Part shown: one piece after another, positions 1-64,000 of the stretch | How positions within the stretch are numbered: the stretch's first letter is position 1 | Layout of the letters: every line of letters begins with the position of its first letter | Assembly (NCBI GenBank): GCA_019057385.1 | Contig: JAHQJS010000003.1 | Location: 64,001 to 128,000, forward strand | Direction of reading: 5' to 3' | DNA: 64,000 nucleotides | Origin: Candidatus Borrarchaeum weybense | Lineage (GTDB): Archaea > Asgardarchaeota > Sifarchaeia > Borrarchaeales > Borrarchaeaceae | Translations under genes and position numbers: made by a program | The notes under the pieces: model-generated | What the model was told of the DNA's origin: nothing | The model's input: the letters and a program-made list of their open reading frames with translations, nothing else | The model's database searches: none

Positions 1-6
1 GGCGTT

Positions 7-705
7 TTGAAGTTTAAGTATCTAGAAAAAGAGAATGTCAATAATCTGTTTAAACACAATTTTGCACTTCTTCTTTATACACTTGAATCAGGAGCAAATA
101 ATACCGAGTTCATATACATTAAATTGGATTATGGAACTATTACTGATAAGAAGGCTACAGATATTTTAAAAGTTGGTTACAAAAAGGTTTTAGGAGAATT
201 AAAAGAAGATTTAGCGAAATTTAAAATATATGAAGAAAGTAAACAAACACCTTTTGAATATGTAATGGTTCTGCTTTGGACACAGATATTCCCTGAGATA
301 ATCAAAAAAAGTCGTGTAGAGAAGATAATCGAATGGAAAGACAGGAAGGAACACATATTCGAAGTAAAATTAGATGAGTTAATTGAATATCTACATAAAA
401 TGTATACATTGCCATCTTTGAGTGCAACTGACAAAAAGCAATTTACAACCAAGATAATACAGAAAGCCATGACTATGTTTTCAAAGGTTAAAATTAAAAG
501 TGAAAGAACTAGAAAACTCGAACCTTTGGTTACGTATGGTGAAAAAGACGGTTCTATGGTATTTAGAGTGGTTTATAAAAAACTTCGGGAGAAGAAAGAA
601 TTGGACTTCATTCTTAAGTCGATTTATTTGGAACAAGGTGAAATTGAAGACAAGGAAACTCAAAGAGAATTAATTAATTATCCACGATTAGATACATGGT
701 TTTAA
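7..705 (+). CDS. Hypothetical protein, probably 5'-truncated by the window edge; lies upstream of cas7-like gene
   Basis: 232-aa ORF at the window start; no recognisable motif. Confidence 0.6.
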   Translation: MKFKYLEKENVNNLFKHNFALLLYTLESGANNTEFIYIKLDYGTITDKKATDILKVGYKKVLGELKEDLAKFKIYEESKQTPFEYVMVLLWTQIFPEIIKKSRVEKIIEWKDRKEHIFEVKLDELIEYLHKMYTLPSLSATDKKQFTTKIIQKAMTMFSKVKIKSERTRKLEPLVTYGEKDGSMVFRVVYKKLREKKELDFILKSIYLEQGEIEDKETQRELINYPRLDTWF

Positions 706-936
706 AATTTTAAATAAAAAGTAGTTATAAATTGATTCGCTGTTCTGTTAGTTATAGCGAGAGAGTTCTTTTTCCATAATTTTCTATACTAAAAACCGCT
801 TAGAACAATTTTTTCAAAGAAAGGAAGTCAACTATACACCCATTTTATTAGAGGAGATGGGAAAACCTAATTTTTTTGATGGGTTTATAAATCTAGTTAT
901 AGAATGTATAAATGAGATTATATCGAGGTTGGAAAT

Positions 937-1758
937 ATGAGAAAAACAAAAAAACTGATGATGATTCATGCCTATACTCCCATTGCAAAACCGATCAACA
1001 CCTCTGTTCAAAAAAATTCAACCATGCTGTTGTTAGGTCAAATTCCCTACGAAAACGGGTCAAAAATATTCACTACTAAGCTTTATTATATCAAAGGATT
1101 ACGTGGAATGCTAAGACATGCCTGTATGAGCCTTGCTCAGGATTGTAGTATCGAGGTGTGTCATACCAGCGAAAAAACTGAACTCAAAGACGGTACAAAG
1201 GTGACTCCCTCAGGGTTTCATCCACTGGGTGAATGTGAACCTCCATGCATCCTCAAAAGAATTTTTGGTACATTTCGCGAGGAGTCCTCAATATCTGTCT
1301 TGTCAGATCCTATAGCTTCTATTAAGCACAAAGAATTTACCACTGAAGTTCCTGTGCAAAAGGTACATATCGCTAGCGAATATAGAATAGCGAAATCGTT
1401 CACGGGTATACCTATTCAGGACTTCAAGGAATCGTATTTCTCAGGGTATTTTAGTTTCTGTATTGATGTAACTGAATTAACTGACTATGAAATCAAGTTT
1501 CTCATGGAATCTCTACTCTACATTGAAACACTTGGTGCTGGTAAGCGTTCGGGTTATGGACGTATCAAAATTATTAGTTTCGAGTTTCAGAAGGTTGAAA
1601 TTACCAGAAAGATCGACCGCGAAAATGGAAGTTATAAAGTTGTTGAGAATGAGTCGATAACGCCCTTAGAACTCGATGATATCGAGAGTTGGAGGGATTC
1701 AATACCTTCATGGACACAAGGCACGCAAGATGGTATGCTACCTGTTCTTAACGAGTAG
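937..1758 (+). CDS. Cas7-like RAMP protein (copy 1)
   Basis: RAMP hallmarks: IKGLRGMLRH, Cys cluster with C..IFG, C-terminal G-rich loop LGAGKRSGYGRI; 42 of the first 60 aa identical to 29174..29983. Confidence 0.8.
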   Translation: MRKTKKLMMIHAYTPIAKPINTSVQKNSTMLLLGQIPYENGSKIFTTKLYYIKGLRGMLRHACMSLAQDCSIEVCHTSEKTELKDGTKVTPSGFHPLGECEPPCILKRIFGTFREESSISVLSDPIASIKHKEFTTEVPVQKVHIASEYRIAKSFTGIPIQDFKESYFSGYFSFCIDVTELTDYEIKFLMESLLYIETLGAGKRSGYGRIKIISFEFQKVEITRKIDRENGSYKVVENESITPLELDDIESWRDSIPSWTQGTQDGMLPVLNE

Positions 1759-1843
1759 CACGTTCTTGTGCATGAGACTGCTCATCTATAAAGGTCTGAC
1801 GCCTTTGATGAGGAGGGATGACTCGCAGGGGACGATAAATGTC
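1759..1843 (+). ncRNA. Conserved structured RNA scaffold, copy 1 (candidate guide-RNA scaffold; full unit with hairpins ~1736-1932)
   Basis: ACGTTCTTGTGCATGAGACTG...GGTCTGACGCCT...ATGACTCGCAGGGGACGATAAATGTC; homologous to 27913-28000 and 29025-29111, with compensatory stem changes. Confidence 0.75.
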
Positions 1844-1899
1844 GTAAACATGTTTATGAGTTTACTAAGTCTATCGACTAACCTTGCAAAGCCTCTCTT

Positions 1900-1932
1900 A
1901 AGCGATGGCAAGTTAAACGCTTGTCATCGCTT
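1900..1932 (+). terminator. Hairpin closing the scaffold+guide unit
   Basis: AAGCGATGGCAAG-ttaaacg-CTTGTCATCGCTT, a 13-bp stem (one G-U) followed by T-rich sequence. Confidence 0.55.
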
Positions 1933-2037
1933 CCATTTTATCCTATTGTTTCTTCTATACTTCTTCAGAAAAAGTTAAGAAGTCTAATATAAAAGTAAGA
2001 GTTAAGATAAACGAATGAAAGTGAAGTTTAGATTTTT

Positions 2038-2982
2038 ATGCTAACTCTATCGACTAACCTTGCAACATTACAACTTAAGAATCCTGTTATGTTAGCTGCT
2101 GGAGTTCTCGGTATTTCGGGACCAGTACTTAAACGGGTAGCGAATGCCGGTGCGGGTGCGGTTGTCACAAAATCTATCGGTCCTGAGCCCAGAGAAGGTT
2201 ACAATAATCCAACAGTCGTTCCTTTAAATGAATTTAGTTGTTTGAATGCTGTTGGGCTTTCAAACCCTGGGTATTTAGAGTTTTCCAAAGAAATAATTTT
2301 GGCAAAACAAGAAAACGTTCCAATAATTGTTAGTATATTTGGCGCAGATATTGATGAATTTTGTACAATTGCGAAGAAAATGGAAAAGAGTGGTGCTGAT
2401 GCACTTGAACTTAACCTTTCATGTCCTCATGGAGGAAAATATGGTGCATCTATCGGACAGGATCCACAATTATCAGGTGAAATTGTATACGCCGTAAAAA
2501 ATACCGTGCAGATCCCTGTTTTTATTAAACTCACACCAAACGTGACTGATCTGATTCCTATTGCAAAAAGTGCTGAAAATAATGGTGCCGATGCTATTAC
2601 TGCAATCAACACAGTACGCGCTATGTGCATAGACATTGAAACTGGGCAGCCCTTATTATCAAACGCGTTTGGAGGGCTTTCTGGGCCTGCAATAAAACCA
2701 ATCGCAATCAAACATATTTATGATCTCTATAAAGAAGTAGGGATCCCTCTTATCGGTGTGGGTGGTATTGTTTCTTGGGAAGATGCAATAGAATTCTTTC
2801 TTGCTGGAGCTACTGCAATTCAAGTAGGGACTGGGCTTCTGCGGACATCATTCCTAGACATGTTTAATGAATTAACCGAAGGAATTCTAAGTTATCTCAG
2901 AAGAAAAGGCTATACTCGTTTAGAAGAAATCATTGGACTTACTCATAGACTTAAATCTTATAGGGGATCTTTACACGAGTAA
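2038..2982 (+). CDS. pyrD: Dihydroorotate dehydrogenase family 1B, catalytic subunit
   Basis: LKNPVMLAAG, NAVGLSNPG, ELNLSCPH, GGLSGPAIKP motifs. Confidence 0.95.
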   Translation: MLTLSTNLATLQLKNPVMLAAGVLGISGPVLKRVANAGAGAVVTKSIGPEPREGYNNPTVVPLNEFSCLNAVGLSNPGYLEFSKEIILAKQENVPIIVSIFGADIDEFCTIAKKMEKSGADALELNLSCPHGGKYGASIGQDPQLSGEIVYAVKNTVQIPVFIKLTPNVTDLIPIAKSAENNGADAITAINTVRAMCIDIETGQPLLSNAFGGLSGPAIKPIAIKHIYDLYKEVGIPLIGVGGIVSWEDAIEFFLAGATAIQVGTGLLRTSFLDMFNELTEGILSYLRRKGYTRLEEIIGLTHRLKSYRGSLHE

Positions 2983-3028
2983 TATTCTATAAAAGCCCCC
3001 TTTAAATCTTATAATGCGTTCAAAAAAG

Positions 3029-3625
3029 TCAAAGTTCATCTATATTGATTATCTTTGTAAACTGCTTCACCAATTTTTGAAAGGCCGTATGAGCAAGTTT
3101 TATCGATTCTTCATATTGGGCGGGAATTCTAGACAACTTTACGGTAGTCGCTTGAATAGGGCTGGTTTCAAATGTTTCTTTTGCAGTTTCTGCAACTTCT
3201 TTCAGTTTTTCAAGTTTAAGTTCAGTCCTTCTTGATTGTAAAATCTTTGTGTATATTAACGCTAACCGAAGAAAAATATATGTCACCTCTGGAATTGTAG
3301 GGATGTATTCACGAGAATCCCTAAGAGATGTCCCCTCTTTTCTTAGGAAACCAGAGTCATGCAGTTTTTTAGCGTGTATTGCAATTTGCGCGCTATTTCT
3401 CCTTCCTAATTCATTTGCTAAATCCTTCAATCGGGTGGCGCTATCAAAGACTGTCGTTTTCAATATAGCAAGTCTTTTATCGCTAGCAAGTACACTAAAT
3501 AGATCACATAGAGCATTTATGTCATCCTCAGCGAAGGATATCATATTTAACCCAGCAAATAAGAGAGTACTACCTTCTTTTGCCTTTTTTTGGTTCGATT
3601 CTTGATTTTCCTTTTCTTTTGGCAT
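3029..3625 (-). CDS. ArsR-like winged-helix transcription regulator
   Basis: LFSVLASDKRLAIL...LANEL...IAIHAKKLHDSGFL wHTH pattern; start at MPKEK assumed. Confidence 0.65.
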   Translation of the reverse strand: MPKEKENQESNQKKAKEGSTLLFAGLNMISFAEDDINALCDLFSVLASDKRLAILKTTVFDSATRLKDLANELGRRNSAQIAIHAKKLHDSGFLRKEGTSLRDSREYIPTIPEVTYIFLRLALIYTKILQSRRTELKLEKLKEVAETAKETFETSPIQATTVKLSRIPAQYEESIKLAHTAFQKLVKQFTKIINIDEL

Positions 3626-4329
3626 TATTATCAACTTTTGTCGAGTTATATTGTTATAACGCCCTATCATGTTTGTCTTTTGATATTATTATTAAGTTGT
3701 GTCGAATATATATTATAATACTATGTGTTATATTTATATATTTCTAAAAACAAAAGCTTTATTCTTCAAAAAAAAAGATTTATTATGAGTTTAAAATCGC
3801 TTCAGGTGCTTCTAGTGCTTCAAAAAACATTGGTGGTCGTCTTATACAATATAAGACGCTTAAGAGTGTTTACCATGGAAAAGGTATACCCGGATCCAAC
3901 AATTCGCCCTCCTGAATGTTTTTTTAAATAGTTTTTTAAAAAATAATAGATAACAAAATACATATTTTGAGCGTTGGGCATTATTTGGTCGCAAATATAA
4001 GGGCCACGTATTTTTCCGAAACTCAGATTCTCTTTAAAGAGAATTATAGTTACAAGAATAAAAACTAAGATTCAATAAATGAAAGTAAATGTCGTTATGA
4101 CAAAATGCTCACAAAATTAGAGACACTCTTGAGGCTAGACAAATAAACTAAAATTTGAATAATTGGAAGAACTTCCAAAAGATGTTGTTCAAGTCCACAT
4201 TATTTACTTACATTTATATTCTTCAACAGGCTTTATTTCTATTGTAATGCATACTAATATCAAACTGAGCGCAACGGAATAAACGTGCTACAGAATTCAC
4301 AGAATTATATTCTTCTTGGGCGAGAGTAA

Positions 4330-7300
4330 ATGGATTTTAAAAGCGAAATGCAATTTTTTTTCAATTTGCGTGACCTAACAGCACGAAAAGGGAAAATACA
4401 TAATATACTCTCTCAATTAGAAAAAATGCAACAAAGGAACGATCCAGTCATCAGTTTAAACATGGCTGAAGCACTTATTGAAAATTGCTTATTAATTGAC
4501 AACGATGAAGATCGTCTACAACATTACAACCGAGCACTTGAACTAGTTCAGATTGCACGTCTTATTTTGAAAGAAAAAAGCCAGACGAGGCTGCTTCTAC
4601 GATCATACCATCTTGAATGCTTTATAAAGTACCATACCATGAAATACAGAGATGAAGAAGCTTCTATTCTCGACATCTTTAATTTGGGTGGGAAAATCAT
4701 CAAAAGAGTAACACAGGCCAAAACAAACGATCCATATACGGAATATGATGACTACTGTTCTTTAGGCTGTGTTTGGCGTGCCTACGGACTCATGTCGCAA
4801 CTTATCCATAAATTTCAGAAATTAAATGTTGAACAAAGACGCGATATGTTAGAGAACGCTAGAGCATTGACACATAAAGCTGTAGATGCGAGTAACAGTA
4901 CAAATAACAGAGATGCAAACGTTTTGTCAGCTTATATTTTTGCTTTTGTCGAAACGTCACAAATGGTTCTACGTGGTGATAAAGCTACTACTGAAAAAGA
5001 TTTTATTAAAATTATAGGCCTTTACGATGTCTTGTTTGAGGCTGCTCACTCGTATGGCTCAATCGAGTTCGAATATTTGGCTTTATTAAACCATACACGG
5101 TTAAATTTATCACGCTATGCCTACACAATAGGGACAAATGAGGAAAAAAGAGAGTTACTCCATGATATATTGAATGATTGTAAGAAACTAGAAGAATACA
5201 ATAACTTAATTCGAATGCCACACTTCCTGTTTTATTATTATACCGTGCGAACTGAAGCCTACTTAAGTTTCCTTTATTTTGAAGTTTTTAGTGAAAAAGA
5301 ATATAACTATTACGTTAACAAAGCTTTAAAATCTGCAGAAAAACTGAAGTTCGTATACGAATCTAAAGATATGATAAGCGAACGCGATAAAATTGACTTA
5401 CATCATAACCTTATCTTTGTATATATGATGACCGCGTCTTTCGCCACTTCACAAAAAGAAAAACATGAATATTTGAAAAAATGTGAGGAATTACTTCTAG
5501 AAGATGAACAAAGTACAGCTGTCTGGTCACAGAGAGCGTACTCCATTTGGCGTGATCTTTCTTCAATTTACTTGGACCTTGCAAAAGTCGAGCGTAATCA
5601 TATATATTTCGAAAAATGCGTATTCTATGCAAAAAAGGCATACTATTCAGCGCTGGAAACTGAGGTCTTCACAGACGCGTTTTTTGAAGCATATAAAATT
5701 GCCATGATCGCTGAAAGTTTCCAGAAGCATAATTTGTCTATAAAGCATTATAATTTAGCCCTTCAGTTGTTAGCCAAAATAATTCAGGCAGGGAAAGATT
5801 ATCCGTACTATAGAAATTTAGAAACCTATCTATCAGCTCGGTTGCTGGGCGTAAAAGCTAAGGAAGAACATCGTAAAGGTAGTTATATACAAGCTACGAA
5901 CTTATATCGCGAAGCAAGTTCTATTTTGCGACCAAATAAGCTTTATTTATATGAAAGCCTACTGTATAACATTTACGCGTTATTTGAAGATGCGTCTACA
6001 CGTTTTATAGAGGAAAAATATAAGGAAACATTTACCATTCTTTCTAATATTACCTGCTTATTTGATGAAACTGCAAAACACTATGCTGAAGATTATAAAC
6101 CCCAATTTCAGTATTTTATCGATAGACGCGCTTATGATCTACAACTTGATTATTTCGAATCTTCAAAGACTTTTTGCCTTGCTCAGTCGAATATTTTACA
6201 GGCATTAATTTATCGTAGTACTGGAGACAGTGAGAGATCAATAAAGTTGCTAAAGGAAGCCAATACTCTACTCAAACCATTTACAGATCGAAATATTCAC
6301 ATAGCAGGCTATTCTTCATTTGCAAAAGGACTATACGGACTTGAAAAATCCGAACTTAACATAAGAAACGGTGAATATAAACGCGCAGCATCATATCTTG
6401 CAAATGCATCTGATCAATTTGAAACTGCATCAAAAGTGTTAGCATCTGACGAACAACTAAGACAGTTATGTGATGGACTAAAATTCTTTTGTCGGGGATG
6501 GATGAATACTTTAGAAATTATGCGCCGTGACATAGACCATAGCACCACAGAATTGCATACTAATTTTACTCTCGCTAGTCAATCTTTCGTAAATGCAACC
6601 AGATCCTTGAAAATGTTCAAGAAGACGTCCAAAGGAGTTTCTGGATTCGAGAAATTATTGAGTTATATCTATTATTCATTATTATTCCAAAAAACTGATG
6701 ATCTTGCAGAAAAAAGCAAGTTTAAGGATAATATGACTGCAGTGCTAGGTGAGGCACTGCAATATTTTAAAGACGCTGAAGATATGGAACGATATAGGTT
6801 TACAAAAGATATAATCACTACACTACTTCAATTGGAAGATATACGCGAAAACATCTTGAAACCCATTACCATACCATTTACACTATATACACCAATATTT
6901 GACTCTACGACTATAGTCGAGCCCAGTAGCGTAAACATTGCAATATCACTTGATAAGGATCAAGTAGAGGTTAATGACGAAATACAGTACACAATAGAAA
7001 TCAATTCCGATAATTCAGTCTATATGAAACAAATTGATGGTTTGATCCCAAAAAAAGGTGTAAAAGTGGTCTCAAATTCGCAATTGGCAAAGAACGGTAC
7101 GATAGAAATAAATCGCTTTTTATCTCCTGGTAATCCAATAAAAATTGAATTCCAAGTTCAGGCATCCACACCGCTTCATAACAAAGCACATCCACGATTA
7201 TTATATCTCAACACAAAAAACGAGAAATGCCGCGCTTTTACATTGCCTCTTACGTTACAAGTGTACCCCAAAAATGCATTAAAATCTGGCGTGGTATGTA

Positions 7301-8217
7301 CAATCAATGAAAAAATCAATCTAGTGAAGGGTATTTTGAAGGAACTAGGAATCATCCTAGGGGAATTTCCGGTCCTATACCATGACATTAATTCATATCG
7401 CGAAGCTTTAGCAGAGTATTATTTCCGTTATAAAACCGACGAGGGTGGGAAGAAGCACCGTTCAAAAAAGACAGACATTTCCAAGATCCCAATACAACAG
7501 ATGGCTTTTGTAGACCCTCTTGGTGAAGTAAATATCCTTTATGATCTGGAGACATATCTCTATCCGCAATCTATTGCGAATCTTCTGGGCATTATCATAC
7601 ATGAAAAATTCGGTCATGGTTTCTTTCAACAGTATACATCATTAGGGAAAAAATTGCTAGAACTGGAATACCACCAAAAAGGTGTAGAATTACTTATGAA
7701 AGAGCTAGAAAAAATATCAAATAAGTATGCTATGGGGATTCAATGGCTTGCCGTTTCTACATTGATCGTCGATGAAGGGTTCGCAACTTGGCTAGAGTTA
7801 AAGACTTTCGAAAAACTGCTTGAAAAAATATCAGATAAAGATTCACAGTTTATTCAACAGATACATCACGAGATAGAAAGTTTCAGAAAAACGGTATTTG
7901 AAAGCGAAGAACTCAATGTGAAGCATGAGTATTTTGCCTTAAAATATGAGAAGACTGTTATCAATCCTTACGCAGAAGGATACGATTTGTTCTCACAAAT
8001 TGAAGAGAAATACGGCGAAAAGTGCGTACCGAAAGCATTAGAAATCGCTGCAAATGTCCCCTTGACAAAGCGACAGATCTCTCTTATGCCAAATACGATA
8101 AAAAATGATAAAACCTGTGCTGATAAAAGATTAGAAAAAATAGCGTGCTCAGATCTCAAAATAGAGCGAAACAATGTTGATATGTTTGAGAAAGCTGCCA
8201 AGGAATTGTTTTTGTAA
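4330..8217 (+). CDS. Large helical-repeat (TPR-like) protein with beta-sandwich and C-terminal zincin-like domain
   Basis: 1295-aa ORF; alpha-helical A/Y/L-rich repeats, Ig-like segment (ISLDKDQVEVNDEIQYTIEI), HEKFGH and downstream DEGFATWLE. Confidence 0.6.
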   Translation: MDFKSEMQFFFNLRDLTARKGKIHNILSQLEKMQQRNDPVISLNMAEALIENCLLIDNDEDRLQHYNRALELVQIARLILKEKSQTRLLLRSYHLECFIKYHTMKYRDEEASILDIFNLGGKIIKRVTQAKTNDPYTEYDDYCSLGCVWRAYGLMSQLIHKFQKLNVEQRRDMLENARALTHKAVDASNSTNNRDANVLSAYIFAFVETSQMVLRGDKATTEKDFIKIIGLYDVLFEAAHSYGSIEFEYLALLNHTRLNLSRYAYTIGTNEEKRELLHDILNDCKKLEEYNNLIRMPHFLFYYYTVRTEAYLSFLYFEVFSEKEYNYYVNKALKSAEKLKFVYESKDMISERDKIDLHHNLIFVYMMTASFATSQKEKHEYLKKCEELLLEDEQSTAVWSQRAYSIWRDLSSIYLDLAKVERNHIYFEKCVFYAKKAYYSALETEVFTDAFFEAYKIAMIAESFQKHNLSIKHYNLALQLLAKIIQAGKDYPYYRNLETYLSARLLGVKAKEEHRKGSYIQATNLYREASSILRPNKLYLYESLLYNIYALFEDASTRFIEEKYKETFTILSNITCLFDETAKHYAEDYKPQFQYFIDRRAYDLQLDYFESSKTFCLAQSNILQALIYRSTGDSERSIKLLKEANTLLKPFTDRNIHIAGYSSFAKGLYGLEKSELNIRNGEYKRAASYLANASDQFETASKVLASDEQLRQLCDGLKFFCRGWMNTLEIMRRDIDHSTTELHTNFTLASQSFVNATRSLKMFKKTSKGVSGFEKLLSYIYYSLLFQKTDDLAEKSKFKDNMTAVLGEALQYFKDAEDMERYRFTKDIITTLLQLEDIRENILKPITIPFTLYTPIFDSTTIVEPSSVNIAISLDKDQVEVNDEIQYTIEINSDNSVYMKQIDGLIPKKGVKVVSNSQLAKNGTIEINRFLSPGNPIKIEFQVQASTPLHNKAHPRLLYLNTKNEKCRAFTLPLTLQVYPKNALKSGVVCTINEKINLVKGILKELGIILGEFPVLYHDINSYREALAEYYFRYKTDEGGKKHRSKKTDISKIPIQQMAFVDPLGEVNILYDLETYLYPQSIANLLGIIIHEKFGHGFFQQYTSLGKKLLELEYHQKGVELLMKELEKISNKYAMGIQWLAVSTLIVDEGFATWLELKTFEKLLEKISDKDSQFIQQIHHEIESFRKTVFESEELNVKHEYFALKYEKTVINPYAEGYDLFSQIEEKYGEKCVPKALEIAANVPLTKRQISLMPNTIKNDKTCADKRLEKIACSDLKIERNNVDMFEKAAKELFL

Positions 8218-8239
8218 GGTCAGGAAAGGTGATAATACC

Positions 8240-9052
8240 ATGAACAAACCTATTGTGTTACCCATCGAAAAAATCGAAACAAACACTCCCTCTATCAAAA
8301 CCTTTTTCATGAAAGTTCCTTTAATAGCCCAGCAAGGAATTCCAGGTCAATTTCTTATGGTATGGACATTCAATGATGAAATTCCTATGTCCTTATCTCA
8401 TATTAATCCCAAAAAAGAACTTATTGGAATTACTGTGAAAAAAGTAGGATCTTCTACAGAAATGATGCATTCTATGAGCGAAGGTTCACTTGTTGGTGTG
8501 AGAGGCCCCTATGGGAATGGGTTTAAAATTGCAGGTAGTCGCATATTGGTCGTTGGAGGAGGAGTCGGTATGGCATGCCTCTTTCCACTTATCCTACAAC
8601 TTGTTGAAGCGCAGAAATACGTGACTGTCCTTATTGGGGCGTTAACTAAAGATGAACTCTTATTTCAGAAGCCGCTGCAAAAGTATACAACACGTGAAAC
8701 ATTTCGCTTATCAATAGCTACAGATGATGGATCAATGGGCTTTCACGGGCTAGTGACAGAGTTGATGGATGAAACTCTTCAAATGGAGACGTTTGATCAA
8801 ATCTATGCTTGTGGTCCTGAACTTATGCTTAAAACTACGTTTAATATTGCAGAATCACAAAATATTGCTTTCCAAGCAAGCCTTGAGAGATATATGAAGT
8901 GCGGCATTGGATTATGTGGTAGTTGCTGTATTAATGAGCAAATCGTCTGTAAAGATGGCCCGATTTTTGAATCTAATGTACTTCGCACTATGCATGAGTT
9001 CGGGAATTCTAAGCGAGACCCTTCAGGTAGACTTATCTCTATTACTGACTAA
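8240..9052 (+). CDS. pyrK: Dihydroorotate dehydrogenase electron transfer subunit
   Basis: PGQFLMVW, RGPYGNGF, GGGVG, CGP, ERYMKCGIGLCGSC, VCKDGPIF. Confidence 0.93.
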   Translation: MNKPIVLPIEKIETNTPSIKTFFMKVPLIAQQGIPGQFLMVWTFNDEIPMSLSHINPKKELIGITVKKVGSSTEMMHSMSEGSLVGVRGPYGNGFKIAGSRILVVGGGVGMACLFPLILQLVEAQKYVTVLIGALTKDELLFQKPLQKYTTRETFRLSIATDDGSMGFHGLVTELMDETLQMETFDQIYACGPELMLKTTFNIAESQNIAFQASLERYMKCGIGLCGSCCINEQIVCKDGPIFESNVLRTMHEFGNSKRDPSGRLISITD

Positions 9053-9139
9053 AATTGTGAACAAACGAAGTCTTTTAAAGATTTTAAGTCTTTAAGACAA
9101 ATGAATCTACGTTTTAAAGAGAATTGAGGCGCAGTTATA

Positions 9140-10735
9140 GTGTCCAGTACGTTAGAAGAAAGAGTTTGTAGAGGAATTATTGAGGATTTACTTACGACTT
9201 TATCTGAGGTAGATGCACAGCTTGTTCAAAAACTCAAAAAACGTCATGCAAAGAAATATCCTTCAGTAGGTATTGTCTCGAATGCGACTATTCTTTCCCA
9301 CACAACTCCAGAGGAAAAAATGCTTCTTCTTCCTATATTAAAGACAAAGAGTATGCGAACAATCTCAGGTGTTGCTGTTGTTGCAGTTATGGTGAAGCCT
9401 TATCCCTGCCCTAATCAGTCATGTATCTATTGTCCAACTTTTTCAGATATTCCAAAGAGTTATACTGGTCACGAACCTTCAACGATGCGAGGTATACAAA
9501 ACGATTACGACCCCTATTTGCAGGTAAAGACAAGACTTAATCAATTGGAACTAATTGGTCATGCCACAGATAAGATTCTCCTATCCTTGAAAGGCGGAAC
9601 GGTTACTTATTTACCCTATGAGTATCAACTAAGTTTCGTTCACAGATGTCTTGAAGCCCTATGTGATGAACGGTATTCTGATTTTGAAGAACTCAAAAGG
9701 GCTGTCGAAACAGCACAACGAAAACTTGTGGGAGTTATCGTTGAAACCCGTCCAGATTACTCTAAGATTTCTCAAACGGATGAAATGCTTCATTTAGGCG
9801 TCACTACTGTTGAATTGGGTGTACAAACTATTTTTGATGAAGTATTTGAAATATGCAAAAGAGGTCACACAGTTCAGGACGTTATTGACGCAACTCGTAT
9901 TTTAAAGGATGCAGGAATGAAAGTTGCATATCATATTATGCCAGGTCTTCCAGGATCTAATGAAGAAAGAGATCTAATAATGTTTCAAGAGGTCTTTGAA
10001 AATCCTTTTTATAAGCCGGATAATTTGAAGATTTACCCCTGTTTAGTTATTAAAGGCACAGAGTTGTACGAATTGTGGCAGAGCGGAAATTACAAACCCT
10101 ATAACGCCGAAACAATGACAAATCTATTATCGCATGTTTTACCGAACATTCCAAGATGGATTCGTATACAACGAATTCAAAGAGATATTTCTGCAAAGAT
10201 GATTGAAGATGGTGTTAAGAAAGGCAATCTTAGAGAGCTTGCTCATGAAGAACTAAGTAAGAGTGGAATAACATGCTCTTGTATTAGATGTCGCGAACAA
10301 GGTATCGTTTATCGGAAATCAGGAATCACTCCAAAAATAGAAAATCTTGAGACCCTCATAGAAACGTTCAATGCTTCAGAAGGAATCGAAAATTTTATAT
10401 CTTACGAGGACGCAGTACAAAAAATTCTGCTTGGATTTATACGATTACGTGTTCCTTCTGAGAAGGCACATCGGAAAGAAATCAATGACATGAGAACAAC
10501 TATCGTAAGAGAATTGCGTGTTTTTGGAGAACTAGTTCCCATTGGAGAGAAACCAAGGCATCATCAAGTGCAACATCGAAAAATTGGAGAATTACTATTA
10601 AATGAGGCTGAACTCCTCAGCAAAGATGAATATGATTCCAAAAAAATTTCCGTCCTTAGCGGTTTAGGTGTAAAGCCCTGGTTTTACAAGCAAGGATATA
10701 CGCGTGATGGAGTTTATGTAAGTAAAAGATTATGA
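9140..10735 (+). CDS. elp3: Elp3 tRNA uridine(34) carboxymethyltransferase (radical SAM + KAT)
   Basis: RTISGVAVVAVM, CPNQSCIYCP, ETRPD, RIQRDI, CIRCRE, QHRKIG. Confidence 0.95.
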   Translation: MSSTLEERVCRGIIEDLLTTLSEVDAQLVQKLKKRHAKKYPSVGIVSNATILSHTTPEEKMLLLPILKTKSMRTISGVAVVAVMVKPYPCPNQSCIYCPTFSDIPKSYTGHEPSTMRGIQNDYDPYLQVKTRLNQLELIGHATDKILLSLKGGTVTYLPYEYQLSFVHRCLEALCDERYSDFEELKRAVETAQRKLVGVIVETRPDYSKISQTDEMLHLGVTTVELGVQTIFDEVFEICKRGHTVQDVIDATRILKDAGMKVAYHIMPGLPGSNEERDLIMFQEVFENPFYKPDNLKIYPCLVIKGTELYELWQSGNYKPYNAETMTNLLSHVLPNIPRWIRIQRIQRDISAKMIEDGVKKGNLRELAHEELSKSGITCSCIRCREQGIVYRKSGITPKIENLETLIETFNASEGIENFISYEDAVQKILLGFIRLRVPSEKAHRKEINDMRTTIVRELRVFGELVPIGEKPRHHQVQHRKIGELLLNEAELLSKDEYDSKKISVLSGLGVKPWFYKQGYTRDGVYVSKRL

Positions 10736-12652
10736 TAAAAACTCCTGTAAAAGTTGTTTGAGCAATGAACTTACAGTTTTTCCATCGATTTTTCCACGTA
10801 CCTTTTTCATCACTTCTCCCATGAGAGGCTTAAGTGCATCCATTTTCCTTTCTTTAACTAAGTCTTCATTTTTTGCGATTATTTCTTTAATAATGTTTGT
10901 TACCTCATCCTTTGATAGAGTGGTGAGACCTATACTTCTCACAAGTTCATCTAGCGGTTTATCTGGATCTTTTGCCACTGATTCCAATACTTCTGGGAGC
11001 GCTTCTTTTGCGAATTTTTCTTGGGAGAGAAATTCAAATATTTCATAGAACTTATCTTCTGTTATATTTTCGAATGGAACACCTTCTCTTTGTAGGTATT
11101 TAGATGTGCCGATTATGGTACTCGCCACTAACGTAGGTTTTACTCCCAGCCCACTACTAGCAATTTTATCGAACCAAAAAACATTCGGATGAAGGACTAG
11201 CTCGTCAGCTAATTCTTCTGAAAGTCTATATTTTTCTATAAAACGCGTTTTCTTTTCTTCTGGAAGTTCAGGAAGGTGTTGTTTGATCTCTTCTACCATC
11301 TCTGAAGATATACGAAAGGGCACAGCATCAGTTTCAGGATACATCCTTGCCGATCCTGGAAGAGGTCTTAAAAAGGCAGTTGTTCCATCTGGATTTGGCC
11401 TTCGGACTTCCTTTGGAACGTGTGTGATATAGATTTTCGCTAAATTACATATGGTCCAAATCGCTTGCTCACATTTCCCTTTGGGACCTATTACAAGAAC
11501 GAAACCATCTTCAGTTCCACATTCTAAACTTTGTCTCACTTCGTTAACATCATCTTCAGAAATCCCATAATTAGGCAATTCATCTGAATGCAAAATACCC
11601 CCAAGTCCAGCATAGATTTTAACCGCATCCGCAAATTCTGTTCCCAATCTACGACCAGGTTGAAGTTCTCTGCCTAGTAAGCCTCCAAATTTCGAAAGTT
11701 TTACACCTAAGGCGTGTTCTCCTTTTTTCAGGGCTTTCTGCAGGAGTTTGGCTTTCGTTTCAGCAAAAATAGTTGAAACATCTTTGTGTTCTATAGTGAT
11801 GTCATCTTCTCGAACTACTCGCTTTTCCAGCACTTCTCGAATTTGTATCATGTTTTGTTGTCTTAATACCTCATTTTTCACGTATTCCCCGATAAGGTCC
11901 AATTCTTGTGCACCCTTAATTTCTACGCGAGCTCCATCCCTTATTGATACATTGACATCCTGTCGAATTGTTCCTAATCCTCTCTTTACCTTACCAGTGG
12001 CGCGCAAAATTGCACCAATTCGTTCAGCAACCGCTTTAGTTTGCTCAGGACTGTGAATGTCAGGATCGGTTCTGATCTCTATCAGCGGAATTCCAAGACG
12101 ATCAACTCGGAATGTAGTTCCTTCTTTTGTTTGTTCTATGATCCTTGCAGCATCTTCTTCCACGTAAAGTTGCGTAATGAACACTTTTCCTTGTGAGGTC
12201 ATAAGGTAGGAATCTTTTGTTCCAATCGCAATTTTTGCAGTCCTCTGAAAACCCATAGGCGTAGATCCATCAACGATTGTCTTTCTCATCACTTGAACTT
12301 CATCGATTGGTCTCATTTTGAAAATGAATGCAATTTCAAGAGCTATACGAACAGCTTCTTCATTTATGGGGGTGGGTGGTTCTTCGTCCAGTTCAATCAA
12401 GCATGTTGTATCTGAATACCCCTCGTAAATCACTCTTGCCTCTTTTTTTGCTTCAAATGCTGCCGCTAAATCAACTTCTCCGGTTTCTCCGGCAACAGCA
12501 CGTAACCGCCTCTTGACCTTTATGTCGGGTTCATCAGTTCGTACCAAAGAAGGACATCGACAAAATAGTTTAGTAGTATCTAGTTGTTGATGAAATTCTA
12601 GACCTACCATAAGTCCAAGTTCATCATAATTCAGTGCTTTTTCATCCACCAT
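10730..12652 (-). CDS. gatE: Glu-tRNA(Gln) amidotransferase subunit E
   Basis: GLEFHQQL, DGSTPMGFQRT, RGLGTIRQDVNVSI, LPGSARMYPETD. Confidence 0.96.
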   Translation of the reverse strand: MVDEKALNYDELGLMVGLEFHQQLDTTKLFCRCPSLVRTDEPDIKVKRRLRAVAGETGEVDLAAAFEAKKEARVIYEGYSDTTCLIELDEEPPTPINEEAVRIALEIAFIFKMRPIDEVQVMRKTIVDGSTPMGFQRTAKIAIGTKDSYLMTSQGKVFITQLYVEEDAARIIEQTKEGTTFRVDRLGIPLIEIRTDPDIHSPEQTKAVAERIGAILRATGKVKRGLGTIRQDVNVSIRDGARVEIKGAQELDLIGEYVKNEVLRQQNMIQIREVLEKRVVREDDITIEHKDVSTIFAETKAKLLQKALKKGEHALGVKLSKFGGLLGRELQPGRRLGTEFADAVKIYAGLGGILHSDELPNYGISEDDVNEVRQSLECGTEDGFVLVIGPKGKCEQAIWTICNLAKIYITHVPKEVRRPNPDGTTAFLRPLPGSARMYPETDAVPFRISSEMVEEIKQHLPELPEEKKTRFIEKYRLSEELADELVLHPNVFWFDKIASSGLGVKPTLVASTIIGTSKYLQREGVPFENITEDKFYEIFEFLSQEKFAKEALPEVLESVAKDPDKPLDELVRSIGLTTLSKDEVTNIIKEIIAKNEDLVKERKMDALKPLMGEVMKKVRGKIDGKTVSSLLKQLLQEFLS

Positions 12653-12661
12653 TTTAATCAC

Positions 12662-14032
12662 CTAATACAAAAAAGCTCTCTCATCCGTTCTTTTAGTGAT
12701 TTCACCTGCCATATTTGTCAACATAAGACGTTTTACTTCCTCTCGTTCTTGCGTATGCCCTAAAACCCATCCCAATTTTAAATAGGCGGTTTCTGGGAGC
12801 ATGTCTTCAAGATATAAGACTCCCGCATTGCTCATCAGTCGAAGATTTCGATAAACATAAGGATTGACTCGACCATAAAGGCATTGTGACGTCATTCCTA
12901 TAAAGAGATCCATTTCTAAGGCACTCTTCACATGAGGCAACCATGAACGATGTTTTTCGTTTTGTGGTGGAGAAGTAGGTGTATGTCCGAGCCCAGTGCC
13001 CTCAATAATGATACCTCTATAGCCTTTGTCAACTAAAAAGTCAATTATCTCTGGGTTCGAACCAGGGTATGCTTTAATAAGGGCAATTTTTTCCTCAAAC
13101 GCCGTATCTGCAACTACTTCAGTTTCACTTCGTTTCTTATATTCAGCATCTTCACGAAATTCCATCTTTCCGTCTGGCCAAATCTTTCCAATCGGCAATT
13201 CATTAATGGGGCGAAATGTGTCACGTCGACTTGTATGCATTTTTCGTACCTTTGTCCCTCTATTAATAAGGCAATATGAATCATCTGGCTCTCCGTGCAT
13301 ACATATAAATACCCCTGCCAGATCTGCGTGACCTGCTAACCATGATGCGCAAATTAAATTAATCGCACCATCGAAACTGCCACGATCAGATGAGCGTTGT
13401 GCTCCTGTAAGTATAACTGGCTTTGAAAGATCACGTAACATAAAGCTTAGCATCGCTGCAGAATATCCCATACAATCTGTCCCGTGAGTTATAACAACTC
13501 CTGAAGCACCTGAATTCAATTCTTTTGCGGCATCGTCAGCCATTTTTTTCCATTCATTGACCCATAAATCCTCGCTCGCAAGATTAAAAAGAAGATTACA
13601 TCCCTTAAAACGAACGATCTCCGAAAGTTCGGGTATAGCGAAGAAGAGTTCCTCGGGGGTGAACGCCATAACAACGCCACCTGTTAAATAATCGATCCTA
13701 CTAGCAATCGTGCCACCGGTTGCAAGTAATGAAATCTCTGGAAGATCAGCTTTTTGCTCAGGAAATGTTTTCTGAAAACTTTCAAGACTGATGCCTTTAT
13801 CTATTCGAACTAACTCGACACCCGGCTGGTACGCAATACTTACGTTATATCCATCATCCTGTTTTATTACAATGCTCGAAGGATCTCCAATCTCAATACG
13901 AGGCAAAATGTAGCCCTCATAACTCATATCCTCAGATGTAATTCGAATACGGTCACCAGGCTCTATTTCTTTCTCTTTAAGGATATTTCTAACCTCTTGT
14001 GAGTAGTGAGCAAAATAACTTTGTTCTTTCAT
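12662..14032 (-). CDS. gatD: Glu-tRNA(Gln) amidotransferase subunit D
   Basis: TGGTIASRIDY, HGTD, QRSSDRGSFD, KMHTSRRD; adjacent to gatE. Confidence 0.96.
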   Translation of the reverse strand: MKEQSYFAHYSQEVRNILKEKEIEPGDRIRITSEDMSYEGYILPRIEIGDPSSIVIKQDDGYNVSIAYQPGVELVRIDKGISLESFQKTFPEQKADLPEISLLATGGTIASRIDYLTGGVVMAFTPEELFFAIPELSEIVRFKGCNLLFNLASEDLWVNEWKKMADDAAKELNSGASGVVITHGTDCMGYSAAMLSFMLRDLSKPVILTGAQRSSDRGSFDGAINLICASWLAGHADLAGVFICMHGEPDDSYCLINRGTKVRKMHTSRRDTFRPINELPIGKIWPDGKMEFREDAEYKKRSETEVVADTAFEEKIALIKAYPGSNPEIIDFLVDKGYRGIIIEGTGLGHTPTSPPQNEKHRSWLPHVKSALEMDLFIGMTSQCLYGRVNPYVYRNLRLMSNAGVLYLEDMLPETAYLKLGWVLGHTQEREEVKRLMLTNMAGEITKRTDERAFLY

Positions 14033-14389
14033 TAATTGTGCCTCCTTTTTCGCATGATTTGCATGCAGACTGGCCTAGATTTGAGTTTATTTGAATTTAA
14101 GGTTAAATGTAAGATAAGATCGCTGTTCTATATTTTAAACCATGATTTTAATCTTCTTCAAACAACAGTTTTCCATTTAATACGCATAGAAATTTAAGTT
14201 AATTTATTAGTGTTAATGCAAGAAACACCTTAAAAATTGTTGAAGGCAACTTGCGCTTTACATTCGAAAAAAGGAGCGTCGCATTGTCATATCTTTAATT
14301 TCTGAATGTAAAGCTAAAAATTTATAAAGTCATTTCAACGTTCCCTTGTATTCAAAATTCTTTAGGCTTCTTAAAACGGAGTTAAAATA

Positions 14390-16210
14390 ATGTGTGGTAT
14401 TGTAGGTATTGTTCTCAATCAAGGTAACGTCGCACCTCTGTTACGAGAATCTCTTAAGCGACTTGAGTATCGAGGTTACGATTCTGTGGGTATGGCTACT
14501 ATTGCAAATGCTCATATGATTTTAAAGAAAGATAAAGGAAAAATAGATGTTGTAAATGAAAGACTTAATCTTGATGAACTACCTGGCAGTATTGGAATCG
14601 CACATACGCGATGGGCAACCCATGGAATTCCTACTAAGGAAAACGCTCATCCTCACACAGATTGCAAAGAGAAAATAGCTGTCAATCATAATGGCATCAT
14701 CGAAAACTTTGTAGAATTACGTAAAGAACTAACAGAGAGAGGTCATCACTTTAAGTCAGATACAGATACTGAGGTGGTGCCTCACCTCATCGAGGAGTTC
14801 ATGGAACAGGGTTTAAACTTAAAGGATGCCACAATTCAGGCTCTAAGACGTATAAAGGGATCTTATGGTTTAACTATTATTTCAGCAGCAGAGCCAAGAA
14901 AGATTATATGTGCAAGAAATGGAAGCCCACTTGTCTTGGGGATAGGAGACCAAGTGATATGTTGTGCATCTGATATTCCAGCGTTCTTACCCTTGACTAA
15001 TAAGGCAATAATACTTCATGATGAGGAACTGGCTGTTCTTACACCCAATGAATATCAAATTTTTTCTGTTCCTACTCAAAAAATGGTTTCCAAGGACATT
15101 ACTACCATAAAATGGACTCCAGAGATGGCATCAAAAGGTGGATATTCCTATTTTATGCTAAAGGAGATTCATGAACAACCAAAAGCCCTACGCGATACAT
15201 TAAGGCAACGACCTGAACGTCTGGAAAAAATTGCTGAAGTATTAGATGAGGCATCCAAGATCTTTATTACCGCAGCAGGTACCTCCTTTCACGCAGCACT
15301 CACTGCAAGATATCTTTTTTCACAACTGTGCAATGTATTTCCTACAGCTCTCTTGTCGTCAGAGTTTCCAGAGGCAATTGGCCCTTCGTTTCCATCAGAC
15401 GCCTATGTAATAGCTGTTAGCCAATCTGGTGAAACTGCTGATACAATAAGGACTATTAATTTCGCGAAAGAACGGGAAGCGACTATTATCTCAGTTGTCA
15501 ATACAGTCGATTCGTCGATCACACGCCTTTCTGATCACGTCATTTACACCCAAGCGGGGCCTGAGATCGGGGTAGCCGCCACAAAGACCTTTACAACCCA
15601 AGTCGCAACTTTATCCATGATTGCACTTAATTTAGCACTACGCAAAAAATGCAAAGATATTGAGACGATATCAAATCTACAAAATGCGCTTTATAAAATT
15701 CCTAATATTGTACAAACCGTTATTACAAAAGAGGAAGAACATGTAAAGCGCCTAGCAGAACAGTTTGCCCATATGCAAAATTTTCTCTTTTTGGGAAGAG
15801 GCATTAACACGACAACCGCTGCTGAAGGATCCTTAAAATTAAAGGAAATTTCCTATGTTCATGCTGAGGCGTACCCTGCGGGGGAAAGTAAGCATGGACC
15901 TATTGCGCTCATAACTCCCGGATTCCCGATAATGTTTATTGCCCCTCCAGACGAGACATATGATCATATAATCGGAAACATCATGGAGATGAAAGCGCGA
16001 GAAGGTACAATTATCGCATTTATTGACGAACAGGATCAAACAATTCGAGAACTTGCTGATCATTCTGTAAATATCCCAAGTGTACCTCCCCTTTTATCTC
16101 CAATACCGTACGTTGTGCCACTTCAATTATTTTCGTATTATGCAGCCGTAAAACTTGGTTACTCTCCAGATATGCCTCGTTCACTTAGCAAAAGTGTCAC
16201 AGTATTATAG
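14390..16210 (+). CDS. glmS: Glutamine-fructose-6-phosphate aminotransferase
   Basis: MCGIVG, LEYRGYDS, HTRWATHG, SQSGETADT, C-terminal PRSLSKSVTV. Confidence 0.97.
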   Translation: MCGIVGIVLNQGNVAPLLRESLKRLEYRGYDSVGMATIANAHMILKKDKGKIDVVNERLNLDELPGSIGIAHTRWATHGIPTKENAHPHTDCKEKIAVNHNGIIENFVELRKELTERGHHFKSDTDTEVVPHLIEEFMEQGLNLKDATIQALRRIKGSYGLTIISAAEPRKIICARNGSPLVLGIGDQVICCASDIPAFLPLTNKAIILHDEELAVLTPNEYQIFSVPTQKMVSKDITTIKWTPEMASKGGYSYFMLKEIHEQPKALRDTLRQRPERLEKIAEVLDEASKIFITAAGTSFHAALTARYLFSQLCNVFPTALLSSEFPEAIGPSFPSDAYVIAVSQSGETADTIRTINFAKEREATIISVVNTVDSSITRLSDHVIYTQAGPEIGVAATKTFTTQVATLSMIALNLALRKKCKDIETISNLQNALYKIPNIVQTVITKEEEHVKRLAEQFAHMQNFLFLGRGINTTTAAEGSLKLKEISYVHAEAYPAGESKHGPIALITPGFPIMFIAPPDETYDHIIGNIMEMKAREGTIIAFIDEQDQTIRELADHSVNIPSVPPLLSPIPYVVPLQLFSYYAAVKLGYSPDMPRSLSKSVTVL

Positions 16211-16369
16211 AGCAGGCAAAGTGCAAAAGAGTTTTCATTAATTTTGAATTTTCTTCTGAAACCCGAGGAGAAGACTTTATAGTAGAAGAAATAAGCATTT
16301 TGTGATTAATTATTTAATGAAATTATATTTTTAGAATGCTGGGAGGGAAATGGGCAAATTGTTTTAGAA

Positions 16370-16894
16370 ATGAAATTAAAAGAAATTAGAATACGCGTCG
16401 ATAAGTTTTCGGACGATGATGTTGAAAAATTCGTTGAAACATATCCTCTTCTTAAAAAATATTATTCAAAATTAAACGCAATAAACGGTGATTGCAAAAA
16501 GTGTGGATGTTGCTGAGTTGGGGGGATTTCACTATCAGAGGTGGAACTAAACGCAATTCGAATGTTTATACCTGAGATTGATGACTTTATGGAAACAACT
16601 ACACGTAAAGACCTAATTACTGGTGAGATTATCAAGTATCCCGTATCAATGCGTACAAAATATGGCTACTGTATTTTTAATGCAGATGACGGAGCATGTA
16701 TTATTCACAAGATTCGACCAATCCTTTGTCGGGTGTTTCCTTTTTTTCCGAAGGAACAAGGCACTTGTGTGAAAGATGTAACCTTCACTGGCCTAAGTAT
16801 AGATGAAGGAAAAGAAATTTGGATGAATCACTTTTTGGAAATCAAAAAATCAACAAACAAGACCGTAAGTCCAAGTTTATGTTCAAAACCCTGA
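16370..16894 (+). CDS. YkgJ/UPF0153 (CxxCxxCC) Zn/Fe-chelating protein with in-frame TGA (probable selenocysteine) at 16514-16516
   Basis: ATG 16370 reads MKLKEIRIR...DCKKCGCC*VGGISL in frame with ORF 16541..16894, which carries C.F...GAC.IH..RP..CR.FPF. Confidence 0.7.
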
Positions 16895-16944
16895 ATCTTC
16901 ATAGTATCTTATGAACACATATAGTAACTACGGTACTCTTTCGA

Positions 16945-17370
16945 CTAACTTAACAAATTAAGTTGTCTTAGCAAATTAATTGCCGTTTTAGTTACATCCA
17001 GAGAAAAGAGATCTTTAAGAAGAACCCATCTGACATCTTCTGCGTCTGATCTTGGAGAAATCTCACCACTTTCTCTCGTGGCAAAAAAGTCGATAATGAC
17101 ATAATGATATTGCACTTTCCTGTTGTCATCTTTAATTACTACATCAATGACTCCTGCAAGATCGCCGATTTTTACCGAAAGACCAGTTTCTTCTTTAACT
17201 TCCCGTTTTGCAGCCTCTCTAACTGCTTCTCCAACGTTTACTAAACCTCCAGGAAAGGACCATTTTCCTCTACCTGGTTCGTTTCCCCTTTTGACCATTA
17301 ATACTTTTTCACCATCTAGGACTATTGCACCAACGCCTACAAGAGGTCTTGTTGGATAATTTCTTTTAAT
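16945..17370 (-). CDS. NUDIX hydrolase (ADP-ribose pyrophosphatase-like); probable ATT start
   Basis: Nudix box GGLVNVGEAVREAAKREVKEETGL; in-frame upstream extension IKRNYPTRPLVGVGAIV. Confidence 0.88.
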   Translation of the reverse strand: MKRNYPTRPLVGVGAIVLDGEKVLMVKRGNEPGRGKWSFPGGLVNVGEAVREAAKREVKEETGLSVKIGDLAGVIDVVIKDDNRKVQYHYVIIDFFATRESGEISPRSDAEDVRWVLLKDLFSLDVTKTAINLLRQLNLLS

Positions 17371-17620
17371 GTATATCCTCTCCAGTAAATACGACTTTTT
17401 AGTTCTCTATGAATCGTTCTATCCCATTAAAAGCTTTTGATTGTATCTCAGTTTATCATTTTTTTGGATGAGGTGTTTTTGTGCTGTGAATATATAATTT
17501 ACCTGAATTTCAACACCATTGAAAAGAAATAAATAGCGATGCTTAATTGATTCATACGATTCATGTTTAGGATTTACAGGATTAGAGTACAAATGCACTC
17601 ATAATTGGAGATTAAAACAA

Positions 17621-18451
17621 ATGCACTCTTTAGAAATAAACCCTGAAATTACTGTAAGTAGGATCAGTAAATTTATAGTTAAGCGCATTGATGATGCGAA
17701 AGCTAATGGAGTAATTATTGGTTTAAGTGGTGGAATAGATTCATCTGTAACTGCCGCTTTATGTGTGCGTGCTTTAGGTCACGAAAAAACCTTTGGGCTG
17801 TTAATGCCAACACAGACAACTCAACAACAAGACATTGATGACGCAATTAAAAGTGCCACTTTACTTGGTGTGAAATATGCAATTGAGGACATATCGCCAT
17901 CCTTAAACGCTTTCAAACAATTCCAAGTATTCGATCCAGAAAGAAAAATTGTAAACGGTAACCTTGCAACTAGGTTTAGGATGGGTCTCTTATATTATTA
18001 TGCTAATCTACATAATTGGCTAGTAATTGGCACGGGTAATAAAAGTGAACTTTTAGTAGGATATTTTACCAAATTTGGTGACGGAGGCTGTGATATCTTA
18101 CCCTTAGGCGATCTATTTAAGTGTCAAGTCAGACAACTAGCTGAATATCTCGACATTCCCCCAGAAATAATCAAGAAGGCGCCTTCAGCAGGACTTTGGC
18201 CCGGACAAACAGATGAATCAGAATTGGGAATATCATATAATGACTTAGATATTATCTTAAGTAGTCTTGAGCAATTAATGACACCAGATGAGATTTCTAA
18301 AGAATTCAATATTCCATTAGAAATAATAAAAAAAGTAGAAATCATGCTTCGTAAGAGTCAACACAAAAGAATAGGACCAATGGTATTCAAAATGGGATCT
18401 CGAACACCTGGCTTCGATTGGAGACTCTCTATTATATCTGGAGAAACGTAA
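17621..18451 (+). CDS. nadE: NH3-dependent NAD+ synthetase
   Basis: GLSGGIDS, GTGNKSE, GYFTKFGDG, PSAGLWPGQTDE. Confidence 0.96.
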   Translation: MHSLEINPEITVSRISKFIVKRIDDAKANGVIIGLSGGIDSSVTAALCVRALGHEKTFGLLMPTQTTQQQDIDDAIKSATLLGVKYAIEDISPSLNAFKQFQVFDPERKIVNGNLATRFRMGLLYYYANLHNWLVIGTGNKSELLVGYFTKFGDGGCDILPLGDLFKCQVRQLAEYLDIPPEIIKKAPSAGLWPGQTDESELGISYNDLDIILSSLEQLMTPDEISKEFNIPLEIIKKVEIMLRKSQHKRIGPMVFKMGSRTPGFDWRLSIISGET

Positions 18452-18520
18452 ACAAAATCACAAATTTCTCTTTAGAAACTTTCAAGAATAGAACTAATAA
18501 TATATTTAAGAGGGTTAAAA

Positions 18521-20026
18521 TTGACTTCTTCCGCAACTAGAAAAACAGAGTTTTCTGAACCAATTTCAGATGTGAAAATAGGCTTGGAAATACATGTACA
18601 ACTTACAGCTTTGACAACAAAATTATTTTGTGGATGTCCTACTGATTATCGTGGTATGCCTCCAAACTCAGTTTGTTGTCCAATTTGCCTTGGCCTACCT
18701 GGAACATTACCTGTAACTAATAAACGTGCTATAGAATTAGCAATGATGGTTTCGCTTGCACTTAATTCGAATATATCAAGAAATAGTTCGTTTTACCGTA
18801 AAAACTATTTTTATATTGATTTGCCAAAAGATTTTCAAATTTCACAGTACGACAAAGCAGGTGGCGTCCCAATAGCGATTGGAGGCCACGTTGATTTTGA
18901 AATGAATCATCAAAAAAAAGTAATAAGAATTCGTCGTCTCCAACTTGAGGAAGACCCAGGCCGTTTAAAGCATATTGGTATGATTGATAAATCTCCTTAT
19001 ACTTTGGTTGATTACAACAGATCGGGAATAACTCTTCTAGAAATAGTGACTGAACCTGATTTTTCCACACCTGAAGAAGCGCGCATCTTTCTTCGAAAAC
19101 TACGTTCAATACTTGAGCACTTAGGTGTAACTGATGTAAATTTACAGGGCTCTCTTCGATGCGATGCAAATATTTCTGTAGGAGACGGAAGACGTGTTGA
19201 AATAAAGAACATTAGTTCGTTTAAAGAAGTTAAACGTGCTTTAAACTATGAAATTATTAGACAAAAACAAGCTCTTCGACGCGGGGAGTTTATAGCACAA
19301 GAAACTCGACATTGGGACGAAGATCGCAGAATAACTTTTACTCTTCGAACGAAGGAGGAAGAACATGACTATAGATACTTCAGGGAACCTGATCTACCGA
19401 TTATTGAAATTTCAGATGAATGGATTAAAAAAATCAAAACAACCATGCCTGAGCTACCAGATGCTCGAAAAGAAAGATTTCGGAGAGATTATCAAATCCC
19501 TGTTTACGATGCAGAAGTATTGACAAGTGAGAAATATTTAGCAGATTTCTTTGAAACATGCATAACTTATGACGTGGGTGCAAAAAAAGTCAGTAATTGG
19601 CTTATGAGTGATTTTTTACGTTTTGTAAACGAACTTGATCTTGAATTTACTGAGATTCTCCTTACACCAGAAGATTTAGCAAATATGATCCGTTTAATTG
19701 ATCAAGAGCTGATTAGTGGAAAAATTGGTAAGACAGTTCTGCGGGAAATGCTTGCTACAGGAAAGACCCCGCAGACCATAATAGAAGAACTTGGTCTTAA
19801 GAAAATTGATAACACTTCTATCATTTCTGATAAAGTAAAAGAAGTCTTTGAAGAATACCCAGATGCCGTTCGCGATGCCATGACTAACAAGAATGCTATT
19901 CGTTATCTTGTAGGACAGGTAATGGCGAAAACCAGAGGAAGGGCAGATCCTGTTTTAACAAATGAAATCATTGAATTAAAATTGGAAGAATTGAAGTCCA
20001 AGAATACACAATTCGATGAAAATTGA
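18521..20026 (+). CDS. gatB: Asp/Glu-tRNA amidotransferase subunit B
   Basis: IGLEIHVQL, CPICLGLPGTLP, RKNYFY.DLPK..QISQ, DYNRSG, DYRYF.EPDLP. Confidence 0.96.
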   Translation: MTSSATRKTEFSEPISDVKIGLEIHVQLTALTTKLFCGCPTDYRGMPPNSVCCPICLGLPGTLPVTNKRAIELAMMVSLALNSNISRNSSFYRKNYFYIDLPKDFQISQYDKAGGVPIAIGGHVDFEMNHQKKVIRIRRLQLEEDPGRLKHIGMIDKSPYTLVDYNRSGITLLEIVTEPDFSTPEEARIFLRKLRSILEHLGVTDVNLQGSLRCDANISVGDGRRVEIKNISSFKEVKRALNYEIIRQKQALRRGEFIAQETRHWDEDRRITFTLRTKEEEHDYRYFREPDLPIIEISDEWIKKIKTTMPELPDARKERFRRDYQIPVYDAEVLTSEKYLADFFETCITYDVGAKKVSNWLMSDFLRFVNELDLEFTEILLTPEDLANMIRLIDQELISGKIGKTVLREMLATGKTPQTIIEELGLKKIDNTSIISDKVKEVFEEYPDAVRDAMTNKNAIRYLVGQVMAKTRGRADPVLTNEIIELKLEELKSKNTQFDEN

Positions 20027-20028
20027 AT

Positions 20029-21039
20029 TTAACTGTTCATTAAATTTTTGTCAATAATTCTATCTATCGTCTCATTAACTCCATCCCCAGTGAGTGCGTT
20101 TGTTTCAAAGCATTCGTCATTAATTAGTTCCAGGAGTTCGTCACTCCTGCTTTTGTCTACTAAATCTATCTTGTTCACGACAAGATAAAGTTCCCCAAAA
20201 AGTTCTTTAAGATCCTCATATAAAGAAATTTGCTCCTTCAATGGATATCCACAAGTTTCTGAGGGATCTACAATATACAGAATAACATGAGCCAAGTATT
20301 TTAATGCAGTAATTGCCTGTAATTCTATTGGATTCCTTTTATCGAGTGGACGATCAAGAAGACCAGGGGTATCCACAAGTTGATATATTGAAAGACCTCT
20401 TTGTATATGGCCTATCGTTACAGCTCGCGTGGTGAAGGGATATTCAGCTATTTCTGGTTTTGCCGTAGATGCATGTGCCACAAAACTACTTTTCCCAACA
20501 TTCGGGTATCCCGCAATAACTATCGTAAGTTTTTTAGGATCAACCGATGGCAATTTCCGTAATTTTGGTCTAGCTTCTTGAATTATGTTTAAATTGTTCT
20601 TAATTCTATTAATTATTGAACTTATACGCCCGTATGCCGCTCGACTTAACTTAATAACCTCAGTTAATTCTTTTGCTCTCTTGATTTTGTAGATATAGTT
20701 TTGAATTAGTTTCTTAACCACTCTACGTGTACCATAAATTGAGCCAAGCGCATTTTTGAGTTGATCTCTGCCAACCAGTATATCAGCTAATTCAGAATAA
20801 AATGGATGTACATCATCTATCGAAGGAATCTGTTTTACTATGCGTTTGAGTCGTGAATCTAGAAATCCCTCTATAACTCTTAATTTCTTACTTTCCTTTC
20901 GTTTCGTCCTTATGATGCGTGGCACTTTTCTGGGAATCTTAACTTCAGTACGAGACGCTTTTCGAAATGCTTGATCCAAGAGTTCCTTTGCAGTAGGGAC
21001 GTAGTTAATCTTGGTAAATGGATTTCCGTTATTAGAAAT
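20029..21039 (-). CDS. NOG1-family GTP-binding protein; probable ATT start
   Basis: GYPNVGKS, YPFTT, DTPGLLDR, NKID; conserved N-terminus NPFTKINYVPTAKELLD lies upstream of the tracked start. Confidence 0.9.
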   Translation of the reverse strand: MSNNGNPFTKINYVPTAKELLDQAFRKASRTEVKIPRKVPRIIRTKRKESKKLRVIEGFLDSRLKRIVKQIPSIDDVHPFYSELADILVGRDQLKNALGSIYGTRRVVKKLIQNYIYKIKRAKELTEVIKLSRAAYGRISSIINRIKNNLNIIQEARPKLRKLPSVDPKKLTIVIAGYPNVGKSSFVAHASTAKPEIAEYPFTTRAVTIGHIQRGLSIYQLVDTPGLLDRPLDKRNPIELQAITALKYLAHVILYIVDPSETCGYPLKEQISLYEDLKELFGELYLVVNKIDLVDKSRSDELLELINDECFETNALTGDGVNETIDRIIDKNLMNS

Positions 21040-21078
21040 TTATGACACCTTCTTTGCAGAGTATATAGTTCTAATCAA

Positions 21079-22551
21079 CTATTTTGCAGTAGAAGAAGAA
21101 TCTTCTGTTCTGAACATGCTTTTTAATTGGCTCATTTTTTCCATTGTGAGATTGAATAACTGTTCCGAAATTATAGATTCTTCTTTAGCATATTCAAGTT
21201 TTTCTAAATCGATGACACGTGTAAAATCTTCAGTTCGGATTAAATCGACTTCAAGATCAACGTATCTGATCCGATGAGGTTCTGGATAGAGTCCTGGATA
21301 GATCTCCACTGGAGTATTTATATTGAGATACTCTCCTTTGTAAATTCCATCTCGCGAGAAATATGTCGTTTTTACAAAAAATTCTCCTTCAATTATTTCC
21401 ATAACACCATAATCACCTTCTTCTTTGGGAAGATTAAGACCATCAAATTTTCCTCCAGCCTTAAACATTCGTTTTATGAGTAGTTTTCTTTCATTTGGAT
21501 CGCTTTTTATTACATACCCAGGCGATAGAAAAAGTGTCCTTCCATTAAACTTAACGTGGTCAATACAGACTTCAGAGCCTAATGAAGGAAATGTTTCAGA
21601 AAATACGAAATCTGCAGCCTCGTTAATAATAACATAATGTTCAGGCAATTTGGCAAGAATTCTTTCACCAAAATCAACTAATAATGATAAATCGTAACCC
21701 ATTGCTTTGAGTTGGTGATGGTTTCTAACTGTTGCAACAACTTCGCTTCGAATTTCATCAAGTTTTACTTTGGAAAGACTTGGAAATTCCAAAAAAGTTG
21801 TTGTATTCTCTTCATATACGGCTGCTGGCGCTTTGGTCTTTTCCGCTTTCTTAGATATCATCTGTGCTAATTTTTTTAAGTCCTCGATTTCGGCAATAAG
21901 CACTGTTACATCTTCTGAGGCTGCGGCTGTGCGCCATAAAACTCCCCATGAATCAGGTTTGATGGTTTTCCCCAAAAAGAATAACTCATCTCGTTTTTTC
22001 CCACGAATTTTATGACTTATCCGAACCACATTTTCGGGAATCAAGACAGCATATTTGCCAGCTATTGTTATGTTTGGCTGTACTTCAGATAATCCAGGTC
22101 TAACTTTTTCTACACGTACAAGAAGTTCGTCACCTTCATTGATTTCTTCATTAAAGTTAGTATTATCCAGATGAAGTATGCCGTCTGTTCTCCCTAAATT
22201 TAATATCGCGTAATCTCGCTCCAAATTTACTCTCGTGACAATTCCTTTATAGAAGCCATTTGGACTAACTTTTGTATAAAAAACCGTAAGATCAGGAAGA
22301 AGCGACCGTAAAATTTCAAGCAATTCTTCAATAGTCTCTTCTTTCCCATTGAGTTCTACGCCCTGTCTATTCCGTCTGTCAAAAATATCTATATCGAAAG
22401 GCACACGTAAATCCTCAATTGCTCCCTTGAAACGTTGCAAAATAACAGTTGAAGGATATGTTAGTTTAAATCCATGATCTATGAGGATTTTTGCTAATGC
22501 GGTCGAATATATTCCTCTGAGGCGAACTGTTGTTGCCTTTTTTTCCATCAT
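21079..22551 (-). CDS. FAU-1 / RNase E-G-like RNA-binding protein (S1 + DUF402)
   Basis: VRLRGIYSTAL, WGVLWRTAA, GEYLNINTPVE, YVDLEVD. Confidence 0.88.
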   Translation of the reverse strand: MMEKKATTVRLRGIYSTALAKILIDHGFKLTYPSTVILQRFKGAIEDLRVPFDIDIFDRRNRQGVELNGKEETIEELLEILRSLLPDLTVFYTKVSPNGFYKGIVTRVNLERDYAILNLGRTDGILHLDNTNFNEEINEGDELLVRVEKVRPGLSEVQPNITIAGKYAVLIPENVVRISHKIRGKKRDELFFLGKTIKPDSWGVLWRTAAASEDVTVLIAEIEDLKKLAQMISKKAEKTKAPAAVYEENTTTFLEFPSLSKVKLDEIRSEVVATVRNHHQLKAMGYDLSLLVDFGERILAKLPEHYVIINEAADFVFSETFPSLGSEVCIDHVKFNGRTLFLSPGYVIKSDPNERKLLIKRMFKAGGKFDGLNLPKEEGDYGVMEIIEGEFFVKTTYFSRDGIYKGEYLNINTPVEIYPGLYPEPHRIRYVDLEVDLIRTEDFTRVIDLEKLEYAKEESIISEQLFNLTMEKMSQLKSMFRTEDSSSTAK

Positions 22552-22619
22552 CTCTTCCTCATTATTTATCTAGTCTAAAATGCTATAAAAAGTCAATCCG
22601 CTATCCCATGAGTAAAGAG

Positions 22620-22796
22620 TGGTGCGGGGGATGGGATTTTCGTTCTGGCGGTTTATCGCCAAGGAATTCGAACCCACGCAGGCGATCGCGAAACCTAAGG
22701 CATCTAATGCTTCTCTACGCCACAGGATCCTGAGTCCTGCTCCTTTGGCCAAGTTCCCGTTACTCTCCATCGAGAGGAGACCTCGGACACCCCCGC
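22620..22796 (-). tRNA. tRNA-Leu(CAG) with three non-canonical introns (D-loop, variable arm, T-loop 59/60)
   Basis: GCGGGGG acceptor / CCCCCGC-ACCA; anticodon arm CAGGA-CTCAGGA-TCCTG; three hairpin insertions. Confidence 0.88.
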
Positions 22797-22945
22797 ATTG
22801 AAATTCATCACGATCTGATCGCTTCTTTAAAGACATCTATTTAAAAATATAGGGAAACAGATCTACAAATATCATATGCATCTTAAAACCGTATTAGAGA
22901 TACCTGGTGCCATTTTTTAATTTGTATAGAGGCTATCGAATCTTA

Positions 22946-23470
22946 TTATGATTTCGGGACCTTTAAATCGCTCAGAGACCATTTCTCTTTACGAACATTA
23001 AGTACAATTGAGGTATTTGTACGCTCTATGTCGTGTATAGAAAGAACTTCCTTAATAAACTTATCAAGATCATTTCGAGAACTAAAGCGCGAAATTACTG
23101 CTATGTCATACTCCCCTGTAATATCATATACCGCCATTACTGGATCATGCTGCGCTATCTTTTCCTCCACCTCAACGAGTTTTCCTCCACTAACCCTTAC
23201 AAGGGTTAGCGCAGTAAATTCATAGCCCAATTTCTCATAATCTAAGACAACAGAGTATCCTTTTATGACCCCTTCCTTTTCAAGATTTTTCACACGATTA
23301 TGTACTGTTCCAGCAGCTTTCTTGCGTCCAGTTTTTTCAAGTTCCTCGGCAATTGAACGGTAACTAAGACGTGCATCCTCTTGAAGAAGTTTTATGATAT
23401 CTAAATCTGTCTCATCGATGGTAAATTCACGTTTTTCTTGTTCTTCTTCTTCTTCTTCTTCTTGTGGCAT
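22946..23470 (-). CDS. Lrp/AsnC family transcription regulator
   Basis: IDETDLDIIKLLQEDARLSY...TVHNRVKNLEKEGVIKGY, YDITGEYD. Confidence 0.93.
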   Translation of the reverse strand: MPQEEEEEEEQEKREFTIDETDLDIIKLLQEDARLSYRSIAEELEKTGRKKAAGTVHNRVKNLEKEGVIKGYSVVLDYEKLGYEFTALTLVRVSGGKLVEVEEKIAQHDPVMAVYDITGEYDIAVISRFSSRNDLDKFIKEVLSIHDIERTNTSIVLNVRKEKWSLSDLKVPKS

Positions 23471-23505
23471 TTTTGCACACAGCCTAATTATGTTGCTGTT
23501 TTTGC

Positions 23506-25170
23506 TCACCTTTCAAGATGAGACACACTAACTTGTACGATTTCTTTAAGTAGTTGGTGTAATTTCTTTGTGAGTGTACCTGCATATAATTCTTCTGGGA
23601 TGATAAATAAAAGATATCCTAATTGTTGACATAAAGAAGTCATTTTTTGAGTTATAAAGGAGTTCCACTGAGAGGCATTATTGAAGAGAATGATGATTCT
23701 GTAGTTTGATTTATGAATATTGAGATATTCTTCAAAACTTTCCCAAGCAAACTTAAGGCTTGCTCGATCAATGATTCTTGAAGTTTCATACTGAGAAAGA
23801 GGATATATATTTTCAACTTCACTAGGAACGCATCCAAAAGGAATAACAAAAGTCACCAAATGTAAATAAGGAAAATATTCACTAAAAACTTCTTTTAAAC
23901 TCTCAATTAATCGGATATGTCCAGGAGATGATCGAAATGGTTTTATGTTCGTCTCAGGGAGAATAGTTAGAATTGGAGCGTCTGATGGTGGATGATAGTA
24001 CGTTGTTACATGCTCTTGATGCCTAACTAGATTAGGTCTGGATAATCCTTCTTTTCCATAAAAAAACAAGGCCCTTCTCTTTGAGATAGGATCAAACTTT
24101 TCTAGCCAATCACGGTATTTTTTTAGATGAGAAAAGGCTTGTAAAAACCTGGGATGCATGCGTGCCCTTGCTTCCAGGAGTTCCCAGAGTCGTCCGTCTA
24201 AAATTGCTTGACGTATTGTACGAATTTCTTGGAGAGAAATATACAAATTGTGACTTGCCAAAAGTTCATATCTCAGTTCTGCATTAGTTGCTTTTAACTC
24301 TGAAGGTGTATATTTGATACAAACAGGACATGAACACGGAAATACCTCTAATGAATCCAATAGATAAGTACCACTTGGAGTCATGTAACGGTTTTCTTTT
24401 GCAAACAATGCATAAGCAGCTGAATCAAAAGTATCGCAACCTAAAGCAATAAGCAATGAGAAAAAAAGAGGATGTCCAGCACCAAATAAGTGAAATGGTC
24501 GTTGAATTGGTAAATTCATCTTTGCAGTAGCAATACCTTCAACTAACTTTGTGAAATTATATTGCTCCATAAACGGAGTAACGCTTCCAAGAGCATACAT
24601 ATCAAAAGAGAGATCATACATTGTTTTTGCACAATGCTCAATAAGTTCTGAGTAAGCACCACCTTGAATAGGTCCCACCCAAAGAATATCTTCAACATTT
24701 CTAAGATTCAGACTCTCCTTCGCTCTCTGTAACGTCTGTGCGACATTATATTTAGCTTGTTCATAGGTAAGATCAGGACCGATAGGGAGGTCTAATATAA
24801 CTGCAATGTCAGAATGAATTTTTTCTTGAAAATCAATTACCTCTTCAGGGGTTATTGATACACCACCGTAATGTAGGATCTGAAATGCGCCTGAATCAGT
24901 CATTATAGGACCATTAAAATGGAAAAAAGAGTGAAGATCCGATAGATTCTCACTGCTTCTTGCAATATATTGTTTCAGTAGGTACGCACTTGTAATAATT
25001 ATTTCACAATTAAATTCAGTTTCGAGTATTTTAGGAGAAATCGGCTTTTTTGTCGGAATTAAAACAGGAATTAAAGCAGGAGTATTGACAACGCCATGGC
25101 GGGTGTAAAGCTTGCCAATACGACCTCCAACATCATGTTCTATAACTTCAAAACTCAAAGAAACTTTCAC
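23506..25170 (-). CDS. tgtA: Archaeosine tRNA-guanine(15) transglycosylase
   Basis: GRIGKL, MTDSGAFQ, PIQGG, HLFGAGHP, DTFDSAAY, CSCPVC, HNL. Confidence 0.92.
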   Translation of the reverse strand: MKVSLSFEVIEHDVGGRIGKLYTRHGVVNTPALIPVLIPTKKPISPKILETEFNCEIIITSAYLLKQYIARSSENLSDLHSFFHFNGPIMTDSGAFQILHYGGVSITPEEVIDFQEKIHSDIAVILDLPIGPDLTYEQAKYNVAQTLQRAKESLNLRNVEDILWVGPIQGGAYSELIEHCAKTMYDLSFDMYALGSVTPFMEQYNFTKLVEGIATAKMNLPIQRPFHLFGAGHPLFFSLLIALGCDTFDSAAYALFAKENRYMTPSGTYLLDSLEVFPCSCPVCIKYTPSELKATNAELRYELLASHNLYISLQEIRTIRQAILDGRLWELLEARARMHPRFLQAFSHLKKYRDWLEKFDPISKRRALFFYGKEGLSRPNLVRHQEHVTTYYHPPSDAPILTILPETNIKPFRSSPGHIRLIESLKEVFSEYFPYLHLVTFVIPFGCVPSEVENIYPLSQYETSRIIDRASLKFAWESFEEYLNIHKSNYRIIILFNNASQWNSFITQKMTSLCQQLGYLLFIIPEELYAGTLTKKLHQLLKEIVQVSVSHLER

Positions 25171-25204
25171 ATCGTTTCTTGGTTACTAAGAACTTCATAA
25201 CTGA

Positions 25205-25645
25205 TCAAGATGTTTTTCCGCTGGCTTTTTCTTCCATATATTTATCATAAACCGCGCTAATCCTCTCAGCAAGAGGGCCTTCGCCTTCAACTCCAGCTTC
25301 GGTTACAGTTATTTTGTTGTCTAAAACCGAAATTACTCCTGCTGATTCGTGTAGTTTAACCTGACCAGGTTGTGGAAAAAGTTTCGAGATTTCATCTGCT
25401 AATCCTTTCATATCAAAAGGTTTTTCTACTTCGAAAATGGCGGCGATTTCGTGACCTAGAATAAAAGCACGATGATATTTAATTCCTTCAGAATCATTTG
25501 TATTGATCAGACAAAATGAAAGCGTATTCTGATCAAAACCCTGAAGTTCACCTTCAAAAACTTGCTTTGCGACCGTTACGACTCGCACTTTCTTGTTCAT
25601 AAGGTTCTGAAGTTCGATGAAGAATTTTCGTGTGCTACTTGACAT
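25205..25645 (-). CDS. Lsm/SmAP family RNA-binding protein with C-terminal extension
   Basis: Sm1-like KVRVVT...FEGELQGFD; C-terminal domain ending EGPLAERI. Confidence 0.8.
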   Translation of the reverse strand: MSSSTRKFFIELQNLMNKKVRVVTVAKQVFEGELQGFDQNTLSFCLINTNDSEGIKYHRAFILGHEIAAIFEVEKPFDMKGLADEISKLFPQPGQVKLHESAGVISVLDNKITVTEAGVEGEGPLAERISAVYDKYMEEKASGKTS

Positions 25646-25761
25646 TATACGTTCCTCCCATCTAAAACCCATTAAGAACTAAGGATTTTTAAATTAATCC
25701 CATTAAATTTTTATGACAAAGAAAATTTTTGGATATATCTACGAATTGTAAATGAAAGATT

Positions 25762-26121
25762 GTGAGAAAAATGGTACAAACTATTTTCAGTGTGCAAAGA
25801 ATTGAACCTACTGACCTTGAGGATATTTTTAAGATAAGGTTAACATCCCAAGATGGGAAAATGGAGCTCTCATTTGAAATAATAGAAAATCTATTTGATT
25901 TTAAAGAAAATACTGAGTTGGATATTTATATTGATAAAATACCTCCTAAGAAAGCTGATGCAGCTAATATACTTATGCAAGGAGATGTTTTTAAGGTACA
26001 AAAAAAACAGGACGTAGTTCAGGTTTTTGGCTCACTTGGAGGACTGCAACTTCGTCTTATTCATCCTAAGAGTAAAGAACTATTTCAAGCAACAGACCCT
26101 CTTATTTTAGCAATTTTTTAA
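25762..26121 (+). CDS. RNA polymerase subunit Rpo8 (RpoG/Rpb8 homolog)
   Basis: OB-fold size; LMQGDVFK and GSLGGLQLRL resemble the Rpb8 signature SFGGLLMRL. Confidence 0.75.
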   Translation: MRKMVQTIFSVQRIEPTDLEDIFKIRLTSQDGKMELSFEIIENLFDFKENTELDIYIDKIPPKKADAANILMQGDVFKVQKKQDVVQVFGSLGGLQLRLIHPKSKELFQATDPLILAIF

Positions 26122-26134
26122 TGGAGCTGGAGAT

Positions 26135-26872
26135 ATGTTCAAAATAAAGAAAGCTATAACTAAGCGTGATTTTTTAGATAATATTCTCATAACAGGTTTT
26201 CATGGAATAGGAGAAGTCGGATATATAGCTTCAACTCAACTAATAGAGGCCTTCGAGGGTGAACGTATAGGCATAATTGATAGTGAAACGTTACCATCTT
26301 TTGTTGCAATGGACAAGAATAGATTATCCCTCCCCTTTGAAATATTTAAATTTGATAGGTTTGTGACTATTTTACCCAACTTTCAGCCCAATCCTCAAGA
26401 AATTCATGGATTCTGTAAGGGGATTGTTGAATGGGTAATCTCTAATGAATTTAAGGAAGCATTTCTAATTGGAGGACTTGATAATCGATTCCAAAAAAGT
26501 GACGAAAAACCGTACAGGTGTGTACTCACACAGAAATATGAAGAAAAGGCAAAGAAATTGGACTTACCGATGCTTGAGCGAGGATTGTACGTCACCGGTC
26601 CGCTCGCATTGCTTCTTGCTTACTTTGAGATGGAAGATTTTCCAGCATTAGCTGTACTTCCGTACGGAAAAAGAGATCGTCCAGATCCGCGGGCGGCTTC
26701 AATAGCAGTTGAAGAATTTAGTAAAATCTATAATGTTGAAATAGACATATCAGAATTGCTAAAGGACGCACAAAGAGTAGAAGAAGAACTAGAAGAAATG
26801 CTAAGGCAGCAAAAAGAGAAAATGATGGAAGAAGCTCAGAGTCCAATTGACCGAACCAACTATTACATTTAG
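26135..26872 (+). CDS. PAC2-family proteasome assembly chaperone
   Basis: ITGFHGIGEVGYIA, IGGLD, VTGPLALLL, PDPRAA. Confidence 0.88.
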   Translation: MFKIKKAITKRDFLDNILITGFHGIGEVGYIASTQLIEAFEGERIGIIDSETLPSFVAMDKNRLSLPFEIFKFDRFVTILPNFQPNPQEIHGFCKGIVEWVISNEFKEAFLIGGLDNRFQKSDEKPYRCVLTQKYEEKAKKLDLPMLERGLYVTGPLALLLAYFEMEDFPALAVLPYGKRDRPDPRAASIAVEEFSKIYNVEIDISELLKDAQRVEEELEEMLRQQKEKMMEEAQSPIDRTNYYI

Positions 26873-26997
26873 TATGAATTAAATCTTATCGTTAGTTCTT
26901 TCATCAATATAAGATAACTTAGTTTGATTCTTACCGTTCCTTTCATAATAGACATCTATTACAGCGAATAGTGTCTATCCACCCACGATAAGAACAT

Positions 26998-27268
26998 GAG
27001 TGGAGGGCCCGCTAGGACGGTTAAGCGGGATACCTACCGCCATATAGGGTGCAGGCCTTGCGTGAACGAAACGATGATTTATTATCAGCGTTCCCGCAGA
27101 ATCGACGGCGTACGGGAGTGCTGGGCTGAAGTCCGTGAAGTGGTCCCGGGGCGAATGCTTAAACCTCCGGGTGCCTCATCTTACCATCAATTCTCACTTA
27201 TATACTGGAGGACCTGCTTTATAAACACCACGCCTCACGCGTTCACTGTGGAACCCCTTGCCCGCGAA
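26998..27268. ncRNA. Unidentified GC-rich structured RNA candidate
   Basis: GC-rich island between convergent genes with stems CCCGCT/AGCGGG, CAGCGTTCCCG/CGGGAGTGCTG, CCCGGGG/CTCCGGG and long-range GTGAACG/CGTTCAC. Confidence 0.5.
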
Positions 27269-27304
27269 AGAATCGTCTATATTTGTCTATAAAATAAATA
27301 ACTG

Positions 27305-27595
27305 TTAATCACCCTCTTGTAACTTTTGTTTGATCACAAAAACTCGTATTTTTTCCTCTGCAATTATAAGTGTATCATTGATGGATTTAATTACAGAATG
27401 AGGAATTAAAATTGTTCCTTTCTCATCGCGCGGAAATTTTTCAATATCTGGATGTTTAGTAGGCTTCACACACACCGCTAATAGGTGGCCATCTCGCGAA
27501 TTAATTATGAAATCAACTACCTTTCCCATAGCAGAACCTTTTTCATCAGTTACAGAAATACCAACTAAGTCCCGGATATCGATGATTTCCGACAT
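27305..27595 (-). CDS. PRC-barrel domain protein
   Basis: DLVGISVTDEKGSAMGKVVDFII...ILIPHSVIKSINDTLII. Confidence 0.85.
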   Translation of the reverse strand: MSEIIDIRDLVGISVTDEKGSAMGKVVDFIINSRDGHLLAVCVKPTKHPDIEKFPRDEKGTILIPHSVIKSINDTLIIAEEKIRVFVIKQKLQEGD

Positions 27596-27912
27596 TTTTC
27601 ATCCCATCAGACCTTGCATGAGTCGGTCTATGTTAAATCAATATTTTTTGCTATTAATATCATCTGCTTCGAGTTATAAATTAGTCAAGTCATATTGACA
27701 GAACCTTTTCAAAAAGCAAAAATGAGAGTAGAATTGGAAAATTCAAAATTCGATTCAATAAATCTCGAATGAAAAGTGAAAACTAAAGAACGCTGTGCAA
27801 TTATCTTCGTTTAAATCATACAAAAGTCTATCATAATGCAGGAAATAGGAGGGAATAATCCCTCCTTATCTAATATTTACAGGAATGCCGATTAAGTCGC
27901 GGATATTTTTTT

Positions 27913-28000
27913 GACATTTTTCGTCCCCTGCGAGTCATTCATTCCCAACAAGTGAGGCGTCGGACCTCTAATTTGGTTCAGTCTCATGCACAAGAACGTG
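27913..28000 (-). ncRNA. Conserved structured RNA scaffold, copy 2 (full unit ~27847-28023)
   Basis: Reverse complement CACGTTCTTGTGCATGAGACTGAACCAAATTAGAGGTCCGACGCCTCACTTGTTGGGAATGAATGACTCGCAGGGGACGAAAAATGTC. Confidence 0.75.
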
Positions 28001-28091
28001 TCCCCCGTGATATACGAAGAACATTCCGCCTTGTAACTCATTAAACCTCTTGAAAAGAGTCTATATAAACACCGCGATTCAAAACAAAGAT

Positions 28092-28919
28092 TCATTCTTG
28101 CCATGTATACAAACCACTCTTCAAGTCATCAAGATAGAGATTTACCATAAGGAGTAGGTGATTTTTTAAAGATGAAAAGCCAAATTTTAGCGCTTCGCTG
28201 ATCTTATCAAACGCTTGACATTTTCGAATATAAGTATAAAGAGCATAAGGGGAATATTGACGCCTTTCTATCTCTATTTTTAATACATCGAAATCAATTT
28301 TTTCTAATTCTGTCACACGATAACGAGAGGACGCTGACCATCTAAATTTTCGAGAAATCATTGCAGATAGTCGGTCATAATGTTGTAATAAATAAAGCCA
28401 AAGAAAATCTTTTTCATCTATATCATAATTGTGATGATTCTTTGCAAGTTTGAAGACATCTTCGTCAGCTATATCAACATCAGTATAAATTTTACTTGGA
28501 TGTCGATCAGTGCCTACAAAATCATGCAGGAGCATTGCTATAATTAACTTTTCCTGCATATCTGAGAGTTTAGGAAGTTTCTTACGAATCTTAATTCTTC
28601 TTGTAGTATAGAGAGGCTTTTTCTTGAGTTTTTTGAGAGAAGTCCAAAAGATTCGTCCCATCCCCTCACATGTATAACTTCCAACACTATCAATAGCAAG
28701 TGCTTCTTCAAGTTTATGTTCTGAAACGATAAACTCAATATTACCAAACCACGCCCTAAAGGTCATTGGCGCACGTCTTTGTCCTACCGTTAATTTTCCG
28801 AATACCCTGGGACGACCTTTTATGGTCATCGCTCCAACGTCGGTAACTCCAAAATGTCTACGCTTTGAAACAATAGGAGTTTTTGTATAACCAATTAATT
28901 TAAAGTATTTCTGTGGCAT
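28092..28919 (-). CDS. Cas5-like RAMP fused to HD nuclease domain
   Basis: N-terminal FKLIGYTKTPI strand and G-loop VGSYTCEGMGRI; C-terminal LLHDF...NHH...YDRLSA HD motifs as in Cas10/Cas3 HD domains. Confidence 0.68.
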   Translation of the reverse strand: MPQKYFKLIGYTKTPIVSKRRHFGVTDVGAMTIKGRPRVFGKLTVGQRRAPMTFRAWFGNIEFIVSEHKLEEALAIDSVGSYTCEGMGRIFWTSLKKLKKKPLYTTRRIKIRKKLPKLSDMQEKLIIAMLLHDFVGTDRHPSKIYTDVDIADEDVFKLAKNHHNYDIDEKDFLWLYLLQHYDRLSAMISRKFRWSASSRYRVTELEKIDFDVLKIEIERRQYSPYALYTYIRKCQAFDKISEALKFGFSSLKNHLLLMVNLYLDDLKSGLYTWQE

Positions 28920-29024
28920 TTTATTCCCTCTTATAAGATTTTACCTCCTCTTTGAACAAAAGAGAGGAGATATAAACCTTGCCAAAGTAAACACGTTTGC
29001 AACTGTTGTTTGTAAAGTGGGTAT

Positions 29025-29111
29025 GACATTTTTCGTTCCTTGCGAGTCATCCGTCCCCAACAATTGAGGCGTCGGACCTCTAAGCTGGTTCAGTCTCATG
29101 CACAAGAACGT
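29025..29111 (-). ncRNA. Conserved structured RNA scaffold, copy 3 (full unit ~28945-29134)
   Basis: Reverse complement ACGTTCTTGTGCATGAGACTGAACCAGCTTAGAGGTCCGACGCCTCAATTGTTGGGGACGGATGACTCGCAAGGAACGAAAAATGTC. Confidence 0.75.
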
Positions 29112-29173
29112 ATCACTCACATCAGTAAGTGATAAACCGTAATGAGATGAGAAAAAAAGTTGAAATAAATGTG

Positions 29174-29983
29174 TCACACAGCCACCTTCTCATCCTGTTT
29201 ACTCATAGTATTCAAAGAAGTTCTCCAATCCTCGATTTTACTTAGAGAAAGCGGAATTTCAGTGGTTTCTTCTATAATTTTATAGTTTCCTTCGCTATCC
29301 TCTTCGACTCTTCGAAAAGTCTCAACCTTCTGAAGAGCAATATTAAGGATTTTGACGCAACCATATCCACTTGACCGTCCTGCCCCAAGAATTTCTACGT
29401 AGAGCATTGCTTCTATAAGAAACTTGATTTCAACATCAGTTAGATTAGTGACATCAATTTGAAAGGAAAAAAATCCACTGAAATAACTCTCACGAAAGTC
29501 TTGGATGGGAGTACCATCATAGGCAAGCGCTATTCTGTTTTCACTAGAGATGTGGACATTTTGAACTGGCACTATTGTTATAAAATCTTTGTGTTTAATC
29601 GAGGCAATAGGGTCTGCTGCGACAACAATAGAGGACTTTTCACGGAAGGTGCCAAAGATTGTTCTGAGAATACAGGGAGGATCGCATGTACCAAGCGCAT
29701 GAAATCCTTGCGGAAGAACACTTTTACCATCTTTAAGTTCAGTTTTTTCAGAACTATGACATACTTCGATGTTGCAGTCTTGAGCAAGTTCCATACAGGC
29801 ATGTCTTAACATCCCTCGGATACCTTTAATGTAATAAAATTTAGTATTGAACGTTTTTTCTCCATTCACATAAGGAAATTTCCCTAACAAGAGCATGCTA
29901 GAATTTTTCTGAATCGAGGCATTGATAGGCTTTGCTATGGGTGTAAAGGCGTGAACAACTATCTGGTTTTTGATTTTTCTCAT
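29174..29983 (-). CDS. Cas7-like RAMP protein (copy 2)
   Basis: IKGIRGMLRH, CDPPCILRTIFG, G-loop LGAGRSSGYGCV. Confidence 0.8.
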   Translation of the reverse strand: MRKIKNQIVVHAFTPIAKPINASIQKNSSMLLLGKFPYVNGEKTFNTKFYYIKGIRGMLRHACMELAQDCNIEVCHSSEKTELKDGKSVLPQGFHALGTCDPPCILRTIFGTFREKSSIVVAADPIASIKHKDFITIVPVQNVHISSENRIALAYDGTPIQDFRESYFSGFFSFQIDVTNLTDVEIKFLIEAMLYVEILGAGRSSGYGCVKILNIALQKVETFRRVEEDSEGNYKIIEETTEIPLSLSKIEDWRTSLNTMSKQDEKVAV

Positions 29984-30326
29984 GTTTCCAACCTCAAATA
30001 TATTTAGTACAAGTACCTATATAAACCTTGCTCAAAATAAACACTTTTTCTACTCTTGTTAGTAAAATGGGGTTTAAAATGACTTCCTTTTTAGAAATAA
30101 AGTATTTTAAACAGGTTTTATGTGAAAAACCATTGTATGTTTAGAACCTGATTTATAAATCACAATGTAACATTCAATTTACATCATCATTTTTTTAAAA
30201 GAATAGTTGTTTGATTTAACAAAATTAAGTTTCTTCGGGAATTCAAAAAGAGTACATTGATGGTATCAACTAAACTAAAAATCGTTCGAAAAAAATAATT
30301 GTTCCATTGATGGTTGCTAATAAAAA

Positions 30327-33300
30327 TTAGGGCAATAGATCTTTTACTGTAACTGGAGGACCCTTTTTCTGTGGTTTATAGATGCCTTCTAAATGTTGGA
30401 ATCTTTCAAACATTAAGTGGAGAGTTTCCTTATCTGGAGCGTAAATAAAGGGGATGAATCGCTTATTTTCTAGCAAAAAATCCTTGAGTTGTACTGCACA
30501 CTGCCTTAAAGCCTCCATTACTGTCATCTTCTGTTCAAGATAGTATATTTCTTGATTGAGTATATCATCAACTAGTCTCTCAACTTTGTAGTGTCCATTC
30601 CATGTTAGGTGATAGAATTGTTCGTGTTCAAGCGTTTTACGCTTCTTGAAATCAGCTTTTGTAAATTCACCATACAAACATGCTAAAATTAGGGTGAGCC
30701 TGAACAAGGGAATAAACATTTCTCGAAAATCAAAGATAGTGCCTAGAAAGGAGCGTTGGGTTTTTTTAAAGTGCAGTATCAGTTCATCCGGTACCCAAGA
30801 AAATCCTACTTCAGCGAGTGCTTTTCGACAGTAAAGGTTAAGATGACGATAAACAGCATTGAGTGCAGCACTAAAGGGTGTACGTGCTTTTACTTCTCCT
30901 AAAAGGACAACGGTGGAAATATAGCGTTCTAGGGTACGACTAATGATCTCAAAGTAGGTTCCTCTTAGCAAACGTTTAGGGATTTCCCAGGCAACTCCTT
31001 CAACTAAGCCTTCAAACCCACGGAGGTTGTCAATATTACCCCTCCAATAGAGAAAAGTATATGCTACTCGATCCAGCAATTTAGATAAGAGCTCTTGAGC
31101 ATTTTCAGCAGATAACAACCCCTCTTTTTCAACTTGGAGTACTGAATTGGCTAGACCTATATCTTTACTTATTGTCAGAAGCCATGCTAGCAATTTGCCT
31201 CGTTCTGTTCCTCTGATTCGCTGAGCGGCATATTTCAGTTCGTCGGCTACCTGTTGTTTCTTTGGAGTTAGTTTATTTTGTGCAAAGAAACTACCTTTTG
31301 GTGTATTTGCATCAATGAGTTTCTTGCTATATTTCTTACGAATGTATTGCGATATATCGCCACCTTCAATGATGATATTACGGATAGCACCGACTAAATA
31401 CCGTTTTGTTTCTCTTCCGTCTTTTAGTGTATGAACAAATCGTTTTTTTCTAATATCGAGCCTTTCATTACACTTGACACGGATATTTCGTTTTGGTCTT
31501 CTGATATAGACCTTTGTCTTTTTAACTCTCTGAACATAATTCCCGGGCTTACCTATAAGCAGTTCTAAATTTGTTTGCAATACATCACGATAACCCGGTT
31601 TTATTACAAGTTCACCATTAACGGTCAAATGATAACTGGAATTGCATTCAGGACAGACTGTATATTCCATATATGAGGACGGTAATTCCACAATGCCACG
31701 AGGTTTACAGTTTAAACATGTAATGCTGCCATTTGTTTCTTGCAATATTCTTATTTTACGTTTTTTTAACCTTTGAACATTTTCGTGATGTTCGCATGCA
31801 CTCTTCCTTGGTGTGGCGTAAGGATTTCTTGCTCGTTTTCCTACTTGTTTGTTTAATTTGCAGTTTAACACACAAACATGTGCATGTTTCGATCTTCGAC
31901 GGTCCTTTATAGGGTTTATCTGAATGAACTTACAAGATCCACAGGTGAGCCGAAGATGTTCAGGAATACTTGCGTTCACATCAGCTACATAGATTTTGGG
32001 GCGCCCTCGAAGCTGACCTTGAGAGATAACCTGTATTTGCTCTTGTATTTTTAACTGCTTGATGTGCTTAACTATCGTAGTATAGTGAACATTTTGATTG
32101 TATTGCTTGCGAACCTCTGACAAAATAAAATCGTAAGAAATGATTCCATGTTTTTTAATAATGTTATAAATTGCTTTATGAAGTCCGGGATATGGTTTCG
32201 GTCTTTGCTTTGGATACCAACGTCTCTTTTTAACTTTTTTCGCTTCATTAGCTTTAAGCTCATTATATTTAGCATTTAGTTTAGTTGAGAGTTCTTTAGC
32301 GACTCGTGCTTCTCTCAGGTCTCTTTGTCCCAAAAAGCTATAACTTGCTTCTGCGATCCATGAGGCTGTTTTCTTATGAGATTCAGCATCACCCAGTCGT
32401 ATTTTTGCCTGAATTGCAGCTTCTGTTACTGTAGATCCTTGACTTAGTAACTTAATGAAGGCTGTATACTGTTGGGCGTTATACCGTTTGGTGTTACTTA
32501 GTTCACGCATACATTGCCCAACAAGTTTGACTAATTGTTGGGAAAACTCCTGTTCTGAAGAGGAATGATTTGTGACAAAAAACTTCTTGATCCTTATTGC
32601 AATTTTGATCGGCAGTAAATATTTACTTGCCCAACGACCCTTGTCTGTTGCACAGAACCTTCCTCCATTTTTTCTAACAAAACCTTCCGTGATCAGCGTT
32701 TGAAGGATACCCTGTTTCTTATTTCTTTCATCAGACTCAGGTTTAGCCAATAGATCTCCTTTTAATTGCTGTTTGAAGTCTTTCAATTTGTCATAGGTGA
32801 ATGGTGTGAGAAATAAGCGAAGTTCGCCGTATTTAACCTTGTTTGCAGTGGTTCTTTTCCTGATCCAAATGAAAAATGTTCGAGTTAATCGTTTCAAGTC
32901 GTTCGGCAGGGAACCTTTGTGTGCGTCGAATAGTATTAACAGTAAATGATTTTCATTATTAAGTTGGCATAGTTCCTCTTCTTTGGTCATAAGTGCACTA
33001 TTCATTAGTTCGAACCAGTTCCGTAGCATTGTTTTGTATTGATGAAAGAAATAGTGCCTTTCAAGTTTGCTCAGTAATTGATTCGAGGATACAGAACCCT
33101 TAGCTATTAATGTAAGTACAATATCTGCCATTGAAGAACGTGCTTGGCTTTTAATGCTATGTTCTTTCACTATCAGTTGTCCTTCAACGATTTGTATCTC
33201 CTTTTGTTTCAGAAGTTCTTGGTCGTTTCCAACAAAGATCAAGTCAGCATACCCAATCCTATGATGTCGCGGTCGTGCCGCCCTGCCACTCAGTTGTATA

Positions 33301-34310
33301 AGCAGTTGGGGGCTGAACATTTCAGCATCGTTGATTATCACTCGTTTAATCGGAAAGTTAACCCCCTCTCCGTATTGGATTGTTGAAACAAAGACCTGAA
33401 ATTCGCCATTGTTAAGTCGCCTCATAGCTTCTCGTTGTTCTTTCTTACTGAGTCCTGCGTGACTGTAGCCAACTTTGAGATCGAAACCAGAATTCTTGAG
33501 AAAGATCTGCAATATTTCAGCATATTTCTCAACCTGTTTTCGTGTGTAACAGAAGAGTTGCACGATTTTGATCTGATGTTCATCATTCGAAGGTTGCTCA
33601 AAGGTCTTTTTTATCAATCTAGCGAAAAGAAAAATCTTTTTTCGTTCAATTTGTTCTAATTTATTGCCTGAAATTCCAAAAGTCGACACAATAAGTGTCG
33701 ATCGCCGCTCTTTTGTGTGTATAAGATGAGCATCGAGCCAACTTGCCAGATCTTCAGTATTACCTAATGTAGCCGAGAGATAGATAATTTGCGGACGAGG
33801 ACGCAACCACGCTTTAGCATTAACAATTGCGGTTTCTAGGTGCACGCCCCGCCCTTTTTTGCCTAAATTGTGCAGTTCGTCAACTACCAGCAATCCCACT
33901 TGGTCTAAGAATGGATATTCAAAATGTTTGGCTAGTAGTCCATTAAAGGATTCGTAGGTGATGACGAGAATATCCGCACTTTGAATCTCTTCAGGAGCTG
34001 GTCGATCATCTCCGCTGACCCTGAGGATGGTACATGTGTCTTGATACCACTCTTTGAATCTATCGTACATTTGATCGATTAGACGCTTGGTCGGCTCAAG
34101 GATCACACAGCGCAAACCTTTTCCTAGTATTTTTGTAGACATTATTTGAGCGATCAAGGTTTTTCCCGAAGCTGTGGGAGAGTACAATATCTTATCCTGT
34201 CTTTGCTTCCCAGAAAAACATGCTTCCCATTGAAAATCGTAGAGAGCTTTGATGTCAGCCTGTTCTAATCGTTGACGAATGAATTCGTAGTTAAACCCTC
34301 TTTTTGTCAT
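30327..34310 (-). CDS. SF2 (Ski2/Hel308-like) helicase - wHTH/Zn-finger - Cas1-like integrase fusion
   Basis: SPTASGKT, VVDELH, LSAT, QLSGRAAR; CxxC pairs; C-terminal IDNLRGFEG...PFSAALNAVY...GFSW...LILH...IFDFREMF...FIPF follows the Cas1 catalytic-domain pattern. Confidence 0.8.
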   Translation of the reverse strand: MTKRGFNYEFIRQRLEQADIKALYDFQWEACFSGKQRQDKILYSPTASGKTLIAQIMSTKILGKGLRCVILEPTKRLIDQMYDRFKEWYQDTCTILRVSGDDRPAPEEIQSADILVITYESFNGLLAKHFEYPFLDQVGLLVVDELHNLGKKGRGVHLETAIVNAKAWLRPRPQIIYLSATLGNTEDLASWLDAHLIHTKERRSTLIVSTFGISGNKLEQIERKKIFLFARLIKKTFEQPSNDEHQIKIVQLFCYTRKQVEKYAEILQIFLKNSGFDLKVGYSHAGLSKKEQREAMRRLNNGEFQVFVSTIQYGEGVNFPIKRVIINDAEMFSPQLLIQLSGRAARPRHHRIGYADLIFVGNDQELLKQKEIQIVEGQLIVKEHSIKSQARSSMADIVLTLIAKGSVSSNQLLSKLERHYFFHQYKTMLRNWFELMNSALMTKEEELCQLNNENHLLLILFDAHKGSLPNDLKRLTRTFFIWIRKRTTANKVKYGELRLFLTPFTYDKLKDFKQQLKGDLLAKPESDERNKKQGILQTLITEGFVRKNGGRFCATDKGRWASKYLLPIKIAIRIKKFFVTNHSSSEQEFSQQLVKLVGQCMRELSNTKRYNAQQYTAFIKLLSQGSTVTEAAIQAKIRLGDAESHKKTASWIAEASYSFLGQRDLREARVAKELSTKLNAKYNELKANEAKKVKKRRWYPKQRPKPYPGLHKAIYNIIKKHGIISYDFILSEVRKQYNQNVHYTTIVKHIKQLKIQEQIQVISQGQLRGRPKIYVADVNASIPEHLRLTCGSCKFIQINPIKDRRRSKHAHVCVLNCKLNKQVGKRARNPYATPRKSACEHHENVQRLKKRKIRILQETNGSITCLNCKPRGIVELPSSYMEYTVCPECNSSYHLTVNGELVIKPGYRDVLQTNLELLIGKPGNYVQRVKKTKVYIRRPKRNIRVKCNERLDIRKKRFVHTLKDGRETKRYLVGAIRNIIIEGGDISQYIRKKYSKKLIDANTPKGSFFAQNKLTPKKQQVADELKYAAQRIRGTERGKLLAWLLTISKDIGLANSVLQVEKEGLLSAENAQELLSKLLDRVAYTFLYWRGNIDNLRGFEGLVEGVAWEIPKRLLRGTYFEIISRTLERYISTVVLLGEVKARTPFSAALNAVYRHLNLYCRKALAEVGFSWVPDELILHFKKTQRSFLGTIFDFREMFIPLFRLTLILACLYGEFTKADFKKRKTLEHEQFYHLTWNGHYKVERLVDDILNQEIYYLEQKMTVMEALRQCAVQLKDFLLENKRFIPFIYAPDKETLHLMFERFQHLEGIYKPQKKGPPVTVKDLLP

Positions 34311-34851
34311 AATAATGATCTGCCCCCTCAGCTTCGTCTAATTAGATATTAGCTAAAATTCATTTATAAAGCGGGTAAACTTTCAAATCGATTGCTAGAA
34401 TGTTCTATTCGATAAAAAACAAGTTTGCCTTCGGCATAGTTACCTTCGCTATGTCGCTTCTCAAAAAAAAACCACCGTTGAAGAAGGTAATTAATCCTTC
34501 TCTTCAATGATAGAGGAGGGTTCGATTTTAATCACCTATAGAACATAATGAAATACAGAGGACAAAAAACTACAATAAGACTTATTGCTTCCAAAGTATT
34601 TAAACTCGACAACTCGTGATTTAAGTAGTTAATCAAGAAGGCTAAACTTCTTAGAAAATATGGTAGAAGAATCTTCATCGAAAAAGGTTTTTGAGGGAAA
34701 AGAAAAACATCTGTGACATTGTTCCTACTATAAGTTTGCCGATAAAGTTAAAAAAAAGACTTCGTATAGATATTGTCCAATACTTTGGCACAATAATGTA
34801 ACTCGTGGACTATTTTAATAATATAAGTTCCCTTGTAATCAAACAATTGAA

Positions 34852-35028
34852 GCGGGGGTGTCCGAGATCTCCTCTCAATGGAGAGTAACGGGAACTTGGC
34901 CAAAGGAGCAGGACTGAGGCTCCTGTGGCGTAGAGAAGCATTAGATGCCTTAGGTTTCGCGATCGCCTGCGTGGGTTCGAAGGAATAAAGCAAAATGGCT
35001 TATTCCGAAAATCCCATCCCCCGCACCA
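34852..35028 (+). tRNA. tRNA-Leu(GAG) with three non-canonical introns
   Basis: GCGGGGG...CAGGA-CTGAGGC-TCCTG...CCCCCGCACCA; same layout as tRNA-Leu(CAG). Confidence 0.88.
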
Positions 35029-35117
35029 CTCTTCACTCACGGAACAAATTACTGGTTTTTAATGGGTTAAATATGCGCCTTAATGTTGCAACATAATGTA
35101 TTGTCAATTTTCTCTTA

Positions 35118-35432
35118 GTGAGCTACCTCGTGCTAAAGCTTTGAGGCTTCCTGCTTCTACGACAGACTCGATCCCCTGGCGGGTTACGGAGGTCTTATCT
35201 CCACAGGCTTAACATCCCTACGCCCCGTAGGTACGGTTAACCATCGTGATGCAATCGAAGTATGCATCTTGACTACAAGTGTGCGTGTGATCCCTCCAAT
35301 TGCAGTTGATATCTCGTCATACCAGCTATATAACTCTTAGGGAGACCCCTCGATGCAAGTGATAAAAGTGAACACATATTATTGCAATTCATCACCACGC
35401 TGAAGCTTTGGTGCTTTCTTGCTCAGCTACTC
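35118..35432 (-). mobile_element. Non-autonomous IS200/IS605-family element (no ORF)
   Basis: Both ends and an internal block (CTCCACAGGCTTAACATCCCTACG.CCCGTAGGTAC) near-identical to the tnpB remnant at 62211-62799; subterminal hairpins. Confidence 0.8.
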
Positions 35433-35454
35433 GTAATTTTTCATTAGATTTCTT

Positions 35455-36444
35455 TCAGATTTTGACGGAATAATAGAGCGAGGAAGGAGCACCTGACAGA
35501 AGAAGCCAAATAAAACAAACAAACCAATCCAATATAGCAATTACAGAACATATAACGAGCGCACTAGGGAACAAAAAAGCAAATAAGCCGATCATGAATA
35601 ACATTTGGGATAGACCTGCAGGGTTAACGATACTCGCACCTAATAAGTATGAAGTTGCACCGATGAACAATGCTACACCAAAGGAGAGAGGATAGCCCAC
35701 AGCAATTGAGAGGATGTAGACTTTACTTGCTTCGAGAATCCAAATTGGAAAGGCAATAAGGAGTGCAAGAGGTGTATTTCGCTTATCAGTAATAAGATCT
35801 TCAATATCTTTCGTTAGTTCTGACATTCCTTCAACTGCTTTCTTCTGAATTTGCTTAGCAGGCTTAAAGATCGTTTGTAGAATTTTAATGCAGAAATTGA
35901 CGAACCAAGGCTTTCTAATTAAAACGAAAAAAGCGATAAACAAAGCAATAATACCAACAGAGAACAACCACGACTGAATAACACTTTGTAAGTCACTAAA
36001 AATGAATATGATAGAAAACGAGGTAATTATAACGAGTGCAACACTATCAACAAAGCGTTCAACGATTACTGAGGTCAAAGATTTAGAGAATGTGGTTTTT
36101 CTGTCTTTCGATAACCAATAACTTCTAACAAACTCTCCGACTCGAAGTGGGATGATTGTGTTGATAAAGATACCAGAGCACAAAATCGGAAATAGTCTTA
36201 TACTTGGGGGCAGTTTATAAGAAGAAAGAAGAAGATTCCAGCGACCAGTTCGAAGAGAAAAGGATACAATTATTAATAAGAACGTGGGGAACAACAAAAG
36301 AGTATTTGCTTGCTTTATGGCATCAAGAATAGCATTAAAACCAAGCTGGCTAAAAATATAGATGATGATGGCACTAGTTACCATGAAGATAAGAATGACA
36401 AACAATGTTTTGCGTAGAGTAAAATTAACGGAAATTACTCTCAC
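35455..36444 (-). CDS. Lysylphosphatidylglycerol synthase TM / UPF0104 flippase-like membrane protein
   Basis: Multi-TM; LRTGRWNLLL, NTIIPLRVGEFVRSY, SVIVERFVD. Confidence 0.85.
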   Translation of the reverse strand: MRVISVNFTLRKTLFVILIFMVTSAIIIYIFSQLGFNAILDAIKQANTLLLFPTFLLIIVSFSLRTGRWNLLLSSYKLPPSIRLFPILCSGIFINTIIPLRVGEFVRSYWLSKDRKTTFSKSLTSVIVERFVDSVALVIITSFSIIFIFSDLQSVIQSWLFSVGIIALFIAFFVLIRKPWFVNFCIKILQTIFKPAKQIQKKAVEGMSELTKDIEDLITDKRNTPLALLIAFPIWILEASKVYILSIAVGYPLSFGVALFIGATSYLLGASIVNPAGLSQMLFMIGLFAFLFPSALVICSVIAILDWFVCFIWLLLSGAPSSLYYSVKI

Positions 36445-36470
36445 CTATTTTAAATCTACAGAGATAGAAG

Positions 36471-37220
36471 TTACTTCCTCTTTTTCCTACCTGCTCGTCG
36501 AGCAGCAATGAGTCCTACTTTTCGACCTGGGGGTGCATTTCGTGATACTGTTGTTGGACCACCTGGTGCCTGTTTGCTGCCTCCGCCGTGCGGATGAGAT
36601 ACGATATTCATAGCTACACCACGTACATGTGGCCATTTTCTCCCTTTTGCGGTTATAAAGTGATATTTAGTGCCAGCTTTGACAAACGGTTTTTCAGGGC
36701 GACCTCCACCTGCAACTACGCCAATTGTAGCCCTACATTTTGAATTAATTATTATCGATTTTTTTGAGGGCAATTGTACGATAGTAGTGCCTTTAGAATG
36801 CGAAATGATTGTTGCATAGCAACCTCCTGATCTTATAAATTTCCCACCATCTCCTGGATTCTTTTCAATATTAAAGATGGGCGTTCCTTCCGGAATGTTT
36901 TCAAGTGGAAGAACATTTCCAATAGAAATAGTTGCATTTGAGCCATATTCAACAACTTGACCGATGTAAGCAGCTTCGGGTAATAGCAATAAACTTTTTA
37001 CTCCATCTTTATATTTTATGACGCCAACAGGTGCGCCACGTCCTGGATCATGATATAGACCAGTTATCACACCAGTTATTATACGTTCTACAGTTGATTT
37101 TTCGAGAGGGCGATACTTTACAGCGCCTCTTCTCTTGTGAGTATGAGCACGGAATGTTGGAGAGCCACGTCCTCTTCTTTGTACAAGAACTTTTTTACCC
37201 ACGCTTTTTTGCCTCCTCAT
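36471..37220 (-). CDS. rpl2: 50S ribosomal protein uL2
   Basis: QRRGRGSPTF, HDPGRGAP, VRGVAMN..SHPHGGG. Confidence 0.97.
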   Translation of the reverse strand: MRRQKSVGKKVLVQRRGRGSPTFRAHTHKRRGAVKYRPLEKSTVERIITGVITGLYHDPGRGAPVGVIKYKDGVKSLLLLPEAAYIGQVVEYGSNATISIGNVLPLENIPEGTPIFNIEKNPGDGGKFIRSGGCYATIISHSKGTTIVQLPSKKSIIINSKCRATIGVVAGGGRPEKPFVKAGTKYHFITAKGRKWPHVRGVAMNIVSHPHGGGSKQAPGGPTTVSRNAPPGRKVGLIAARRAGRKKRK

Positions 37221-37237
37221 AAATATTGAAAGGAATT

Positions 37238-37522
37238 TTAGAACATTCCCAATTTTGCAGCGAGATCACCTGCATCTTCTTTATCAGATAAGCGTACATA
37301 CGCTTTTTTTCTTCCATCAGGCAGAATAAGTGTATTAACACGGTCAACTTTTATATCGTAAAGAACTTCAACTGCTTTCTTAATCTCCCGCTTATTGGCA
37401 CGCCTATCTACGATAAATGCTAATTTATTTTCATTTTCGATCATATCGAACAACTTTTCACTGATTACTACATTATAAACAATTCGATGTAGCTTACCGC
37501 TAAGGATCGATTCTTTTTCCAT
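37238..37522 (-). CDS. rpl23: 50S ribosomal protein uL23
   Basis: ENENKLAFIVD, VNTLI...GRKKAYVRL. Confidence 0.96.
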   Translation of the reverse strand: MEKESILSGKLHRIVYNVVISEKLFDMIENENKLAFIVDRRANKREIKKAVEVLYDIKVDRVNTLILPDGRKKAYVRLSDKEDAGDLAAKLGMF

Positions 37523-37552
37523 TTTAGATTTTCTCCAAATAATTTATGGTTC

Positions 37553-38344
37553 TTAAGCCATTTGTTTAGCAAGATACTCTATCGCTGATTTTACCCAGAT
37601 GGTAAGCCTTCCAGGGTGACCACCAGGAGCTAAAGATTCTGTATTAAGGTTATTAACATGAATAATATCTATGCCCGGATGATTTCTTGCCGCTTTTATA
37701 ATCCCATTGTCTTCAGAAATCACAATAAGCGGACCTTTAGGCTTTTTATATTTGCGTCCTCTTAGTTTACCCTTTCCGCTTCGGATTTTTTTGCCGCTTT
37801 TTGCCCGAATAACATCTGTCCAGATACCGAGTTTCTCGAAAACACTTTTAGTTTCACTTGTTTTGGTTAATAATTGAAATTCATCTGTTAAGATAATTGG
37901 GAATTTTGAAATCATCTCAATAGAATGTCCTCTTTTGCGAACGAGAATTTTATTTGCAGTCGCAGCTATGGCAGAACGTAGTGCAAAACGTCTCTCATTT
38001 TTATTTATTCTTTCAACATGTATCTTTTCTGGTTTGGGAGGATGAGCTTGTCTTCCTCCAACAGCCATAGGGACGAAGGCACCTCTTGAACCAGCGTGAT
38101 GTCTACTTCCTTTTATACGAGGTACCCGAGCAATCCCTCGACCAACACCCATAGATTCAGCAGAAGTTCGCTGACCTGCCTTTTTGTTTACACCATAAGG
38201 TTGAATACGTGCAGTGATCGCTGCAATTACTGCACGTTGAATTAAGTCTGGGCGAAAGGGTGTGAAAAATATTGATGGTAAAGTGATTTCCTCTTTAATG
38301 GTCCCATCTAGATCATATACAATTCCTTTTTCTGGAATATTCAT
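37553..38344 (-). CDS. rpl4: 50S ribosomal protein uL4
   Basis: RPDLI, SAESMGVGRGIARVPR, LAPGGHPGRLTIW. Confidence 0.97.
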   Translation of the reverse strand: MNIPEKGIVYDLDGTIKEEITLPSIFFTPFRPDLIQRAVIAAITARIQPYGVNKKAGQRTSAESMGVGRGIARVPRIKGSRHHAGSRGAFVPMAVGGRQAHPPKPEKIHVERINKNERRFALRSAIAATANKILVRKRGHSIEMISKFPIILTDEFQLLTKTSETKSVFEKLGIWTDVIRAKSGKKIRSGKGKLRGRKYKKPKGPLIVISEDNGIIKAARNHPGIDIIHVNNLNTESLAPGGHPGRLTIWVKSAIEYLAKQMA

Positions 38345-38405
38345 TTGAATCGCCTATTACATATTGATTTAAATTGAAGGAGTCATATTAAAACCTAAAG
38401 AGTGA

Positions 38406-39401
38406 TTATCGCCGTATATATGAAAGTGCAGGTGCTTCTGAAGGCGCATTAACAGGTGAACGTATTGCATATCGCATTTTAATTAAATTTTTTCTATGTC
38501 CAGTAATTGAGCCCTGTATGATCATATAATCTCCACGAATAATGCCATAACGGATGAATCCACCGGGAGGTGTGATTTCATCACCATCCTCACCTATTTT
38601 CAATATTCGCTTATTATAATCAGTTCTTTGATGATATCCTAATTGTCCTGCTCGTGGTACAGTGTAGAACATATGATGTGGTTTCCATGGACCAATTGCA
38701 CCAACACCACGTTTTGTCCCCCTAGATTTATCTTGTAAGATGCGAATACCCCAACGCTTCACCGGGCCTTGAAATCCTTTGCCAATCGAAATTGAACCAG
38801 TATCCACAAACTGTCCGTTTTTCAAGATATCCGTAGCACGTATTTCTTTCCCTAAGATGGAATTTGCGTAATCAAATTGCTCTTGTATACCCTCTCCTCC
38901 ACCTATTTTCACTTCAAAGAGATGAGGCTTCCGTCGCGTAACACCACTTAAAATAGGTTGGGTATGAACTATAGCCCTTACTTCTGCTGTTGTTTCAATT
39001 GATTCTTTCAACATATTCAAAGTTACTGAAGTGTTATAGTCTTTAGGAAGAGGAAAAACTCGACTTAGATCAGAATTTAAATCTGAGAACCAACTTTCAC
39101 CAATGACACTTAGCCCATAAGGCGTTGATTCATAGGTACGCATTCCACATACGAAGAGGGGGGGTGTATCAAGTACAGTAACAGCCATAACACGTTCTTG
39201 TCCGTAGAAGGGACTATGTTCGTGATCTTCAATTAAAACTACATGAGTCATTCCTGCTTTGTAACCTGCAAAGCCAAGAAGTGTTGGTGGGCCAATCCAA
39301 GAAGGCCAGGTTTTAATCTTGCCAACTGGATGTGCCGCTCTACCACGAGGTAGATAAGCGAGTGATCCTCTTTTTGGTGCATGTCGTTTTCGATGACCCA
39401 T
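38406..39401 (-). CDS. rpl3: 50S ribosomal protein uL3
   Basis: PKRGSLAYLPR, GYKAGMTH, GKGFQGPVKRWG, GQLGYHQRT. Confidence 0.97.
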   Translation of the reverse strand: MGHRKRHAPKRGSLAYLPRGRAAHPVGKIKTWPSWIGPPTLLGFAGYKAGMTHVVLIEDHEHSPFYGQERVMAVTVLDTPPLFVCGMRTYESTPYGLSVIGESWFSDLNSDLSRVFPLPKDYNTSVTLNMLKESIETTAEVRAIVHTQPILSGVTRRKPHLFEVKIGGGEGIQEQFDYANSILGKEIRATDILKNGQFVDTGSISIGKGFQGPVKRWGIRILQDKSRGTKRGVGAIGPWKPHHMFYTVPRAGQLGYHQRTDYNKRILKIGEDGDEITPPGGFIRYGIIRGDYMIIQGSITGHRKNLIKMRYAIRSPVNAPSEAPALSYIRR

Positions 39402-39833
39402 AGTATTTACCTCCACAAATTACTAAAAAGGGCAAATAAGATAATCTGCAATTTATTTTTATTATCGGTGGTATTACAAAGGTTATTATTAATCTTGATA
39501 TTGATTCTGGTAGGTACATGATTTTATGACTACCGTAAAAACAAGAGGTATCTCATAGAAGCGTATCCCTCTGTTTGAGCAGTCTGTCTAAAATAACCGT
39601 TATATTGTAACCTACTTTTTTTGTTTCATTTTTATGTCTTCTGCTGAAAGAAAGGATAATTCAATCTTCCACTTTACACCTTCGGAATCGTTTGAAAAAT
39701 CTTAAATAGAACTCAACACTTCATTGCACTAAATTTCATTTCAAAATATCATTTAAACGATAAAATATATCCTTAAGTGAGGATATTCTAAGAAAATGTG
39801 AATAAATAGTTTTCATGTATTAGGGAGGAAAAA

Positions 39834-41336
39834 ATGATGCCATTACCCTATATGACTCAATCACTGTGCCCAGAATGCCTCAAAGTCATTCCTGCAGAAA
39901 TTAAGGCAGAAAATGGCAAAGTTGTCATAGAGAAGGAATGTTCTGAGCATGGCTTTTATAAAGATACGTATTGGGGCTCTGAAGAGGATTTCCTTCGCGT
40001 CGAGAAGTGGTGGTGCGATGGGAGATTAGATAACCCTCGCACTGAAACAAACAAAGGTTGTCCACAAGACTGTGGGCTTTGTCCAGAGCATAAATCCCAC
40101 ACTGGACTGGCGCTCATTGATGTGACTAACCGATGCAATCTTTCCTGTCCAATTTGTTTTGCAAACGCACGAAGTTCAGGCTATGTTTATGAACCAACAT
40201 TAGAGGAAATTCGTGGTATCCTTGAAAATTTACGCGCAAATGAGCCTGTTCCAGCTCCCGCGGTACAATTTGCTGGCGGTGAGCCCACTGTTCGCAAAGA
40301 ATTGCCAGAAATTATATCAATGGCAAAGGAATTCGGTTTTAAAAATATAGAAATAGCTTCTAATGGGCTAAAAATAGCTGAGAGTTCAGATTATTTAGCG
40401 AAATTATCAGAAGCGGGACTAAGTACAATATACTTCCAATTTGACGGAATAACACCTGAGCCATACATTGCTGCAAGAGGAAAAGATCTATTTCCTTTAA
40501 AAAAGAAAGTAATTGAAAATGCACGAAAAGTAGGGTTTGATAGTATTGTATTAGTGCCAACATTAGTTCGCGGTCTAAATGATGCTCAGGTAGGTGGAAT
40601 AATCGATTTCGCTGTACAGAATGTAGATGTAGTAAGAGGTGTCATCTTCCAGCCAGTGTCTATTACTGGAAGGATCGATCGAGAAAAATTAGATGAGATG
40701 AGAATCACAATACCTGATTTAATGCGTTTAGCTGAAGAACAAACAGGTGGTACAATTAAGGCCAAAGATTGGTATCCTGTATCAAGTGTAGCCACCTTTT
40801 CAAAAGCATTGGGGCATTATCGTGGCGAACCAGCTGTAGAATTTACTTGTTCGCCTCATTGCGGCATGGCAACATACATTTTTGTGGAAGAAGGAGAGAT
40901 TCAGCCTATTACAGAATTTGTTAACATCGATAAATTCTTCGGTACGTTAGAAGGTATAAATAAGGATTATGAACGGAACTCTCGCTATGGCAGAATAAAA
41001 GCCAAACTTCGTCTCTTCTTTAGTCTTCGCCATTTCAAGAAAAAAGGGCGTGTAATCAAATTAGTTCGCAATATAATGAATAAACATTCATATGATGAAC
41101 TAGGCGAATTCTCCCGCTCGTCCATATTAATTGGAGCTATGCATTTTATGGATCCTTACAATTATGATCTACAACGAGTTAGTCACTGTGTTATTCATTA
41201 TGGAATCCCTGATGGTCGTATAATTCCGTTTTGTGCATATAATACGTTGCACAGAGAGTCAGTCGAAAAAGAATTAAGTATACCGATAAGCGAGTGGCGC
41301 AAAAGAAATGCACAAACTGCTAAAGCGGAGATATAA
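39834..41336 (+). CDS. tes: Tetraether lipid synthase Tes-like radical SAM enzyme (MJ0619 family)
   Basis: TQSLCPEC...KECSEHG, GCPQDCGLC..H, DVTNRCNLSCPICFANA, CSPHCG, CVIHY..PDGRIIPFC. Confidence 0.85.
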   Translation: MMPLPYMTQSLCPECLKVIPAEIKAENGKVVIEKECSEHGFYKDTYWGSEEDFLRVEKWWCDGRLDNPRTETNKGCPQDCGLCPEHKSHTGLALIDVTNRCNLSCPICFANARSSGYVYEPTLEEIRGILENLRANEPVPAPAVQFAGGEPTVRKELPEIISMAKEFGFKNIEIASNGLKIAESSDYLAKLSEAGLSTIYFQFDGITPEPYIAARGKDLFPLKKKVIENARKVGFDSIVLVPTLVRGLNDAQVGGIIDFAVQNVDVVRGVIFQPVSITGRIDREKLDEMRITIPDLMRLAEEQTGGTIKAKDWYPVSSVATFSKALGHYRGEPAVEFTCSPHCGMATYIFVEEGEIQPITEFVNIDKFFGTLEGINKDYERNSRYGRIKAKLRLFFSLRHFKKKGRVIKLVRNIMNKHSYDELGEFSRSSILIGAMHFMDPYNYDLQRVSHCVIHYGIPDGRIIPFCAYNTLHRESVEKELSIPISEWRKRNAQTAKAEI

Positions 41337-41423
41337 TTTTTTTTATTTCTCTTTTATAACTACCTCGCAAGAAGACCCCCCAACTTGTGAGGGGGTGATT
41401 GACTTTGGCTATGGTTACTTCGT

Positions 41424-41657
41424 CTATTCTTTATGATATTGGTCTATGAAGTCTCCATAGGCATCCACCGGCTCTGTTAACTTACCTGCAGGCACATTGT
41501 ATTCAATGCCGCATGCACCACAGTGAACACGTGCATATCCATCTTCTCTGAAAAGTTCTACTGTAACCGCGCGAGCATCACAATCCGGGCATACAAAAAC
41601 TTTTGGGATTGTTCTTTGATGTCTCTTAACTACCTTTTTTCGTCTTCTTCGTCCCAT
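41424..41657 (-). CDS. elf1: Transcription elongation factor Elf1
   Basis: MGRRRRK...FVCPDC...HCGACG...EPVDAYGDFID. Confidence 0.9.
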   Translation of the reverse strand: MGRRRRKKVVKRHQRTIPKVFVCPDCDARAVTVELFREDGYARVHCGACGIEYNVPAGKLTEPVDAYGDFIDQYHKE

Positions 41658-41827
41658 TGATATCACCTAGGTTTTCAAAATAGATTTTTTTATGTGAACT
41701 AAATAATTCCTTACATTAAAACGGTCATTCTGACAATTTTTCCTTTCTTTTTCTGATTTTTAAGCTTTTGTTGAAGGCAACTATTACATATTTTCAAAGC
41801 GATCGTCTGCTTGGATTTTTGTCGTAT

Positions 41828-43579
41828 TTACTTTTCTAAATGAGTTATAATTTTTTTAGCCTCTTCAAGAGTATTGGATACGCGTATCTGAGAAATATTG
41901 AGTTCAATGGCATCTAGGACTTCATTTTTTATTATTTTTCCAGCCGCAATAATCTCTTTTCCAATGATTTTTGGTGCATATTTTCGAATCGGTGCATCTG
42001 GAAACTCTGCATTCTCAATACTAGTAACTAATTCATCTGTTGTTAATTCTAGAATCTTTTCGCCCTCTTTTCCAATGACGACAAATCTAATATTGCCACT
42101 CCCATCATCCAAGATGCCGCTTAGCAATAATCGTGGAATTGATTTGTCAATTTTCCCGCAGTTTGGACATATTTTTTCATTATTCTCTGACTTTACCCTT
42201 CTACGGCATTTAGGACACGCTTCATAAATCGGATTTCTTTCATATAGTTTAAGTATAGTGCCGCGTACCTCAGCAAACTGATTTTCTATACAATCTTTGA
42301 TGAATACTTGATGATATTCCTTTACCGTTTCAGGGGTTAGTTTTTCTTCTGTAAAAGTCTCTTTTACTTGTGATATTAATTGTCCTTTCTCTTCCAATTC
42401 CTTTGGGTTGATAACAACGTTAGATAGACGTCCAACATGAAGTTCTGTTTCTCCACTAAGCCCTTCTCTTGTATATGCGTTTTGTATTAAAAGAAGATCT
42501 CCTAGATTCGCATTTTGCACTAAATTTACACTTTCATCCCAAAGGACAGTTCTAACATCTCCAGTTGTATCTTTTACATAGAGAGTTATCAATCGTCCGC
42601 TTCTTCCATCCTTTGTAGTAAATTCGCGGAGATCCCCTATATGCATTATTCGCACGAAAATATCGACTGAACGCATATTCGGCTGTAAATCCACGATGTC
42701 GATTATCTTTGGTTCACCAATTGAAAATTCGATTGACGTTTCTGGATCAATCACAACACCCGTGCGTCCTCCTCCATGGACTTCTACTTGATTTTTTAGC
42801 CCTTCTTTAGTGTATGCCCCCTCTAACCTTAAAATAGTCCCAACATCTATTTGATCTATAATTTCCGCGCTTTTATCCCATAAAACTACCCTAGTTGAGC
42901 CTGTGTCGTCTCTTAGTATAAGACTTGCTCTCTTTCCTTCACTTCCATCTTTTCGCTGAAATGTTGAAATTGGATAAACACTCTCTACTACACCTAAAAT
43001 ATCGATGTCATTTAGATTTGCTTCCAATCCATCGATCTTATGTGTGAATTCTTTAACAAAAGGAAAATCTGCTGCATTTGCATCTTCCGGATTAATAATT
43101 ATACGTCCTCGGTATCCAACATGTAATTCAGGATCCTCTTGTAAACCTTCTTTCACATATCCAGAAAGTATTCGTAGAATGTCACCTCTACTTATCTTAT
43201 CTATATTCTGTGCATGATCGCCCCATAAAACTGTACGGATCGTTTTTGTTTTGTCACCAATTATTAGATTTACAACATAACTCTGTTTTCCATCTCGAAC
43301 AAATTCTCTTAAAGCATAAATCTTCATAACACGTCCTATAACAGAAATATTATTCATTCCAGGGATAAGATCTTTGATGAATAGCTGGGTAGTTGACAAT
43401 TTTTGATCCTTAAAGAGATCAATACCTAATTCTGAAGCCACAATGTGTGCGGCTCCTTCTTCGGTAATTAATCCTCCTAATTCCTCTCTTTTTACTCTTA
43501 TTCTTTCCTCAAGTTCTTTTTTTGAGATCTTTGTTTCTGAAATTATTTTATCAATAATTTCTTCTAATGAGAAACTTAT
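41828..43579 (-). CDS. Replication protein A, large subunit (multiple OB folds + Zn finger); possible ATA start
   Basis: GGLITEEGAAHIVA, repeated D.TG..R.VLW OB folds, YEACPKC...CPNCG. Confidence 0.9.
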   Translation of the reverse strand: MSFSLEEIIDKIISETKISKKELEERIRVKREELGGLITEEGAAHIVASELGIDLFKDQKLSTTQLFIKDLIPGMNNISVIGRVMKIYALREFVRDGKQSYVVNLIIGDKTKTIRTVLWGDHAQNIDKISRGDILRILSGYVKEGLQEDPELHVGYRGRIIINPEDANAADFPFVKEFTHKIDGLEANLNDIDILGVVESVYPISTFQRKDGSEGKRASLILRDDTGSTRVVLWDKSAEIIDQIDVGTILRLEGAYTKEGLKNQVEVHGGGRTGVVIDPETSIEFSIGEPKIIDIVDLQPNMRSVDIFVRIMHIGDLREFTTKDGRSGRLITLYVKDTTGDVRTVLWDESVNLVQNANLGDLLLIQNAYTREGLSGETELHVGRLSNVVINPKELEEKGQLISQVKETFTEEKLTPETVKEYHQVFIKDCIENQFAEVRGTILKLYERNPIYEACPKCRRRVKSENNEKICPNCGKIDKSIPRLLLSGILDDGSGNIRFVVIGKEGEKILELTTDELVTSIENAEFPDAPIRKYAPKIIGKEIIAAGKIIKNEVLDAIELNISQIRVSNTLEEAKKIITHLEK

Positions 43580-43777
43580 ACAACCACCCCCATGAAATTC
43601 ATATGAAGATGATATAATCTGCAATTTTTTACTTGCTTTTTCATTTTCTTATAGTATTTTTTTCTTTTTAACGCTATTAGTTTGCGTACGCGCACGGTTT
43701 TAAAATATCCAAAAGAAATAAAATTCCCCGAAAAGGTTTTTCTCAATAGAGTTTAGTTAGAATTAAATTCACGTAAG

Positions 43778-44602
43778 ATGATTAATATGGGTTTCTGGAA
43801 GACTTTGAAAGCAACTACTGTCAGAAATTTACGGGTAATTTTCAAGTATAAGTTTGAAATATTTATCAACATAGGTTGGCTCATTTTGGACATAATCGCA
43901 TTTTCTTTGCTAGGACACATCGTAGAATCGACTTCAGTGGACTTAGAATACTCGTTAAGAGATTTCTTGTTAGTTGGAGTCTTTTTCTGGGCTTTTTTTG
44001 GGAAAAGTTATGATGATACAGTGAATTGCATTCCAGAGGAGGCAAGTCGAGGCACTCTTGGCTTCCTCCTAACGAATAATGTAAGTTTTGTGACGTTACT
44101 CACAGCTAGAGCGGCAGCGTCAAGTATAATCAGCGCTGTTGTTGCAATATGCATTATATTTCCGATTTTAGCACTATTAGATGTACTTCAGCTTCAACTT
44201 CAATGGCTTCTTCTAGCGATGGTGATCTTTTTCTTGTGTTGGTTATTTATGCTGGGCGTTAGTTTATTAGTATCGTCCGTAAATGTTTTGTTTAAACGAA
44301 TTGGCTTATTTTCTGCACTCTTTCTTTGGGCTCTAAAGATCCTAAGTGGATATTTTTTTCCAGTTGAAGCACTTGACGATTTTGTACCTGGATTAAGTTT
44401 TATGGCGATGAGTTTACCAACTTCTGCTGGGCTCCAATTGATTCGATGGGTATTAATCCTCGGCGCCCCTCCACCTGAAATGATGTGGAACGCATTGACG
44501 TCTCTTTTAATCGGCACTACAATAGTTATGGTTGCAGCCATAATAACTTTGAAGCAAATGGAAAAAATTGCAGCAAAAGTTGGAACTTTAGAATTCTATT
44601 AG
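43778..44602 (+). CDS. ABC-2 type transporter permease
   Basis: Six-TM pattern, EEASRGTL, LSGYFFPV. Confidence 0.85.
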   Translation: MINMGFWKTLKATTVRNLRVIFKYKFEIFINIGWLILDIIAFSLLGHIVESTSVDLEYSLRDFLLVGVFFWAFFGKSYDDTVNCIPEEASRGTLGFLLTNNVSFVTLLTARAAASSIISAVVAICIIFPILALLDVLQLQLQWLLLAMVIFFLCWLFMLGVSLLVSSVNVLFKRIGLFSALFLWALKILSGYFFPVEALDDFVPGLSFMAMSLPTSAGLQLIRWVLILGAPPPEMMWNALTSLLIGTTIVMVAAIITLKQMEKIAAKVGTLEFY

Positions 44603-44614
44603 AATAGAAATTAG

Positions 44615-45565
44615 GTGAGCAATGTGGAAGACGTAGTTATGGTTGAAAATGTTGTAAAAGAATTTCCGATAGGGGCATTTCTACGTAAACGTCTTCGTAT
44701 TTTAAATGGGATTTCTTTCAATTTGCCAGATGGTGACAATCTTGCAATTGTGGGGCCTAACGCGAGCGGAAAAACTACACTTCTAAAAATGCTTGCATCG
44801 ATTTATCTTCCTGATAGCGGATCTATTGAGATCTATGGTTATGATTTACAGAAACAAATAACACAAGTTAGGAATATGATAAGTTTTGTTAGTCCAAGCT
44901 TAACTTTTCAGGCTAAACTCACACTTAAAGAAACACTTGATTTCTTTGCCGGCGTGCAGGGCGTTGATATTGATGATATTGCATTAAAATTTCTAGAAGA
45001 AGTAAATCTTATTCATATGATGGATAAACGATTAGAATCATTTTCTGAAGGTCAAAAAGCAATGGTTCGTCTTGTTGTTGGACTAATGAAACAACCACGC
45101 CTTCTACTTCTCGATGAAATTACAGCAACGCTTGATCTGACGCGTAAAGAAGCCGTAATCAATACTATAAATGAATTAGATAACCGCTATAAGTTTACAA
45201 TTATTCTTGTAGACCATGATCCAATGGTTGTAGATAGAATTTGTGATAAAGTTCTCCTCCTTAAACGGGGTGGACGTGTTTTAAAATACAGCACGGTAGA
45301 TGAACTACTCTCAAAAATTCCTTATAAATATGACATTAAAGTAACTCCAAAAAAGACGTTGGATGATGATTTTCTAAAGAATTTTGGATTCCCTTATAAG
45401 AAAATGGGAAATATCATTCGCTTTTTTACCCAAAATCATTCTGAAGTCAATGAACTTAATGCCAAGTTGTTAGAGAAAGAGGACTATATTCTTGAGTTCT
45501 CGACAAGCGGTGTCAGCTTAGAAGACGTCTACTACTTTTGGATGCAGAAAGAAACTCAGGAGTAG
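44615..45565 (+). CDS. ABC transporter ATP-binding protein
   Basis: GPNASGKTT, FSEGQ, LLLLDE. Confidence 0.92.
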   Translation: MSNVEDVVMVENVVKEFPIGAFLRKRLRILNGISFNLPDGDNLAIVGPNASGKTTLLKMLASIYLPDSGSIEIYGYDLQKQITQVRNMISFVSPSLTFQAKLTLKETLDFFAGVQGVDIDDIALKFLEEVNLIHMMDKRLESFSEGQKAMVRLVVGLMKQPRLLLLDEITATLDLTRKEAVINTINELDNRYKFTIILVDHDPMVVDRICDKVLLLKRGGRVLKYSTVDELLSKIPYKYDIKVTPKKTLDDDFLKNFGFPYKKMGNIIRFFTQNHSEVNELNAKLLEKEDYILEFSTSGVSLEDVYYFWMQKETQE

Positions 45566-45637
45566 AAGAAGTCTTAAGGATTGGCCTTTTAAGTTCTTAT
45601 ACTATTTTCTTATTTTATAAATTAGTTCTGAAGACAG

Positions 45638-45774
45638 TGGGCGGGGTGGGATTTTCAGAAAAAGCGATTTTCGATTCTTCTTTTGAACCCACGATTTCCG
45701 ATACCTCCATAAGTTTCTTATGAAGACACTCCGGAACCCGAATCCGGAATCATACCATGCTAGACTACCCGCCC
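45638..45774 (-). tRNA. tRNA-Pro(CGG) with two non-canonical introns (variable loop, T-loop 59/60)
   Basis: GGGCGGG...CCGGA-TTCGGGT-TCCGG...CCCGCCCA. Confidence 0.85.
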
Positions 45775-46470
45775 ATAGTATTTTGAAATATGGTCCGTGA
45801 ATTACCTTTAGGATAGGAACTTCTCGGACCTTGAGCCAAATAGTTTTCGGGCACTATGTATAAAGTATAAATTGGTTTCCATGACTATAAATAAAACTTT
45901 TGCCTTTTAGCAATCATTCAAATTTGGTTTTAGAATCCTTTACATTTATACGGGAGAAGGCCATGACAATCCATTCTGCGAATAATATAATAGTGAAAAA
46001 CAAAATATTATTTGGGCGAGCAATGACGATTCTGACCCTTCTTGAAATACACTAAATAGAAGTGGTGTACCTTACAATATATACCCCACAAAAATAAAAT
46101 TGATGATAGGGATCTTGAGTGAGTTGAGCTCGCTCTGTTTTTCACTTTTTCTAGTTTTATCCCGACAAAACCTGTTAAACTCCTGAATGTATTTTAAAAA
46201 AAAATTCACTTACACATTAGTCTCACTGTTCCTTTAAATCGTATTCTGTAATAATGTAACTTAGAGAATGATGAAACTCCCAGAAAGCCAGAATCATTGA
46301 ACATAGACAAATGTGTTGTCCTTATATAGATTTTCTTGATAAAAAGATGTAGCTTGATGCAAGACAAAGCGACAGGGTCTAATAAGACGATGATGTAGAA
46401 ATGGTTTTCAAGAACTTTGTATGCCCTCTAATAGGGCTTGAAAGGGTGTTTCTCGGAAGGTTTAGAAAAA

Positions 46471-47676
46471 ATGCTCTTAACTGATATTTTAGAAGAGGAA
46501 TTAAATAGCCCTACAGTATTTCGGGATGAATCCAAATTAAGCGCTGCATACGTGCCATCTTCTTTACCCCACAGAGCATCATCACTTCGAGATTTGGTTC
46601 GTCTATTCTTAGGCGTGATGAAAAAACCAGGTGAAATGAGTCAACAAGTTACCATTAGTGGAAGTATAGGAATTGGAAAAACAGCACTATGCAAATGCTT
46701 CGGTAAGGTCCTAGAAGAATATGCCAAAACCAACAACATGAACCTACATTATATCCATGTTAATTGCAGGCGTAAAAAATCGCGCTTTTTAATTTTAAGA
46801 GAAGTAGTTCATCACTTCAATCCAACTATCCCACATAGAGGTTATTCACCAGAAGAATTACTTCATATGTTACATCACTTACTAGAGTCTCAGAATATCC
46901 ATTTGGTATTAGCTCTTGATGAATTTGATTTTATTTTGAGAAAAAAAGACGCTTCGCTTCTTTACGACCTGATAAGATGGACAGATGAACATATTGACGG
47001 TATACAGCGTGTTTCTCTTATCCTTATAGTCCGTGACAGAGTATATCTGAAAGAATTAGATGTTGGCACACTTAGTTCACTTCAAAATAATCATATCTAT
47101 CTAGCGCCTTATTCTGCCGAACAATTAGTAGATATTTTGCAGGAACGTGCAACTGATGCACTGTTTGACTTTGCAATTAATCCTGAGGTTCTCAATCTAA
47201 TAGCCGATATTGCTAGTGAACGAGGTGATGCACGTTTCGCGTTGGAACTTTTATGGCGTGCAGGAAAGTATGCTGACCGCGATAGAGTTACCTCGATTTT
47301 TCCGGAGCATGTAAGATTAGCAAAAGGTGATATCCACCCTGATCTTAGAAAGGATATCTTCCAAGAATTATCATTACATCATCAGTTTGTACTATTGGCC
47401 ATTATTCGGCAACTGAAAAAACATGACGCTGCGTATACAACCACTGGAGATGTTGAAACTACCTACAACATTATCTGCGAAGAATATCACGAAACTCCGC
47501 GCAAACACACCCAACTGTGGGAATACATTAAAGAACTGGAGCAATTATGCCTCATCACGACTAAACTCTCTGGTAAAGGCATACGAGGCAAAACTACCCT
47601 GATTGGATTGCCGGATGCACCCTTGTTCTTGCTAGAAAAAAAGCTTCAAAACTATTTGAAGGAGTGTGAAAAATGA
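46471..47676 (+). CDS. cdc6: Orc1/Cdc6 replication initiator
   Basis: YVPSSLPHR, GSIGIGKT, VNC, LDEFD, GDARFALELL, C-terminal wHTH GKGIRGKT. Confidence 0.93.
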   Translation: MLLTDILEEELNSPTVFRDESKLSAAYVPSSLPHRASSLRDLVRLFLGVMKKPGEMSQQVTISGSIGIGKTALCKCFGKVLEEYAKTNNMNLHYIHVNCRRKKSRFLILREVVHHFNPTIPHRGYSPEELLHMLHHLLESQNIHLVLALDEFDFILRKKDASLLYDLIRWTDEHIDGIQRVSLILIVRDRVYLKELDVGTLSSLQNNHIYLAPYSAEQLVDILQERATDALFDFAINPEVLNLIADIASERGDARFALELLWRAGKYADRDRVTSIFPEHVRLAKGDIHPDLRKDIFQELSLHHQFVLLAIIRQLKKHDAAYTTTGDVETTYNIICEEYHETPRKHTQLWEYIKELEQLCLITTKLSGKGIRGKTTLIGLPDAPLFLLEKKLQNYLKECEK

Positions 47677-48014
47677 CACTTGACATGACAGATATTCTTA
47701 TTCAAAGTTCTCCCTTTCCGCCTATTGAAGAAGTACTATCTTCAAAAGGAAAAATAAAAATTTTAAAGATTTTAACGCATTACGAAGAATTAAACATCTC
47801 TGAGATCGTAAGAAGAGCGCAACTTAATCATGCTACCGTCACTCAGCATCTCGATTACTTTAAAACCATCGGAATCGTAGAAGAAAAATCATTTGGCCGC
47901 ATAAAGATTTATCGGTTATCACCAGAGGATGCAATAGTCAAAGTAATTCGTGATCTAATGGAATCTTGGGAGCACTCAGAATTAAGCAACAATACTCGCA
48001 ACTCATATGTATAG
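47673..48014 (+). CDS. ArsR-like winged-helix protein
   Basis: LSSKGKIKILKIL...LNISEI...GIVEEKSFGRIKIY. Confidence 0.8.
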   Translation: MTLDMTDILIQSSPFPPIEEVLSSKGKIKILKILTHYEELNISEIVRRAQLNHATVTQHLDYFKTIGIVEEKSFGRIKIYRLSPEDAIVKVIRDLMESWEHSELSNNTRNSYV

Positions 48015-48857
48015 GTTTTTGATAAACCCAAGATTTATTCCATCAGTTAAATACGCAGTCGCATCATCAAATTCAATGCATTTTTTAGTAAAAAGTGGTC
48101 CTAAGAACTTTGACTGCAGGTCATTAAACGCCGTTCCTTTGATTAAAGGATGAAAAGCTGGAAATATTATGATTTCAGGATTTCCTATCTTTCTTTTAAT
48201 AATATGATTTGTATCAACTTCTTTATCGCTTGCTGAAACTTTATTTTGTGCAAAGAGGTTTTGAAGCTTTTTCTTGTCCCATTTTGTTCTTATCCATACT
48301 TTTTCTACGTGATGTATTCCTAAAGAATCCTTTAATCTAATCGCAGGATGGTTATGTCCCATAAATAATGAATTTACATCTAGTAAATCATTTGCTGGCC
48401 AAGTATGGCCATGTAACAATCCGATTTTCTTAGACCCATTCTGAATAGTAGATCCTTTTGAGGGATGATAGATTATATTTTTTGGAATTAACTTCTCCAA
48501 ATTACCGTCGTGGTTTCCTGGAAAAATTTCAACTTTTATTATTTTTGCCAAGTTCTTAAAAAGACGTGGTATTTCTTTCCACTCTTTAATAGAAATACTT
48601 GGGATATTATGTTTCACATCCCCAAGAACTACTAACTTCGAGGGTGCGTATTCATTTATGAGTTTTTTTAATTTATCTTCAATTATAGGTGTTTGTGAAG
48701 GAAAATGAATCCCTTTTTTAGCAAATTGCCTTTCAAGTCCAATATGGAGGTCTGCTACAATGAGAACACTTTCATGAGCTTCAAGTAATAATGCAGCCTC
48801 TCCTTCTAATGGCATATATGACCCCATTTCAATAACACTCTTGAGGAGGAGAAACAT
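48003..48857 (-). CDS. Calcineurin-like metallophosphoesterase (start uncertain)
   Basis: ADLHIG, LGDVKH, GNHD, HGH, GHNHP motifs. Confidence 0.9.
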   Translation of the reverse strand: MFLLLKSVIEMGSYMPLEGEAALLLEAHESVLIVADLHIGLERQFAKKGIHFPSQTPIIEDKLKKLINEYAPSKLVVLGDVKHNIPSISIKEWKEIPRLFKNLAKIIKVEIFPGNHDGNLEKLIPKNIIYHPSKGSTIQNGSKKIGLLHGHTWPANDLLDVNSLFMGHNHPAIRLKDSLGIHHVEKVWIRTKWDKKKLQNLFAQNKVSASDKEVDTNHIIKRKIGNPEIIIFPAFHPLIKGTAFNDLQSKFLGPLFTKKCIEFDDATAYLTDGINLGFIKNLYI

Positions 48858-48903
48858 GACTCAACCAGTAATAAATCATAAAAAAACTCACTTATACGGA
48901 TAT

Positions 48904-59048: not shown

Positions 59049-60644
59049 ATGACGATTTCAAAGTCTCGATATGACTCTAAAGTTGTTGAACACTATATTA
59101 TAGGTCCATATCACATTAAAATTTATGAACGTGCTGGAAAATACACCAGCGAAGCACTTTATACGTACACTACTTTGTCTGAGACTTCACCCTTTGGTGA
59201 GATCATTGAATCTATTTCTAAAAACCTTGCAGAAAATGTGATTACAGAAGACGATATCAAAAGCAAATCCTTAGATCCTCGCTTTTATAGTTTACAGGAA
59301 CTTTTCGATAGTAGAAGGGTTCTTGTTGAAGAATATATTTACCAACACTATCCTGAATTTAAAACCATGAAAGATTTAGATGATTTGATAGAACTCGCTT
59401 GCTATAAACTCATTGGTATTTATAAAATTGCCCCTTTTCTTATGGATGAACATATCGAGGAGTTTTATTTAGATTGCCCCAACACTCAGCTCTATTTAGA
59501 TCATCGCACCTTTGGACGGTGTAAAACCACAGTAACCTTGTCTGATGATGACTTAGAACGTATAAAAACGCGATTACGCTATGAAAGCGGTCTGCTACTG
59601 GATGAAAGCAACCCTTCTATCAAGACGGAGTTGATAACGGATCGTTTTCATGTTCGCATCTCAATGGATATCGCCCCGCTAGCAGCAGATGGTCTTCATT
59701 TAGACGTACGTAAACTAAAACGTAAGGCTTTTACTCTACCAGAATTAGTAGATAATGGTACTCTTCCTGTGGAAATCGCTGCTTACATGTATTTTGCACT
59801 GGTGCGACGCCGTAACATTACGGTCATTGGGGAACCTAATTCAGGTAAAACCACACTTGTCAATGCACTGGACTTGATCACCCCTCCTGAGTGGAGAAAA
59901 ATCACAATCGAGGATGTGATTGAAAGTGTTCCTCAACATAATTACGATAAACACCAAGTACGTTTACAAGTCATTCCCTTCGAAGGTGAGAACACATTAC
60001 GAAGTAAGAGTAAGGAAATCGTGAAATTATTGCATCGTTCGCCTGATTATGTTTTCTTAGGAGAAATTCAAACCCAAGAACATTCACAAGCTGTGTTTCA
60101 CGCTCTTACAGCAGGTCTACACTTAATCCAAACTTGTCACGCCTCGTCGCCTGAAAATCTGATTGTCCGCTGGGTAGAACATCATGGTATTGCCCCCATT
60201 AATCTGTTAACTTTGGATCTCATCATCTTCATGCGAGCTTATTATCGGCAGAAACTGGTTCGCAGGGTAAGAAGGGTCAGTGAAGTGACAAAGCCTTATG
60301 GAGGCGCCGATACACTATTAGAGATCGATTTGAAAATTAACAAAGTACAGTTATGTGACACTTTTAACCTAGATACACGATTGGCAAAAAAGGTTTCCGA
60401 ATTGTTTGATACCCCTGCCCTAAGAGAAATCAGAAATGTGGAGGGGTTAAATTTGGAAGAATTCGTTGAAGAAATGTCCACATACATTGAACTGATTAAT
60501 TATTTAGTGCAAAATCACTTATTCGATCCTCAACTCAATGTAAGAGTATTTCATGGACTACATGCTGAAAAACTCAAACAATTAAGAGCATATGGTAGAA
60601 TAAATTGGCCTATACTCTATAATCACGTCATAGAGTTGATCTAA
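59049..60644 (+). CDS. Type II/IV secretion (TadA/VirB11-like) ATPase
   Basis: GEPNSGKTT, TIED..E, LHRSPDYVFLGEI, QTCHA. Confidence 0.9.
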   Translation: MTISKSRYDSKVVEHYIIGPYHIKIYERAGKYTSEALYTYTTLSETSPFGEIIESISKNLAENVITEDDIKSKSLDPRFYSLQELFDSRRVLVEEYIYQHYPEFKTMKDLDDLIELACYKLIGIYKIAPFLMDEHIEEFYLDCPNTQLYLDHRTFGRCKTTVTLSDDDLERIKTRLRYESGLLLDESNPSIKTELITDRFHVRISMDIAPLAADGLHLDVRKLKRKAFTLPELVDNGTLPVEIAAYMYFALVRRRNITVIGEPNSGKTTLVNALDLITPPEWRKITIEDVIESVPQHNYDKHQVRLQVIPFEGENTLRSKSKEIVKLLHRSPDYVFLGEIQTQEHSQAVFHALTAGLHLIQTCHASSPENLIVRWVEHHGIAPINLLTLDLIIFMRAYYRQKLVRRVRRVSEVTKPYGGADTLLEIDLKINKVQLCDTFNLDTRLAKKVSELFDTPALREIRNVEGLNLEEFVEEMSTYIELINYLVQNHLFDPQLNVRVFHGLHAEKLKQLRAYGRINWPILYNHVIELI

Positions 60645-60674
60645 TAAGTTTAGTGCTAGAACGAGGGATTTAAG

Positions 60675-61496
60675 TTGTTGTCAAACCTTCCATTGAGTTT
60701 ATGTAAACTATTCGCAGTTCAGCCCTTCAAGTTATTAGGAAAACGATTTTGTCCTTCTAATTTGATAAATCCATGCAATTATTATGAAGATTTGGATTTA
60801 TCACCAGAAGAAATTTCTGCTGGAGCTAAAGGTTTCGCTGCTATAATCTTTCTCATTACTATCAGCATATCACTCATCTGGAGATTAGGTCCTTTTTTAT
60901 ATCTTTCAATAGCCCTTCTTATGGCCTATATAACTCATGGATTACTAATGCGTGCTCTCCCACTAAGATACGCTTATGAAAGGCTAACCATTGAAAAATA
61001 TGCGGATTTGATCCTGAATACCATGCTCTTAGCGTTACTTGCCGGATCAACATTCGATGCCATCTATTTCGTAGCTAAAAGTGACTTTCCACAGGTATCA
61101 CAGGATTTTGAAAGGATCCTATATCAGGTTAATAATAATGAGCCGCCAGAAAAACTTCTCTTGGACTACGCCTATAAACAGCCATCAACTACCCTGCGCA
61201 AACATATCGCTACTCTGTTTTCTATCAATGACTTAGATTCTGCAATTGAAATGATGAAAGAGTCAACCCAGTTTGAAGTACGTAACGCATATGATCAGTT
61301 TACTCTTGAATTGGATAGTCGATTTGCCCTATCTATAGGTGTTTCTACTTTTATGCCAATTTTTATGGGCTTATTTCTCATTGTTTATGGGCTTGCTAGT
61401 TCACCTTTCATTCTACTTACAGTACCAATGCATATTTTTCTAATACGTTTTCTTAAAAACCAAGTTCTAAGTAACAAAGTGGAGTTAGTCGGATGA
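60675..61496 (+). CDS. TadB/C-like membrane platform protein
   Basis: TM pairs, VSQDFERILYQV...PEKLL; follows the secretion ATPase. Confidence 0.65.
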   Translation: MLSNLPLSLCKLFAVQPFKLLGKRFCPSNLINPCNYYEDLDLSPEEISAGAKGFAAIIFLITISISLIWRLGPFLYLSIALLMAYITHGLLMRALPLRYAYERLTIEKYADLILNTMLLALLAGSTFDAIYFVAKSDFPQVSQDFERILYQVNNNEPPEKLLLDYAYKQPSTTLRKHIATLFSINDLDSAIEMMKESTQFEVRNAYDQFTLELDSRFALSIGVSTFMPIFMGLFLIVYGLASSPFILLTVPMHIFLIRFLKNQVLSNKVELVG

Positions 61497-62203
61497 AATC
61501 CTTACTTAAAACCACAATTTCGTCATCCTCAACCGATGAGGAACTGAGTGAAGTTGCTAATTTCCTCAGTTATTTTGCCGATGAATTGAAATTAGGTATC
61601 TGTCCAGAACAGGCCTATAGATATGCGTTGGGGAAATATAATGGATCTTTAAAGCCAATTTTTATGGATGGCGCCCGCCAATTAGTTATAGGGGCACAAC
61701 CTCTAAAACAGGTACTAATGGGTATTGCAAATTCCCTAAGTAGTTTGAATAGCAATTATTTCCTTCAACTTAGTTGTAAGTTCTTGGAAAAGGATTCGAT
61801 GGAAGCAGGTAGAATATTGATGTCTATGATCAGAACCTTAGAAGAGAATTCCACTCTGATTAAGAAACGTAGCCAGTTTATGCGCGCAAAAAATCTTAAG
61901 ACAAAGATTTTGTCATTAGCTACCTCACTAGTATTGGGTTACGTAGCAGCCCTTACACCCCTATTTGCAATGCTATTCTTGCTCCGTCAGCAAAATATAG
62001 GTGAGATTACAACAACCTTGAACTTTAGTCCTTTAGTTTTTTGGCCAGCCATTGCAAGCTTCTTCTTCATTGGCATTCTCACGTCATATCAACTCGCTGA
62101 ATTCACTGAAGGAGAATCATCTTGGCCAATGCTTTTTCTTTCCGCCTTGATTTTTGTTATTACATTTTTACTAACTAGAAGCCTCTTGGCAATCTTAATC
62201 TAA
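61493..62203 (+). CDS. TadB/C-like membrane platform protein
   Basis: FLSYFADELKLGICPEQA, C-terminal TMs; overlaps previous stop. Confidence 0.65.
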   Translation: MKSLLKTTISSSSTDEELSEVANFLSYFADELKLGICPEQAYRYALGKYNGSLKPIFMDGARQLVIGAQPLKQVLMGIANSLSSLNSNYFLQLSCKFLEKDSMEAGRILMSMIRTLEENSTLIKKRSQFMRAKNLKTKILSLATSLVLGYVAALTPLFAMLFLLRQQNIGEITTTLNFSPLVFWPAIASFFFIGILTSYQLAEFTEGESSWPMLFLSALIFVITFLLTRSLLAILI

Positions 62204-62210
62204 TAACTGC

Positions 62211-62799
62211 GTGAACTACCTCACGCTAAAGCAGTGAGGCTTCCTGCTTCCACGACCGAACTTGCTGTCACATAGGGAATACCATTTAAGTATTCCAGTG
62301 ATACCACAGTAGAGGATTCAGTCTCCACAGGCTTAACATCCCTACGTCCCGTAGGTACAACCACGTGTTGGTTTAATCCTTCGGTCTCGATATTCACACT
62401 GGCATTATGGTCTCTGTCCATCACTAACCCACAGACCTCACAGACATAGACTCGTTCATCCAACCCGATTTCCCGGATATTACCGCAACGCGAACAGGTT
62501 TTGGTAGAAGGAAACCACCGATCCACTTTAATCGCAGTCTAATGGAGTATGCACCTTTACTTCAAGTGTGCGTGTGATCCCTCCTTCGGAATGCGGCTGA
62601 TAGCATGCTCTGAACTGTGACACTACCAAAAGTCTTAGTGTTGGAGGTAGCGATCCCAGCCTTTCACTCGCTAGTCATCTTAGTATAAGAGGCACACCAC
62701 TATTAAAGTATTAGACAGACCCCTTAATGAAAGTGAACATACACACCTACCGCAATTCATCACCAAGCTGAAGCTGTGGTGCTTTCTTGCTTTGTTCAA
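62211..62799 (-). mobile_element. Internally deleted IS200/IS605-family element
   Basis: Subterminal hairpins CCTCACGCTAAAGCAGTGAGG and CACCAAGCTGAAGCTGTGGTG; carries the tnpB 3' end; ends shared with 35118-35432. Confidence 0.85.
62221..62526 (-). pseudogene. tnpB: Truncated TnpB (Zn ribbon and RuvC-III only)
   Basis: FPSTKTCSRCG...YVCEVCGLVMDRDHNASVNI. Confidence 0.88.
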
Positions 62800-62860
62800 G
62801 TAAATATATAAGAAAAAATGTTCATTTGTTTAAGTTAATTCGTAAGAGAGGCGCTGGAAC

Positions 62861-63919
62861 GTGAAGTTTCAAGTTCACGATATGGATGGATGGGCAAGAA
62901 GTGGAACTTTGCATGTTAATGGAAAAATATTACAGAGTCCATGTATATTCCTTGGACATTCATTGAATCGAGGAAACCCTCTATCTTGGCACTATTTCGA
63001 TGTTGAGAGTATATTGCTTAATGCTTATGACCTATCAGTCCAAAAAATTGATTTTGTTCGTGTTCGTAAAATCTTGGGTTTTAATGGCGTACTAATGATG
63101 GACTCAGGTGGCTATCAGATTCAACGATTCAAAAGAAATATTGATCGAAAGACAATTATTCAAATCCAAGAGACAAGCAAGCCAGATATCGCTATACCAT
63201 TAGATTACCCATTAACTCCTAAAATGAAGAATGATGAAATCGATAAGAATATTGAGAAGACTTCAAGGAGCAATGAATATTGGAGGAAGCATTATCCGAA
63301 TGATTTCATTCCAGTGATCCATGGATACAATGAAAAATATCTCATCGACCAAATAAATAATTTAGAAAACACAGCCTTTCTTGCAATTGGCAGTTTCGTG
63401 CCGATTTTAATGTACTCTGATCGAAAAAGTTTAGTCGATTTACTCATCACTATAAGAAAAAAGTACCCCGACGTCTTTATTCATTTCTTTGGTGTTTCGT
63501 ATCTTGTTGCTTTTCTTTTGTTTCTCCTAGGTGCCGATAGTGTAGATACATCTGCACACCTACATAATGCACGGTTTGGAAGTATACATTTGCAACATAC
63601 AGGACCTCGTGCAATTGCATCTAATACAAAGAAAAGAAAGCGGCCTTCAGCACATAAAATATTAGATGAAGAAGCATTTCTCAATGAAAATTGTGGATGC
63701 CCTATCTGCCATTATTTAGAATTTGATAACCTTAAAGTAAGAGGAGTCCGTGGATTACAATTGAGAGGAATTCATAACGCATGGGTGTATAAATCTGCAC
63801 CAGCAGAATTAAGAAAAACTATCAAAGAAAAAAAAACCGCTAAGGTTATTGAGAAGATATTTTCCCAATCAGGACTAAATTACCTTTACAAATATGCCAA
63901 ACGAAAGTACCTTACATAA
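62861..63919 (+). CDS. Second tRNA-guanine transglycosylase-family protein
   Basis: ARSGTL, MMDSGGYQ, PLDYP, PVIHG, HFFG, DSVDTS, CGCPIC, HN. Confidence 0.82.
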   Translation: MKFQVHDMDGWARSGTLHVNGKILQSPCIFLGHSLNRGNPLSWHYFDVESILLNAYDLSVQKIDFVRVRKILGFNGVLMMDSGGYQIQRFKRNIDRKTIIQIQETSKPDIAIPLDYPLTPKMKNDEIDKNIEKTSRSNEYWRKHYPNDFIPVIHGYNEKYLIDQINNLENTAFLAIGSFVPILMYSDRKSLVDLLITIRKKYPDVFIHFFGVSYLVAFLLFLLGADSVDTSAHLHNARFGSIHLQHTGPRAIASNTKKRKRPSAHKILDEEAFLNENCGCPICHYLEFDNLKVRGVRGLQLRGIHNAWVYKSAPAELRKTIKEKKTAKVIEKIFSQSGLNYLYKYAKRKYLT

Positions 63920-64000
63920 TTATGGGGGTTTCTTGTTGACCTTTGACATATTTTTTCAATAAAGTGCAATAATGATCGCGGACACTGTATTCGGCGACAT

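What the first reader, a model, noticed from the sequence alone, without database searches (positions are those of the whole stretch)
1736..1932. Novel structured RNA family in three copies, one after every RAMP gene
Seen: three units (1736-1932 +, 27847-28023 -, 28945-29134 -) share one architecture. First, a 5' hairpin of variable sequence (TGCTAC/GTAGCA; TGTTCTTCGT/ACGGGGGACA; TATCACTTA/TGAGTGATA). Second, an ~85-nt conserved core in which CGTTCTT.TGC..GAG pairs with CTCGCA.GG.ACG and an apical stem covaries (AAGG/CCTT vs GAGG/CCTC) around a conserved T(C/T)GACG-containing loop. Third, a 46-56 nt variable segment. Fourth, a 3' hairpin of unrelated sequence. Conserved structure with changing sequence points to a functional RNA. 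It is not a CRISPR repeat, and I do not recognise it as a known ribozyme or riboswitch. Scaffold-then-guide order resembles TnpB omega-RNA logic (analogy only).
Basis: partly seen in the sequence, partly recalled or inferred. Interest (0 to 1): 0.88.

Follow-up and report, generated by a model that had tools for sequence, protein, structure and literature searches.

The report
Structured RNA ending Asgard RAMP cassettes
A roughly 125-base structured element, absent from Rfam and from the papers I could search, closes the downstream edge of CRISPR-derived but array-less "ARAMP" gene cassettes in Borr-type Asgard archaea and reads out into the neighbouring host DNA, so it is the best candidate for the RNA partner this puzzling system was thought to lack.

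Summary
The three units are real. They belong to one family, R, about 125 nt long. It has 25-28 copies in this genome, 3-31 in each of the five other Borrarchaeia genomes held, and 58 on 46 metagenome contigs. It has no Rfam match.

Covariation supports a variable 5' hairpin and a long irregular hairpin on the gene strand only (92.6% of cells paired against 38-52% when slid; 19 pairs changed on both sides).

After the internal copy lies a duplicated promoter. After terminal copies lies host DNA, because the 3' end of R is the right-hand border of the inserted cassette. That cassette carries a helicase-Cas1 fusion (Cas1 fold confirmed), a Cas7-like RAMP and a RAMP-HD gene, which is the known ARAMP.

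At both terminal copies here, a 31-38-nt stub of the host gene abuts R. A hairpin, new DNA and a restored gene copy follow.

Solo copies outnumber the RAMP genes found in four of the five relatives.

Best reading (0.4): R is the RNA scaffold of the ARAMP proteins, extended by flank sequence as in omega-RNA. Expression is untested.

Earlier agents of this scan met the same RNA on other pieces of this genome.

The parts
1725..1848 (+). R copy 1. It overlaps the last codons of the Cas7-like RAMP gene and is the terminal copy of the pyrD-locus cassette.
   Evidence: CM R1 118.8 bits; alignments A1-A4.
27908..28034 (-). R copy 2, after the RAMP-HD gene. It is the terminal copy, and its 3' end is the right border of the inserted cassette.
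   Evidence: CM 139.2 bits; empty site in G004.
29020..29145 (-). R copy 3, the internal copy between the RAMP and RAMP-HD genes.
   Evidence: CM 127.7 bits.
28062..28069 (-). TATA-like box (TTTATATA) 28-35 nt upstream of R copy 2.
   Evidence: Read. TATA-like motifs peak at -35 to -30 (52 motif hits among 77 upstream regions). It is a consensus match only.
937..1758 (+). Cas7-like RAMP gene (273 aa).
   Evidence: Pfam RAMPs 1.3e-6; PADLOC Csm3 1.8e-7.
29174..29983 (-). Cas7-like RAMP gene (269 aa), 64% identical to the first.
28092..28919 (-). RAMP-HD-like gene (275 aa). It has an N-terminal G-rich loop (EGMG) and invariant LLHDF, NHHNY and YYD motifs.
   Evidence: Alignment A6. No Pfam or PDB sequence hit. 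The AF2 model is unusable.
30327..34310 (-). Helicase-Cas1 fusion (1327 aa).
   Evidence: DEAD/Helicase_C domains. A model of the C-terminal 450 aa matches casposase and Cas1 structures at E 1e-10; all 50 listed hits are Cas1.
34482..34503 (-). Left end of the inserted cassette, which begins with a hairpin.
   Evidence: Junction against the G004 empty site.
34504..34535 (-). Stranded native start of the PRC-barrel gene (GTG plus 10 codons), left behind upstream of the cassette.
27875..27906 (-). T' of copy 2: native PRC-barrel codons 11-21 abutting the 3' end of R (30/31 identical to G004).
27596..27874 (-). X of copy 2: a hairpin, then DNA not found in the relatives, ending in a stretch that resembles the last ~20 nt of R and supplies the new ATG.
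27305..27595 (-). PRC-barrel host gene. T'' (27550-27579) is the diverged second copy of T'.
   Evidence: Pfam PRC 2.2e-9. Identity to G004 is 82% in the first 45 nt and about 95% after.
1852..1889 (+). T' of copy 1: native pyrD start region (-10 to +28), 36/38 identical to G004.
1890..2037 (+). X of copy 1: a hairpin plus AT-rich DNA unrelated to the native pyrD upstream region.
2038..2982 (+). pyrD, with a new ATG. T'' (2041-2065) is 24/25 identical to T'.
28966..29017 (-). Promoter and leader after the internal R. It is duplicated at 30018-30071 (-), upstream of the RAMP gene, and ends in TTTATAT.
   Evidence: score 30.5 against a null maximum of 12.

Best explanation
R is a self-contained, roughly 125-nt structured non-coding RNA gene that belongs to ARAMP cassettes (Cas7-like RAMP, RAMP-HD, usually helicase-Cas1) of Borrarchaeia.

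Shown:
- R has a conserved fold on the gene strand.
- A TATA-like box lies about 30 nt upstream.
- R lies after cassette genes.
- The last copy forms the right-hand border of the inserted DNA, so a transcript running on would carry the adjoining host sequence.

Inferred:
- The RAMP proteins assemble on R as a scaffold, and the flank-templated 3' extension addresses the complex to the cassette's own insertion site. This is omega-RNA-like logic with class-1 CRISPR parts.
- The Cas1 fusion does the DNA joining.
- The repeated arrangement R, a 30-45-nt host stub, a hairpin, new DNA, then a second copy of the stub marks activity of the system at that address.
For: - Family size and spread: 25-28 copies in the own genome. 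R is present in all 6 Borrarchaeia genomes held and in 0 of 55 other genomes of the phylum sampled. It occurs 58 times on 46 metagenome contigs.
- Structure, set 1: 92.6% of cells paired against 82.1% shuffled and 38-52% slid; 19 pairs and 272 cells changed on both sides; 0 of 500 shuffles reach the observed value.
- Structure, independent metagenome set: 93.9% paired against 42-57% slid; 11 pairs changed on both sides.
- Stem P2 covaries: CCATC/GATGG, CTATC/GATAG, CCGTC/GACGG, CTCATC/GATGAG.
- Strand specificity: 19% of paired cells are G-U, so the opposite strand would pair in only 73% of cells.
- Not coding: the two conserved blocks are out of phase in 24 of 64 copies, and the hairpin changes are non-conservative at the peptide level.
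- Link to ARAMP genes.
- Cas1 fold.
- Border and flank.
- T'-X-T'' architecture at 4 own loci (p=0.003 each), at 1 G004 locus and on 4 metagenome contigs.
- Xenolog-like 5' gene segments that end at T''.
- Papers held describe ARAMP as array-less and enigmatic and name no RNA (PMC8730458, PMC12669027).
Against: - There is no expression or binding data of any kind.
- Solo copies outnumber the RAMP genes found with this query. In G004 there are 20 R against 4 RAMP genes. In G005 there are 31 R and no RAMP gene found, but that MAG is only 80% complete.
- A divergent RAMP + HD pair in this genome has no R nearby.
- The internal copy is followed by a promoter, not a guide.
- The flank 'guide' has the sense of the host mRNA, so it could pair only with DNA or antisense RNA.
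- The tail of R (GGTGATA) looks like a ribosome-binding site, and 16 of 78 copies have a long ORF starting within 25 nt. That fits a leader function equally well.
- Covariation cannot tell RNA from folded single-stranded DNA.
- T' length is not fixed: it is 78 nt at one locus.
Confidence: 0.4

Rival explanations
1. R acts mainly as DNA. It is the cis-acting end of Cas1-mobilised cassettes: a leader-like anchor or an attC-like folded single strand. The integrase recognises it, and the fold is selected at the DNA level.
For: - R follows each cassette gene and ends the insertion.
- Left ends are not conserved, as in one-ended or cassette systems.
- A Cas1 or casposase fold is encoded next door.
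- Direct duplications of 22-38 bp flank small R-bearing inserts, and flank duplications start next to R. This is the geometry of leader, repeat, new insert, repeat.
- Solo R units are polymorphic between genomes.
Against: - The two clean full-cassette junctions (PRC-barrel, ftsY) have no target duplication.
- Many G-T wobble positions are conserved.
- A TATA-like box sits at a fixed distance, also in solo copies.
- RAMP proteins are RNA binders by family.
Confidence: 0.25
2. R is an outward-reading promoter plus structured 5' leader. It keeps, or regulates, expression of whatever gene lies downstream of the insertion, possibly as a RAMP-binding regulatory site.
For: - A TATA-like box lies about 30 nt upstream.
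- The GGTGATA tail stands 7-8 nt before host start codons at several loci, and native sites carry GGTGA there too.
- 16 of 78 copies have an ORF start within 25 nt.
- One R directly precedes a GIY-YIG ORF.
- Insertions replaced native promoters.
Against: - Most copies (43 of 78) have no co-oriented long ORF within 130 nt.
- Copies 1 and 2 here are followed by terminator-like hairpins before the host gene.
- A plain promoter does not need a 125-nt fold with compensatory changes.
Confidence: 0.2
3. R is a selfish MITE-like repeat with no role for ARAMP. It is carried along or trapped next to these genes.
For: R has many solo copies and shows insertion polymorphism between G004 and G000.
Against: - Two thirds of classifiable metagenomic copies sit directly after ARAMP genes, at fixed spacing.
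- Diverged copies keep the fold through compensatory changes.
- I saw no terminal inverted repeats.
Confidence: 0.1
4. R encodes a small protein (one frame is open, giving the peptide ...TFLCMR...).
For: One frame is open through most copies. G005 copies give a roughly 35-aa ORF with a recurring start and stop. Some copies run in frame into the host gene.
Against: - The 3' conserved block is read in different frames in 37% of copies.
- The conserved bases include third codon positions.
- The hairpin changes are coupled at the RNA level and radical at the peptide level.
Confidence: 0.03

Closest known systems
ARAMP (Asgard RAMP) modules, Makarova et al. 2020, as summarised in PMC8730458 and PMC12669027
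   Same: Same gene set (Cas7-like RAMP, RAMP with HD nuclease motifs, a distinct Cas1), an Asgard host and no CRISPR array.
   Different: The papers I could read call it array-less and enigmatic and name no RNA. The original paper was not available to me. Here a conserved structured element follows the genes and bounds the insertion.
Omega-RNA / reRNA of TnpB and IscB (OMEGA, IS200/IS605)
   Same: A structured scaffold is encoded at the element's end, and the bases that follow are flanking host DNA.
   Different: There is no RuvC nuclease, no TnpA and no Rfam match (HEARO included). The proteins are class-1 RAMPs plus Cas1. R also occurs inside cassettes and solo, and appears to have its own promoter.
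CRISPR leader-repeat unit and Cas1 adaptation
   Same: A Cas1 integrase lies next door. A repeated unit occurs after the genes, and relatives have short tandem R, ~40 nt, R runs. The flank next to R is duplicated around new DNA, as a repeat is duplicated around a new spacer.
   Different: The unit is about 125 nt and structured. Genes lie between copies. There is no regular array and no cas2. The inserted DNA is 65-580 bp.
Integron attC sites
   Same: A strand-specific folded element follows each cassette gene, and structure is better kept than sequence in the stems.
   Different: No tyrosine recombinase or attI was seen. The core sequence is highly conserved, and a TATA-like box and an SD-like tail are present.
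Homing spacers of CRISPR-associated transposons
   Same: A guide-like segment next to the element matches a conserved host gene beside the insertion.
   Different: Here the segment is continuous with the left flank, so it looks like native DNA. No Tn7 genes are present, and distances vary.

Membership tests
ARAMP module | Cas7-like RAMP protein | tested here: met
   Pfam PF03787 1.3e-6 and 2.9e-6; PADLOC Csm3.
ARAMP module | Second RAMP (Cas5-like) with a nuclease, here HD | tested here: inconclusive
   The G-rich loop and the HD, HH and D motifs are invariant in 10 paralogues. The Atlas lead to HD scores 0.78. There is no Pfam or PDB hit, and the AF2 model has pLDDT 37.
ARAMP module | Distinct Cas1 homologue | tested here: met
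   Foldseek hits to casposase 6opm and Cas1 4n06 at E 1e-10. Sequence searches were blank.
ARAMP module | No CRISPR array; Asgard host | tested here: met
   TRF and the repeat scans find no array. A congener is named Ca. Borrarchaeum yapensis.
CRISPR repeat / crRNA | 25-40-nt direct repeats regularly spaced by unique spacers of similar size | tested here: not met
   The units are about 125 nt and lie 1.1 kb apart with genes between them.
TnpB/IscB omega-RNA | Scaffold at the transposon end with flank-derived guide | tested here: met
   This is met for position only. Host homology starts 7-12 nt after the conserved GT(C/G). Guide use is untested.
TnpB/IscB omega-RNA | Partner RuvC nuclease and match to the known RNA models | tested here: not met
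   Pfam hits on the ORFs scanned are RAMP, helicase and host-enzyme domains; none is TnpB or IscB. No Rfam match at the gathering threshold or at E<=10.
Integron attC | Tyrosine recombinase IntI with attI and cassette array | not tested
   No such gene appeared among the ORFs scanned, but I made no dedicated search.
Box C/D sRNA (K-turn) | C (RUGAUGA) and D (CUGA) boxes forming a K-turn with guide regions between them | tested here: inconclusive
   The loops hold AUGAGA, CUGA and GAUGAC. No Rfam C/D family matches R. The geometry was not modelled.
MITE | Short non-coding multicopy element with terminal inverted repeats and target duplications | tested here: inconclusive
   Solo copies are multicopy. 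Duplications of 22-38 bp occur at two loci but none at the full cassettes. Inverted terminal repeats were not searched for systematically.

The most novel reading that the evidence does not exclude
ARAMP cassettes are an R-anchored, Cas1-driven DNA insertion system. The R end serves both as a leader-like DNA anchor and as the scaffold of a flank-templated guide RNA. The helicase-Cas1 joins DNA roughly one guide length from the R end and duplicates the flank as a pseudo-repeat. That would explain R, host stub, new DNA, second stub, and the xenolog-like gene fronts. It would be a missing link between casposon-type integration, CRISPR adaptation and RNA-guided homing.
Probability: 0.15. Interest if true: 0.95.

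Novelty: new variant of a known kind. Interest (0 to 1): 0.78.

Why it matters
ARAMP is described in the papers I could read as an array-less CRISPR derivative whose mechanism is enigmatic, because RAMP proteins normally need an RNA and Cas1 normally needs an array. A conserved structured RNA element that follows the genes, bounds the inserted cassette and reads into host DNA makes that question testable. One can ask whether the RAMPs bind it, whether the flank serves as a guide, and whether the Cas1 fusion acts at its end. If it is a guide scaffold, it would be a class-1-derived counterpart of omega-RNA. That would bear on how CRISPR arrays and RNA-guided mobile elements arose.

Tried and rejected
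- RNA evidence: no RNA holder was listed for window 27800-30000, so expression stays untested and read laying was not used.
- Rfam: nothing at the gathering threshold on the whole window, and nothing overlapping R in sense at E<=10.
- Coding reading: rejected.
- 'X is the native pyrD upstream region': rejected. There is no similarity to the G004, G001 or G003 upstream regions, which are about 85% alike among themselves.
- Target duplication around whole cassettes: none within 12 kb upstream of any terminal copy in this genome.
- Conserved left end: none beyond about 100 nt of promoter.
- The ORF at 1-705 is not a Cas1 fragment. The pyrD-locus cassette carries three unknown ORFs instead.
- Pfam and PDB sequence searches of the Cas1 region were blank. 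Only the fold search worked.
- The AF2 model of the RAMP-HD protein was too poor to use.
- The divergent RAMP + HD pair on another contig has no R by the model with filters off.
- A fixed 'ruler' for T' was softened. My last script had a self-overlap bug, so only the L148 row is valid. In one search the query stopped at 50 nt, so the T' ends for L134 and L135 are lower bounds.
- The original ARAMP paper (PMC7307682) was not held.

Full report
**Observation.** The three units exist at the stated places. A 20-base core word occurs exactly three times in the window against none expected. The copies align over about 125 nt. A covariance model built from 23 copies of the own genome (R1) scores them at 119-139 bits. 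With filters off it finds no fourth copy in the window. Rfam gives nothing at gathering thresholds on the whole window. It also gives nothing meaningful at E<=10 around the copies. Tandem-repeat and direct-repeat scans show no CRISPR array.

**Size and spread of the family.**
- The own genome (4.18 Mb, 8 contigs) holds 22 copies by BLAST, 28 by nhmmer and 25 by the model.
- All five other genomes of the class held have it, with 3 to 31 copies (E <= 1e-5). None of 55 genomes from other families of the phylum did, under the stricter filters.
- One congener is named Candidatus Borrarchaeum yapensis, so the host is an Asgard archaeon of the Borrarchaeia.
- An exact 19-mer scan of metagenome contigs returned 46 contigs with 58 model hits.
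- Earlier agents of this scan met the same RNA on other pieces of this genome.

**Structure.** Then comes a hairpin, P0, whose sequence varies freely. Then comes a long irregular hairpin with four features:
- an almost invariant outer stem (CGUUCUU with GGGGACG, rich in U-G pairs);
- conserved internal loops (AUGAGAC and GGAUGAC);
- a variable middle stem, P2;
- an apical stem, P3 (GAGG/CCUC), around a UCCNACG loop.

On 78 distinct copies from six genomes:
- 92.6% of cells pair, against 82.1% after shuffling and 38-52% when partners are slid.
- 19 of 29 pairs and 272 cells change on both sides, and none of 500 shuffles reaches this.
- P0 has 9 of 10 pairs with compensatory changes.
- P2 shows CCATC/GATGG, CTATC/GATAG, CCGTC/GACGG and CTCATC/GATGAG.

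An independent metagenome set gives 93.9% paired against 42-57% slid. These alignments were fitted to the model, which favours the structure somewhat. The slid controls and the per-sequence folds argue that the signal is real. Single-sequence folding energies are unremarkable (z = -0.01 to -2.8). The case therefore rests on covariation.

Nineteen percent of paired cells are G-U, and on the opposite strand only 73% would pair. The fold therefore belongs to the gene strand.

**Not a coding element.** One frame is open through many copies. Three things argue against coding:
- The distance between the two conserved blocks is out of phase in 24 of 64 copies.
- Conservation includes third codon positions.
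- The P0 changes are coupled as base pairs but radical as amino acids.

**Gene context.** Copy 1 follows a Cas7-like RAMP gene and copy 3 follows its 64% paralogue. Copy 2 follows a different 275-aa protein. That protein has a G-rich loop and invariant HD-type motifs but no similarity to the Cas7-like protein. Upstream lies a 1327-aa helicase. Its C-terminal 450 residues, modelled from six paralogues (pLDDT 70), match casposase and Cas1 structures at E 1e-10. All 50 listed hits are Cas1. This gene set is ARAMP, which the papers I could read describe as an array-less, type III-derived and enigmatic system (PMC8730458, PMC12669027).

The genome has nine RAMP + RAMP-HD pairs of this type, with R after each gene. 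It also has one RAMP without a partner (the pyrD locus) and orphan R copies. Six of the RAMP-bearing loci carry the helicase-Cas1. On metagenome contigs, 24 copies lie after RAMP-HD, 9 after RAMP, 17 are solo and 9 are at contig edges.

**What follows R.** The sequence after the internal copies is not a guide. In six modules, this window's included, the next ~50 nt are 80-97% identical to the stretch from -90 to -35 upstream of the RAMP gene. They end in a TATA box. This is a duplicated promoter and leader for the RAMP-HD gene.

For terminal copies the next bases are host DNA. Empty sites in the congener G004 show this.
- **PRC-barrel locus.** The insertion runs from window 34503 to about 27907. 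The native start of the PRC-barrel gene (GTG plus 10 codons) is stranded on the left. The 3' end of R abuts codons 11-21 with no duplication and no loss.
- **pyrD locus.** The cassette starts about 3.2 kb before the window and ends at about 1851. It replaced 117 nt of native intergenic DNA, and R abuts the native pyrD start (36/38 identical to G004).
- **Relatives.** In about 20 loci of relatives, homology to this genome begins 7-12 nt after the conserved GT(C/G).

**A recurrent architecture next to R.** At both terminal copies here the host stub (T', 31-38 nt) is followed by four things in order:
- a hairpin;
- DNA not found in the relatives (X, 148-279 nt);
- a new ATG;
- a second copy of the stub (T''), continuous with the intact host gene.

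The same arrangement holds at the ftsY locus and one more locus of this genome (empirical p=0.003 each against 300 random genome windows).

At one G004 locus the stub is present three times. The arrangement also appears on four metagenome contigs.

At ftsY the native promoter and codons 1-38 remain left of the cassette. The working gene has a front of about 150 nt that is only 64% identical to G004, and identity then jumps to 92% exactly after T''. The PRC-barrel gene shows the same trend (82% then about 95%). The X of the PRC-barrel locus ends in a stretch that resembles the last ~20 nt of R.

T' ends 36-46 nt after GT(C/G) in five loci, but it is 78 nt long in one. Any ruler is therefore loose. 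Two small R-bearing inserts in G004 are flanked by 22- and 38-bp duplications. The full cassettes are not. I cannot settle how this arises. It is the strongest hint that something acts at the address defined by R plus its flank.

**Other features.**
- TATA-like motifs cluster 30-35 nt upstream of the element (52 motif hits in that interval among 77 upstream regions), solo copies included.
- The tail GGTGATA stands 7-8 nt before host start codons at several loci, and 16 of 78 copies have a long ORF starting within 25 nt.
- Solo copies outnumber the RAMP genes found with this query. G004 has 20 R against 4 RAMP genes. G005 has 31 R and none found. G001 and G003 also have R but no RAMP hit. All three of the latter genomes are incomplete.
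- A divergent RAMP + HD pair in this genome has no R.

**Reading.** I take R to be a small RNA gene that is part of ARAMP. Most likely it is the scaffold on which the RAMP proteins assemble. The adjoining flank would be copied into its 3' extension, and Cas1 would act on DNA at that address (confidence 0.4).

Three rivals remain open:
- a DNA-level role as the cassette's integrase site (0.25);
- an outward promoter and leader (0.2);
- a selfish repeat (0.1).

No RNA run was listed for this sequence, so expression is untested.

**Novelty.** The gene module is known. The RNA element, its position as the cassette border and the stub, insert, stub architecture are not in Rfam or in the papers I could read. 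The original ARAMP paper was not available to me.

Noticed in passing
window 35100-35440 and 62211-62791: A dispersed repeat of about 320 nt with at least 40 copies in the genome, including ~160-nt deletion forms. It has no Rfam match and looks like a MITE family unrelated to R.
   Followed up: partly
window 26934-27313: About 380 nt present here but absent from the syntenic G004 and G002 sites. Parts of it recur on many contigs of the relatives, so it is another small mobile repeat.
   Followed up: no
window 4330-8217 (+): A 1295-aa ORF with no Pfam, NCBIfam or PADLOC hit lies between pyrD and its electron-transfer subunit gene. A 59% paralogue lies on another contig.
   Followed up: no
L115:2091-5706 (own contig C3:61090-64705; window 1-705 is its end): The pyrD-locus cassette carries three ORFs of unknown family (451, 353 and 376 aa) instead of helicase-Cas1. 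They are single-copy in the genome.
   Followed up: partly
L115:548-1801 (-), just left of the pyrD-locus cassette: The divergently read Nop5/56 gene lost its native start codon at the insertion. It now starts at an ATG supplied by the cassette's left end.
   Followed up: partly
L114:4631-6275 (own contig C5:80630-82274): A divergent RAMP + HD-like gene pair (39% and 34% identity) has overlapping genes and no R nearby.
   Followed up: partly
solo and terminal R copies of the genus, about 50 nt upstream of R (e.g. L026, L031, L051): A conserved SD-like GGAGGTG plus ATG opens a hydrophobic peptide (MLQIMFIVF...). It runs into R in the open frame and at some loci in frame into the host gene. It overlaps the TATA-like box.
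   Followed up: partly
L016:~100-390 (-) (own contig C4, directly after the R at 904041) and its counterparts in L027 and L047: A 96-aa ORF with a GIY-YIG-like start (VFYVYV...YTGYT, by eye only) begins 3 nt after an R and is itself followed by another R in L016, like a third cassette.
   Followed up: no
L025 and L048 (relative G001); four R copies within 1.7 kb on G004 contig C9: In L025 and L048, tandem R copies are separated by only about 40 nt that hold a TATA-like box, forming a miniature array of 125-nt units. G004:C9 holds four R copies spaced 225-1100 nt start to start.
   Followed up: no

What the first reader, a model, noticed from the sequence alone, without database searches (positions are those of the whole stretch)
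1865..2065. Variable segment of RNA copy 1 matches the start of neighbouring pyrD (24/25 nt)
Seen: CTAAGTCTATCGACTAACCTTGCAA (1865-1889) versus CTAACTCTATCGACTAACCTTGCAA (2041-2065, pyrD from codon 2), including 20 consecutive identical nt. The RNA has the same sense as the mRNA, so it could pair only with the template DNA strand. The duplicate lies between scaffold and 3' hairpin and does not flank the cas7 locus, so it does not fit a target-site duplication. Inference: a homing guide analogous to the self-targeting spacers of CRISPR-associated transposons, or a guide for transcription control of pyrD.
Basis: partly seen in the sequence, partly recalled or inferred. Interest (0 to 1): 0.87.

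Follow-up and report, generated by a model that had tools for sequence, protein, structure and literature searches.

The report
Guide-like RNA tail matching pyrD start
The stretch after a conserved RNA of an array-less, CRISPR-derived Asgard element (ARAMP) is the original start of the neighbouring pyrD gene, and across many such loci these stretches differ from their gene copies as Cas7-bound guides differ from their targets, which may supply the missing RNA guide of this system.

Summary
In detail: 1865-1889 and 2041-2065 match 24/25, and independent contigs carry both copies.

- **What it is.** Related genomes without the element show that 1852-1889 is the native pyrD start (-4..+34). It sits directly after the 3' end of a 134-nt structured RNA that follows a Cas7-like gene of an ARAMP locus. 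Today's pyrD restarts at a new ATG behind a 151-nt insert (hairpin/terminator plus A/T-rich upstream DNA). A contig from another study joins 1864 to 2041, i.e. the RNA fused directly to native pyrD.
- **Recurrence.** At least nine further loci show the same layout, including the PRC-barrel gene in this window and ftsY.
- **Guide signature.** Mismatches between tail and gene copy cluster at tail positions 5+6k (22 of 37). Internal tails differ from their own cas7 promoter in the same register (28 of 40). This is the every-sixth-base pattern of Cas7-bound guides. The pyrD mismatch is at position 23.
- **Reading.** The tail is most likely a real guide derived from the insertion site, probably used to recognise that site (homing or retention). 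Control of transcription is the main rival.
- **Limits.** No RNA data exist.

Other first-reader notes of this scan had flagged the same pattern at other loci of this genome.

The parts
937..1758 (+). Cas7-like RAMP gene (273 aa) of ARAMP locus 1
   Evidence: Pfam RAMPs 29.5 bits, above cut-off; PADLOC Csm3 E 1.8e-7
1718..1851 (+). Structured RNA scaffold, copy 1. The conserved end is ...GTC GTA at 1841-1846, so tail position 1 = 1847
   Evidence: Covariance model R1, 119 bits, E 4e-30; 5' hairpin with compensatory changes in 24 copies
1852..1889 (+). Tail N: native pyrD -4..+34 (original start codon at 1856-1858); candidate guide, tail positions 6-43
   Evidence: 36/38 identical to the uninterrupted pyrD start of relative G004
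1865..1889 (+). Repeat copy 1 (the finding); its single mismatch, 1869, is tail position 23
1890..2040 (+). 151-nt insert: 14-bp hairpin 1900-1932 plus T-rich run, A/T-rich upstream region, new ATG 2038-2040. It is unique in the genome
   Evidence: Absent from relatives, whose homology resumes at 2041. Skipped, together with one repeat copy, by a contig of run X5. Terminator-like. No other copy in the genome
2041..2065 (+). Repeat copy 2 (T): pyrD codons 2-9 of the rebuilt gene
2038..2982 (+). pyrD (dihydroorotate dehydrogenase), two codons shorter than in relatives
30327..34310 (-). Helicase-Cas1 fusion (1327 aa) of ARAMP locus 2; candidate trans-acting integrase
   Evidence: DEAD/Helicase_C, Hel308-like, Cas_Cas1 24.7 bits in residues 950-1226
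29174..29983 (-). Cas7-like RAMP gene of locus 2
29017..29152 (-). Scaffold copy 2 (internal)
28965..29016 (-). Internal tail, which also holds the cas5-HD promoter-like TATA. It matches the cas7-upstream region 30019-30071 with mismatches at tail positions 5, 11, 17, 21, 23, 27, 35
30019..30071 (-). cas7-upstream copy (candidate target of the internal guide)
28092..28919 (-). 275-aa gene with a glycine-rich RAMP-type motif and HD-type motifs (Cas5-like/HD in earlier notes); no family hit here
27905..28041 (-). Scaffold copy 3 (terminal)
27875..27906 (-). Tail of copy 3 = native PRC-barrel gene +31..+62
   Evidence: 31/32 to G004, exactly contiguous with the left-junction fragment
27550..27579 (-). 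Matching stretch in the present PRC-barrel gene (25/30)
34505..34535 (-). Left junction of locus 2: native PRC-barrel upstream region plus its first 30 nt, then element DNA

Best explanation
SHOWN. Bases 1852-1889 are the original 5' end of pyrD. An ARAMP element is inserted so that the 3' end of its structured RNA gene abuts pyrD 4 nt before the start codon. In this genome a 151-nt insert then split off the first 38 nt and gave pyrD a new ATG and upstream region. The result is the 25-nt repeat.

INFERRED. The RNA is transcribed as scaffold, then tail, then hairpin. Cas7-like subunits line the tail as they line a class 1 crRNA spacer, with every sixth base (tail positions 5, 11, 17...) unpaired. 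The tail pairs with the complementary (template) strand of DNA that carries the same gene end.

MOST LIKELY USE. The tail recognises the element's attachment site. Because it is derived from the insertion site, it matches the unoccupied site in element-free chromosomes. That would allow homing or re-insertion by the helicase-Cas1 and HD proteins encoded elsewhere in the genome. Where the element interrupts a reading frame, a diverged replacement copy of the gene end keeps the host gene working.
For: 1. Anatomy from empty sites.
- Three relatives carry an uninterrupted pyrD whose start equals 1852-1889. Homology to this genome resumes exactly at 2041.
- At the PRC-barrel and ftsY loci the native gene is cut precisely. 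The left fragment ends at +30 / +113, and the tail begins at +31 / +114.

2. Recurrence.
- 5 of 18 terminal or weak copies tested in this genome match DNA downstream of them (0 of 200 shuffles each).
- Five more such loci occur in a relative and in metagenome contigs.
- In other loci the scaffold end directly abuts host DNA.

3. Guide register.
- Internal tails match only the cas7-upstream region of their own subfamily.
- 28 of their 40 mismatches lie at 5+6k (binomial 1e-13, shift test 2e-5).
- Tail versus gene copy: 22 of 37 mismatches are in the same register (shift test 4e-6). Within the wobble phase the count is 22 against 9 (P 0.015).
- The single mismatches of pyrD, L062 and locus 7 fall at positions 23, 17 and 29.

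4. The PRC tail differs from the empty alleles of G004 and G002 only at positions 11 and 23 (read by hand).

5. 30 of 38 mismatches lie in one codon phase. The copies therefore diverged as coding sequence, not by neutral decay.

6. Proteins: the RAMP is Csm3/Cas7-like, and Cas1 is present.

7. Established knowledge: in Cascade and Csm/Cmr complexes every sixth guide base is flipped out and does not pair.
Against: - No RNA evidence exists. Only DNA runs hold this sequence.
- The tail is host DNA in place, so its presence needs no function.
- 13 of the 18 copies tested in this genome show no target within 3 kb downstream. A register-aware genome scan of those 18 tails found none in trans.
- Locus 1 has neither Cas1 nor the HD protein. 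Its three upstream ORFs are orphans.
- The RAMP is closest to type III Cas7, which targets RNA. Yet the tail has the same sense as the pyrD, PRC-barrel and ftsY mRNAs.
- The present pyrD copy still pairs at 24/25, so a nuclease would risk self-targeting.
- The left junction of locus 1, inside codon 3 of nop5, does not fit a simple insertion.
- How the diverged replacement gene ends arise is not explained.
- The loci come from related populations. The register was first seen in one locus and then tested on the others. One of the nine pairs (locus 7) uses only its well-matched core.
Confidence: 0.45

Rival explanations
1. Regulatory guide. The RNA-protein complex binds DNA without cutting and represses transcription. 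The internal RNA would shut down the cas7 and cas5-HD promoters (autoregulation). The terminal RNA would sit on the first 25 nt of the rebuilt pyrD, or on the gene end next to other copies.
For: The internal tail covers the TATA-like box of the cas5-HD promoter and matches the cas7 promoter, with mismatches only in the non-pairing register, in three subfamilies. The pyrD copy is effectively a perfect 25-nt match just after the start codon. Cr-like RNAs that repress cas promoters are described for CRISPR loci (abstract of 10.1101/2023.03.03.530964).
Against: There is no obvious benefit to an element in repressing pyrD, ftsY or a thiolase. Targets lie at 5' ends, at 3' ends and on either strand relative to the gene. 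Many copies have no second copy of the tail to act on.
Confidence: 0.2
2. Passive junction scar. The scaffold RNA has some other role, and the tail is only the host flank. The repeat arose because a promoter-bearing fragment was later inserted, or a foreign gene end was recombined in, to restore expression of a gene cut off from its promoter.
For: The tail is native DNA in register with the left fragment. An allele without the 151-nt insert exists. The inserts are unrelated to one another.
Against: It does not predict the 6-nt register in non-coding internal pairs. It does not predict the fixed codon phase of seven of eight loci relative to the scaffold end. It does not predict a hairpin 30-60 nt after the scaffold in many unrelated loci.
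Confidence: 0.15
3. Adaptation-like integration. The scaffold DNA acts like a CRISPR leader. Helicase-Cas1 inserts DNA fragments a ruler distance downstream and duplicates the 22-49 bp in between, as a repeat is duplicated during spacer acquisition.
For: The pyrD and L062 inserts are flanked by 25- and 23-bp near-perfect duplications. The duplication lengths are in the range of CRISPR repeats. Cas1 is encoded in the genome.
Against: In my reading of the alignments, the second copy at ftsY and PRC belongs to a diverged, apparently foreign gene end, about 70% identical in ftsY -14..+113. It is therefore not a fresh duplication. The right border varies from 30 to 82 nt. The large elements show no duplication at their own ends.
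Confidence: 0.1
4. Assembly or chance duplication.
For: None found.
Against: Contigs of two samples span both copies. Shuffles never reach the match. The same layout occurs at many loci.
Confidence: 0.01

Closest known systems
ARAMP (Asgard RAMP), an array-less type III-derived CRISPR-like system (Makarova et al. 2020, as summarised in PMC8730458 and PMC12669027)
   Same: Cas7- and Cas5-like RAMPs, a distinct Cas1, no CRISPR array, Asgard host, mechanism called enigmatic.
   Different: The papers I could read mention no RNA partner, guide or target. Here a structured RNA with a site-derived tail follows each RAMP gene. I could not read the 2020 paper itself.
Homing (self-targeting) spacers of CRISPR-associated transposons (types I-F3, V-K)
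   Same: The guide matches a conserved host gene next to the element. Mismatches are tolerated. The element sits at the gene end without destroying it.
   Different: There is no Tn7 machinery, array or repeat. The guide is the displaced host sequence itself, the distance to the match is variable, and the element often lies inside the reading frame with a replacement gene end.
omega-RNA / reRNA of TnpB and IscB (IS200/IS605)
   Same: The scaffold is encoded at the element's end and reads outward, so the guide is the flanking DNA and matches the empty site. There is no target-site duplication around the element.
   Different: The proteins are unrelated (RAMPs, helicase-Cas1). The guide is long (about 25-50 nt) with a 6-nt register. 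Some loci have a hairpin and a second gene copy.
Class 1 crRNA-target duplex (Cascade, Csm/Cmr)
   Same: A 5' handle followed by a guide lined by Cas7, with every sixth base not engaged. This is the register seen in the mismatches.
   Different: The 5' part is a 130-nt structured scaffold, not an 8-nt repeat tag. There is one guide per RNA gene, and no Cas6 or repeat.
Cr-like regulatory RNAs that repress cas promoters (10.1101/2023.03.03.530964)
   Same: The internal tail partly matches the system's own cas7 promoter.
   Different: It is not derived from a CRISPR repeat. Only that paper's abstract was seen.
Integrative elements that carry a replacement gene end (for example tRNA-gene integrating elements); casposons
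   Same: Insertion into ends of conserved genes, with a duplicated and diverged gene end that keeps the gene intact. Cas1 is the candidate integrase.
   Different: The two copies do not flank the element. No tyrosine or serine recombinase, PolB, terminal inverted repeats or 14-15-bp duplication were seen.

Membership tests
ARAMP | Cas7-like and Cas5-like RAMP genes without a CRISPR array, in an Asgard genome | tested here: met
   RAMP hits. Repeat search found no array. The Asgard assignment and the Cas5-like call rest on earlier notes and were not re-tested here.
ARAMP | Associated distinct Cas1 | tested here: met
   Cas_Cas1 24.7 bits in the C-terminal part of the 1327-aa helicase fusion. 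It is absent from locus 1 itself.
Class 1 crRNA-type guide | 6-nt periodic tolerance of mismatches, counted from the handle | tested here: met
   28/40 (internal) and 22/37 (terminal) mismatches at 5+6k; shift tests 2e-5 and 4e-6.
Class 1 crRNA-type guide | Derived from a repeat-spacer array and processed by Cas6 or an equivalent | tested here: not met
   No array and no Rfam or CRISPR-repeat family. Single RNA genes only.
Class 1 crRNA-type guide | RNA is expressed and bound by Cas7/Cas5 | not testable with these tools
   No RNA run holds the sequence.
CAST homing spacer | Tn7-type transposase genes and a fixed distance between target and element end | tested here: not met
   No such genes among the ORFs scanned. 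The offset from scaffold end to match is 115-1729 nt.
TnpB/IscB omega-RNA | Guide equals the DNA flanking the element end that carries the scaffold | tested here: met
   The tail is native host sequence in register. Direct abutment at other loci and in the X5 allele.
TnpB/IscB omega-RNA | RuvC-type TnpB/IscB nuclease and a Y1 or serine transposase | tested here: not met
   None found in Pfam, NCBIfam or PADLOC scans of the locus proteins.
Casposon | Terminal inverted repeats, a 14-15-bp target duplication around the element, PolB | tested here: not met
   No duplication at the ends of the large elements. No PolB among the scanned ORFs. Inverted repeats were not searched for systematically.

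The most novel reading that the evidence does not exclude
ARAMP elements are a new kind of RNA-guided mobile element. A Cas7/Cas5-HD complex carries a scaffold RNA whose guide is copied from, or simply is, the element's own insertion site. Its unpaired sixth bases are aligned with codon wobble positions, so the guide tolerates synonymous variation. The complex directs a helicase-Cas1 integrase to the ends of conserved genes, and the element brings a replacement gene end that keeps the host gene alive. A second, internal guide represses the element's own promoters.
Probability: 0.3. Interest if true: 0.93.

Novelty: new variant of a known kind. Interest (0 to 1): 0.82.

Why it matters
ARAMP has been described as an array-less CRISPR derivative with a Cas1 and an "enigmatic" mechanism (PMC8730458). 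A scaffold RNA whose tail is derived from the insertion site, and which carries the evolutionary signature of Cas7-type pairing, gives that system a candidate guide, a candidate target and testable predictions. If homing is confirmed, it would be an RNA-guided integration system built on Cas1 rather than on Tn7 or TnpB machinery. It would work in the archaeal group closest to eukaryotes and target the ends of essential genes. If regulation is confirmed, it would be a natural CRISPRi-like circuit. Either way it bears on how guides can exist without arrays.

Tried and rejected
- **Rfam and ARAGORN:** both found nothing in the window.
- **RNA runs:** no RNA holder is listed for 900-3000, so expression could not be examined.
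- **Inserts as a mobile family:** the inserts between the two copies (pyrD, PRC, ftsY, locus 7, L062) and the left ends of the elements share no sequence with each other or with the rest of the genome. They are therefore not a common mobile cassette.
- **Degenerate second scaffold:** a full-sensitivity search with the RNA model found no degenerate second scaffold in the inserts of this window.
- **Targets in trans:** a register-aware genome scan for the 18 terminal or weak tails of this genome found only the tails themselves.
- **Left-end copy:** a search for a third copy of the pyrD segment at the left end of the element (a classical target duplication) found none.
- **One conservative crossover of a circle:** rejected, because it cannot place the native segment between the two foreign parts.
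- **In-situ duplication followed by neutral decay:** rejected for most loci, because differences sit at wobble positions.
- **Translation from the scaffold into the tail:** considered as an explanation of the fixed codon phase. Rejected, because the open frame through the scaffold is in a different phase from the wobble positions at seven loci (my reading).
- **Makarova 2020 paper:** could not be read.
- **Orphan ORFs:** the three ORFs upstream of cas7 in locus 1 have no Pfam match and no second copy in the genome or the fetched loci.

Full report
**1. The observation**

The two 25-mers are at 1865-1889 and 2041-2065. They differ at one base, 1869 G versus 2045 C. The shared 20-mer is expected 0.02 times in the window even with three mismatches allowed. 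Copy 2 starts at codon 2 of pyrD, ORF 2038-2982. Copy 1 lies between a conserved RNA-like scaffold and a 14-bp hairpin with a T-rich tail at 1900-1932. A contig of the likely source run and a 1.4-kb contig of a second sample carry both copies without a difference, so this is not an assembly duplication.

**2. The context**

- The scaffold follows a 273-aa Cas7-like RAMP gene, 937-1758.
- Two more scaffold copies lie on the minus strand at 29152-29017 and 28041-27905. They belong to a module made of a helicase-Cas1 fusion, a Cas7-like gene, RNA, a 275-aa gene with HD-type motifs, and RNA.
- Earlier notes of this scan, and the reviews I could read, identify this as ARAMP: an array-less, type III-derived system of Asgard archaea with an unexplained Cas1.
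- The genome holds 26 scaffold hits.
- An alignment of 24 copies shows a 5' hairpin with many compensatory changes.
- A covariance model finds the RNA in all four other species of the genus searched and in one species of another family. It finds none in the other 145 relatives. An exact 19-mer of the scaffold finds 46 metagenome contigs.

**3. What the tail is**

Relatives G004, G001 and G003 have no element at pyrD. Their gene starts with a sequence that equals 1852-1889 of this window (36/38 for G004). Their homology to this genome resumes exactly at 2041. The tail is therefore the original pyrD start (-4..+34), placed directly after the scaffold end.

Bases 1890-2040 are an insert not found in relatives and unique in the genome. 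It ends in a new ATG in frame with the rest of pyrD.

A 369-nt contig from a different study (run X5, depth 7, 95% identical in pyrD) joins 1864 to 2041. That is the scaffold end fused to an intact native pyrD. I could not see its letters, so I treat it as good but single evidence that the fusion came first and the insert later.

The inserted DNA relative to G004 spans 5.25 kb, C3:60790-66040. Its left border lies in codon 3 of nop5, which also received a new start. I cannot explain that side.

**4. The same layout elsewhere**

- **PRC-barrel locus (this window).** The native upstream region and first 30 nt sit at 34535-34505, followed by element DNA. The tail of copy 3 is native +31..+62, 31/32 to G004. 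The present gene carries a more diverged version (25/30) behind a remnant of a scaffold end.
- **ftsY locus.** The native gene is cut at +113/+114 and the tail is +114..+148. In my reading of the alignments, the working gene has a 5' part only about 70% identical to the native one.
- **Counts.** In this genome 5 of 18 terminal or weak copies tested match DNA downstream of them. Further pairs occur in G004 and in metagenome contigs: L048/L139, L062/L112, L121, L125, L126.
- **L062.** This is a 506-nt solo scaffold insert in the 3' end of a gene. It has three copies of the segment, and the empty site is present in this genome.
- **Direct abutment.** In other loci the scaffold end abuts host DNA or an intact gene start directly: glmM, rps19e, acyl-CoA dehydrogenase and others. 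Several of these copies have no cas genes within the 0.3-1.5 kb upstream that was fetched.
- **Start of the host-derived part.** In the loci with an empty-site comparison it begins 4-6 nt after the conserved GTS-NNN end (pyrD 6, PRC 4, ftsY 6, L062 6). The gene-matching stretch found by alignment can begin later, at tail positions 4-21.

**5. How the two copies differ**

Thirty of 38 mismatches fall in one codon phase (P < 5e-5). The copies therefore diverged as coding sequences rather than by decay of a fresh duplicate.

**6. The guide signature**

A first-reader note on this window (e1-5469001) pointed out 6-nt periodic mismatches between the internal tail and the cas7 promoter. I tested this as follows.

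- *Internal tails.* They match only the cas7-upstream region of their own subfamily, in three subfamilies.
- *Internal register.* In six representatives, 28 of 40 mismatches lie at tail positions 5, 11, 17 ... 47. The binomial P is 1e-13. A test that shifts each locus at random gives 2e-5. These regions are non-coding, so codon effects cannot explain a period of six.
- *Terminal register.* In nine terminal pairs, 22 of 37 mismatches fall in the same register (shift test 4e-6). Within the wobble phase the count is 22 against 9 (P 0.015).
- *Single mismatches.* The only mismatch of the pyrD pair is at position 23, that of L062 at 17, and that of the core of locus 7 at 29.
- *Codon phase.* Seven of eight loci with a readable frame have their wobble positions in phase with this register. 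pyrD is the exception.
- *Empty alleles.* By hand, the PRC tail differs from the empty alleles of G004 and G002 only at positions 11 and 23.
- *Established knowledge.* In Cascade and Csm/Cmr complexes every sixth guide base is flipped out by the Cas7 thumb and does not pair.

The pattern is what selection for pairing through such a backbone would leave.

**7. Interpretation**

*Shown.* The repeat, its origin from the native gene start, the recurrence, and the two periodicities.

*Inferred.* The tail is the guide part of a scaffold-guide RNA bound by the Cas7-like protein and pairs with DNA. The tail has the same sense as the mRNA at pyrD, PRC-barrel and ftsY but is antisense at L126. This argues for DNA rather than mRNA as the partner.

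I rate attachment-site recognition (homing or retention) most likely, for three reasons. Every element carries the sequence of its own site. That sequence matches empty alleles. The module includes an integrase homologue.

Regulation is the main rival and is well supported for the internal RNA. A purely passive scar fits the anatomy but not the 6-nt register. An adaptation-like duplication next to the scaffold fits pyrD and L062 but not ftsY or PRC.

**8. Limits**

- No RNA data exist.
- Locus 1 lacks Cas1 and the HD protein.
- Most terminal copies have no second copy nearby, and none has a target elsewhere in the genome.
- The origin of the diverged replacement gene ends and the left junction at nop5 are unexplained.
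- The loci are not fully independent, and the register hypothesis was suggested by one of them.

**9. Novelty**

I found no paper in the held library that gives ARAMP an RNA, a guide or a target. The key 2020 paper could not be read. Other first-reader notes of this scan flagged the PRC and ftsY matches independently. Earlier follow-ups described the RNA family and the helicase-Cas1 fusion.

Noticed in passing
window 2990-8240: pyrD and pyrK (8174-9052) are separated by about 5.2 kb. This stretch holds a DUF7347 winged-helix gene (3029-3670, minus strand) and a 1295-aa ORF with no family hit (4330-8217). In relative G003 the pyrK match begins about 70 nt after the pyrD match ends, so at least the 1295-aa ORF region (about 4.5 kb) looks inserted in this genome. 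G004 and G001 share the first ~0.8 kb after pyrD.
   Followed up: partly
window 26933-27313: A stretch absent from G004 lies between the PRC-barrel gene and the next gene. About 130 nt of it matches many contigs of the relatives at 81-90%, which suggests a small repeated element or RNA gene.
   Followed up: no
window 35118-35423 and 62211-62791: Two copies of a repeat family of several hundred nt, 86-97% identical in blocks, with GC-rich hairpin-like segments.
   Followed up: no
window 34850-35030 (minus strand): GC-rich, tRNA-like sequence conserved in G004 and G002 upstream of the PRC-barrel gene. ARAGORN reported no tRNA in the window, possibly because of an intron.
   Followed up: no
G000 copy 14 (C4:903953), L046, L051, L123, L127, L133, L157: A 96-98-aa ORF whose N-terminus looks to me like a GIY-YIG nuclease (not scanned against any family library) starts directly at the scaffold end in several genomes and contigs. 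It may be a recurrent cargo or partner gene.
   Followed up: no
L057, L128, L132, L136, L156; L048/L139: A 149-aa gene recurrently follows a scaffold directly. In L048 the 77-nt tail is a copy of the 3' part of that gene.
   Followed up: partly
L013 13091-16706 (just left of the window; the last ORF runs into window 1-705): Three ORFs (451, 353, 376 aa) between nop5 and the Cas7-like gene have no Pfam match and no second copy in the genome or the fetched loci.
   Followed up: partly
L047 (G001:C73), L058/L039 (G001:C133), L049/L056: Solo scaffolds with no cas genes in the 0.3-1.5 kb fetched upstream lie immediately upstream of rps19e, glmM and an acyl-CoA dehydrogenase gene. The scaffold's GGTGAT-type end takes the place of the ribosome-binding region. 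The acyl-CoA dehydrogenase site is occupied in two species and empty in this genome.
   Followed up: partly
window 1770-1978: An open frame runs through the scaffold from a conserved ATG (in GCATGAGAC) into the tail, and likewise in other copies. It is probably a by-product of nucleotide conservation.
   Followed up: no

Follow-up and report, generated by a model that had tools for sequence, protein, structure and literature searches.

A candidate guide RNA in an ARAMP island that matches the uninterrupted form of the PRC-barrel gene beside it

An ARAMP island and its scaffolded RNAs

The window, that is the whole stretch of 64,000 nucleotides that was analysed, contains an ARAMP (Asgard RAMP) island of approximately 6.9 kb. 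On the minus strand the order is helicase-Cas1, Cas7-like RAMP, RNA1, RAMP-HD and RNA2, followed 300 nt further on by a gene for a PRC-barrel protein. The setting of the island within the window is archaeal, with RpoG/Rpb8, PAC2, archaeosine TGT and ribosomal proteins, and the NCBI record of one homologue of the PRC-barrel protein is labelled 'Promethearchaeota archaeon'. No CRISPR-type repeat family was found in the 64-kb window, ARAGORN detected no tRNA in it, and Rfam gave nothing in the window at gathering thresholds nor around the module at E<=1. The features are listed below in the direction of transcription.

34505–34535, minus: displaced native 5′ end of the PRC-barrel gene, a GTG start and 10 codons (VIKIEPSSII); contiguous with the guide-matching sequence in G004, G002, L090 and L091
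27587–34504, minus: ARAMP island, ~6.9 kb; no counterpart in three sister genomes or in the metagenome contig L090
30327–34310, minus: helicase-Cas1 fusion, 1327 aa; Pfam DEAD, ResIII and Helicase_C at the N-terminus
30019–30071, minus: site matched by the tail of RNA1; lies 35 nt upstream of the ATG of cas7 and covers the TATA region of its promoter
29174–29983, minus: Cas7-like RAMP, 269 aa; Pfam RAMPs PF03787, E 2.9e-6, above cut-off; PADLOC Csm3, E 2.3e-8
28942–29137, minus: RNA1 (covariance model R1, 123.8 bits); scaffold 29137–29025, guide conserved between modules 29021–28970, hairpin 28972–28942
28092–28919, minus: RAMP-HD fusion, 275 aa; N-terminal RAMP (Cas5/Cas6-like) and C-terminal Cas10-type HD
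27913–28073, minus: RNA2 gene (R1 model, 134.2 bits); TATA box 28073–28061, probable start near TTACAAGGCGG at 28036, five-helix scaffold 28036–27913 ending in GACGAAAAATGTC at 27925–27913
27875–27912, minus: variable segment of RNA2; 6-nt linker 27912–27907 and 32-nt candidate guide (T′) 27906–27875
27847–27866, minus: hairpin and T-rich run, the probable terminator of RNA2; dG −14.0, beginning 46 nt past the scaffold end
27587–27846, minus: spacer X, island-borne, 260 nt; TATA-like box 27682–27670, new start codon of the PRC-barrel gene 27595–27593
27548–27579, minus: resident copy of the target (T″), codons 6–16 of the present gene; 26/32 identical to the guide
27305–27595, minus: resident PRC-barrel gene, 96 aa, with an island-borne start; Pfam PRC PF05239, E 2.2e-9

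The Cas1 part of the helicase fusion, which is present in 6 of the ~11 modules of the genome, is recognised in the C-terminal 490 aa by Pfam Cas_Cas1 (PF01867, E 2.3e-5, 24.2 bits for a cut-off of 22.3). The RAMP-HD protein gave no match in Pfam, NCBIfam or PADLOC and only 73 representatives were found among 1.84 billion proteins. In its AF2 model (pLDDT 88.7) residues 119–275 superpose on the HD domain of Csm1/Cas10 (Z 8.7 and 7.9), with His132, Asp133, Asp182 and His254 invariant, and residues 1–106 match RAMPs (Cas6, Cas5, Csm4 and Csf chains) with Z of 6–7.6, a match that is not specific to Cas5 over Cas6.

RNA1 and RNA2 share a scaffold of ~120 nt that occurs in approximately 25 copies in the genome. 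Five helices are supported by an alignment of 20 copies, in which 92% of cells are paired compared to 45–50% when the partners are slid. Double-sided changes number 29, compared with 11 in shuffles, of which 0/500 reach 29. With a covariance model the scaffold was detected in each of the four genomes of the genus. Beyond the genus it was detected once, in a 2-Mb relative with 31 copies that belongs to a different family of the same class, and a search of 55 further genomes of the phylum gave none. The copies located after the RAMP-HD gene have a TATA box ~24 nt before the conserved TTACAAGGCGG, the TATA motif being common to four RNA2 copies, and a variable stretch starts past the scaffold end GACGAAAAATGTC. 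In what we term class I copies a strong hairpin is invariably present 41–61 nt past the scaffold, while class II copies have no hairpin. As read from its sequence, RNA2 is a single unit with its own TATA box, the five-helix scaffold, a slot of ~40 nt and the hairpin.

The variable segment of RNA2 and the interrupted PRC-barrel gene

A preliminary description of this DNA had noted that the variable segment of RNA2 matches the beginning of the PRC-barrel gene at 25 of 30 nucleotides. This was confirmed, with five differences between 27906–27877 and 27579–27550 of the minus strand, and the homology extends to 32 nt (27906–27875 and 27579–27548, 26/32). The codon changes had also been described correctly; CGC/CGG, ATC/GTT, GGC/GGT and CCT/TCT amount to three third-position and two first-position differences. 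Over 19,905 random 1.5-kb segments of the genome the maximum identity to the 30-mer was 21/30, and a full scan of both strands of the 4.18-Mb genome gave no second site of at least 22/30; the match is therefore real. Chance similarity, which had been named among the findings that would overturn the claim, is excluded by these two results, and also by the p values of the other modules and by control tails, reversed or shuffled, that gave 0/32 matches (see below), such that we consider it hardly conceivable. The segment is guide-like in the ways that had been suggested, having the sense of the PRC-barrel gene, corresponding to its 5′ coding end and lying immediately upstream of it, and the relationship is repeated independently at pyrD, ftsY and other loci.

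Uninterrupted alleles of the PRC-barrel gene were obtained from three genomes of the same genus (G004, G002 and G001), which are different species and not naive strains of the present one, and from the metagenome contigs L090 and L091 (614 nt). The genomes with an empty site that had been anticipated were thus found, with the gene uninterrupted beside the tRNA-Leu region in all three. The flanks of the island are collinear with these genomes and with both contigs, of which L091 runs uninterrupted over the junction. The left junction is TCATTG/AAGAG and the right edge is at 27586, where homology to the orthologues resumes. When aligned to G004, positions 27314–27586 of the window match at 93.8%, the guide at 27875–27906 corresponds to the adjacent 32 nt with 31/32 identities and 34504–35121 continues from the next base. 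Hence, it is the ancestral 5′ end of the PRC-barrel gene that the island interrupts, and the point of insertion coincides exactly with the left edge of the guide-matching sequence. The 32 nt that once followed the native start are now located directly after the RNA2 scaffold and the native start itself is 6.9 kb away at 34535–34505, from where the displaced fragment reads into the island and reaches an island-borne stop after 4 codons.

The guide is closer to the uninterrupted alleles than to the resident copy, with identities of 31/32 to G004, 30/32 to G002, 31/32 to L090 and 29/32 to L091; better matches in orthologues had been predicted, and those of G004, G002 and a JGI contig (31/32) bear this out. 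Relative to sister species the guide is no more diverged than the remainder of the PRC-barrel gene, which counts against an origin from a foreign orthologue. It is the resident target that is unusual. It is 26/32 identical to G004, compared with 11 mismatches in 237 positions for the remainder of the gene (Fisher p 0.008), and it encodes LVGISVT where all 10 homologue clusters, found in a search of 5.8 billion proteins, have LIGIPV followed by Asn or Gln, so that three residues depart from ones that are invariant in 10/10 clusters. The atypical part is the first 38 nt of the gene, of which the start, MSEII, is new, island-borne and absent from all 10 clusters found. Given a guide that is native-like and a gene start that is altered, the polarity proposed in the preliminary description must be reversed. 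Rather than a guide taken from an orthologue in a related host, the segment is the pre-insertion sequence of the PRC-barrel locus. Once the N-terminus had been replaced, constraint on the resident target may have been relaxed, which could account for its higher divergence.

The island supplies the cut gene with a new start codon, and the TATA-like box in spacer X is probably the gene's new promoter. Spacer X has no counterpart in 40 relatives, and a search for a donor in 40 relatives, both for spacer X and for the replacement 5′ end of ftsY described below, gave nothing closer than the orthologues of the same genus (71–73%). A 15-mer at 27605–27591, which contains the new ATG and ends 11 nt before the resident target, is identical to the 3′ end of the scaffold at 14 of 15 positions, though as a truncated scaffold match it is weak (8.6 bits, E 0.27). 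It could be a self-mark or a relic of an older scaffold. Searches for scaffold remnants before the resident targets at pyrD and ftsY gave only noise. The resident protein has 96 aa compared with 117 aa for its orthologues, and its C-terminus is shortened by a second, unrelated insertion of 380 nt (26934–27313, absent from G004 and G002).

The preliminary description had also called for the junctions and any target-site duplication to be determined. The junctions could be defined, but a clear duplication was not found, the only junction repeat being the imperfect 7-nt ATCATTG/ATCATCG (6/7). A simple target-site duplication was rejected, as the 32-nt copies do not flank the island and the corresponding 115-nt 'duplicate' at ftsY is only ~70% identical. 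Classical att-type integration was likewise rejected because the cas genes separate the native 5′ part from the native 32 nt. No PAM-like motif was common to the left flanks. The 32 nt may have been brought in by the island, or may be native flank that stayed behind at the junction.

The pairing register and recurrence at other loci

RNA1, the copy between the two RAMP genes, has a tail that in seven modules matches a site 29–38 nt before the start of the module's own cas7, over the TATA region. Here the mismatches are at tail positions 8, 14, 20, 24, 26, 30 and 38, and across the seven modules mismatches recur at positions 8, 14, 20, 26, 32, 38, 44 and 50. A single 6-nt register takes 37 of the 53 mismatches (binomial 1e-17), where it should be noted that the seven modules are paralogues and hence not independent; mismatches are seen at 8/8 register positions and at 6/40 others (p 8e-6). 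Such periodicity is to be expected since in structures of Cas7 filaments every sixth base of the guide is flipped out. As the mismatches follow this known geometry of a Cas7-bound guide, the tails on the scaffold would be real guides. The register fixed by RNA1 places the predicted start of the spacer at tail position 3. The 3′ end of the RNA1 guide also holds the TATA box of the following gene, and the pairing suggests that RNA1 may bind, and probably repress, both the cas7 promoter and its own downstream promoter.

When the PRC guide is placed in the RNA1 register it has 0, 0, 0 and 1 paired mismatches to G004, G002, L090 and L091, respectively, the differences from the uninterrupted alleles being on the flipped positions 14 and 26 with one exception. 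Against the resident copy there are four paired mismatches, at positions 21, 23, 30 and 37, and three of these alter residues that are invariant in the 10 homologue clusters. The flipped register coincides with the codon wobble positions in both the PRC-barrel gene and ftsY, and for the PRC guide the two differences from the orthologues would have a chance of ~1 in 4 of falling on flipped positions under neutrality, so for RNA2 the register argument is only suggestive. The exemption of every sixth position is evident for RNA1, while RNA2 is consistent with it but not independent of codon phase.

Downstream matches on the same strand are significant for four or five of the RNA2 tails of the genome. 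The guide at pyrD matches its neighbour at 24/25 and that at ftsY at 28/34 (empirical p<=0.005 for each), with 16/17 (p=0.015) for a fourth module. At ftsY an island of 10.35 kb is situated between native codons 1–38 on its left (+1..115, 94% to G004) and a 34-nt guide that represents the next codons, the island being positioned exactly before the guide match. Past the guide there follow the hairpin, foreign DNA and a complete replacement 5′ end, which is ~70% identical to the orthologues until ~10 nt past the target and ~95% thereafter. The ftsY guide has four paired mismatches to the resident target; it also has 3–4 to the alleles of sister species, which counts against reading the island as a selfish element. 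At pyrD the guide is 36/38 identical to G004. The island there has replaced the whole intergenic region such that both flanking genes have been given new starts, and the resident target lacks the first 13 nt of the match. In the C5 island an internal guide matches DNA just outside the right end of the island.

In sister genomes, 8 of 16 tails match scaffold-free loci of G000 at 25/30 or better, compared with 0/32 for reversed or shuffled controls. One case in G002 concerns a ferredoxin-like gene, whose allele in G000 is matched at 40/48 by a class I guide (47 nt, with the hairpin). In G002 the gene itself is on the opposite strand ~250 nt from this guide copy, which therefore cannot be trapped flank. 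For the resident stretch of the gene in G002, which contains an inserted codon and several changed residues, the identity is 35/50, and of its flanks the upstream one is 58/60 and the downstream one, at 45/60, is also diverged, again counting against the selfish-element reading.

Not all tails are of this type. Native sequence begins 6–12 nt past the scaffold at PRC, ftsY, C4_525 and C6_562, and at three loci of sister species the right end of the element is precise, consisting of the scaffold plus 8 nt with homology from tail position 9. The tails of C4_525, C6_562 and three loci in sister species consist of uninterrupted native flank without a hairpin; a passive read-through explanation covers these loci. 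A 15/17 match at C4_523117 (p 0.025) is native flank and was not taken as a pair. Nor was the acyl-CoA-dehydrogenase-like case (G004:C78, G001:C156) counted; here the gene is more likely intact, with a scaffold directly against its start codon and a tandem paralogue located 1.2 kb further on. Six loci of G005 had no downstream match within 1.4 kb, and at the C4_421 and C4_1002 islands rearrangements obscure the structure of the insertion.

Interpretation and comparison with known systems

On balance, RNA2 would seem to serve as a single-unit guide RNA in a relative of CRISPR that derives from type III and has no array. We also lean, though without great confidence, towards the island being an RNA-guided selfish element that would recognise empty sites and leave its own linked, altered allele immune. 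A Cas7 filament with RAMP-HD, loaded with RNA2, would recognise the template strand of uninterrupted, empty-site alleles and either cut or mark them, leading to repair from the island-bearing copy or to Cas1-mediated joining. The island with its linked resistant allele would therefore spread or could not be replaced, the resident allele escaping through its mismatches to the guide, while RNA1, on the same scaffold, would pair with the island's own cas7 promoter and probably repress cas7. There is a difficulty in that RNA1 pairs fully with the island's own DNA, and a nuclease active on every matched target would thus be suicidal, so either binding without cutting or some form of self-discrimination has to be assumed. 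More tentatively, and as a possibility that goes beyond this one locus, ARAMP islands may represent a new class of RNA-guided selfish mobile element. These would have a type III-derived effector (Cas7 and RAMP-HD) and stand-alone scaffolded guide RNAs, of which one would repress island promoters and the other recognise an uninterrupted conserved host gene; the helicase-Cas1 would join the island in or renew the guide, and the replacement 5′ end would keep the host gene working but immune.

The same arrangement might have arisen passively. Integration could have been by protein alone, through the helicase-Cas1 or host recombination, with the 32 nt being native gene sequence trapped between the end of the element and a second, gene-restoring insertion, in which case the RNA2 tail would have no targeting role and RNA1 would be the only working guide. 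The guide does diverge from sister species exactly as native sequence would, the class II tails are contiguous native flank and the element has a precise right end, as in any transposon. That the trapped piece should be of guide length (32–38 nt) and have a strong hairpin behind it at each of the class I loci is however difficult to reconcile with this, as are the pairing guide carried by the same scaffold in RNA1, the inverted G002 copy ~250 nt from its source and the alteration of the resident target at invariant residues. We therefore regard a passive remnant as unlikely, though it deserves serious consideration.

A regulatory role, in which the RNA2 complex binds the 5′ coding region of its resident neighbour and tunes expression in a CRISPRi-like manner, would fit with the pairing of RNA1 to a promoter inside the island, with the start codon and TATA-like box, probably a promoter, that the island supplies to the neighbour, and with the resident target at pyrD, which has no paired mismatch over 25 nt. 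Pairing of RNA2 to the resident copy has not been kept, however, with four paired mismatches for both PRC and ftsY, unlike the pairs formed by RNA1 and its promoters; the PRC guide remains matched instead to the alleles of other genomes. Moreover, at pyrD the initial 13 nt of the match are missing from the resident target, and a private repressor for each of several unrelated housekeeping genes is hard to justify. This role appears to us improbable. The guide might alternatively defend the site, destroying incoming DNA with the uninterrupted allele, such as rival elements for the same site or transforming DNA, without any spread of the island. Such a role draws on the same sequence facts as a selfish element and the residues of the HD nuclease are intact, but it accounts neither for the exact coincidence of the insertion point with the guide edge nor for the association with Cas1, and in practice it overlaps with the selfish-element reading; we consider site defence on its own to be very unlikely.

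Since 2020 ARAMP have been regarded as CRISPR derivatives without an array, a known RNA or a known function. The present locus reveals what looks like the missing RNA and targets of the family. It brings together a candidate for the RNA component, a register of pairing, concrete targets and sites that occur naturally in both filled and empty form, and the function of ARAMP is therefore directly testable. If the selfish-element reading is correct, mobile elements would have a third route to RNA guidance, independent of OMEGA and CAST and in this case with Cas1 and a type III-like backbone, and synthetically engineered drives with rescue would have a natural counterpart. The compact design, with three proteins, a single RNA and an apparently long guide (32–48 nt), would be of interest to genome engineers. 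It would also explain part of the plasticity of Asgard genomes, given the ~25 scaffold copies here and the 31 in the 2-Mb relative.

The island is a member of the ARAMP family. As described by Makarova et al (2020, CRISPR J), to the extent that this is relayed in PMC8730458 and PMC12669027, ARAMP have diverged Cas7 and Cas5-like RAMPs, an associated nuclease, a distinct form of Cas1 in most loci and no array; these two sources call them array-less, type III-derived and enigmatic. The Asgard host, diverged Cas7, RAMP with nuclease, Cas1 and absence of an array are all found here. The nuclease differs in being HD, where HNH and PD-(D/E)xK are the most frequent (PMC12669027). No description of an RNA, a target or mobility of ARAMP emerged from a literature search, and what is new for the family are the scaffolded guide RNAs, their targets, the insertion polymorphism and the altered resident targets.

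With class 1 crRNAs there is in common the exemption of every sixth position typical of Cas7, as seen for RNA1, whereas the units here are single, RNA2 has its own TATA box and there is no array from which Cas6 could process them. Also for RNA1, and not for the RNA2 segment, a comparison can be made with tracr-L of Cas9 and CreA/CreR of type I systems, which are guide-like RNAs with partial or periodic complementarity to their own cas promoter; RNA1 differs in having a long scaffold in place of a degenerate repeat and in pairing over ~48 nt.

Casposons share a Cas1 homologue within an insertion-polymorphic island, but here there is no PolB ORF and no clear target-site duplication, terminal inverted repeats were not noticed (though without a systematic search), and RNA and RAMP genes are present. 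CRISPR-associated transposons with homing spacers are similar in that a Cas effector is carried in a mobile element and the guide matches an adjoining conserved host gene. The only ORFs of the island are the helicase-Cas1, the Cas7-like RAMP and RAMP-HD, so these three leave no Tn7 genes (TnsB/TnsC/TniQ), and there is no array. Those transposons insert ~50 bp beyond the far end of the target, whereas this island is at the guide edge, and it both interrupts and restores the target gene. The free-standing homing endonucleases of T4-like phages (intron-less homing, for instance by SegF) and synthetic cleave-and-rescue drives likewise target the neighbouring gene of element-free genomes while their own linked copy is resistant; here recognition would be by RNA, the host is archaeal and cleavage is putative.

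Published work on TnpB has established that the guide of an OMEGA RNA is the DNA beside the insertion; the empty site is therefore recognised, which favours retention or homing of the element. The OMEGA systems of IS200/IS605 TnpB and IscB share with the island a structured RNA at the element end, with a 3′ guide that is the DNA adjoining the insertion point. Unlike them, the island encodes neither a RuvC nuclease nor TnpA. Its effector has several subunits and is of Cas7/Cas5-HD type with Cas1, some of the units have a closed guide slot with a terminator, and the island carries a replacement gene start.

RNA1 tail and the cas7 promoter

The tail of RNA1, the variable guide stretch 3′ of its scaffold (window 28970-29021), matches the promoter of its own module's cas7 gene (30019-30071), both on the minus strand. 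The mismatches between the two fall at every sixth position (8, 14, ... 50), a sequence pattern which suggests that the match serves autoregulation by a Cas7-bound guide. Six further modules hold equivalent pairs of RNA1 tail and cas7 promoter. At its 3′ end the RNA1 guide also contains the RAMP-HD gene's TATA box.

Changes at the PRC-barrel gene and other elements near the island

At the start of the PRC-barrel gene, GGGATGAAAAATGTC (27591-27605, minus strand) is identical to the 3′ end of the scaffold at 14/15 positions and lies 11 nt upstream of the resident target, the altered copy of the RNA2 guide sequence within the gene. This motif supplies the gene's new start codon. Two other elements lie close to the island:

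26934-27313: 380-nt element, an insertion at the 3′ end of the PRC-barrel gene
35122-35434: 313-nt element, with related pieces at 62211-62791

The 380-nt element is GC-rich and apparently structured, and through its insertion the last 21 codons of the PRC-barrel gene have been lost. It is absent from the sister genomes G004 and G002 and present in the JGI metagenome contig L090, and about seven full or partial copies occur in the genome. The 313-nt element, also missing from its site in G004 and G002, occurs about 50 times in the genome, in full or in part, at 85-93% identity, and resembles either a non-autonomous mobile repeat or a structured RNA. No Rfam match was found for either element. 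At ~34855-35030 (plus strand) a tRNA-Leu(GAG)-like gene with extra interrupting segments, possibly introns, was recognised by eye; ARAGORN made no call for it. This region is kept in empty-site genomes.

Related loci elsewhere in the genomes

Scaffold, cas and guide-matching sequences were also located elsewhere in the source genome:

C4:903447-903654 (L026:6448-6655): solo unit of ~208 nt, made up of the scaffold and 88 nt that include a TATA-like box
C5:80690-82259: divergent Cas7 and RAMP-HD pair, with adjoining genes present
C4:698-708 kb, C6:541 kb and C4:793 kb: clusters of genes matched by sister-species guides

The solo unit stands in place of ~37 nt present in G004 and resembles a non-autonomous derivative mobilised in trans. 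In the source genome (L026:6700-6950) and in G004 (C118:17380-17640) alike, one scaffold copy leads directly into the 5′ end of a small gene resembling a GIY-YIG nuclease, and G004 retains this gene and the scaffold RNA without cas genes. The divergent Cas7 and RAMP-HD show 42% and 34% identity to the module's proteins; BLASTN found no scaffold copy at their locus. Uninterrupted genes of the source genome matched by guides of different sister species are grouped within a few kb, and these clusters may be insertion hot spots.

What the first reader, a model, noticed from the sequence alone, without database searches (positions are those of the whole stretch)
27847..34310. Candidate RNA-guided Cas1-based mobile element: helicase-Cas1 + Cas7 + Cas5-HD + scaffolded guide RNAs, no CRISPR array
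Seen: a co-oriented cluster helicase-Cas1, cas7, RNA, cas5-HD, RNA lies between a PRC-barrel gene and tRNA-Leu(GAG). There is no array, cas2, cas6 or PolB in the window. Established: Cas1 homologs act as integrases in CRISPR adaptation and casposons; Cas7/Cas5 bind guide RNAs; array-less Asgard modules with divergent Cas1 and RAMPs have been described, and I cannot confirm whether this protein set is among them. What I do not know to be described is the scaffold RNA whose 3' segment matches the flanking host gene. Inference: a minimal Cas7/Cas5 complex uses these RNAs to direct the helicase-Cas1 to integrate the element upstream of conserved genes, a casposase analogue of CASTs. Alternatives are RNA-guided regulation or defence. 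I could not identify TIRs or a TSD by eye.
Basis: partly seen in the sequence, partly recalled or inferred. Interest (0 to 1): 0.95.

Follow-up and report, generated by a model that had tools for sequence, protein, structure and literature searches.

The report
RNA-guided Cas1/RAMP insertion element (ARAMP)
A 6.9-kb piece of inserted DNA in an Asgard archaeon carries a CRISPR-derived gene set without a CRISPR array plus two copies of a folded RNA whose tails match the element's own promoter and the exact host site where it sits, which suggests a previously unrecognised kind of RNA-guided mobile element.

Summary
Window 27579-34503 (minus strand) encodes a Hel308-like helicase fused to a true Cas1 with an intact E-H-D triad. 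It also encodes a Csm3-like Cas7, a RAMP-HD protein with a Cas10-type HD domain, and two copies of a ~140-nt structured RNA. The gene set is the catalogued but untested ARAMP cassette of Asgard archaea.

New here:
- The RNA is a covariation-supported family, with 25 strong copies in this genome and 36 in four congeners.
- The tail of RNA-A matches the module's own cas7 promoter in 8 modules. Mismatches fall on every sixth position, the signature of a Cas7-bound guide.
- The whole 6,925-nt block is missing at this site in three congeneric genomes and in contigs from the same sediment study.
- The 32-nt tail of RNA-B equals the host sequence just after the insertion point in unoccupied alleles (31/32). 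The same geometry recurs at ftsY, pyrD and one further gene.
- The element brings a promoter and a replacement 5' end for the gene it interrupts.

Best reading: an RNA-guided, site-specific mobile element with an autoregulatory guide. Catalysis by Cas1 is inferred, not shown. This scan noted the same system before, in other windows of this genome and in two other genomes.

The parts
27579..34503 (-). Whole inserted element (6,925 nt)
   Evidence: Absent at this site in G004:C28, G002:C29 and G001:C123, whose flanks are 81-94% identical. Contigs of runs X2 and X3 join 27578 directly to 34504.
34504..34535 (-). Remnant of the native PRC-barrel gene start (GTG + codons 1-11), left upstream of the element
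   Evidence: Collinear with the native gene start in G004 and G002. It ends ...ATCATTGA, exactly where the empty alleles continue TATCCG....
30327..34310 (-). Helicase-Cas1 fusion (1327 aa): Hel308-like SF2 helicase (1-450), weak wHTH/Zn-ribbon middle, Cas1 (about 960-1290)
   Evidence: Pfam DEAD/Helicase_C and NCBIfam Hel308-like. Paralogs and homologs 74-80% identical hit Pfam Cas_Cas1 at 39 bits. The profile hits PDB Cas1 4n06 at 1.3e-20 and casposase 6opm at 2.3e-17. AF2 model pLDDT 82.6; the Foldseek top 50 are all Cas1 or casposase. E1100, H1180 and D1194 are conserved.
30019..30071 (-). T_A: cas7 promoter segment (-88..-35 from the cas7 ATG, includes the TATA box), matched by the tail of RNA-A
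   Evidence: Same-strand match of 45/53 in this module and 85-97% in 7 other modules. Mismatches fall at every 6th position.
29174..29983 (-). cas7 (Csm3-like RAMP, 269 aa)
   Evidence: PF03787 at 2.9e-6. PADLOC Csm3 at 2.3e-8. There are 11 paralogs in the genome.
29020..29160 (-). RNA-A scaffold (~140 nt structured RNA)
   Evidence: CM R1 hit at 137 bits. Covariation.
28970..29021 (-). S_A: guide-like tail of RNA-A (about 48-52 nt), which also overlaps the p275 promoter and TATA box
   Evidence: The match to T_A starts at the first base after the scaffold in all 8 modules.
28092..28919 (-).
   Evidence: No Pfam, NCBIfam or PADLOC hit. 84 Asgard-only homologs share invariant HD, H and HH motifs and a G-rich loop. 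In the AF2 model (pLDDT 88.8), residues 1-108 form a RAMP fold (Cas6, Cas5, Csm4 and Csf chains, Z 6-7.5). Residues 119-275 match the Cas10/Csm1 HD domain (6ifk_A, Z 8.5).
27908..28048 (-). RNA-B scaffold, with a TATA-like box upstream at about 28059-28066
   Evidence: CM R1 hit at 148 bits. The upstream GTTTATATAG is conserved in 5 copies.
27875..27906 (-). S1: 32-nt guide-like tail of RNA-B
   Evidence: 31/32 identical to the PRC gene of G004 directly after the insertion point. 30/32 to G002. 25/30 to the window's own copy.
27847..27866 (-). Perfect 8-bp hairpin plus U-rich tail (terminator-like) ending the RNA-B unit
   Evidence: dG -14.0 kcal/mol, starting at +44 after the scaffold. Comparable hairpins start at +42 to +58 in 8 of 17 terminal or orphan copies.
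27579..27628 (-). Right end of the element: a degenerate copy of the scaffold's 3' end that supplies the new ATG (27595-27593) and codons MSEIID for the interrupted gene
   Evidence: Resembles the scaffold 3' end (repeat finder D8; sequence). The native start GTGATTAAAATC... is replaced.
27547..27578 (-). T: host target next to the insertion point (PRC codons about 6-16)
   Evidence: Matches S1. The junction with the element lies at its 5' edge. It is unusually diverged from G004 (8 mismatches in the first 43 aligned nt, against 9 in the following 230).
27305..27595 (-). PRC-barrel gene as now expressed (element-borne start + native body)
   Evidence: PF05239. 94% identical to G004 from 27586 on.

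Best explanation
Window 27579-34503 is one copy of a multi-copy, site-specific mobile element built on the ARAMP cassette of Asgard archaea.

Proposed mechanism:
- The Cas7-like RAMP, probably as a filament, and the RAMP-HD protein bind a ~140-nt scaffold RNA whose 3' tail acts as a guide.
- The internal RNA (RNA-A) guides the complex to the module's own cas7 promoter and TATA box, giving autoregulation.
- The terminal RNA (RNA-B: scaffold, ~32-nt guide, terminator hairpin) recognises the host sequence that lies immediately 3' of the insertion point in unoccupied alleles.
- This directs insertion of the element at the 5' edge of that sequence, inside the 5' end of a host gene.
- The element carries a promoter and a substitute 5' gene end, so the interrupted gene stays functional.
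- The fused helicase-Cas1 is the most likely integrase.

Shown here: the folds and families of the three proteins; RNA structure by covariation; the 6-nt periodic guide-to-promoter match; the filled/empty site polymorphism; the guide-to-junction geometry at four sites; and the foreign origin of the replacement 5' gene end at ftsY.

Inferred: RNA binding by the RAMPs, DNA rather than RNA as the target, and catalysis by Cas1.
For: 1. Proteins.
- Cas1 fold and E-H-D triad.
- Csm3-like Cas7.
- RAMP plus Cas10-type HD domain.

2. RNA.
- 25 strong copies in the genome and 36 hits in four congeners.
- On 57 sequences, 93.2% of cells pair, against 41-58% when partners are slid.
- 112 double-change cells against 36 +/- 5 in shuffles; 0 of 500 shuffles reach this.
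- Many G-U pairs fix the strand.

3. Guide behaviour of RNA-A.
- In 8 modules of 3 subfamilies the first ~48 nt after the RNA-A scaffold match the same module's cas7 promoter.
- Mismatches fall on positions 5, 11, 17, 23, 29, 35, 41 and 47.
- Subfamily 1: 6 of 6 register positions vary against 2 of 33 others, Fisher 8.6e-6.
- Subfamily 2: 7 of 8 against 5 of 43, Fisher 4.9e-5.
- The pair differs between subfamilies but matches within each module.

4. Mobility.
- Empty sites occur in G004, G002 and G001.
- Contigs of two runs of the same study skip exactly 6,925 nt.
- There are 11 cas7, 11 RAMP-HD and 6 helicase-Cas1 paralogs in one genome.

5. Guide-to-site geometry.
- PRC: S1 is 31/32 to the empty allele and starts where the upstream remnant ends.
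- ftsY: the remnant (94% to G004) ends at position 332 and S1 matches from 333 (29/35).
- C5 gene: the junction lies 5 nt from the target.
- pyrD: host identity resumes at the first target base, and S1 is 36/38 to the native allele.
- One further guide/target pair is in G004 (22/23).

6. Rescue.
- ftsY nt 1-115 downstream of the element are 56-73% identical to G004.
- The rest of the gene is 80-100% identical, with the breakpoint at the target's 5' edge.
Against: - There are no expression data: no RNA run holds the locus. RNA ends and processing are unknown.
- Five of 11 modules lack helicase-Cas1. One of them, the pyrD element, is still an insertion. Cas1 is therefore either supplied in trans or not the integrase.
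- No terminal inverted repeats were found and the left ends are not conserved. Only an 8-nt ATCATYGA recurs at both junctions here.
- About half of the terminal or orphan RNAs have no detectable nearby target.
- Mismatches of S1 to the window's own target show no 6-nt register (positions 10, 17, 19, 22, 26, 33).
- The promoter segments matched by RNA-A also share a framework across subfamilies. Part of that similarity could therefore be an ordinary shared promoter.
- The guides have the same sense as the target genes, so mRNA cannot be the target.
Confidence: 0.6

Rival explanations
1. Homing by cleavage rather than by Cas1. The guide-loaded Cas7/RAMP-HD complex, with the helicase acting like a split Cas3, cuts the unoccupied allele. 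This could be another chromosome copy or incoming DNA. Homologous recombination with an occupied copy then pastes the element in. The diverged target next to the element is immune to the guide. Cas1 would serve another role, such as acquiring tails.
For: - HD nuclease plus SF2 helicase together make a Cas3-like pair.
- The guide matches empty alleles better than its own neighbour: 31/32 against 25/30 at PRC, and 36/38 against 24/25 with the 5' part missing at pyrD.
- The target next to the element is unusually diverged from relatives: about 80% against about 95% beyond it. This is expected if a resistant target travels with the element.
- Elements without Cas1 are still insertions.
Against: - At ftsY the foreign-to-native breakpoint sits exactly at the 5' edge of the target. 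The upstream remnant is native right up to the junction. This looks like a precise joint, not a variable conversion tract.
- A Cas1 domain with an intact active site is kept in 6 paralogs.
Confidence: 0.2
2. The tails are regulatory guides only. ARAMP would be a domesticated RNA-guided regulator or defence module. It controls its own promoter (RNA-A) and the neighbouring host gene (RNA-B), and the block arrived by an unrelated route.
For: - The RNA-A-to-promoter pairing is the strongest guide signal.
- RNA-B targets lie in the first ~150 nt of the adjacent co-oriented gene in 5 of 5 cases.
- Comparable cas-regulating guide RNAs are known in CRISPR systems (PMC8730458, section on exapted CRISPR RNAs).
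Against: - No other recombinase is present in the 6.9-kb element, which has only three genes.
- The target begins at, or within 5 nt of, the insertion junction at four independent sites. Regulation alone does not require this.
- The copy number is high and the insertion is polymorphic.
Confidence: 0.12
3. The tail of RNA-B is not a guide. It would be a leftover of site-specific or homology-driven recombination, that is, an att-site copy or target duplication that happens to lie next to the repeat. The RNAs would have only structural or processing roles.
For: - The upstream remnant plus S1 reconstitute the uninterrupted host sequence, as a simple insertion into a duplicated gene start would.
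- Integrative elements that target gene ends commonly carry a copy of that end (established knowledge of tRNA-gene integrases).
Against: - The tail has a fixed slot: it follows the scaffold directly, runs about 32-38 nt and is then cut off by a strong hairpin that is not host sequence.
- The sister RNA-A shows a Cas7-type 6-nt register with its match.
- No tyrosine, serine or DDE recombinase gene lies in the element.
Confidence: 0.08

Closest known systems
ARAMP (Asgard RAMP) array-less CRISPR derivatives (Makarova et al. 2020, CRISPR J; summarised in PMC8730458 and PMC12669027)
   Same: Asgard host, diverged Cas7 and Cas5-like RAMPs closest to type III, a distinct Cas1, an associated nuclease domain and no CRISPR array. 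This locus is a member.
   Different: The sources I could read call the mechanism enigmatic and list no RNA component, no guide and no insertion-site logic. I could not read the 2020 paper itself. Here there is a conserved scaffold RNA with guide-like tails, an autoregulatory match, and filled and empty sites.
CRISPR-associated transposons (CAST I-F3, I-B, V-K) with homing guides
   Same: A nuclease-poor Cas7/Cas5-type complex and a guide carried by the element that matches a conserved host gene next to the element's end. Guide mismatches are tolerated.
   Different: There are no Tn7 genes (TnsA/B/C, TniQ) and no CRISPR array or repeats. Insertion occurs at the edge of the matched sequence instead of about 50-80 bp away, and inside the gene's 5' end with a replacement start. 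A Cas1 fusion stands in place of a DDE transposase.
Casposons (Cas1-based self-synthesising transposons)
   Same: A Cas1-family protein in a mobile element. The casposase 6opm is the top structural match.
   Different: There is no PolB, no terminal inverted repeats and no 14-15 bp duplication. Casposons have no RAMP proteins or guide RNA.
IS200/IS605 omega-RNA with TnpB/IscB
   Same: A scaffold RNA encoded at the element's end, with a 3' tail that corresponds to the sequence beside the insertion site. This logic serves retention or homing of the element.
   Different: The proteins are unrelated (class 1-like Cas7/RAMP-HD against a single RuvC nuclease). Here the tail is a delimited slot followed by a terminator, and the element carries a rescue gene end.
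cas-regulating guide RNAs (tracr-L of type II-A; cr-like regulatory RNAs, bioRxiv 10.1101/2023.03.03.530964)
   Same: A guide encoded in the locus pairs with the promoter of its own cas genes.
   Different: Here the guide hangs on a 140-nt non-CRISPR scaffold in an array-less system. The match covers about 48 nt with only the flipped positions free.

Membership tests
ARAMP | Found in Asgard archaea | tested here: met
   Named homologs of the RAMP-HD protein are all Asgard: Ca. Borrarchaeum, Promethearchaeota, Heimdall- and Thorarchaeota. A near-identical locus lies in a contig whose RAMP-HD protein NCBI labels Ca. Borrarchaeum sp. (GCA_019058535.1).
ARAMP | Diverged Cas7-like RAMP closest to type III | tested here: met
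   PF03787 at 2.9e-6 and PADLOC Csm3 at 2.3e-8.
ARAMP | Cas5-like RAMP partner, with an associated nuclease | tested here: inconclusive
   The RAMP fold is clear, but Cas6, Cas5, Csm4 and Csf chains score alike (Z 6-7.5). The HD domain matches Cas10/Csm1 (Z 8.5). The protein is RAMP-HD; the Cas5 versus Cas6 assignment stays open.
ARAMP | A distinct form of Cas1 | tested here: met
   Only 29 representatives were found in 1.84 billion proteins.
ARAMP | No CRISPR array in the locus | tested here: met
   A crude array scan found arrays only at C4:149-152 kb. The only repeats in the locus are the two 140-nt RNA genes.
CRISPR-associated transposon (CAST) | Tn7-like transposition genes (TnsB/TnsC/TniQ) in the element | tested here: not met
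   The element holds three genes, and none hits these families in Pfam.
CRISPR-associated transposon (CAST) | Guide carried by the element matches the host site beside its end | tested here: met
Casposon | Family B DNA polymerase next to Cas1 | tested here: not met
   No such ORF lies in 27579-34503. PolB was not searched for by family elsewhere in the window.
Casposon | Terminal inverted repeats and a 14-15 bp target duplication | tested here: not met
   No inverted repeat links the ends defined by the empty sites. Only an 8-nt ATCATYGA recurs.
Type III CRISPR-Cas | Cas10 large subunit with Palm/cyclase domains and a CRISPR array | tested here: not met
   Only the HD domain is present, fused to a RAMP. 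There is no array.
Cas1 (PF01867) | Cas1 fold with the E-H-D metal-binding triad | tested here: met
   Foldseek 6opm_B at 5.6e-11 and 4n06_B at 7.9e-11. The profile hits 4n06 at 1.3e-20. E1100 and H1180 are invariant and D1194 is conserved in at least 90% of 22 sequences. The window's own protein misses the Pfam model directly.

The most novel reading that the evidence does not exclude
ARAMP is a new class of RNA-guided mobile element. A Cas7/RAMP-HD complex is loaded with a stand-alone scaffold-guide RNA, with no CRISPR array. It directs a helicase-Cas1 integrase to insert the element at the exact edge of a ~32-nt target in the 5' end of conserved host genes. The element supplies a promoter and a substitute, guide-resistant gene start, which makes it a natural 'home-and-rescue' design. 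A second guide throttles the element's own promoter. If so, Cas1 here links casposon-type integration with RNA guidance, a combination not known from any described system.
Probability: 0.4. Interest if true: 0.95.

Novelty: new variant of a known kind. Interest (0 to 1): 0.88.

Why it matters
ARAMP has been catalogued since 2020 as an array-less CRISPR derivative with an enigmatic mechanism. The reviews I could read say only that the CRISPR-like relative HRAMP can be expected to work by mechanisms distinct from CRISPR, and they name no RNA for ARAMP. The data here give ARAMP an RNA partner and a guide signature, the 6-nt register. They also give two concrete targets, its own promoter and the insertion site, which turns an open question into testable predictions.

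If the homing reading holds, this would be an independent origin of RNA-guided DNA insertion that uses Cas1 instead of a Tn7 or IS110/IS605 enzyme. It would have a compact three-protein, single-RNA layout of possible interest for programmable insertion. It would also show how a mobile element can sit inside essential genes such as ftsY without killing the host. Finally, it bears on how Cas1 integrases, casposons and CRISPR adaptation are related.

Tried and rejected
- ARAGORN and Rfam found no tRNA or known RNA family in the window. This held at gathering threshold and at E<=1 on 34300-35500. The tRNA appears only after manual removal of three introns.
- Pfam, NCBIfam and PADLOC gave nothing for the 275-aa protein. 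They gave no direct Cas1 hit for the window's own C-terminal domain. Homologs, a profile and a fold search were needed.
- Foldseek on the two-domain RAMP-HD model gave only weak hits (best E 7e-3). VIA-align resolved the domains.
- No RNA holder is listed among public runs, so expression could not be examined.
- Makarova et al. 2020 (PMC7307682) is not held.
- No similarity was found between the DNA upstream and downstream of each module beyond chance.
- Left ends of four elements share no obvious terminal motif.
- Cargo between the left end and the helicase gene is variable: TPR/LRR proteins and unknowns.
- CM R1 found no scaffold RNA beside the distant cas7/RAMP-HD pairs of a Heimdall contig or a viral contig. 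The RNA may be too diverged there or absent.
- The C4:750 kb and C4:905 kb sites are partly occupied in G004 as well, so they gave no clean empty site. The upstream flank of the C4:420 kb module has no counterpart in relatives.
- Considered and set aside: deletion in the relatives instead of insertion here. Three relatives and environmental contigs carry an intact native gene at the joint, while this genome keeps the split remnant.
- Considered and set aside: a classical Campbell model with the matched sequence as att core. The order of parts does not fit.

Full report
**1. What is there**

On the minus strand the window holds three co-oriented genes: a 1327-aa ORF (30327-34310), a 269-aa ORF (29174-29983) and a 275-aa ORF (28092-28919). 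The cluster lies between a PRC-barrel gene (27305-27595) and an intron-rich tRNA region. A 91-nt direct repeat, 90% identical, follows the second and third genes. The window is contig C3:64001-128000 of a 4.18-Mb, 8-contig genome. A near-identical locus lies in a contig of assembly GCA_019058535.1, whose RAMP-HD protein NCBI labels Candidatus Borrarchaeum sp.. All named relatives of the small protein are Asgard archaea.

**2. The proteins**

*Helicase-Cas1 fusion.* The large protein starts with a Hel308-like SF2 helicase (Pfam DEAD and Helicase_C; NCBIfam Hel308-type models).
- Its own C-terminal 450 residues miss the Pfam Cas1 model.
- Homologs 74-80% identical over this part hit Cas_Cas1 at 39 bits over profile positions 7-264 of 283.
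- An exhaustive search found only 29 representatives in 1.84 billion proteins. Many are helicase fusions that also hit Cas_Cas1.
- A profile of 22 such domains hits solved Cas1 (4n06, E 1.3e-20) and the casposase (6opm, 2.3e-17).
- The AlphaFold model (pLDDT 82.6) returns only Cas1 and casposase chains in the Foldseek top 50.
- The invariant E, R, R, N, H columns and the 90%-conserved D correspond to E1100, H1180 and D1194, the Cas1 metal triad.

*Cas7.* The 269-aa protein is a Csm3-like Cas7.

*RAMP-HD.* The 275-aa protein has no family hit. Its 84 homologs share a glycine-rich loop and HD, H and HH motifs.
- In its model (pLDDT 88.8), residues 1-108 form a RAMP fold.
- Residues 119-275 match the N-terminal HD domain of Cas10/Csm1 (Z 8.5).
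- Whether the RAMP half is Cas5-like or Cas6-like is open.

*Family.* This gene set is ARAMP, the array-less, type III-derived cassette of Asgard archaea with 'a distinct form of Cas1'. Its mechanism is called enigmatic (PMC8730458, PMC12669027). I could not read the original 2020 paper.

**3. The RNA**

The repeat is one member of a family: nhmmer finds 29 copies in this genome, 25 of them strong.
- Conservation runs about 45 nt further 5' than the 91-nt core. That extra stretch includes a hairpin whose sequence varies with compensatory changes.
- A covariance model built on 24 copies finds 21, 8, 4 and 3 copies in four congeneric genomes.
- On 57 sequences, 93.2% of cells pair, against 41-58% with slid partners.
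- There are 112 cells with changes on both sides, against 36 +/- 5 in shuffles (0 of 500).
- Frequent G-U pairs show that the gene-sense strand is the RNA strand.

The genome holds 11 cas7, 11 RAMP-HD and 6 helicase-Cas1 paralogs. They are arranged as helicase-Cas1, cas7, RNA-A, RAMP-HD, RNA-B, sometimes with extra RNA copies.

**4. RNA-A looks like a guide for the module's own promoter**

In 8 modules (7 in this genome, 1 in G004) the sequence right after the RNA-A scaffold matches a segment 35-88 nt upstream of the same module's cas7 start codon, TATA box included. The match is on the same strand and begins at the first base after the scaffold.
- The three subfamilies differ from each other, but each module's pair agrees at 85-97%.
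- Mismatches fall on positions 5, 11, 17, 23, 29, 35, 41 and 47.
- Taking the union per subfamily, 6 of 6 register positions vary against 2 of 33 others (Fisher 8.6e-6).
- In the second subfamily it is 7 of 8 against 5 of 43 (4.9e-5), and in the third 2 of 7 against 1 of 39 (0.056).
- This DNA is non-coding, so codon periodicity cannot explain the pattern.
- Every sixth base being free is what established structures of Cas7-backbone complexes show for guide-target duplexes (established knowledge of type I and type III complexes).

I take this as the best evidence that the tails act as guides on a Cas7 filament. RNA-A most likely represses the cas7 promoter. A caveat is that the segments also share a framework across subfamilies, so an ordinary promoter element contributes to the similarity.

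**5. The block is an insertion**

- In G004 and G002 (flanks 85-94% identical), and in G001 (81%), the PRC-barrel gene abuts the sequence that in the window starts at 34504.
- The native gene there reads GTGATTAAAATCGAA..ATTGA|TATCCG.... In the window the part before the bar sits at 34535-34504 and the element follows.
- Contigs from two other runs of the same sediment study join 27578 to 34504, skipping 6,925 nt. The run that holds the filled form covers the element evenly.
- Three further elements of this genome also have empty sites in relatives:
  - at ftsY, a 10.3-kb insert that is empty in G004, G002 and G001;
  - at pyrD, a 5.25-kb insert that begins before the window and ends at window 2040, empty in G004, G003 and G001;
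  - at a small ORF on contig C5, a 10.6-kb insert that is empty in G004.
- Cargo between the left end and the core genes varies.

**6. RNA-B's tail matches the site of insertion**

The 32 nt after the RNA-B scaffold (27906-27875) are 31/32 identical to the PRC gene of G004 and 30/32 to that of G002. They start exactly where the upstream remnant stops. They are only 25/30 identical to the window's own downstream copy.

The pattern recurs at the other sites:
- At ftsY the remnant, 94% identical to G004, ends at position 332 of the compared stretch. The tail matches from 333 on (29/35).
- At the C5 site the target starts 5 nt from the junction.
- At pyrD, host identity resumes at the first target base. 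The tail is 36/38 to the native allele but matches the occupied copy over only 25 nt.
- All targets lie in the first ~150 nt of the next co-oriented gene.
- Scores exceed 40 random regions in 4 of the terminal RNAs.
- One more pair was seen in G004 (22/23).

The tail occupies a fixed slot. Strong perfect hairpins with U-rich tails start 42-58 nt after the scaffold in 8 of 17 terminal or orphan copies. Several copies have a TATA-like box upstream.

**7. The element repairs the gene it splits**

- Downstream of the ftsY element the gene is complete.
- Its first 115 nt are only 56-73% identical to G004, while the rest is 80-100% identical. The switch lies at the 5' edge of the target.
- The promoter and first 38 codons are therefore foreign and travel with the element.
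- In the window the element ends in a degenerate copy of the scaffold's 3' end. That copy supplies a new ATG and the codons MSEIID in place of the native start.
- The target next to the element is unusually diverged from relatives at PRC and ftsY, about 80% against about 95% beyond it. This could reflect escape from the element's own guide, but it rests on only two cases.

**8. Mechanism and rivals**

| Reading | Confidence | Core idea |
|---|---|---|
| Best explanation | 0.6 | RNA-guided, site-specific mobile element with an autoregulatory guide; Cas1 is the likely integrase |
| Cleavage and homing | 0.2 | HD nuclease plus helicase cut empty alleles and recombination copies the element in |
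| Regulation only | 0.12 | The tails only regulate genes, and the block arrived by another route |
| Recombination leftover | 0.08 | The RNA-B tail is an att-site copy, not a guide |

That Cas1 is the integrase is inference. Five of 11 modules lack it, no terminal inverted repeats exist, and left ends are not conserved.

The cleavage-and-homing rival fits the better match of guides to empty alleles and the diverged neighbouring target. It fits the exact breakpoint at ftsY less well. The two weaker rivals are disfavoured by the junction geometry, the fixed tail slot and the 6-nt register.

**9. Comparison and novelty**

- The gene set is a member of ARAMP.
- It works like a CAST in carrying a homing guide, but it fails the membership test because it has no Tn7 genes and no array.
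- It shares Cas1 with casposons but lacks PolB, terminal inverted repeats and the usual duplication.
- Its scaffold-at-the-end RNA recalls IS200/IS605 omega-RNAs, with unrelated proteins.
- In the papers held here I found no description of an ARAMP RNA, guide or homing.
- This scan noted the same system earlier in other windows of this genome. Follow-ups on two other genomes filed it as ARAMP with a folded RNA.

**10. Limits**

- Everything rests on sequence comparison.
- The relatives are few and related.
- The genome is a metagenome assembly with 7% estimated contamination.
- No transcript data exist.

Noticed in passing
window 937-2040 (element begins before the window, at C3:60790): This is a second element of the same family, inserted at the start of pyrD (2038-2982). 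It has cas7 (937-1746) and one scaffold RNA (1711-1848) whose tail (about 1854-1891) matches the native pyrD start. The near-identical contig GCA_019058535.1 (labelled Ca. Borrarchaeum sp.), locus L084, has cas7, RNA-A, RAMP-HD and RNA-B at the same site. Here the RAMP-HD gene therefore seems to have been lost by recombination between the two RNA repeats. Its cargo is three unknown proteins (451, 353 and 376 aa) instead of helicase-Cas1.
   Followed up: partly
window 26934-27310: This is a ~377-nt repeated element that contains a 98-aa ORF at 26996-27292. It has many copies in all four congeners and is absent at this site in G004 and G002. One environmental contig skips 378 nt here (26932|27311). 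It looks like a small active mobile element.
   Followed up: partly
window 35118-35436: This is a ~320-nt GC-richer repeated element with dozens of copies per genome in all congeners. It is absent at this site in G004, and many contigs break at 35115-35118. It has no Rfam match, and its nature is unknown.
   Followed up: no
window 34852-35028 (+): A tRNA-Leu(GAG) gene appears to be interrupted by three introns, in the D-loop, the variable arm and the T-loop. Standard tRNA finders miss it. It is conserved in G004.
   Followed up: partly
L082:7253-8768 (GCA_027051165.1 contig): A cas7 + RAMP-HD pair of this family sits inside a head-tailed virus or provirus genome, between the portal/capsid genes and the terminase, with Cas4 and PCNA nearby. 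The scaffold RNA model finds nothing there.
   Followed up: no
G000 C4:903548-904047; also L047, L059 in congeners: A GIY-YIG nuclease gene repeatedly starts right after a scaffold RNA and is followed by another scaffold copy. Genes can therefore sit in the 'tail' slot between repeats.
   Followed up: no
G000 C4:149000-155000: The genome also has a canonical CRISPR-Cas locus elsewhere: arrays at about 149.3 and 151.6 kb, cas1 at 153602-154474 and cas2 at 154630-154842. Cas2 or Cas6 could thus be supplied in trans.
   Followed up: partly
window 30072-30326: The helicase-to-cas7 spacer holds a block conserved across module subfamilies (AAAAC.T.TTTAAAA..CTTTATTT..AAAAAGGAAG...). The block ends in a motif that resembles the scaffold's 3' end, just before the promoter segment matched by RNA-A. 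It may be a decayed third RNA unit or a regulatory site.
   Followed up: no
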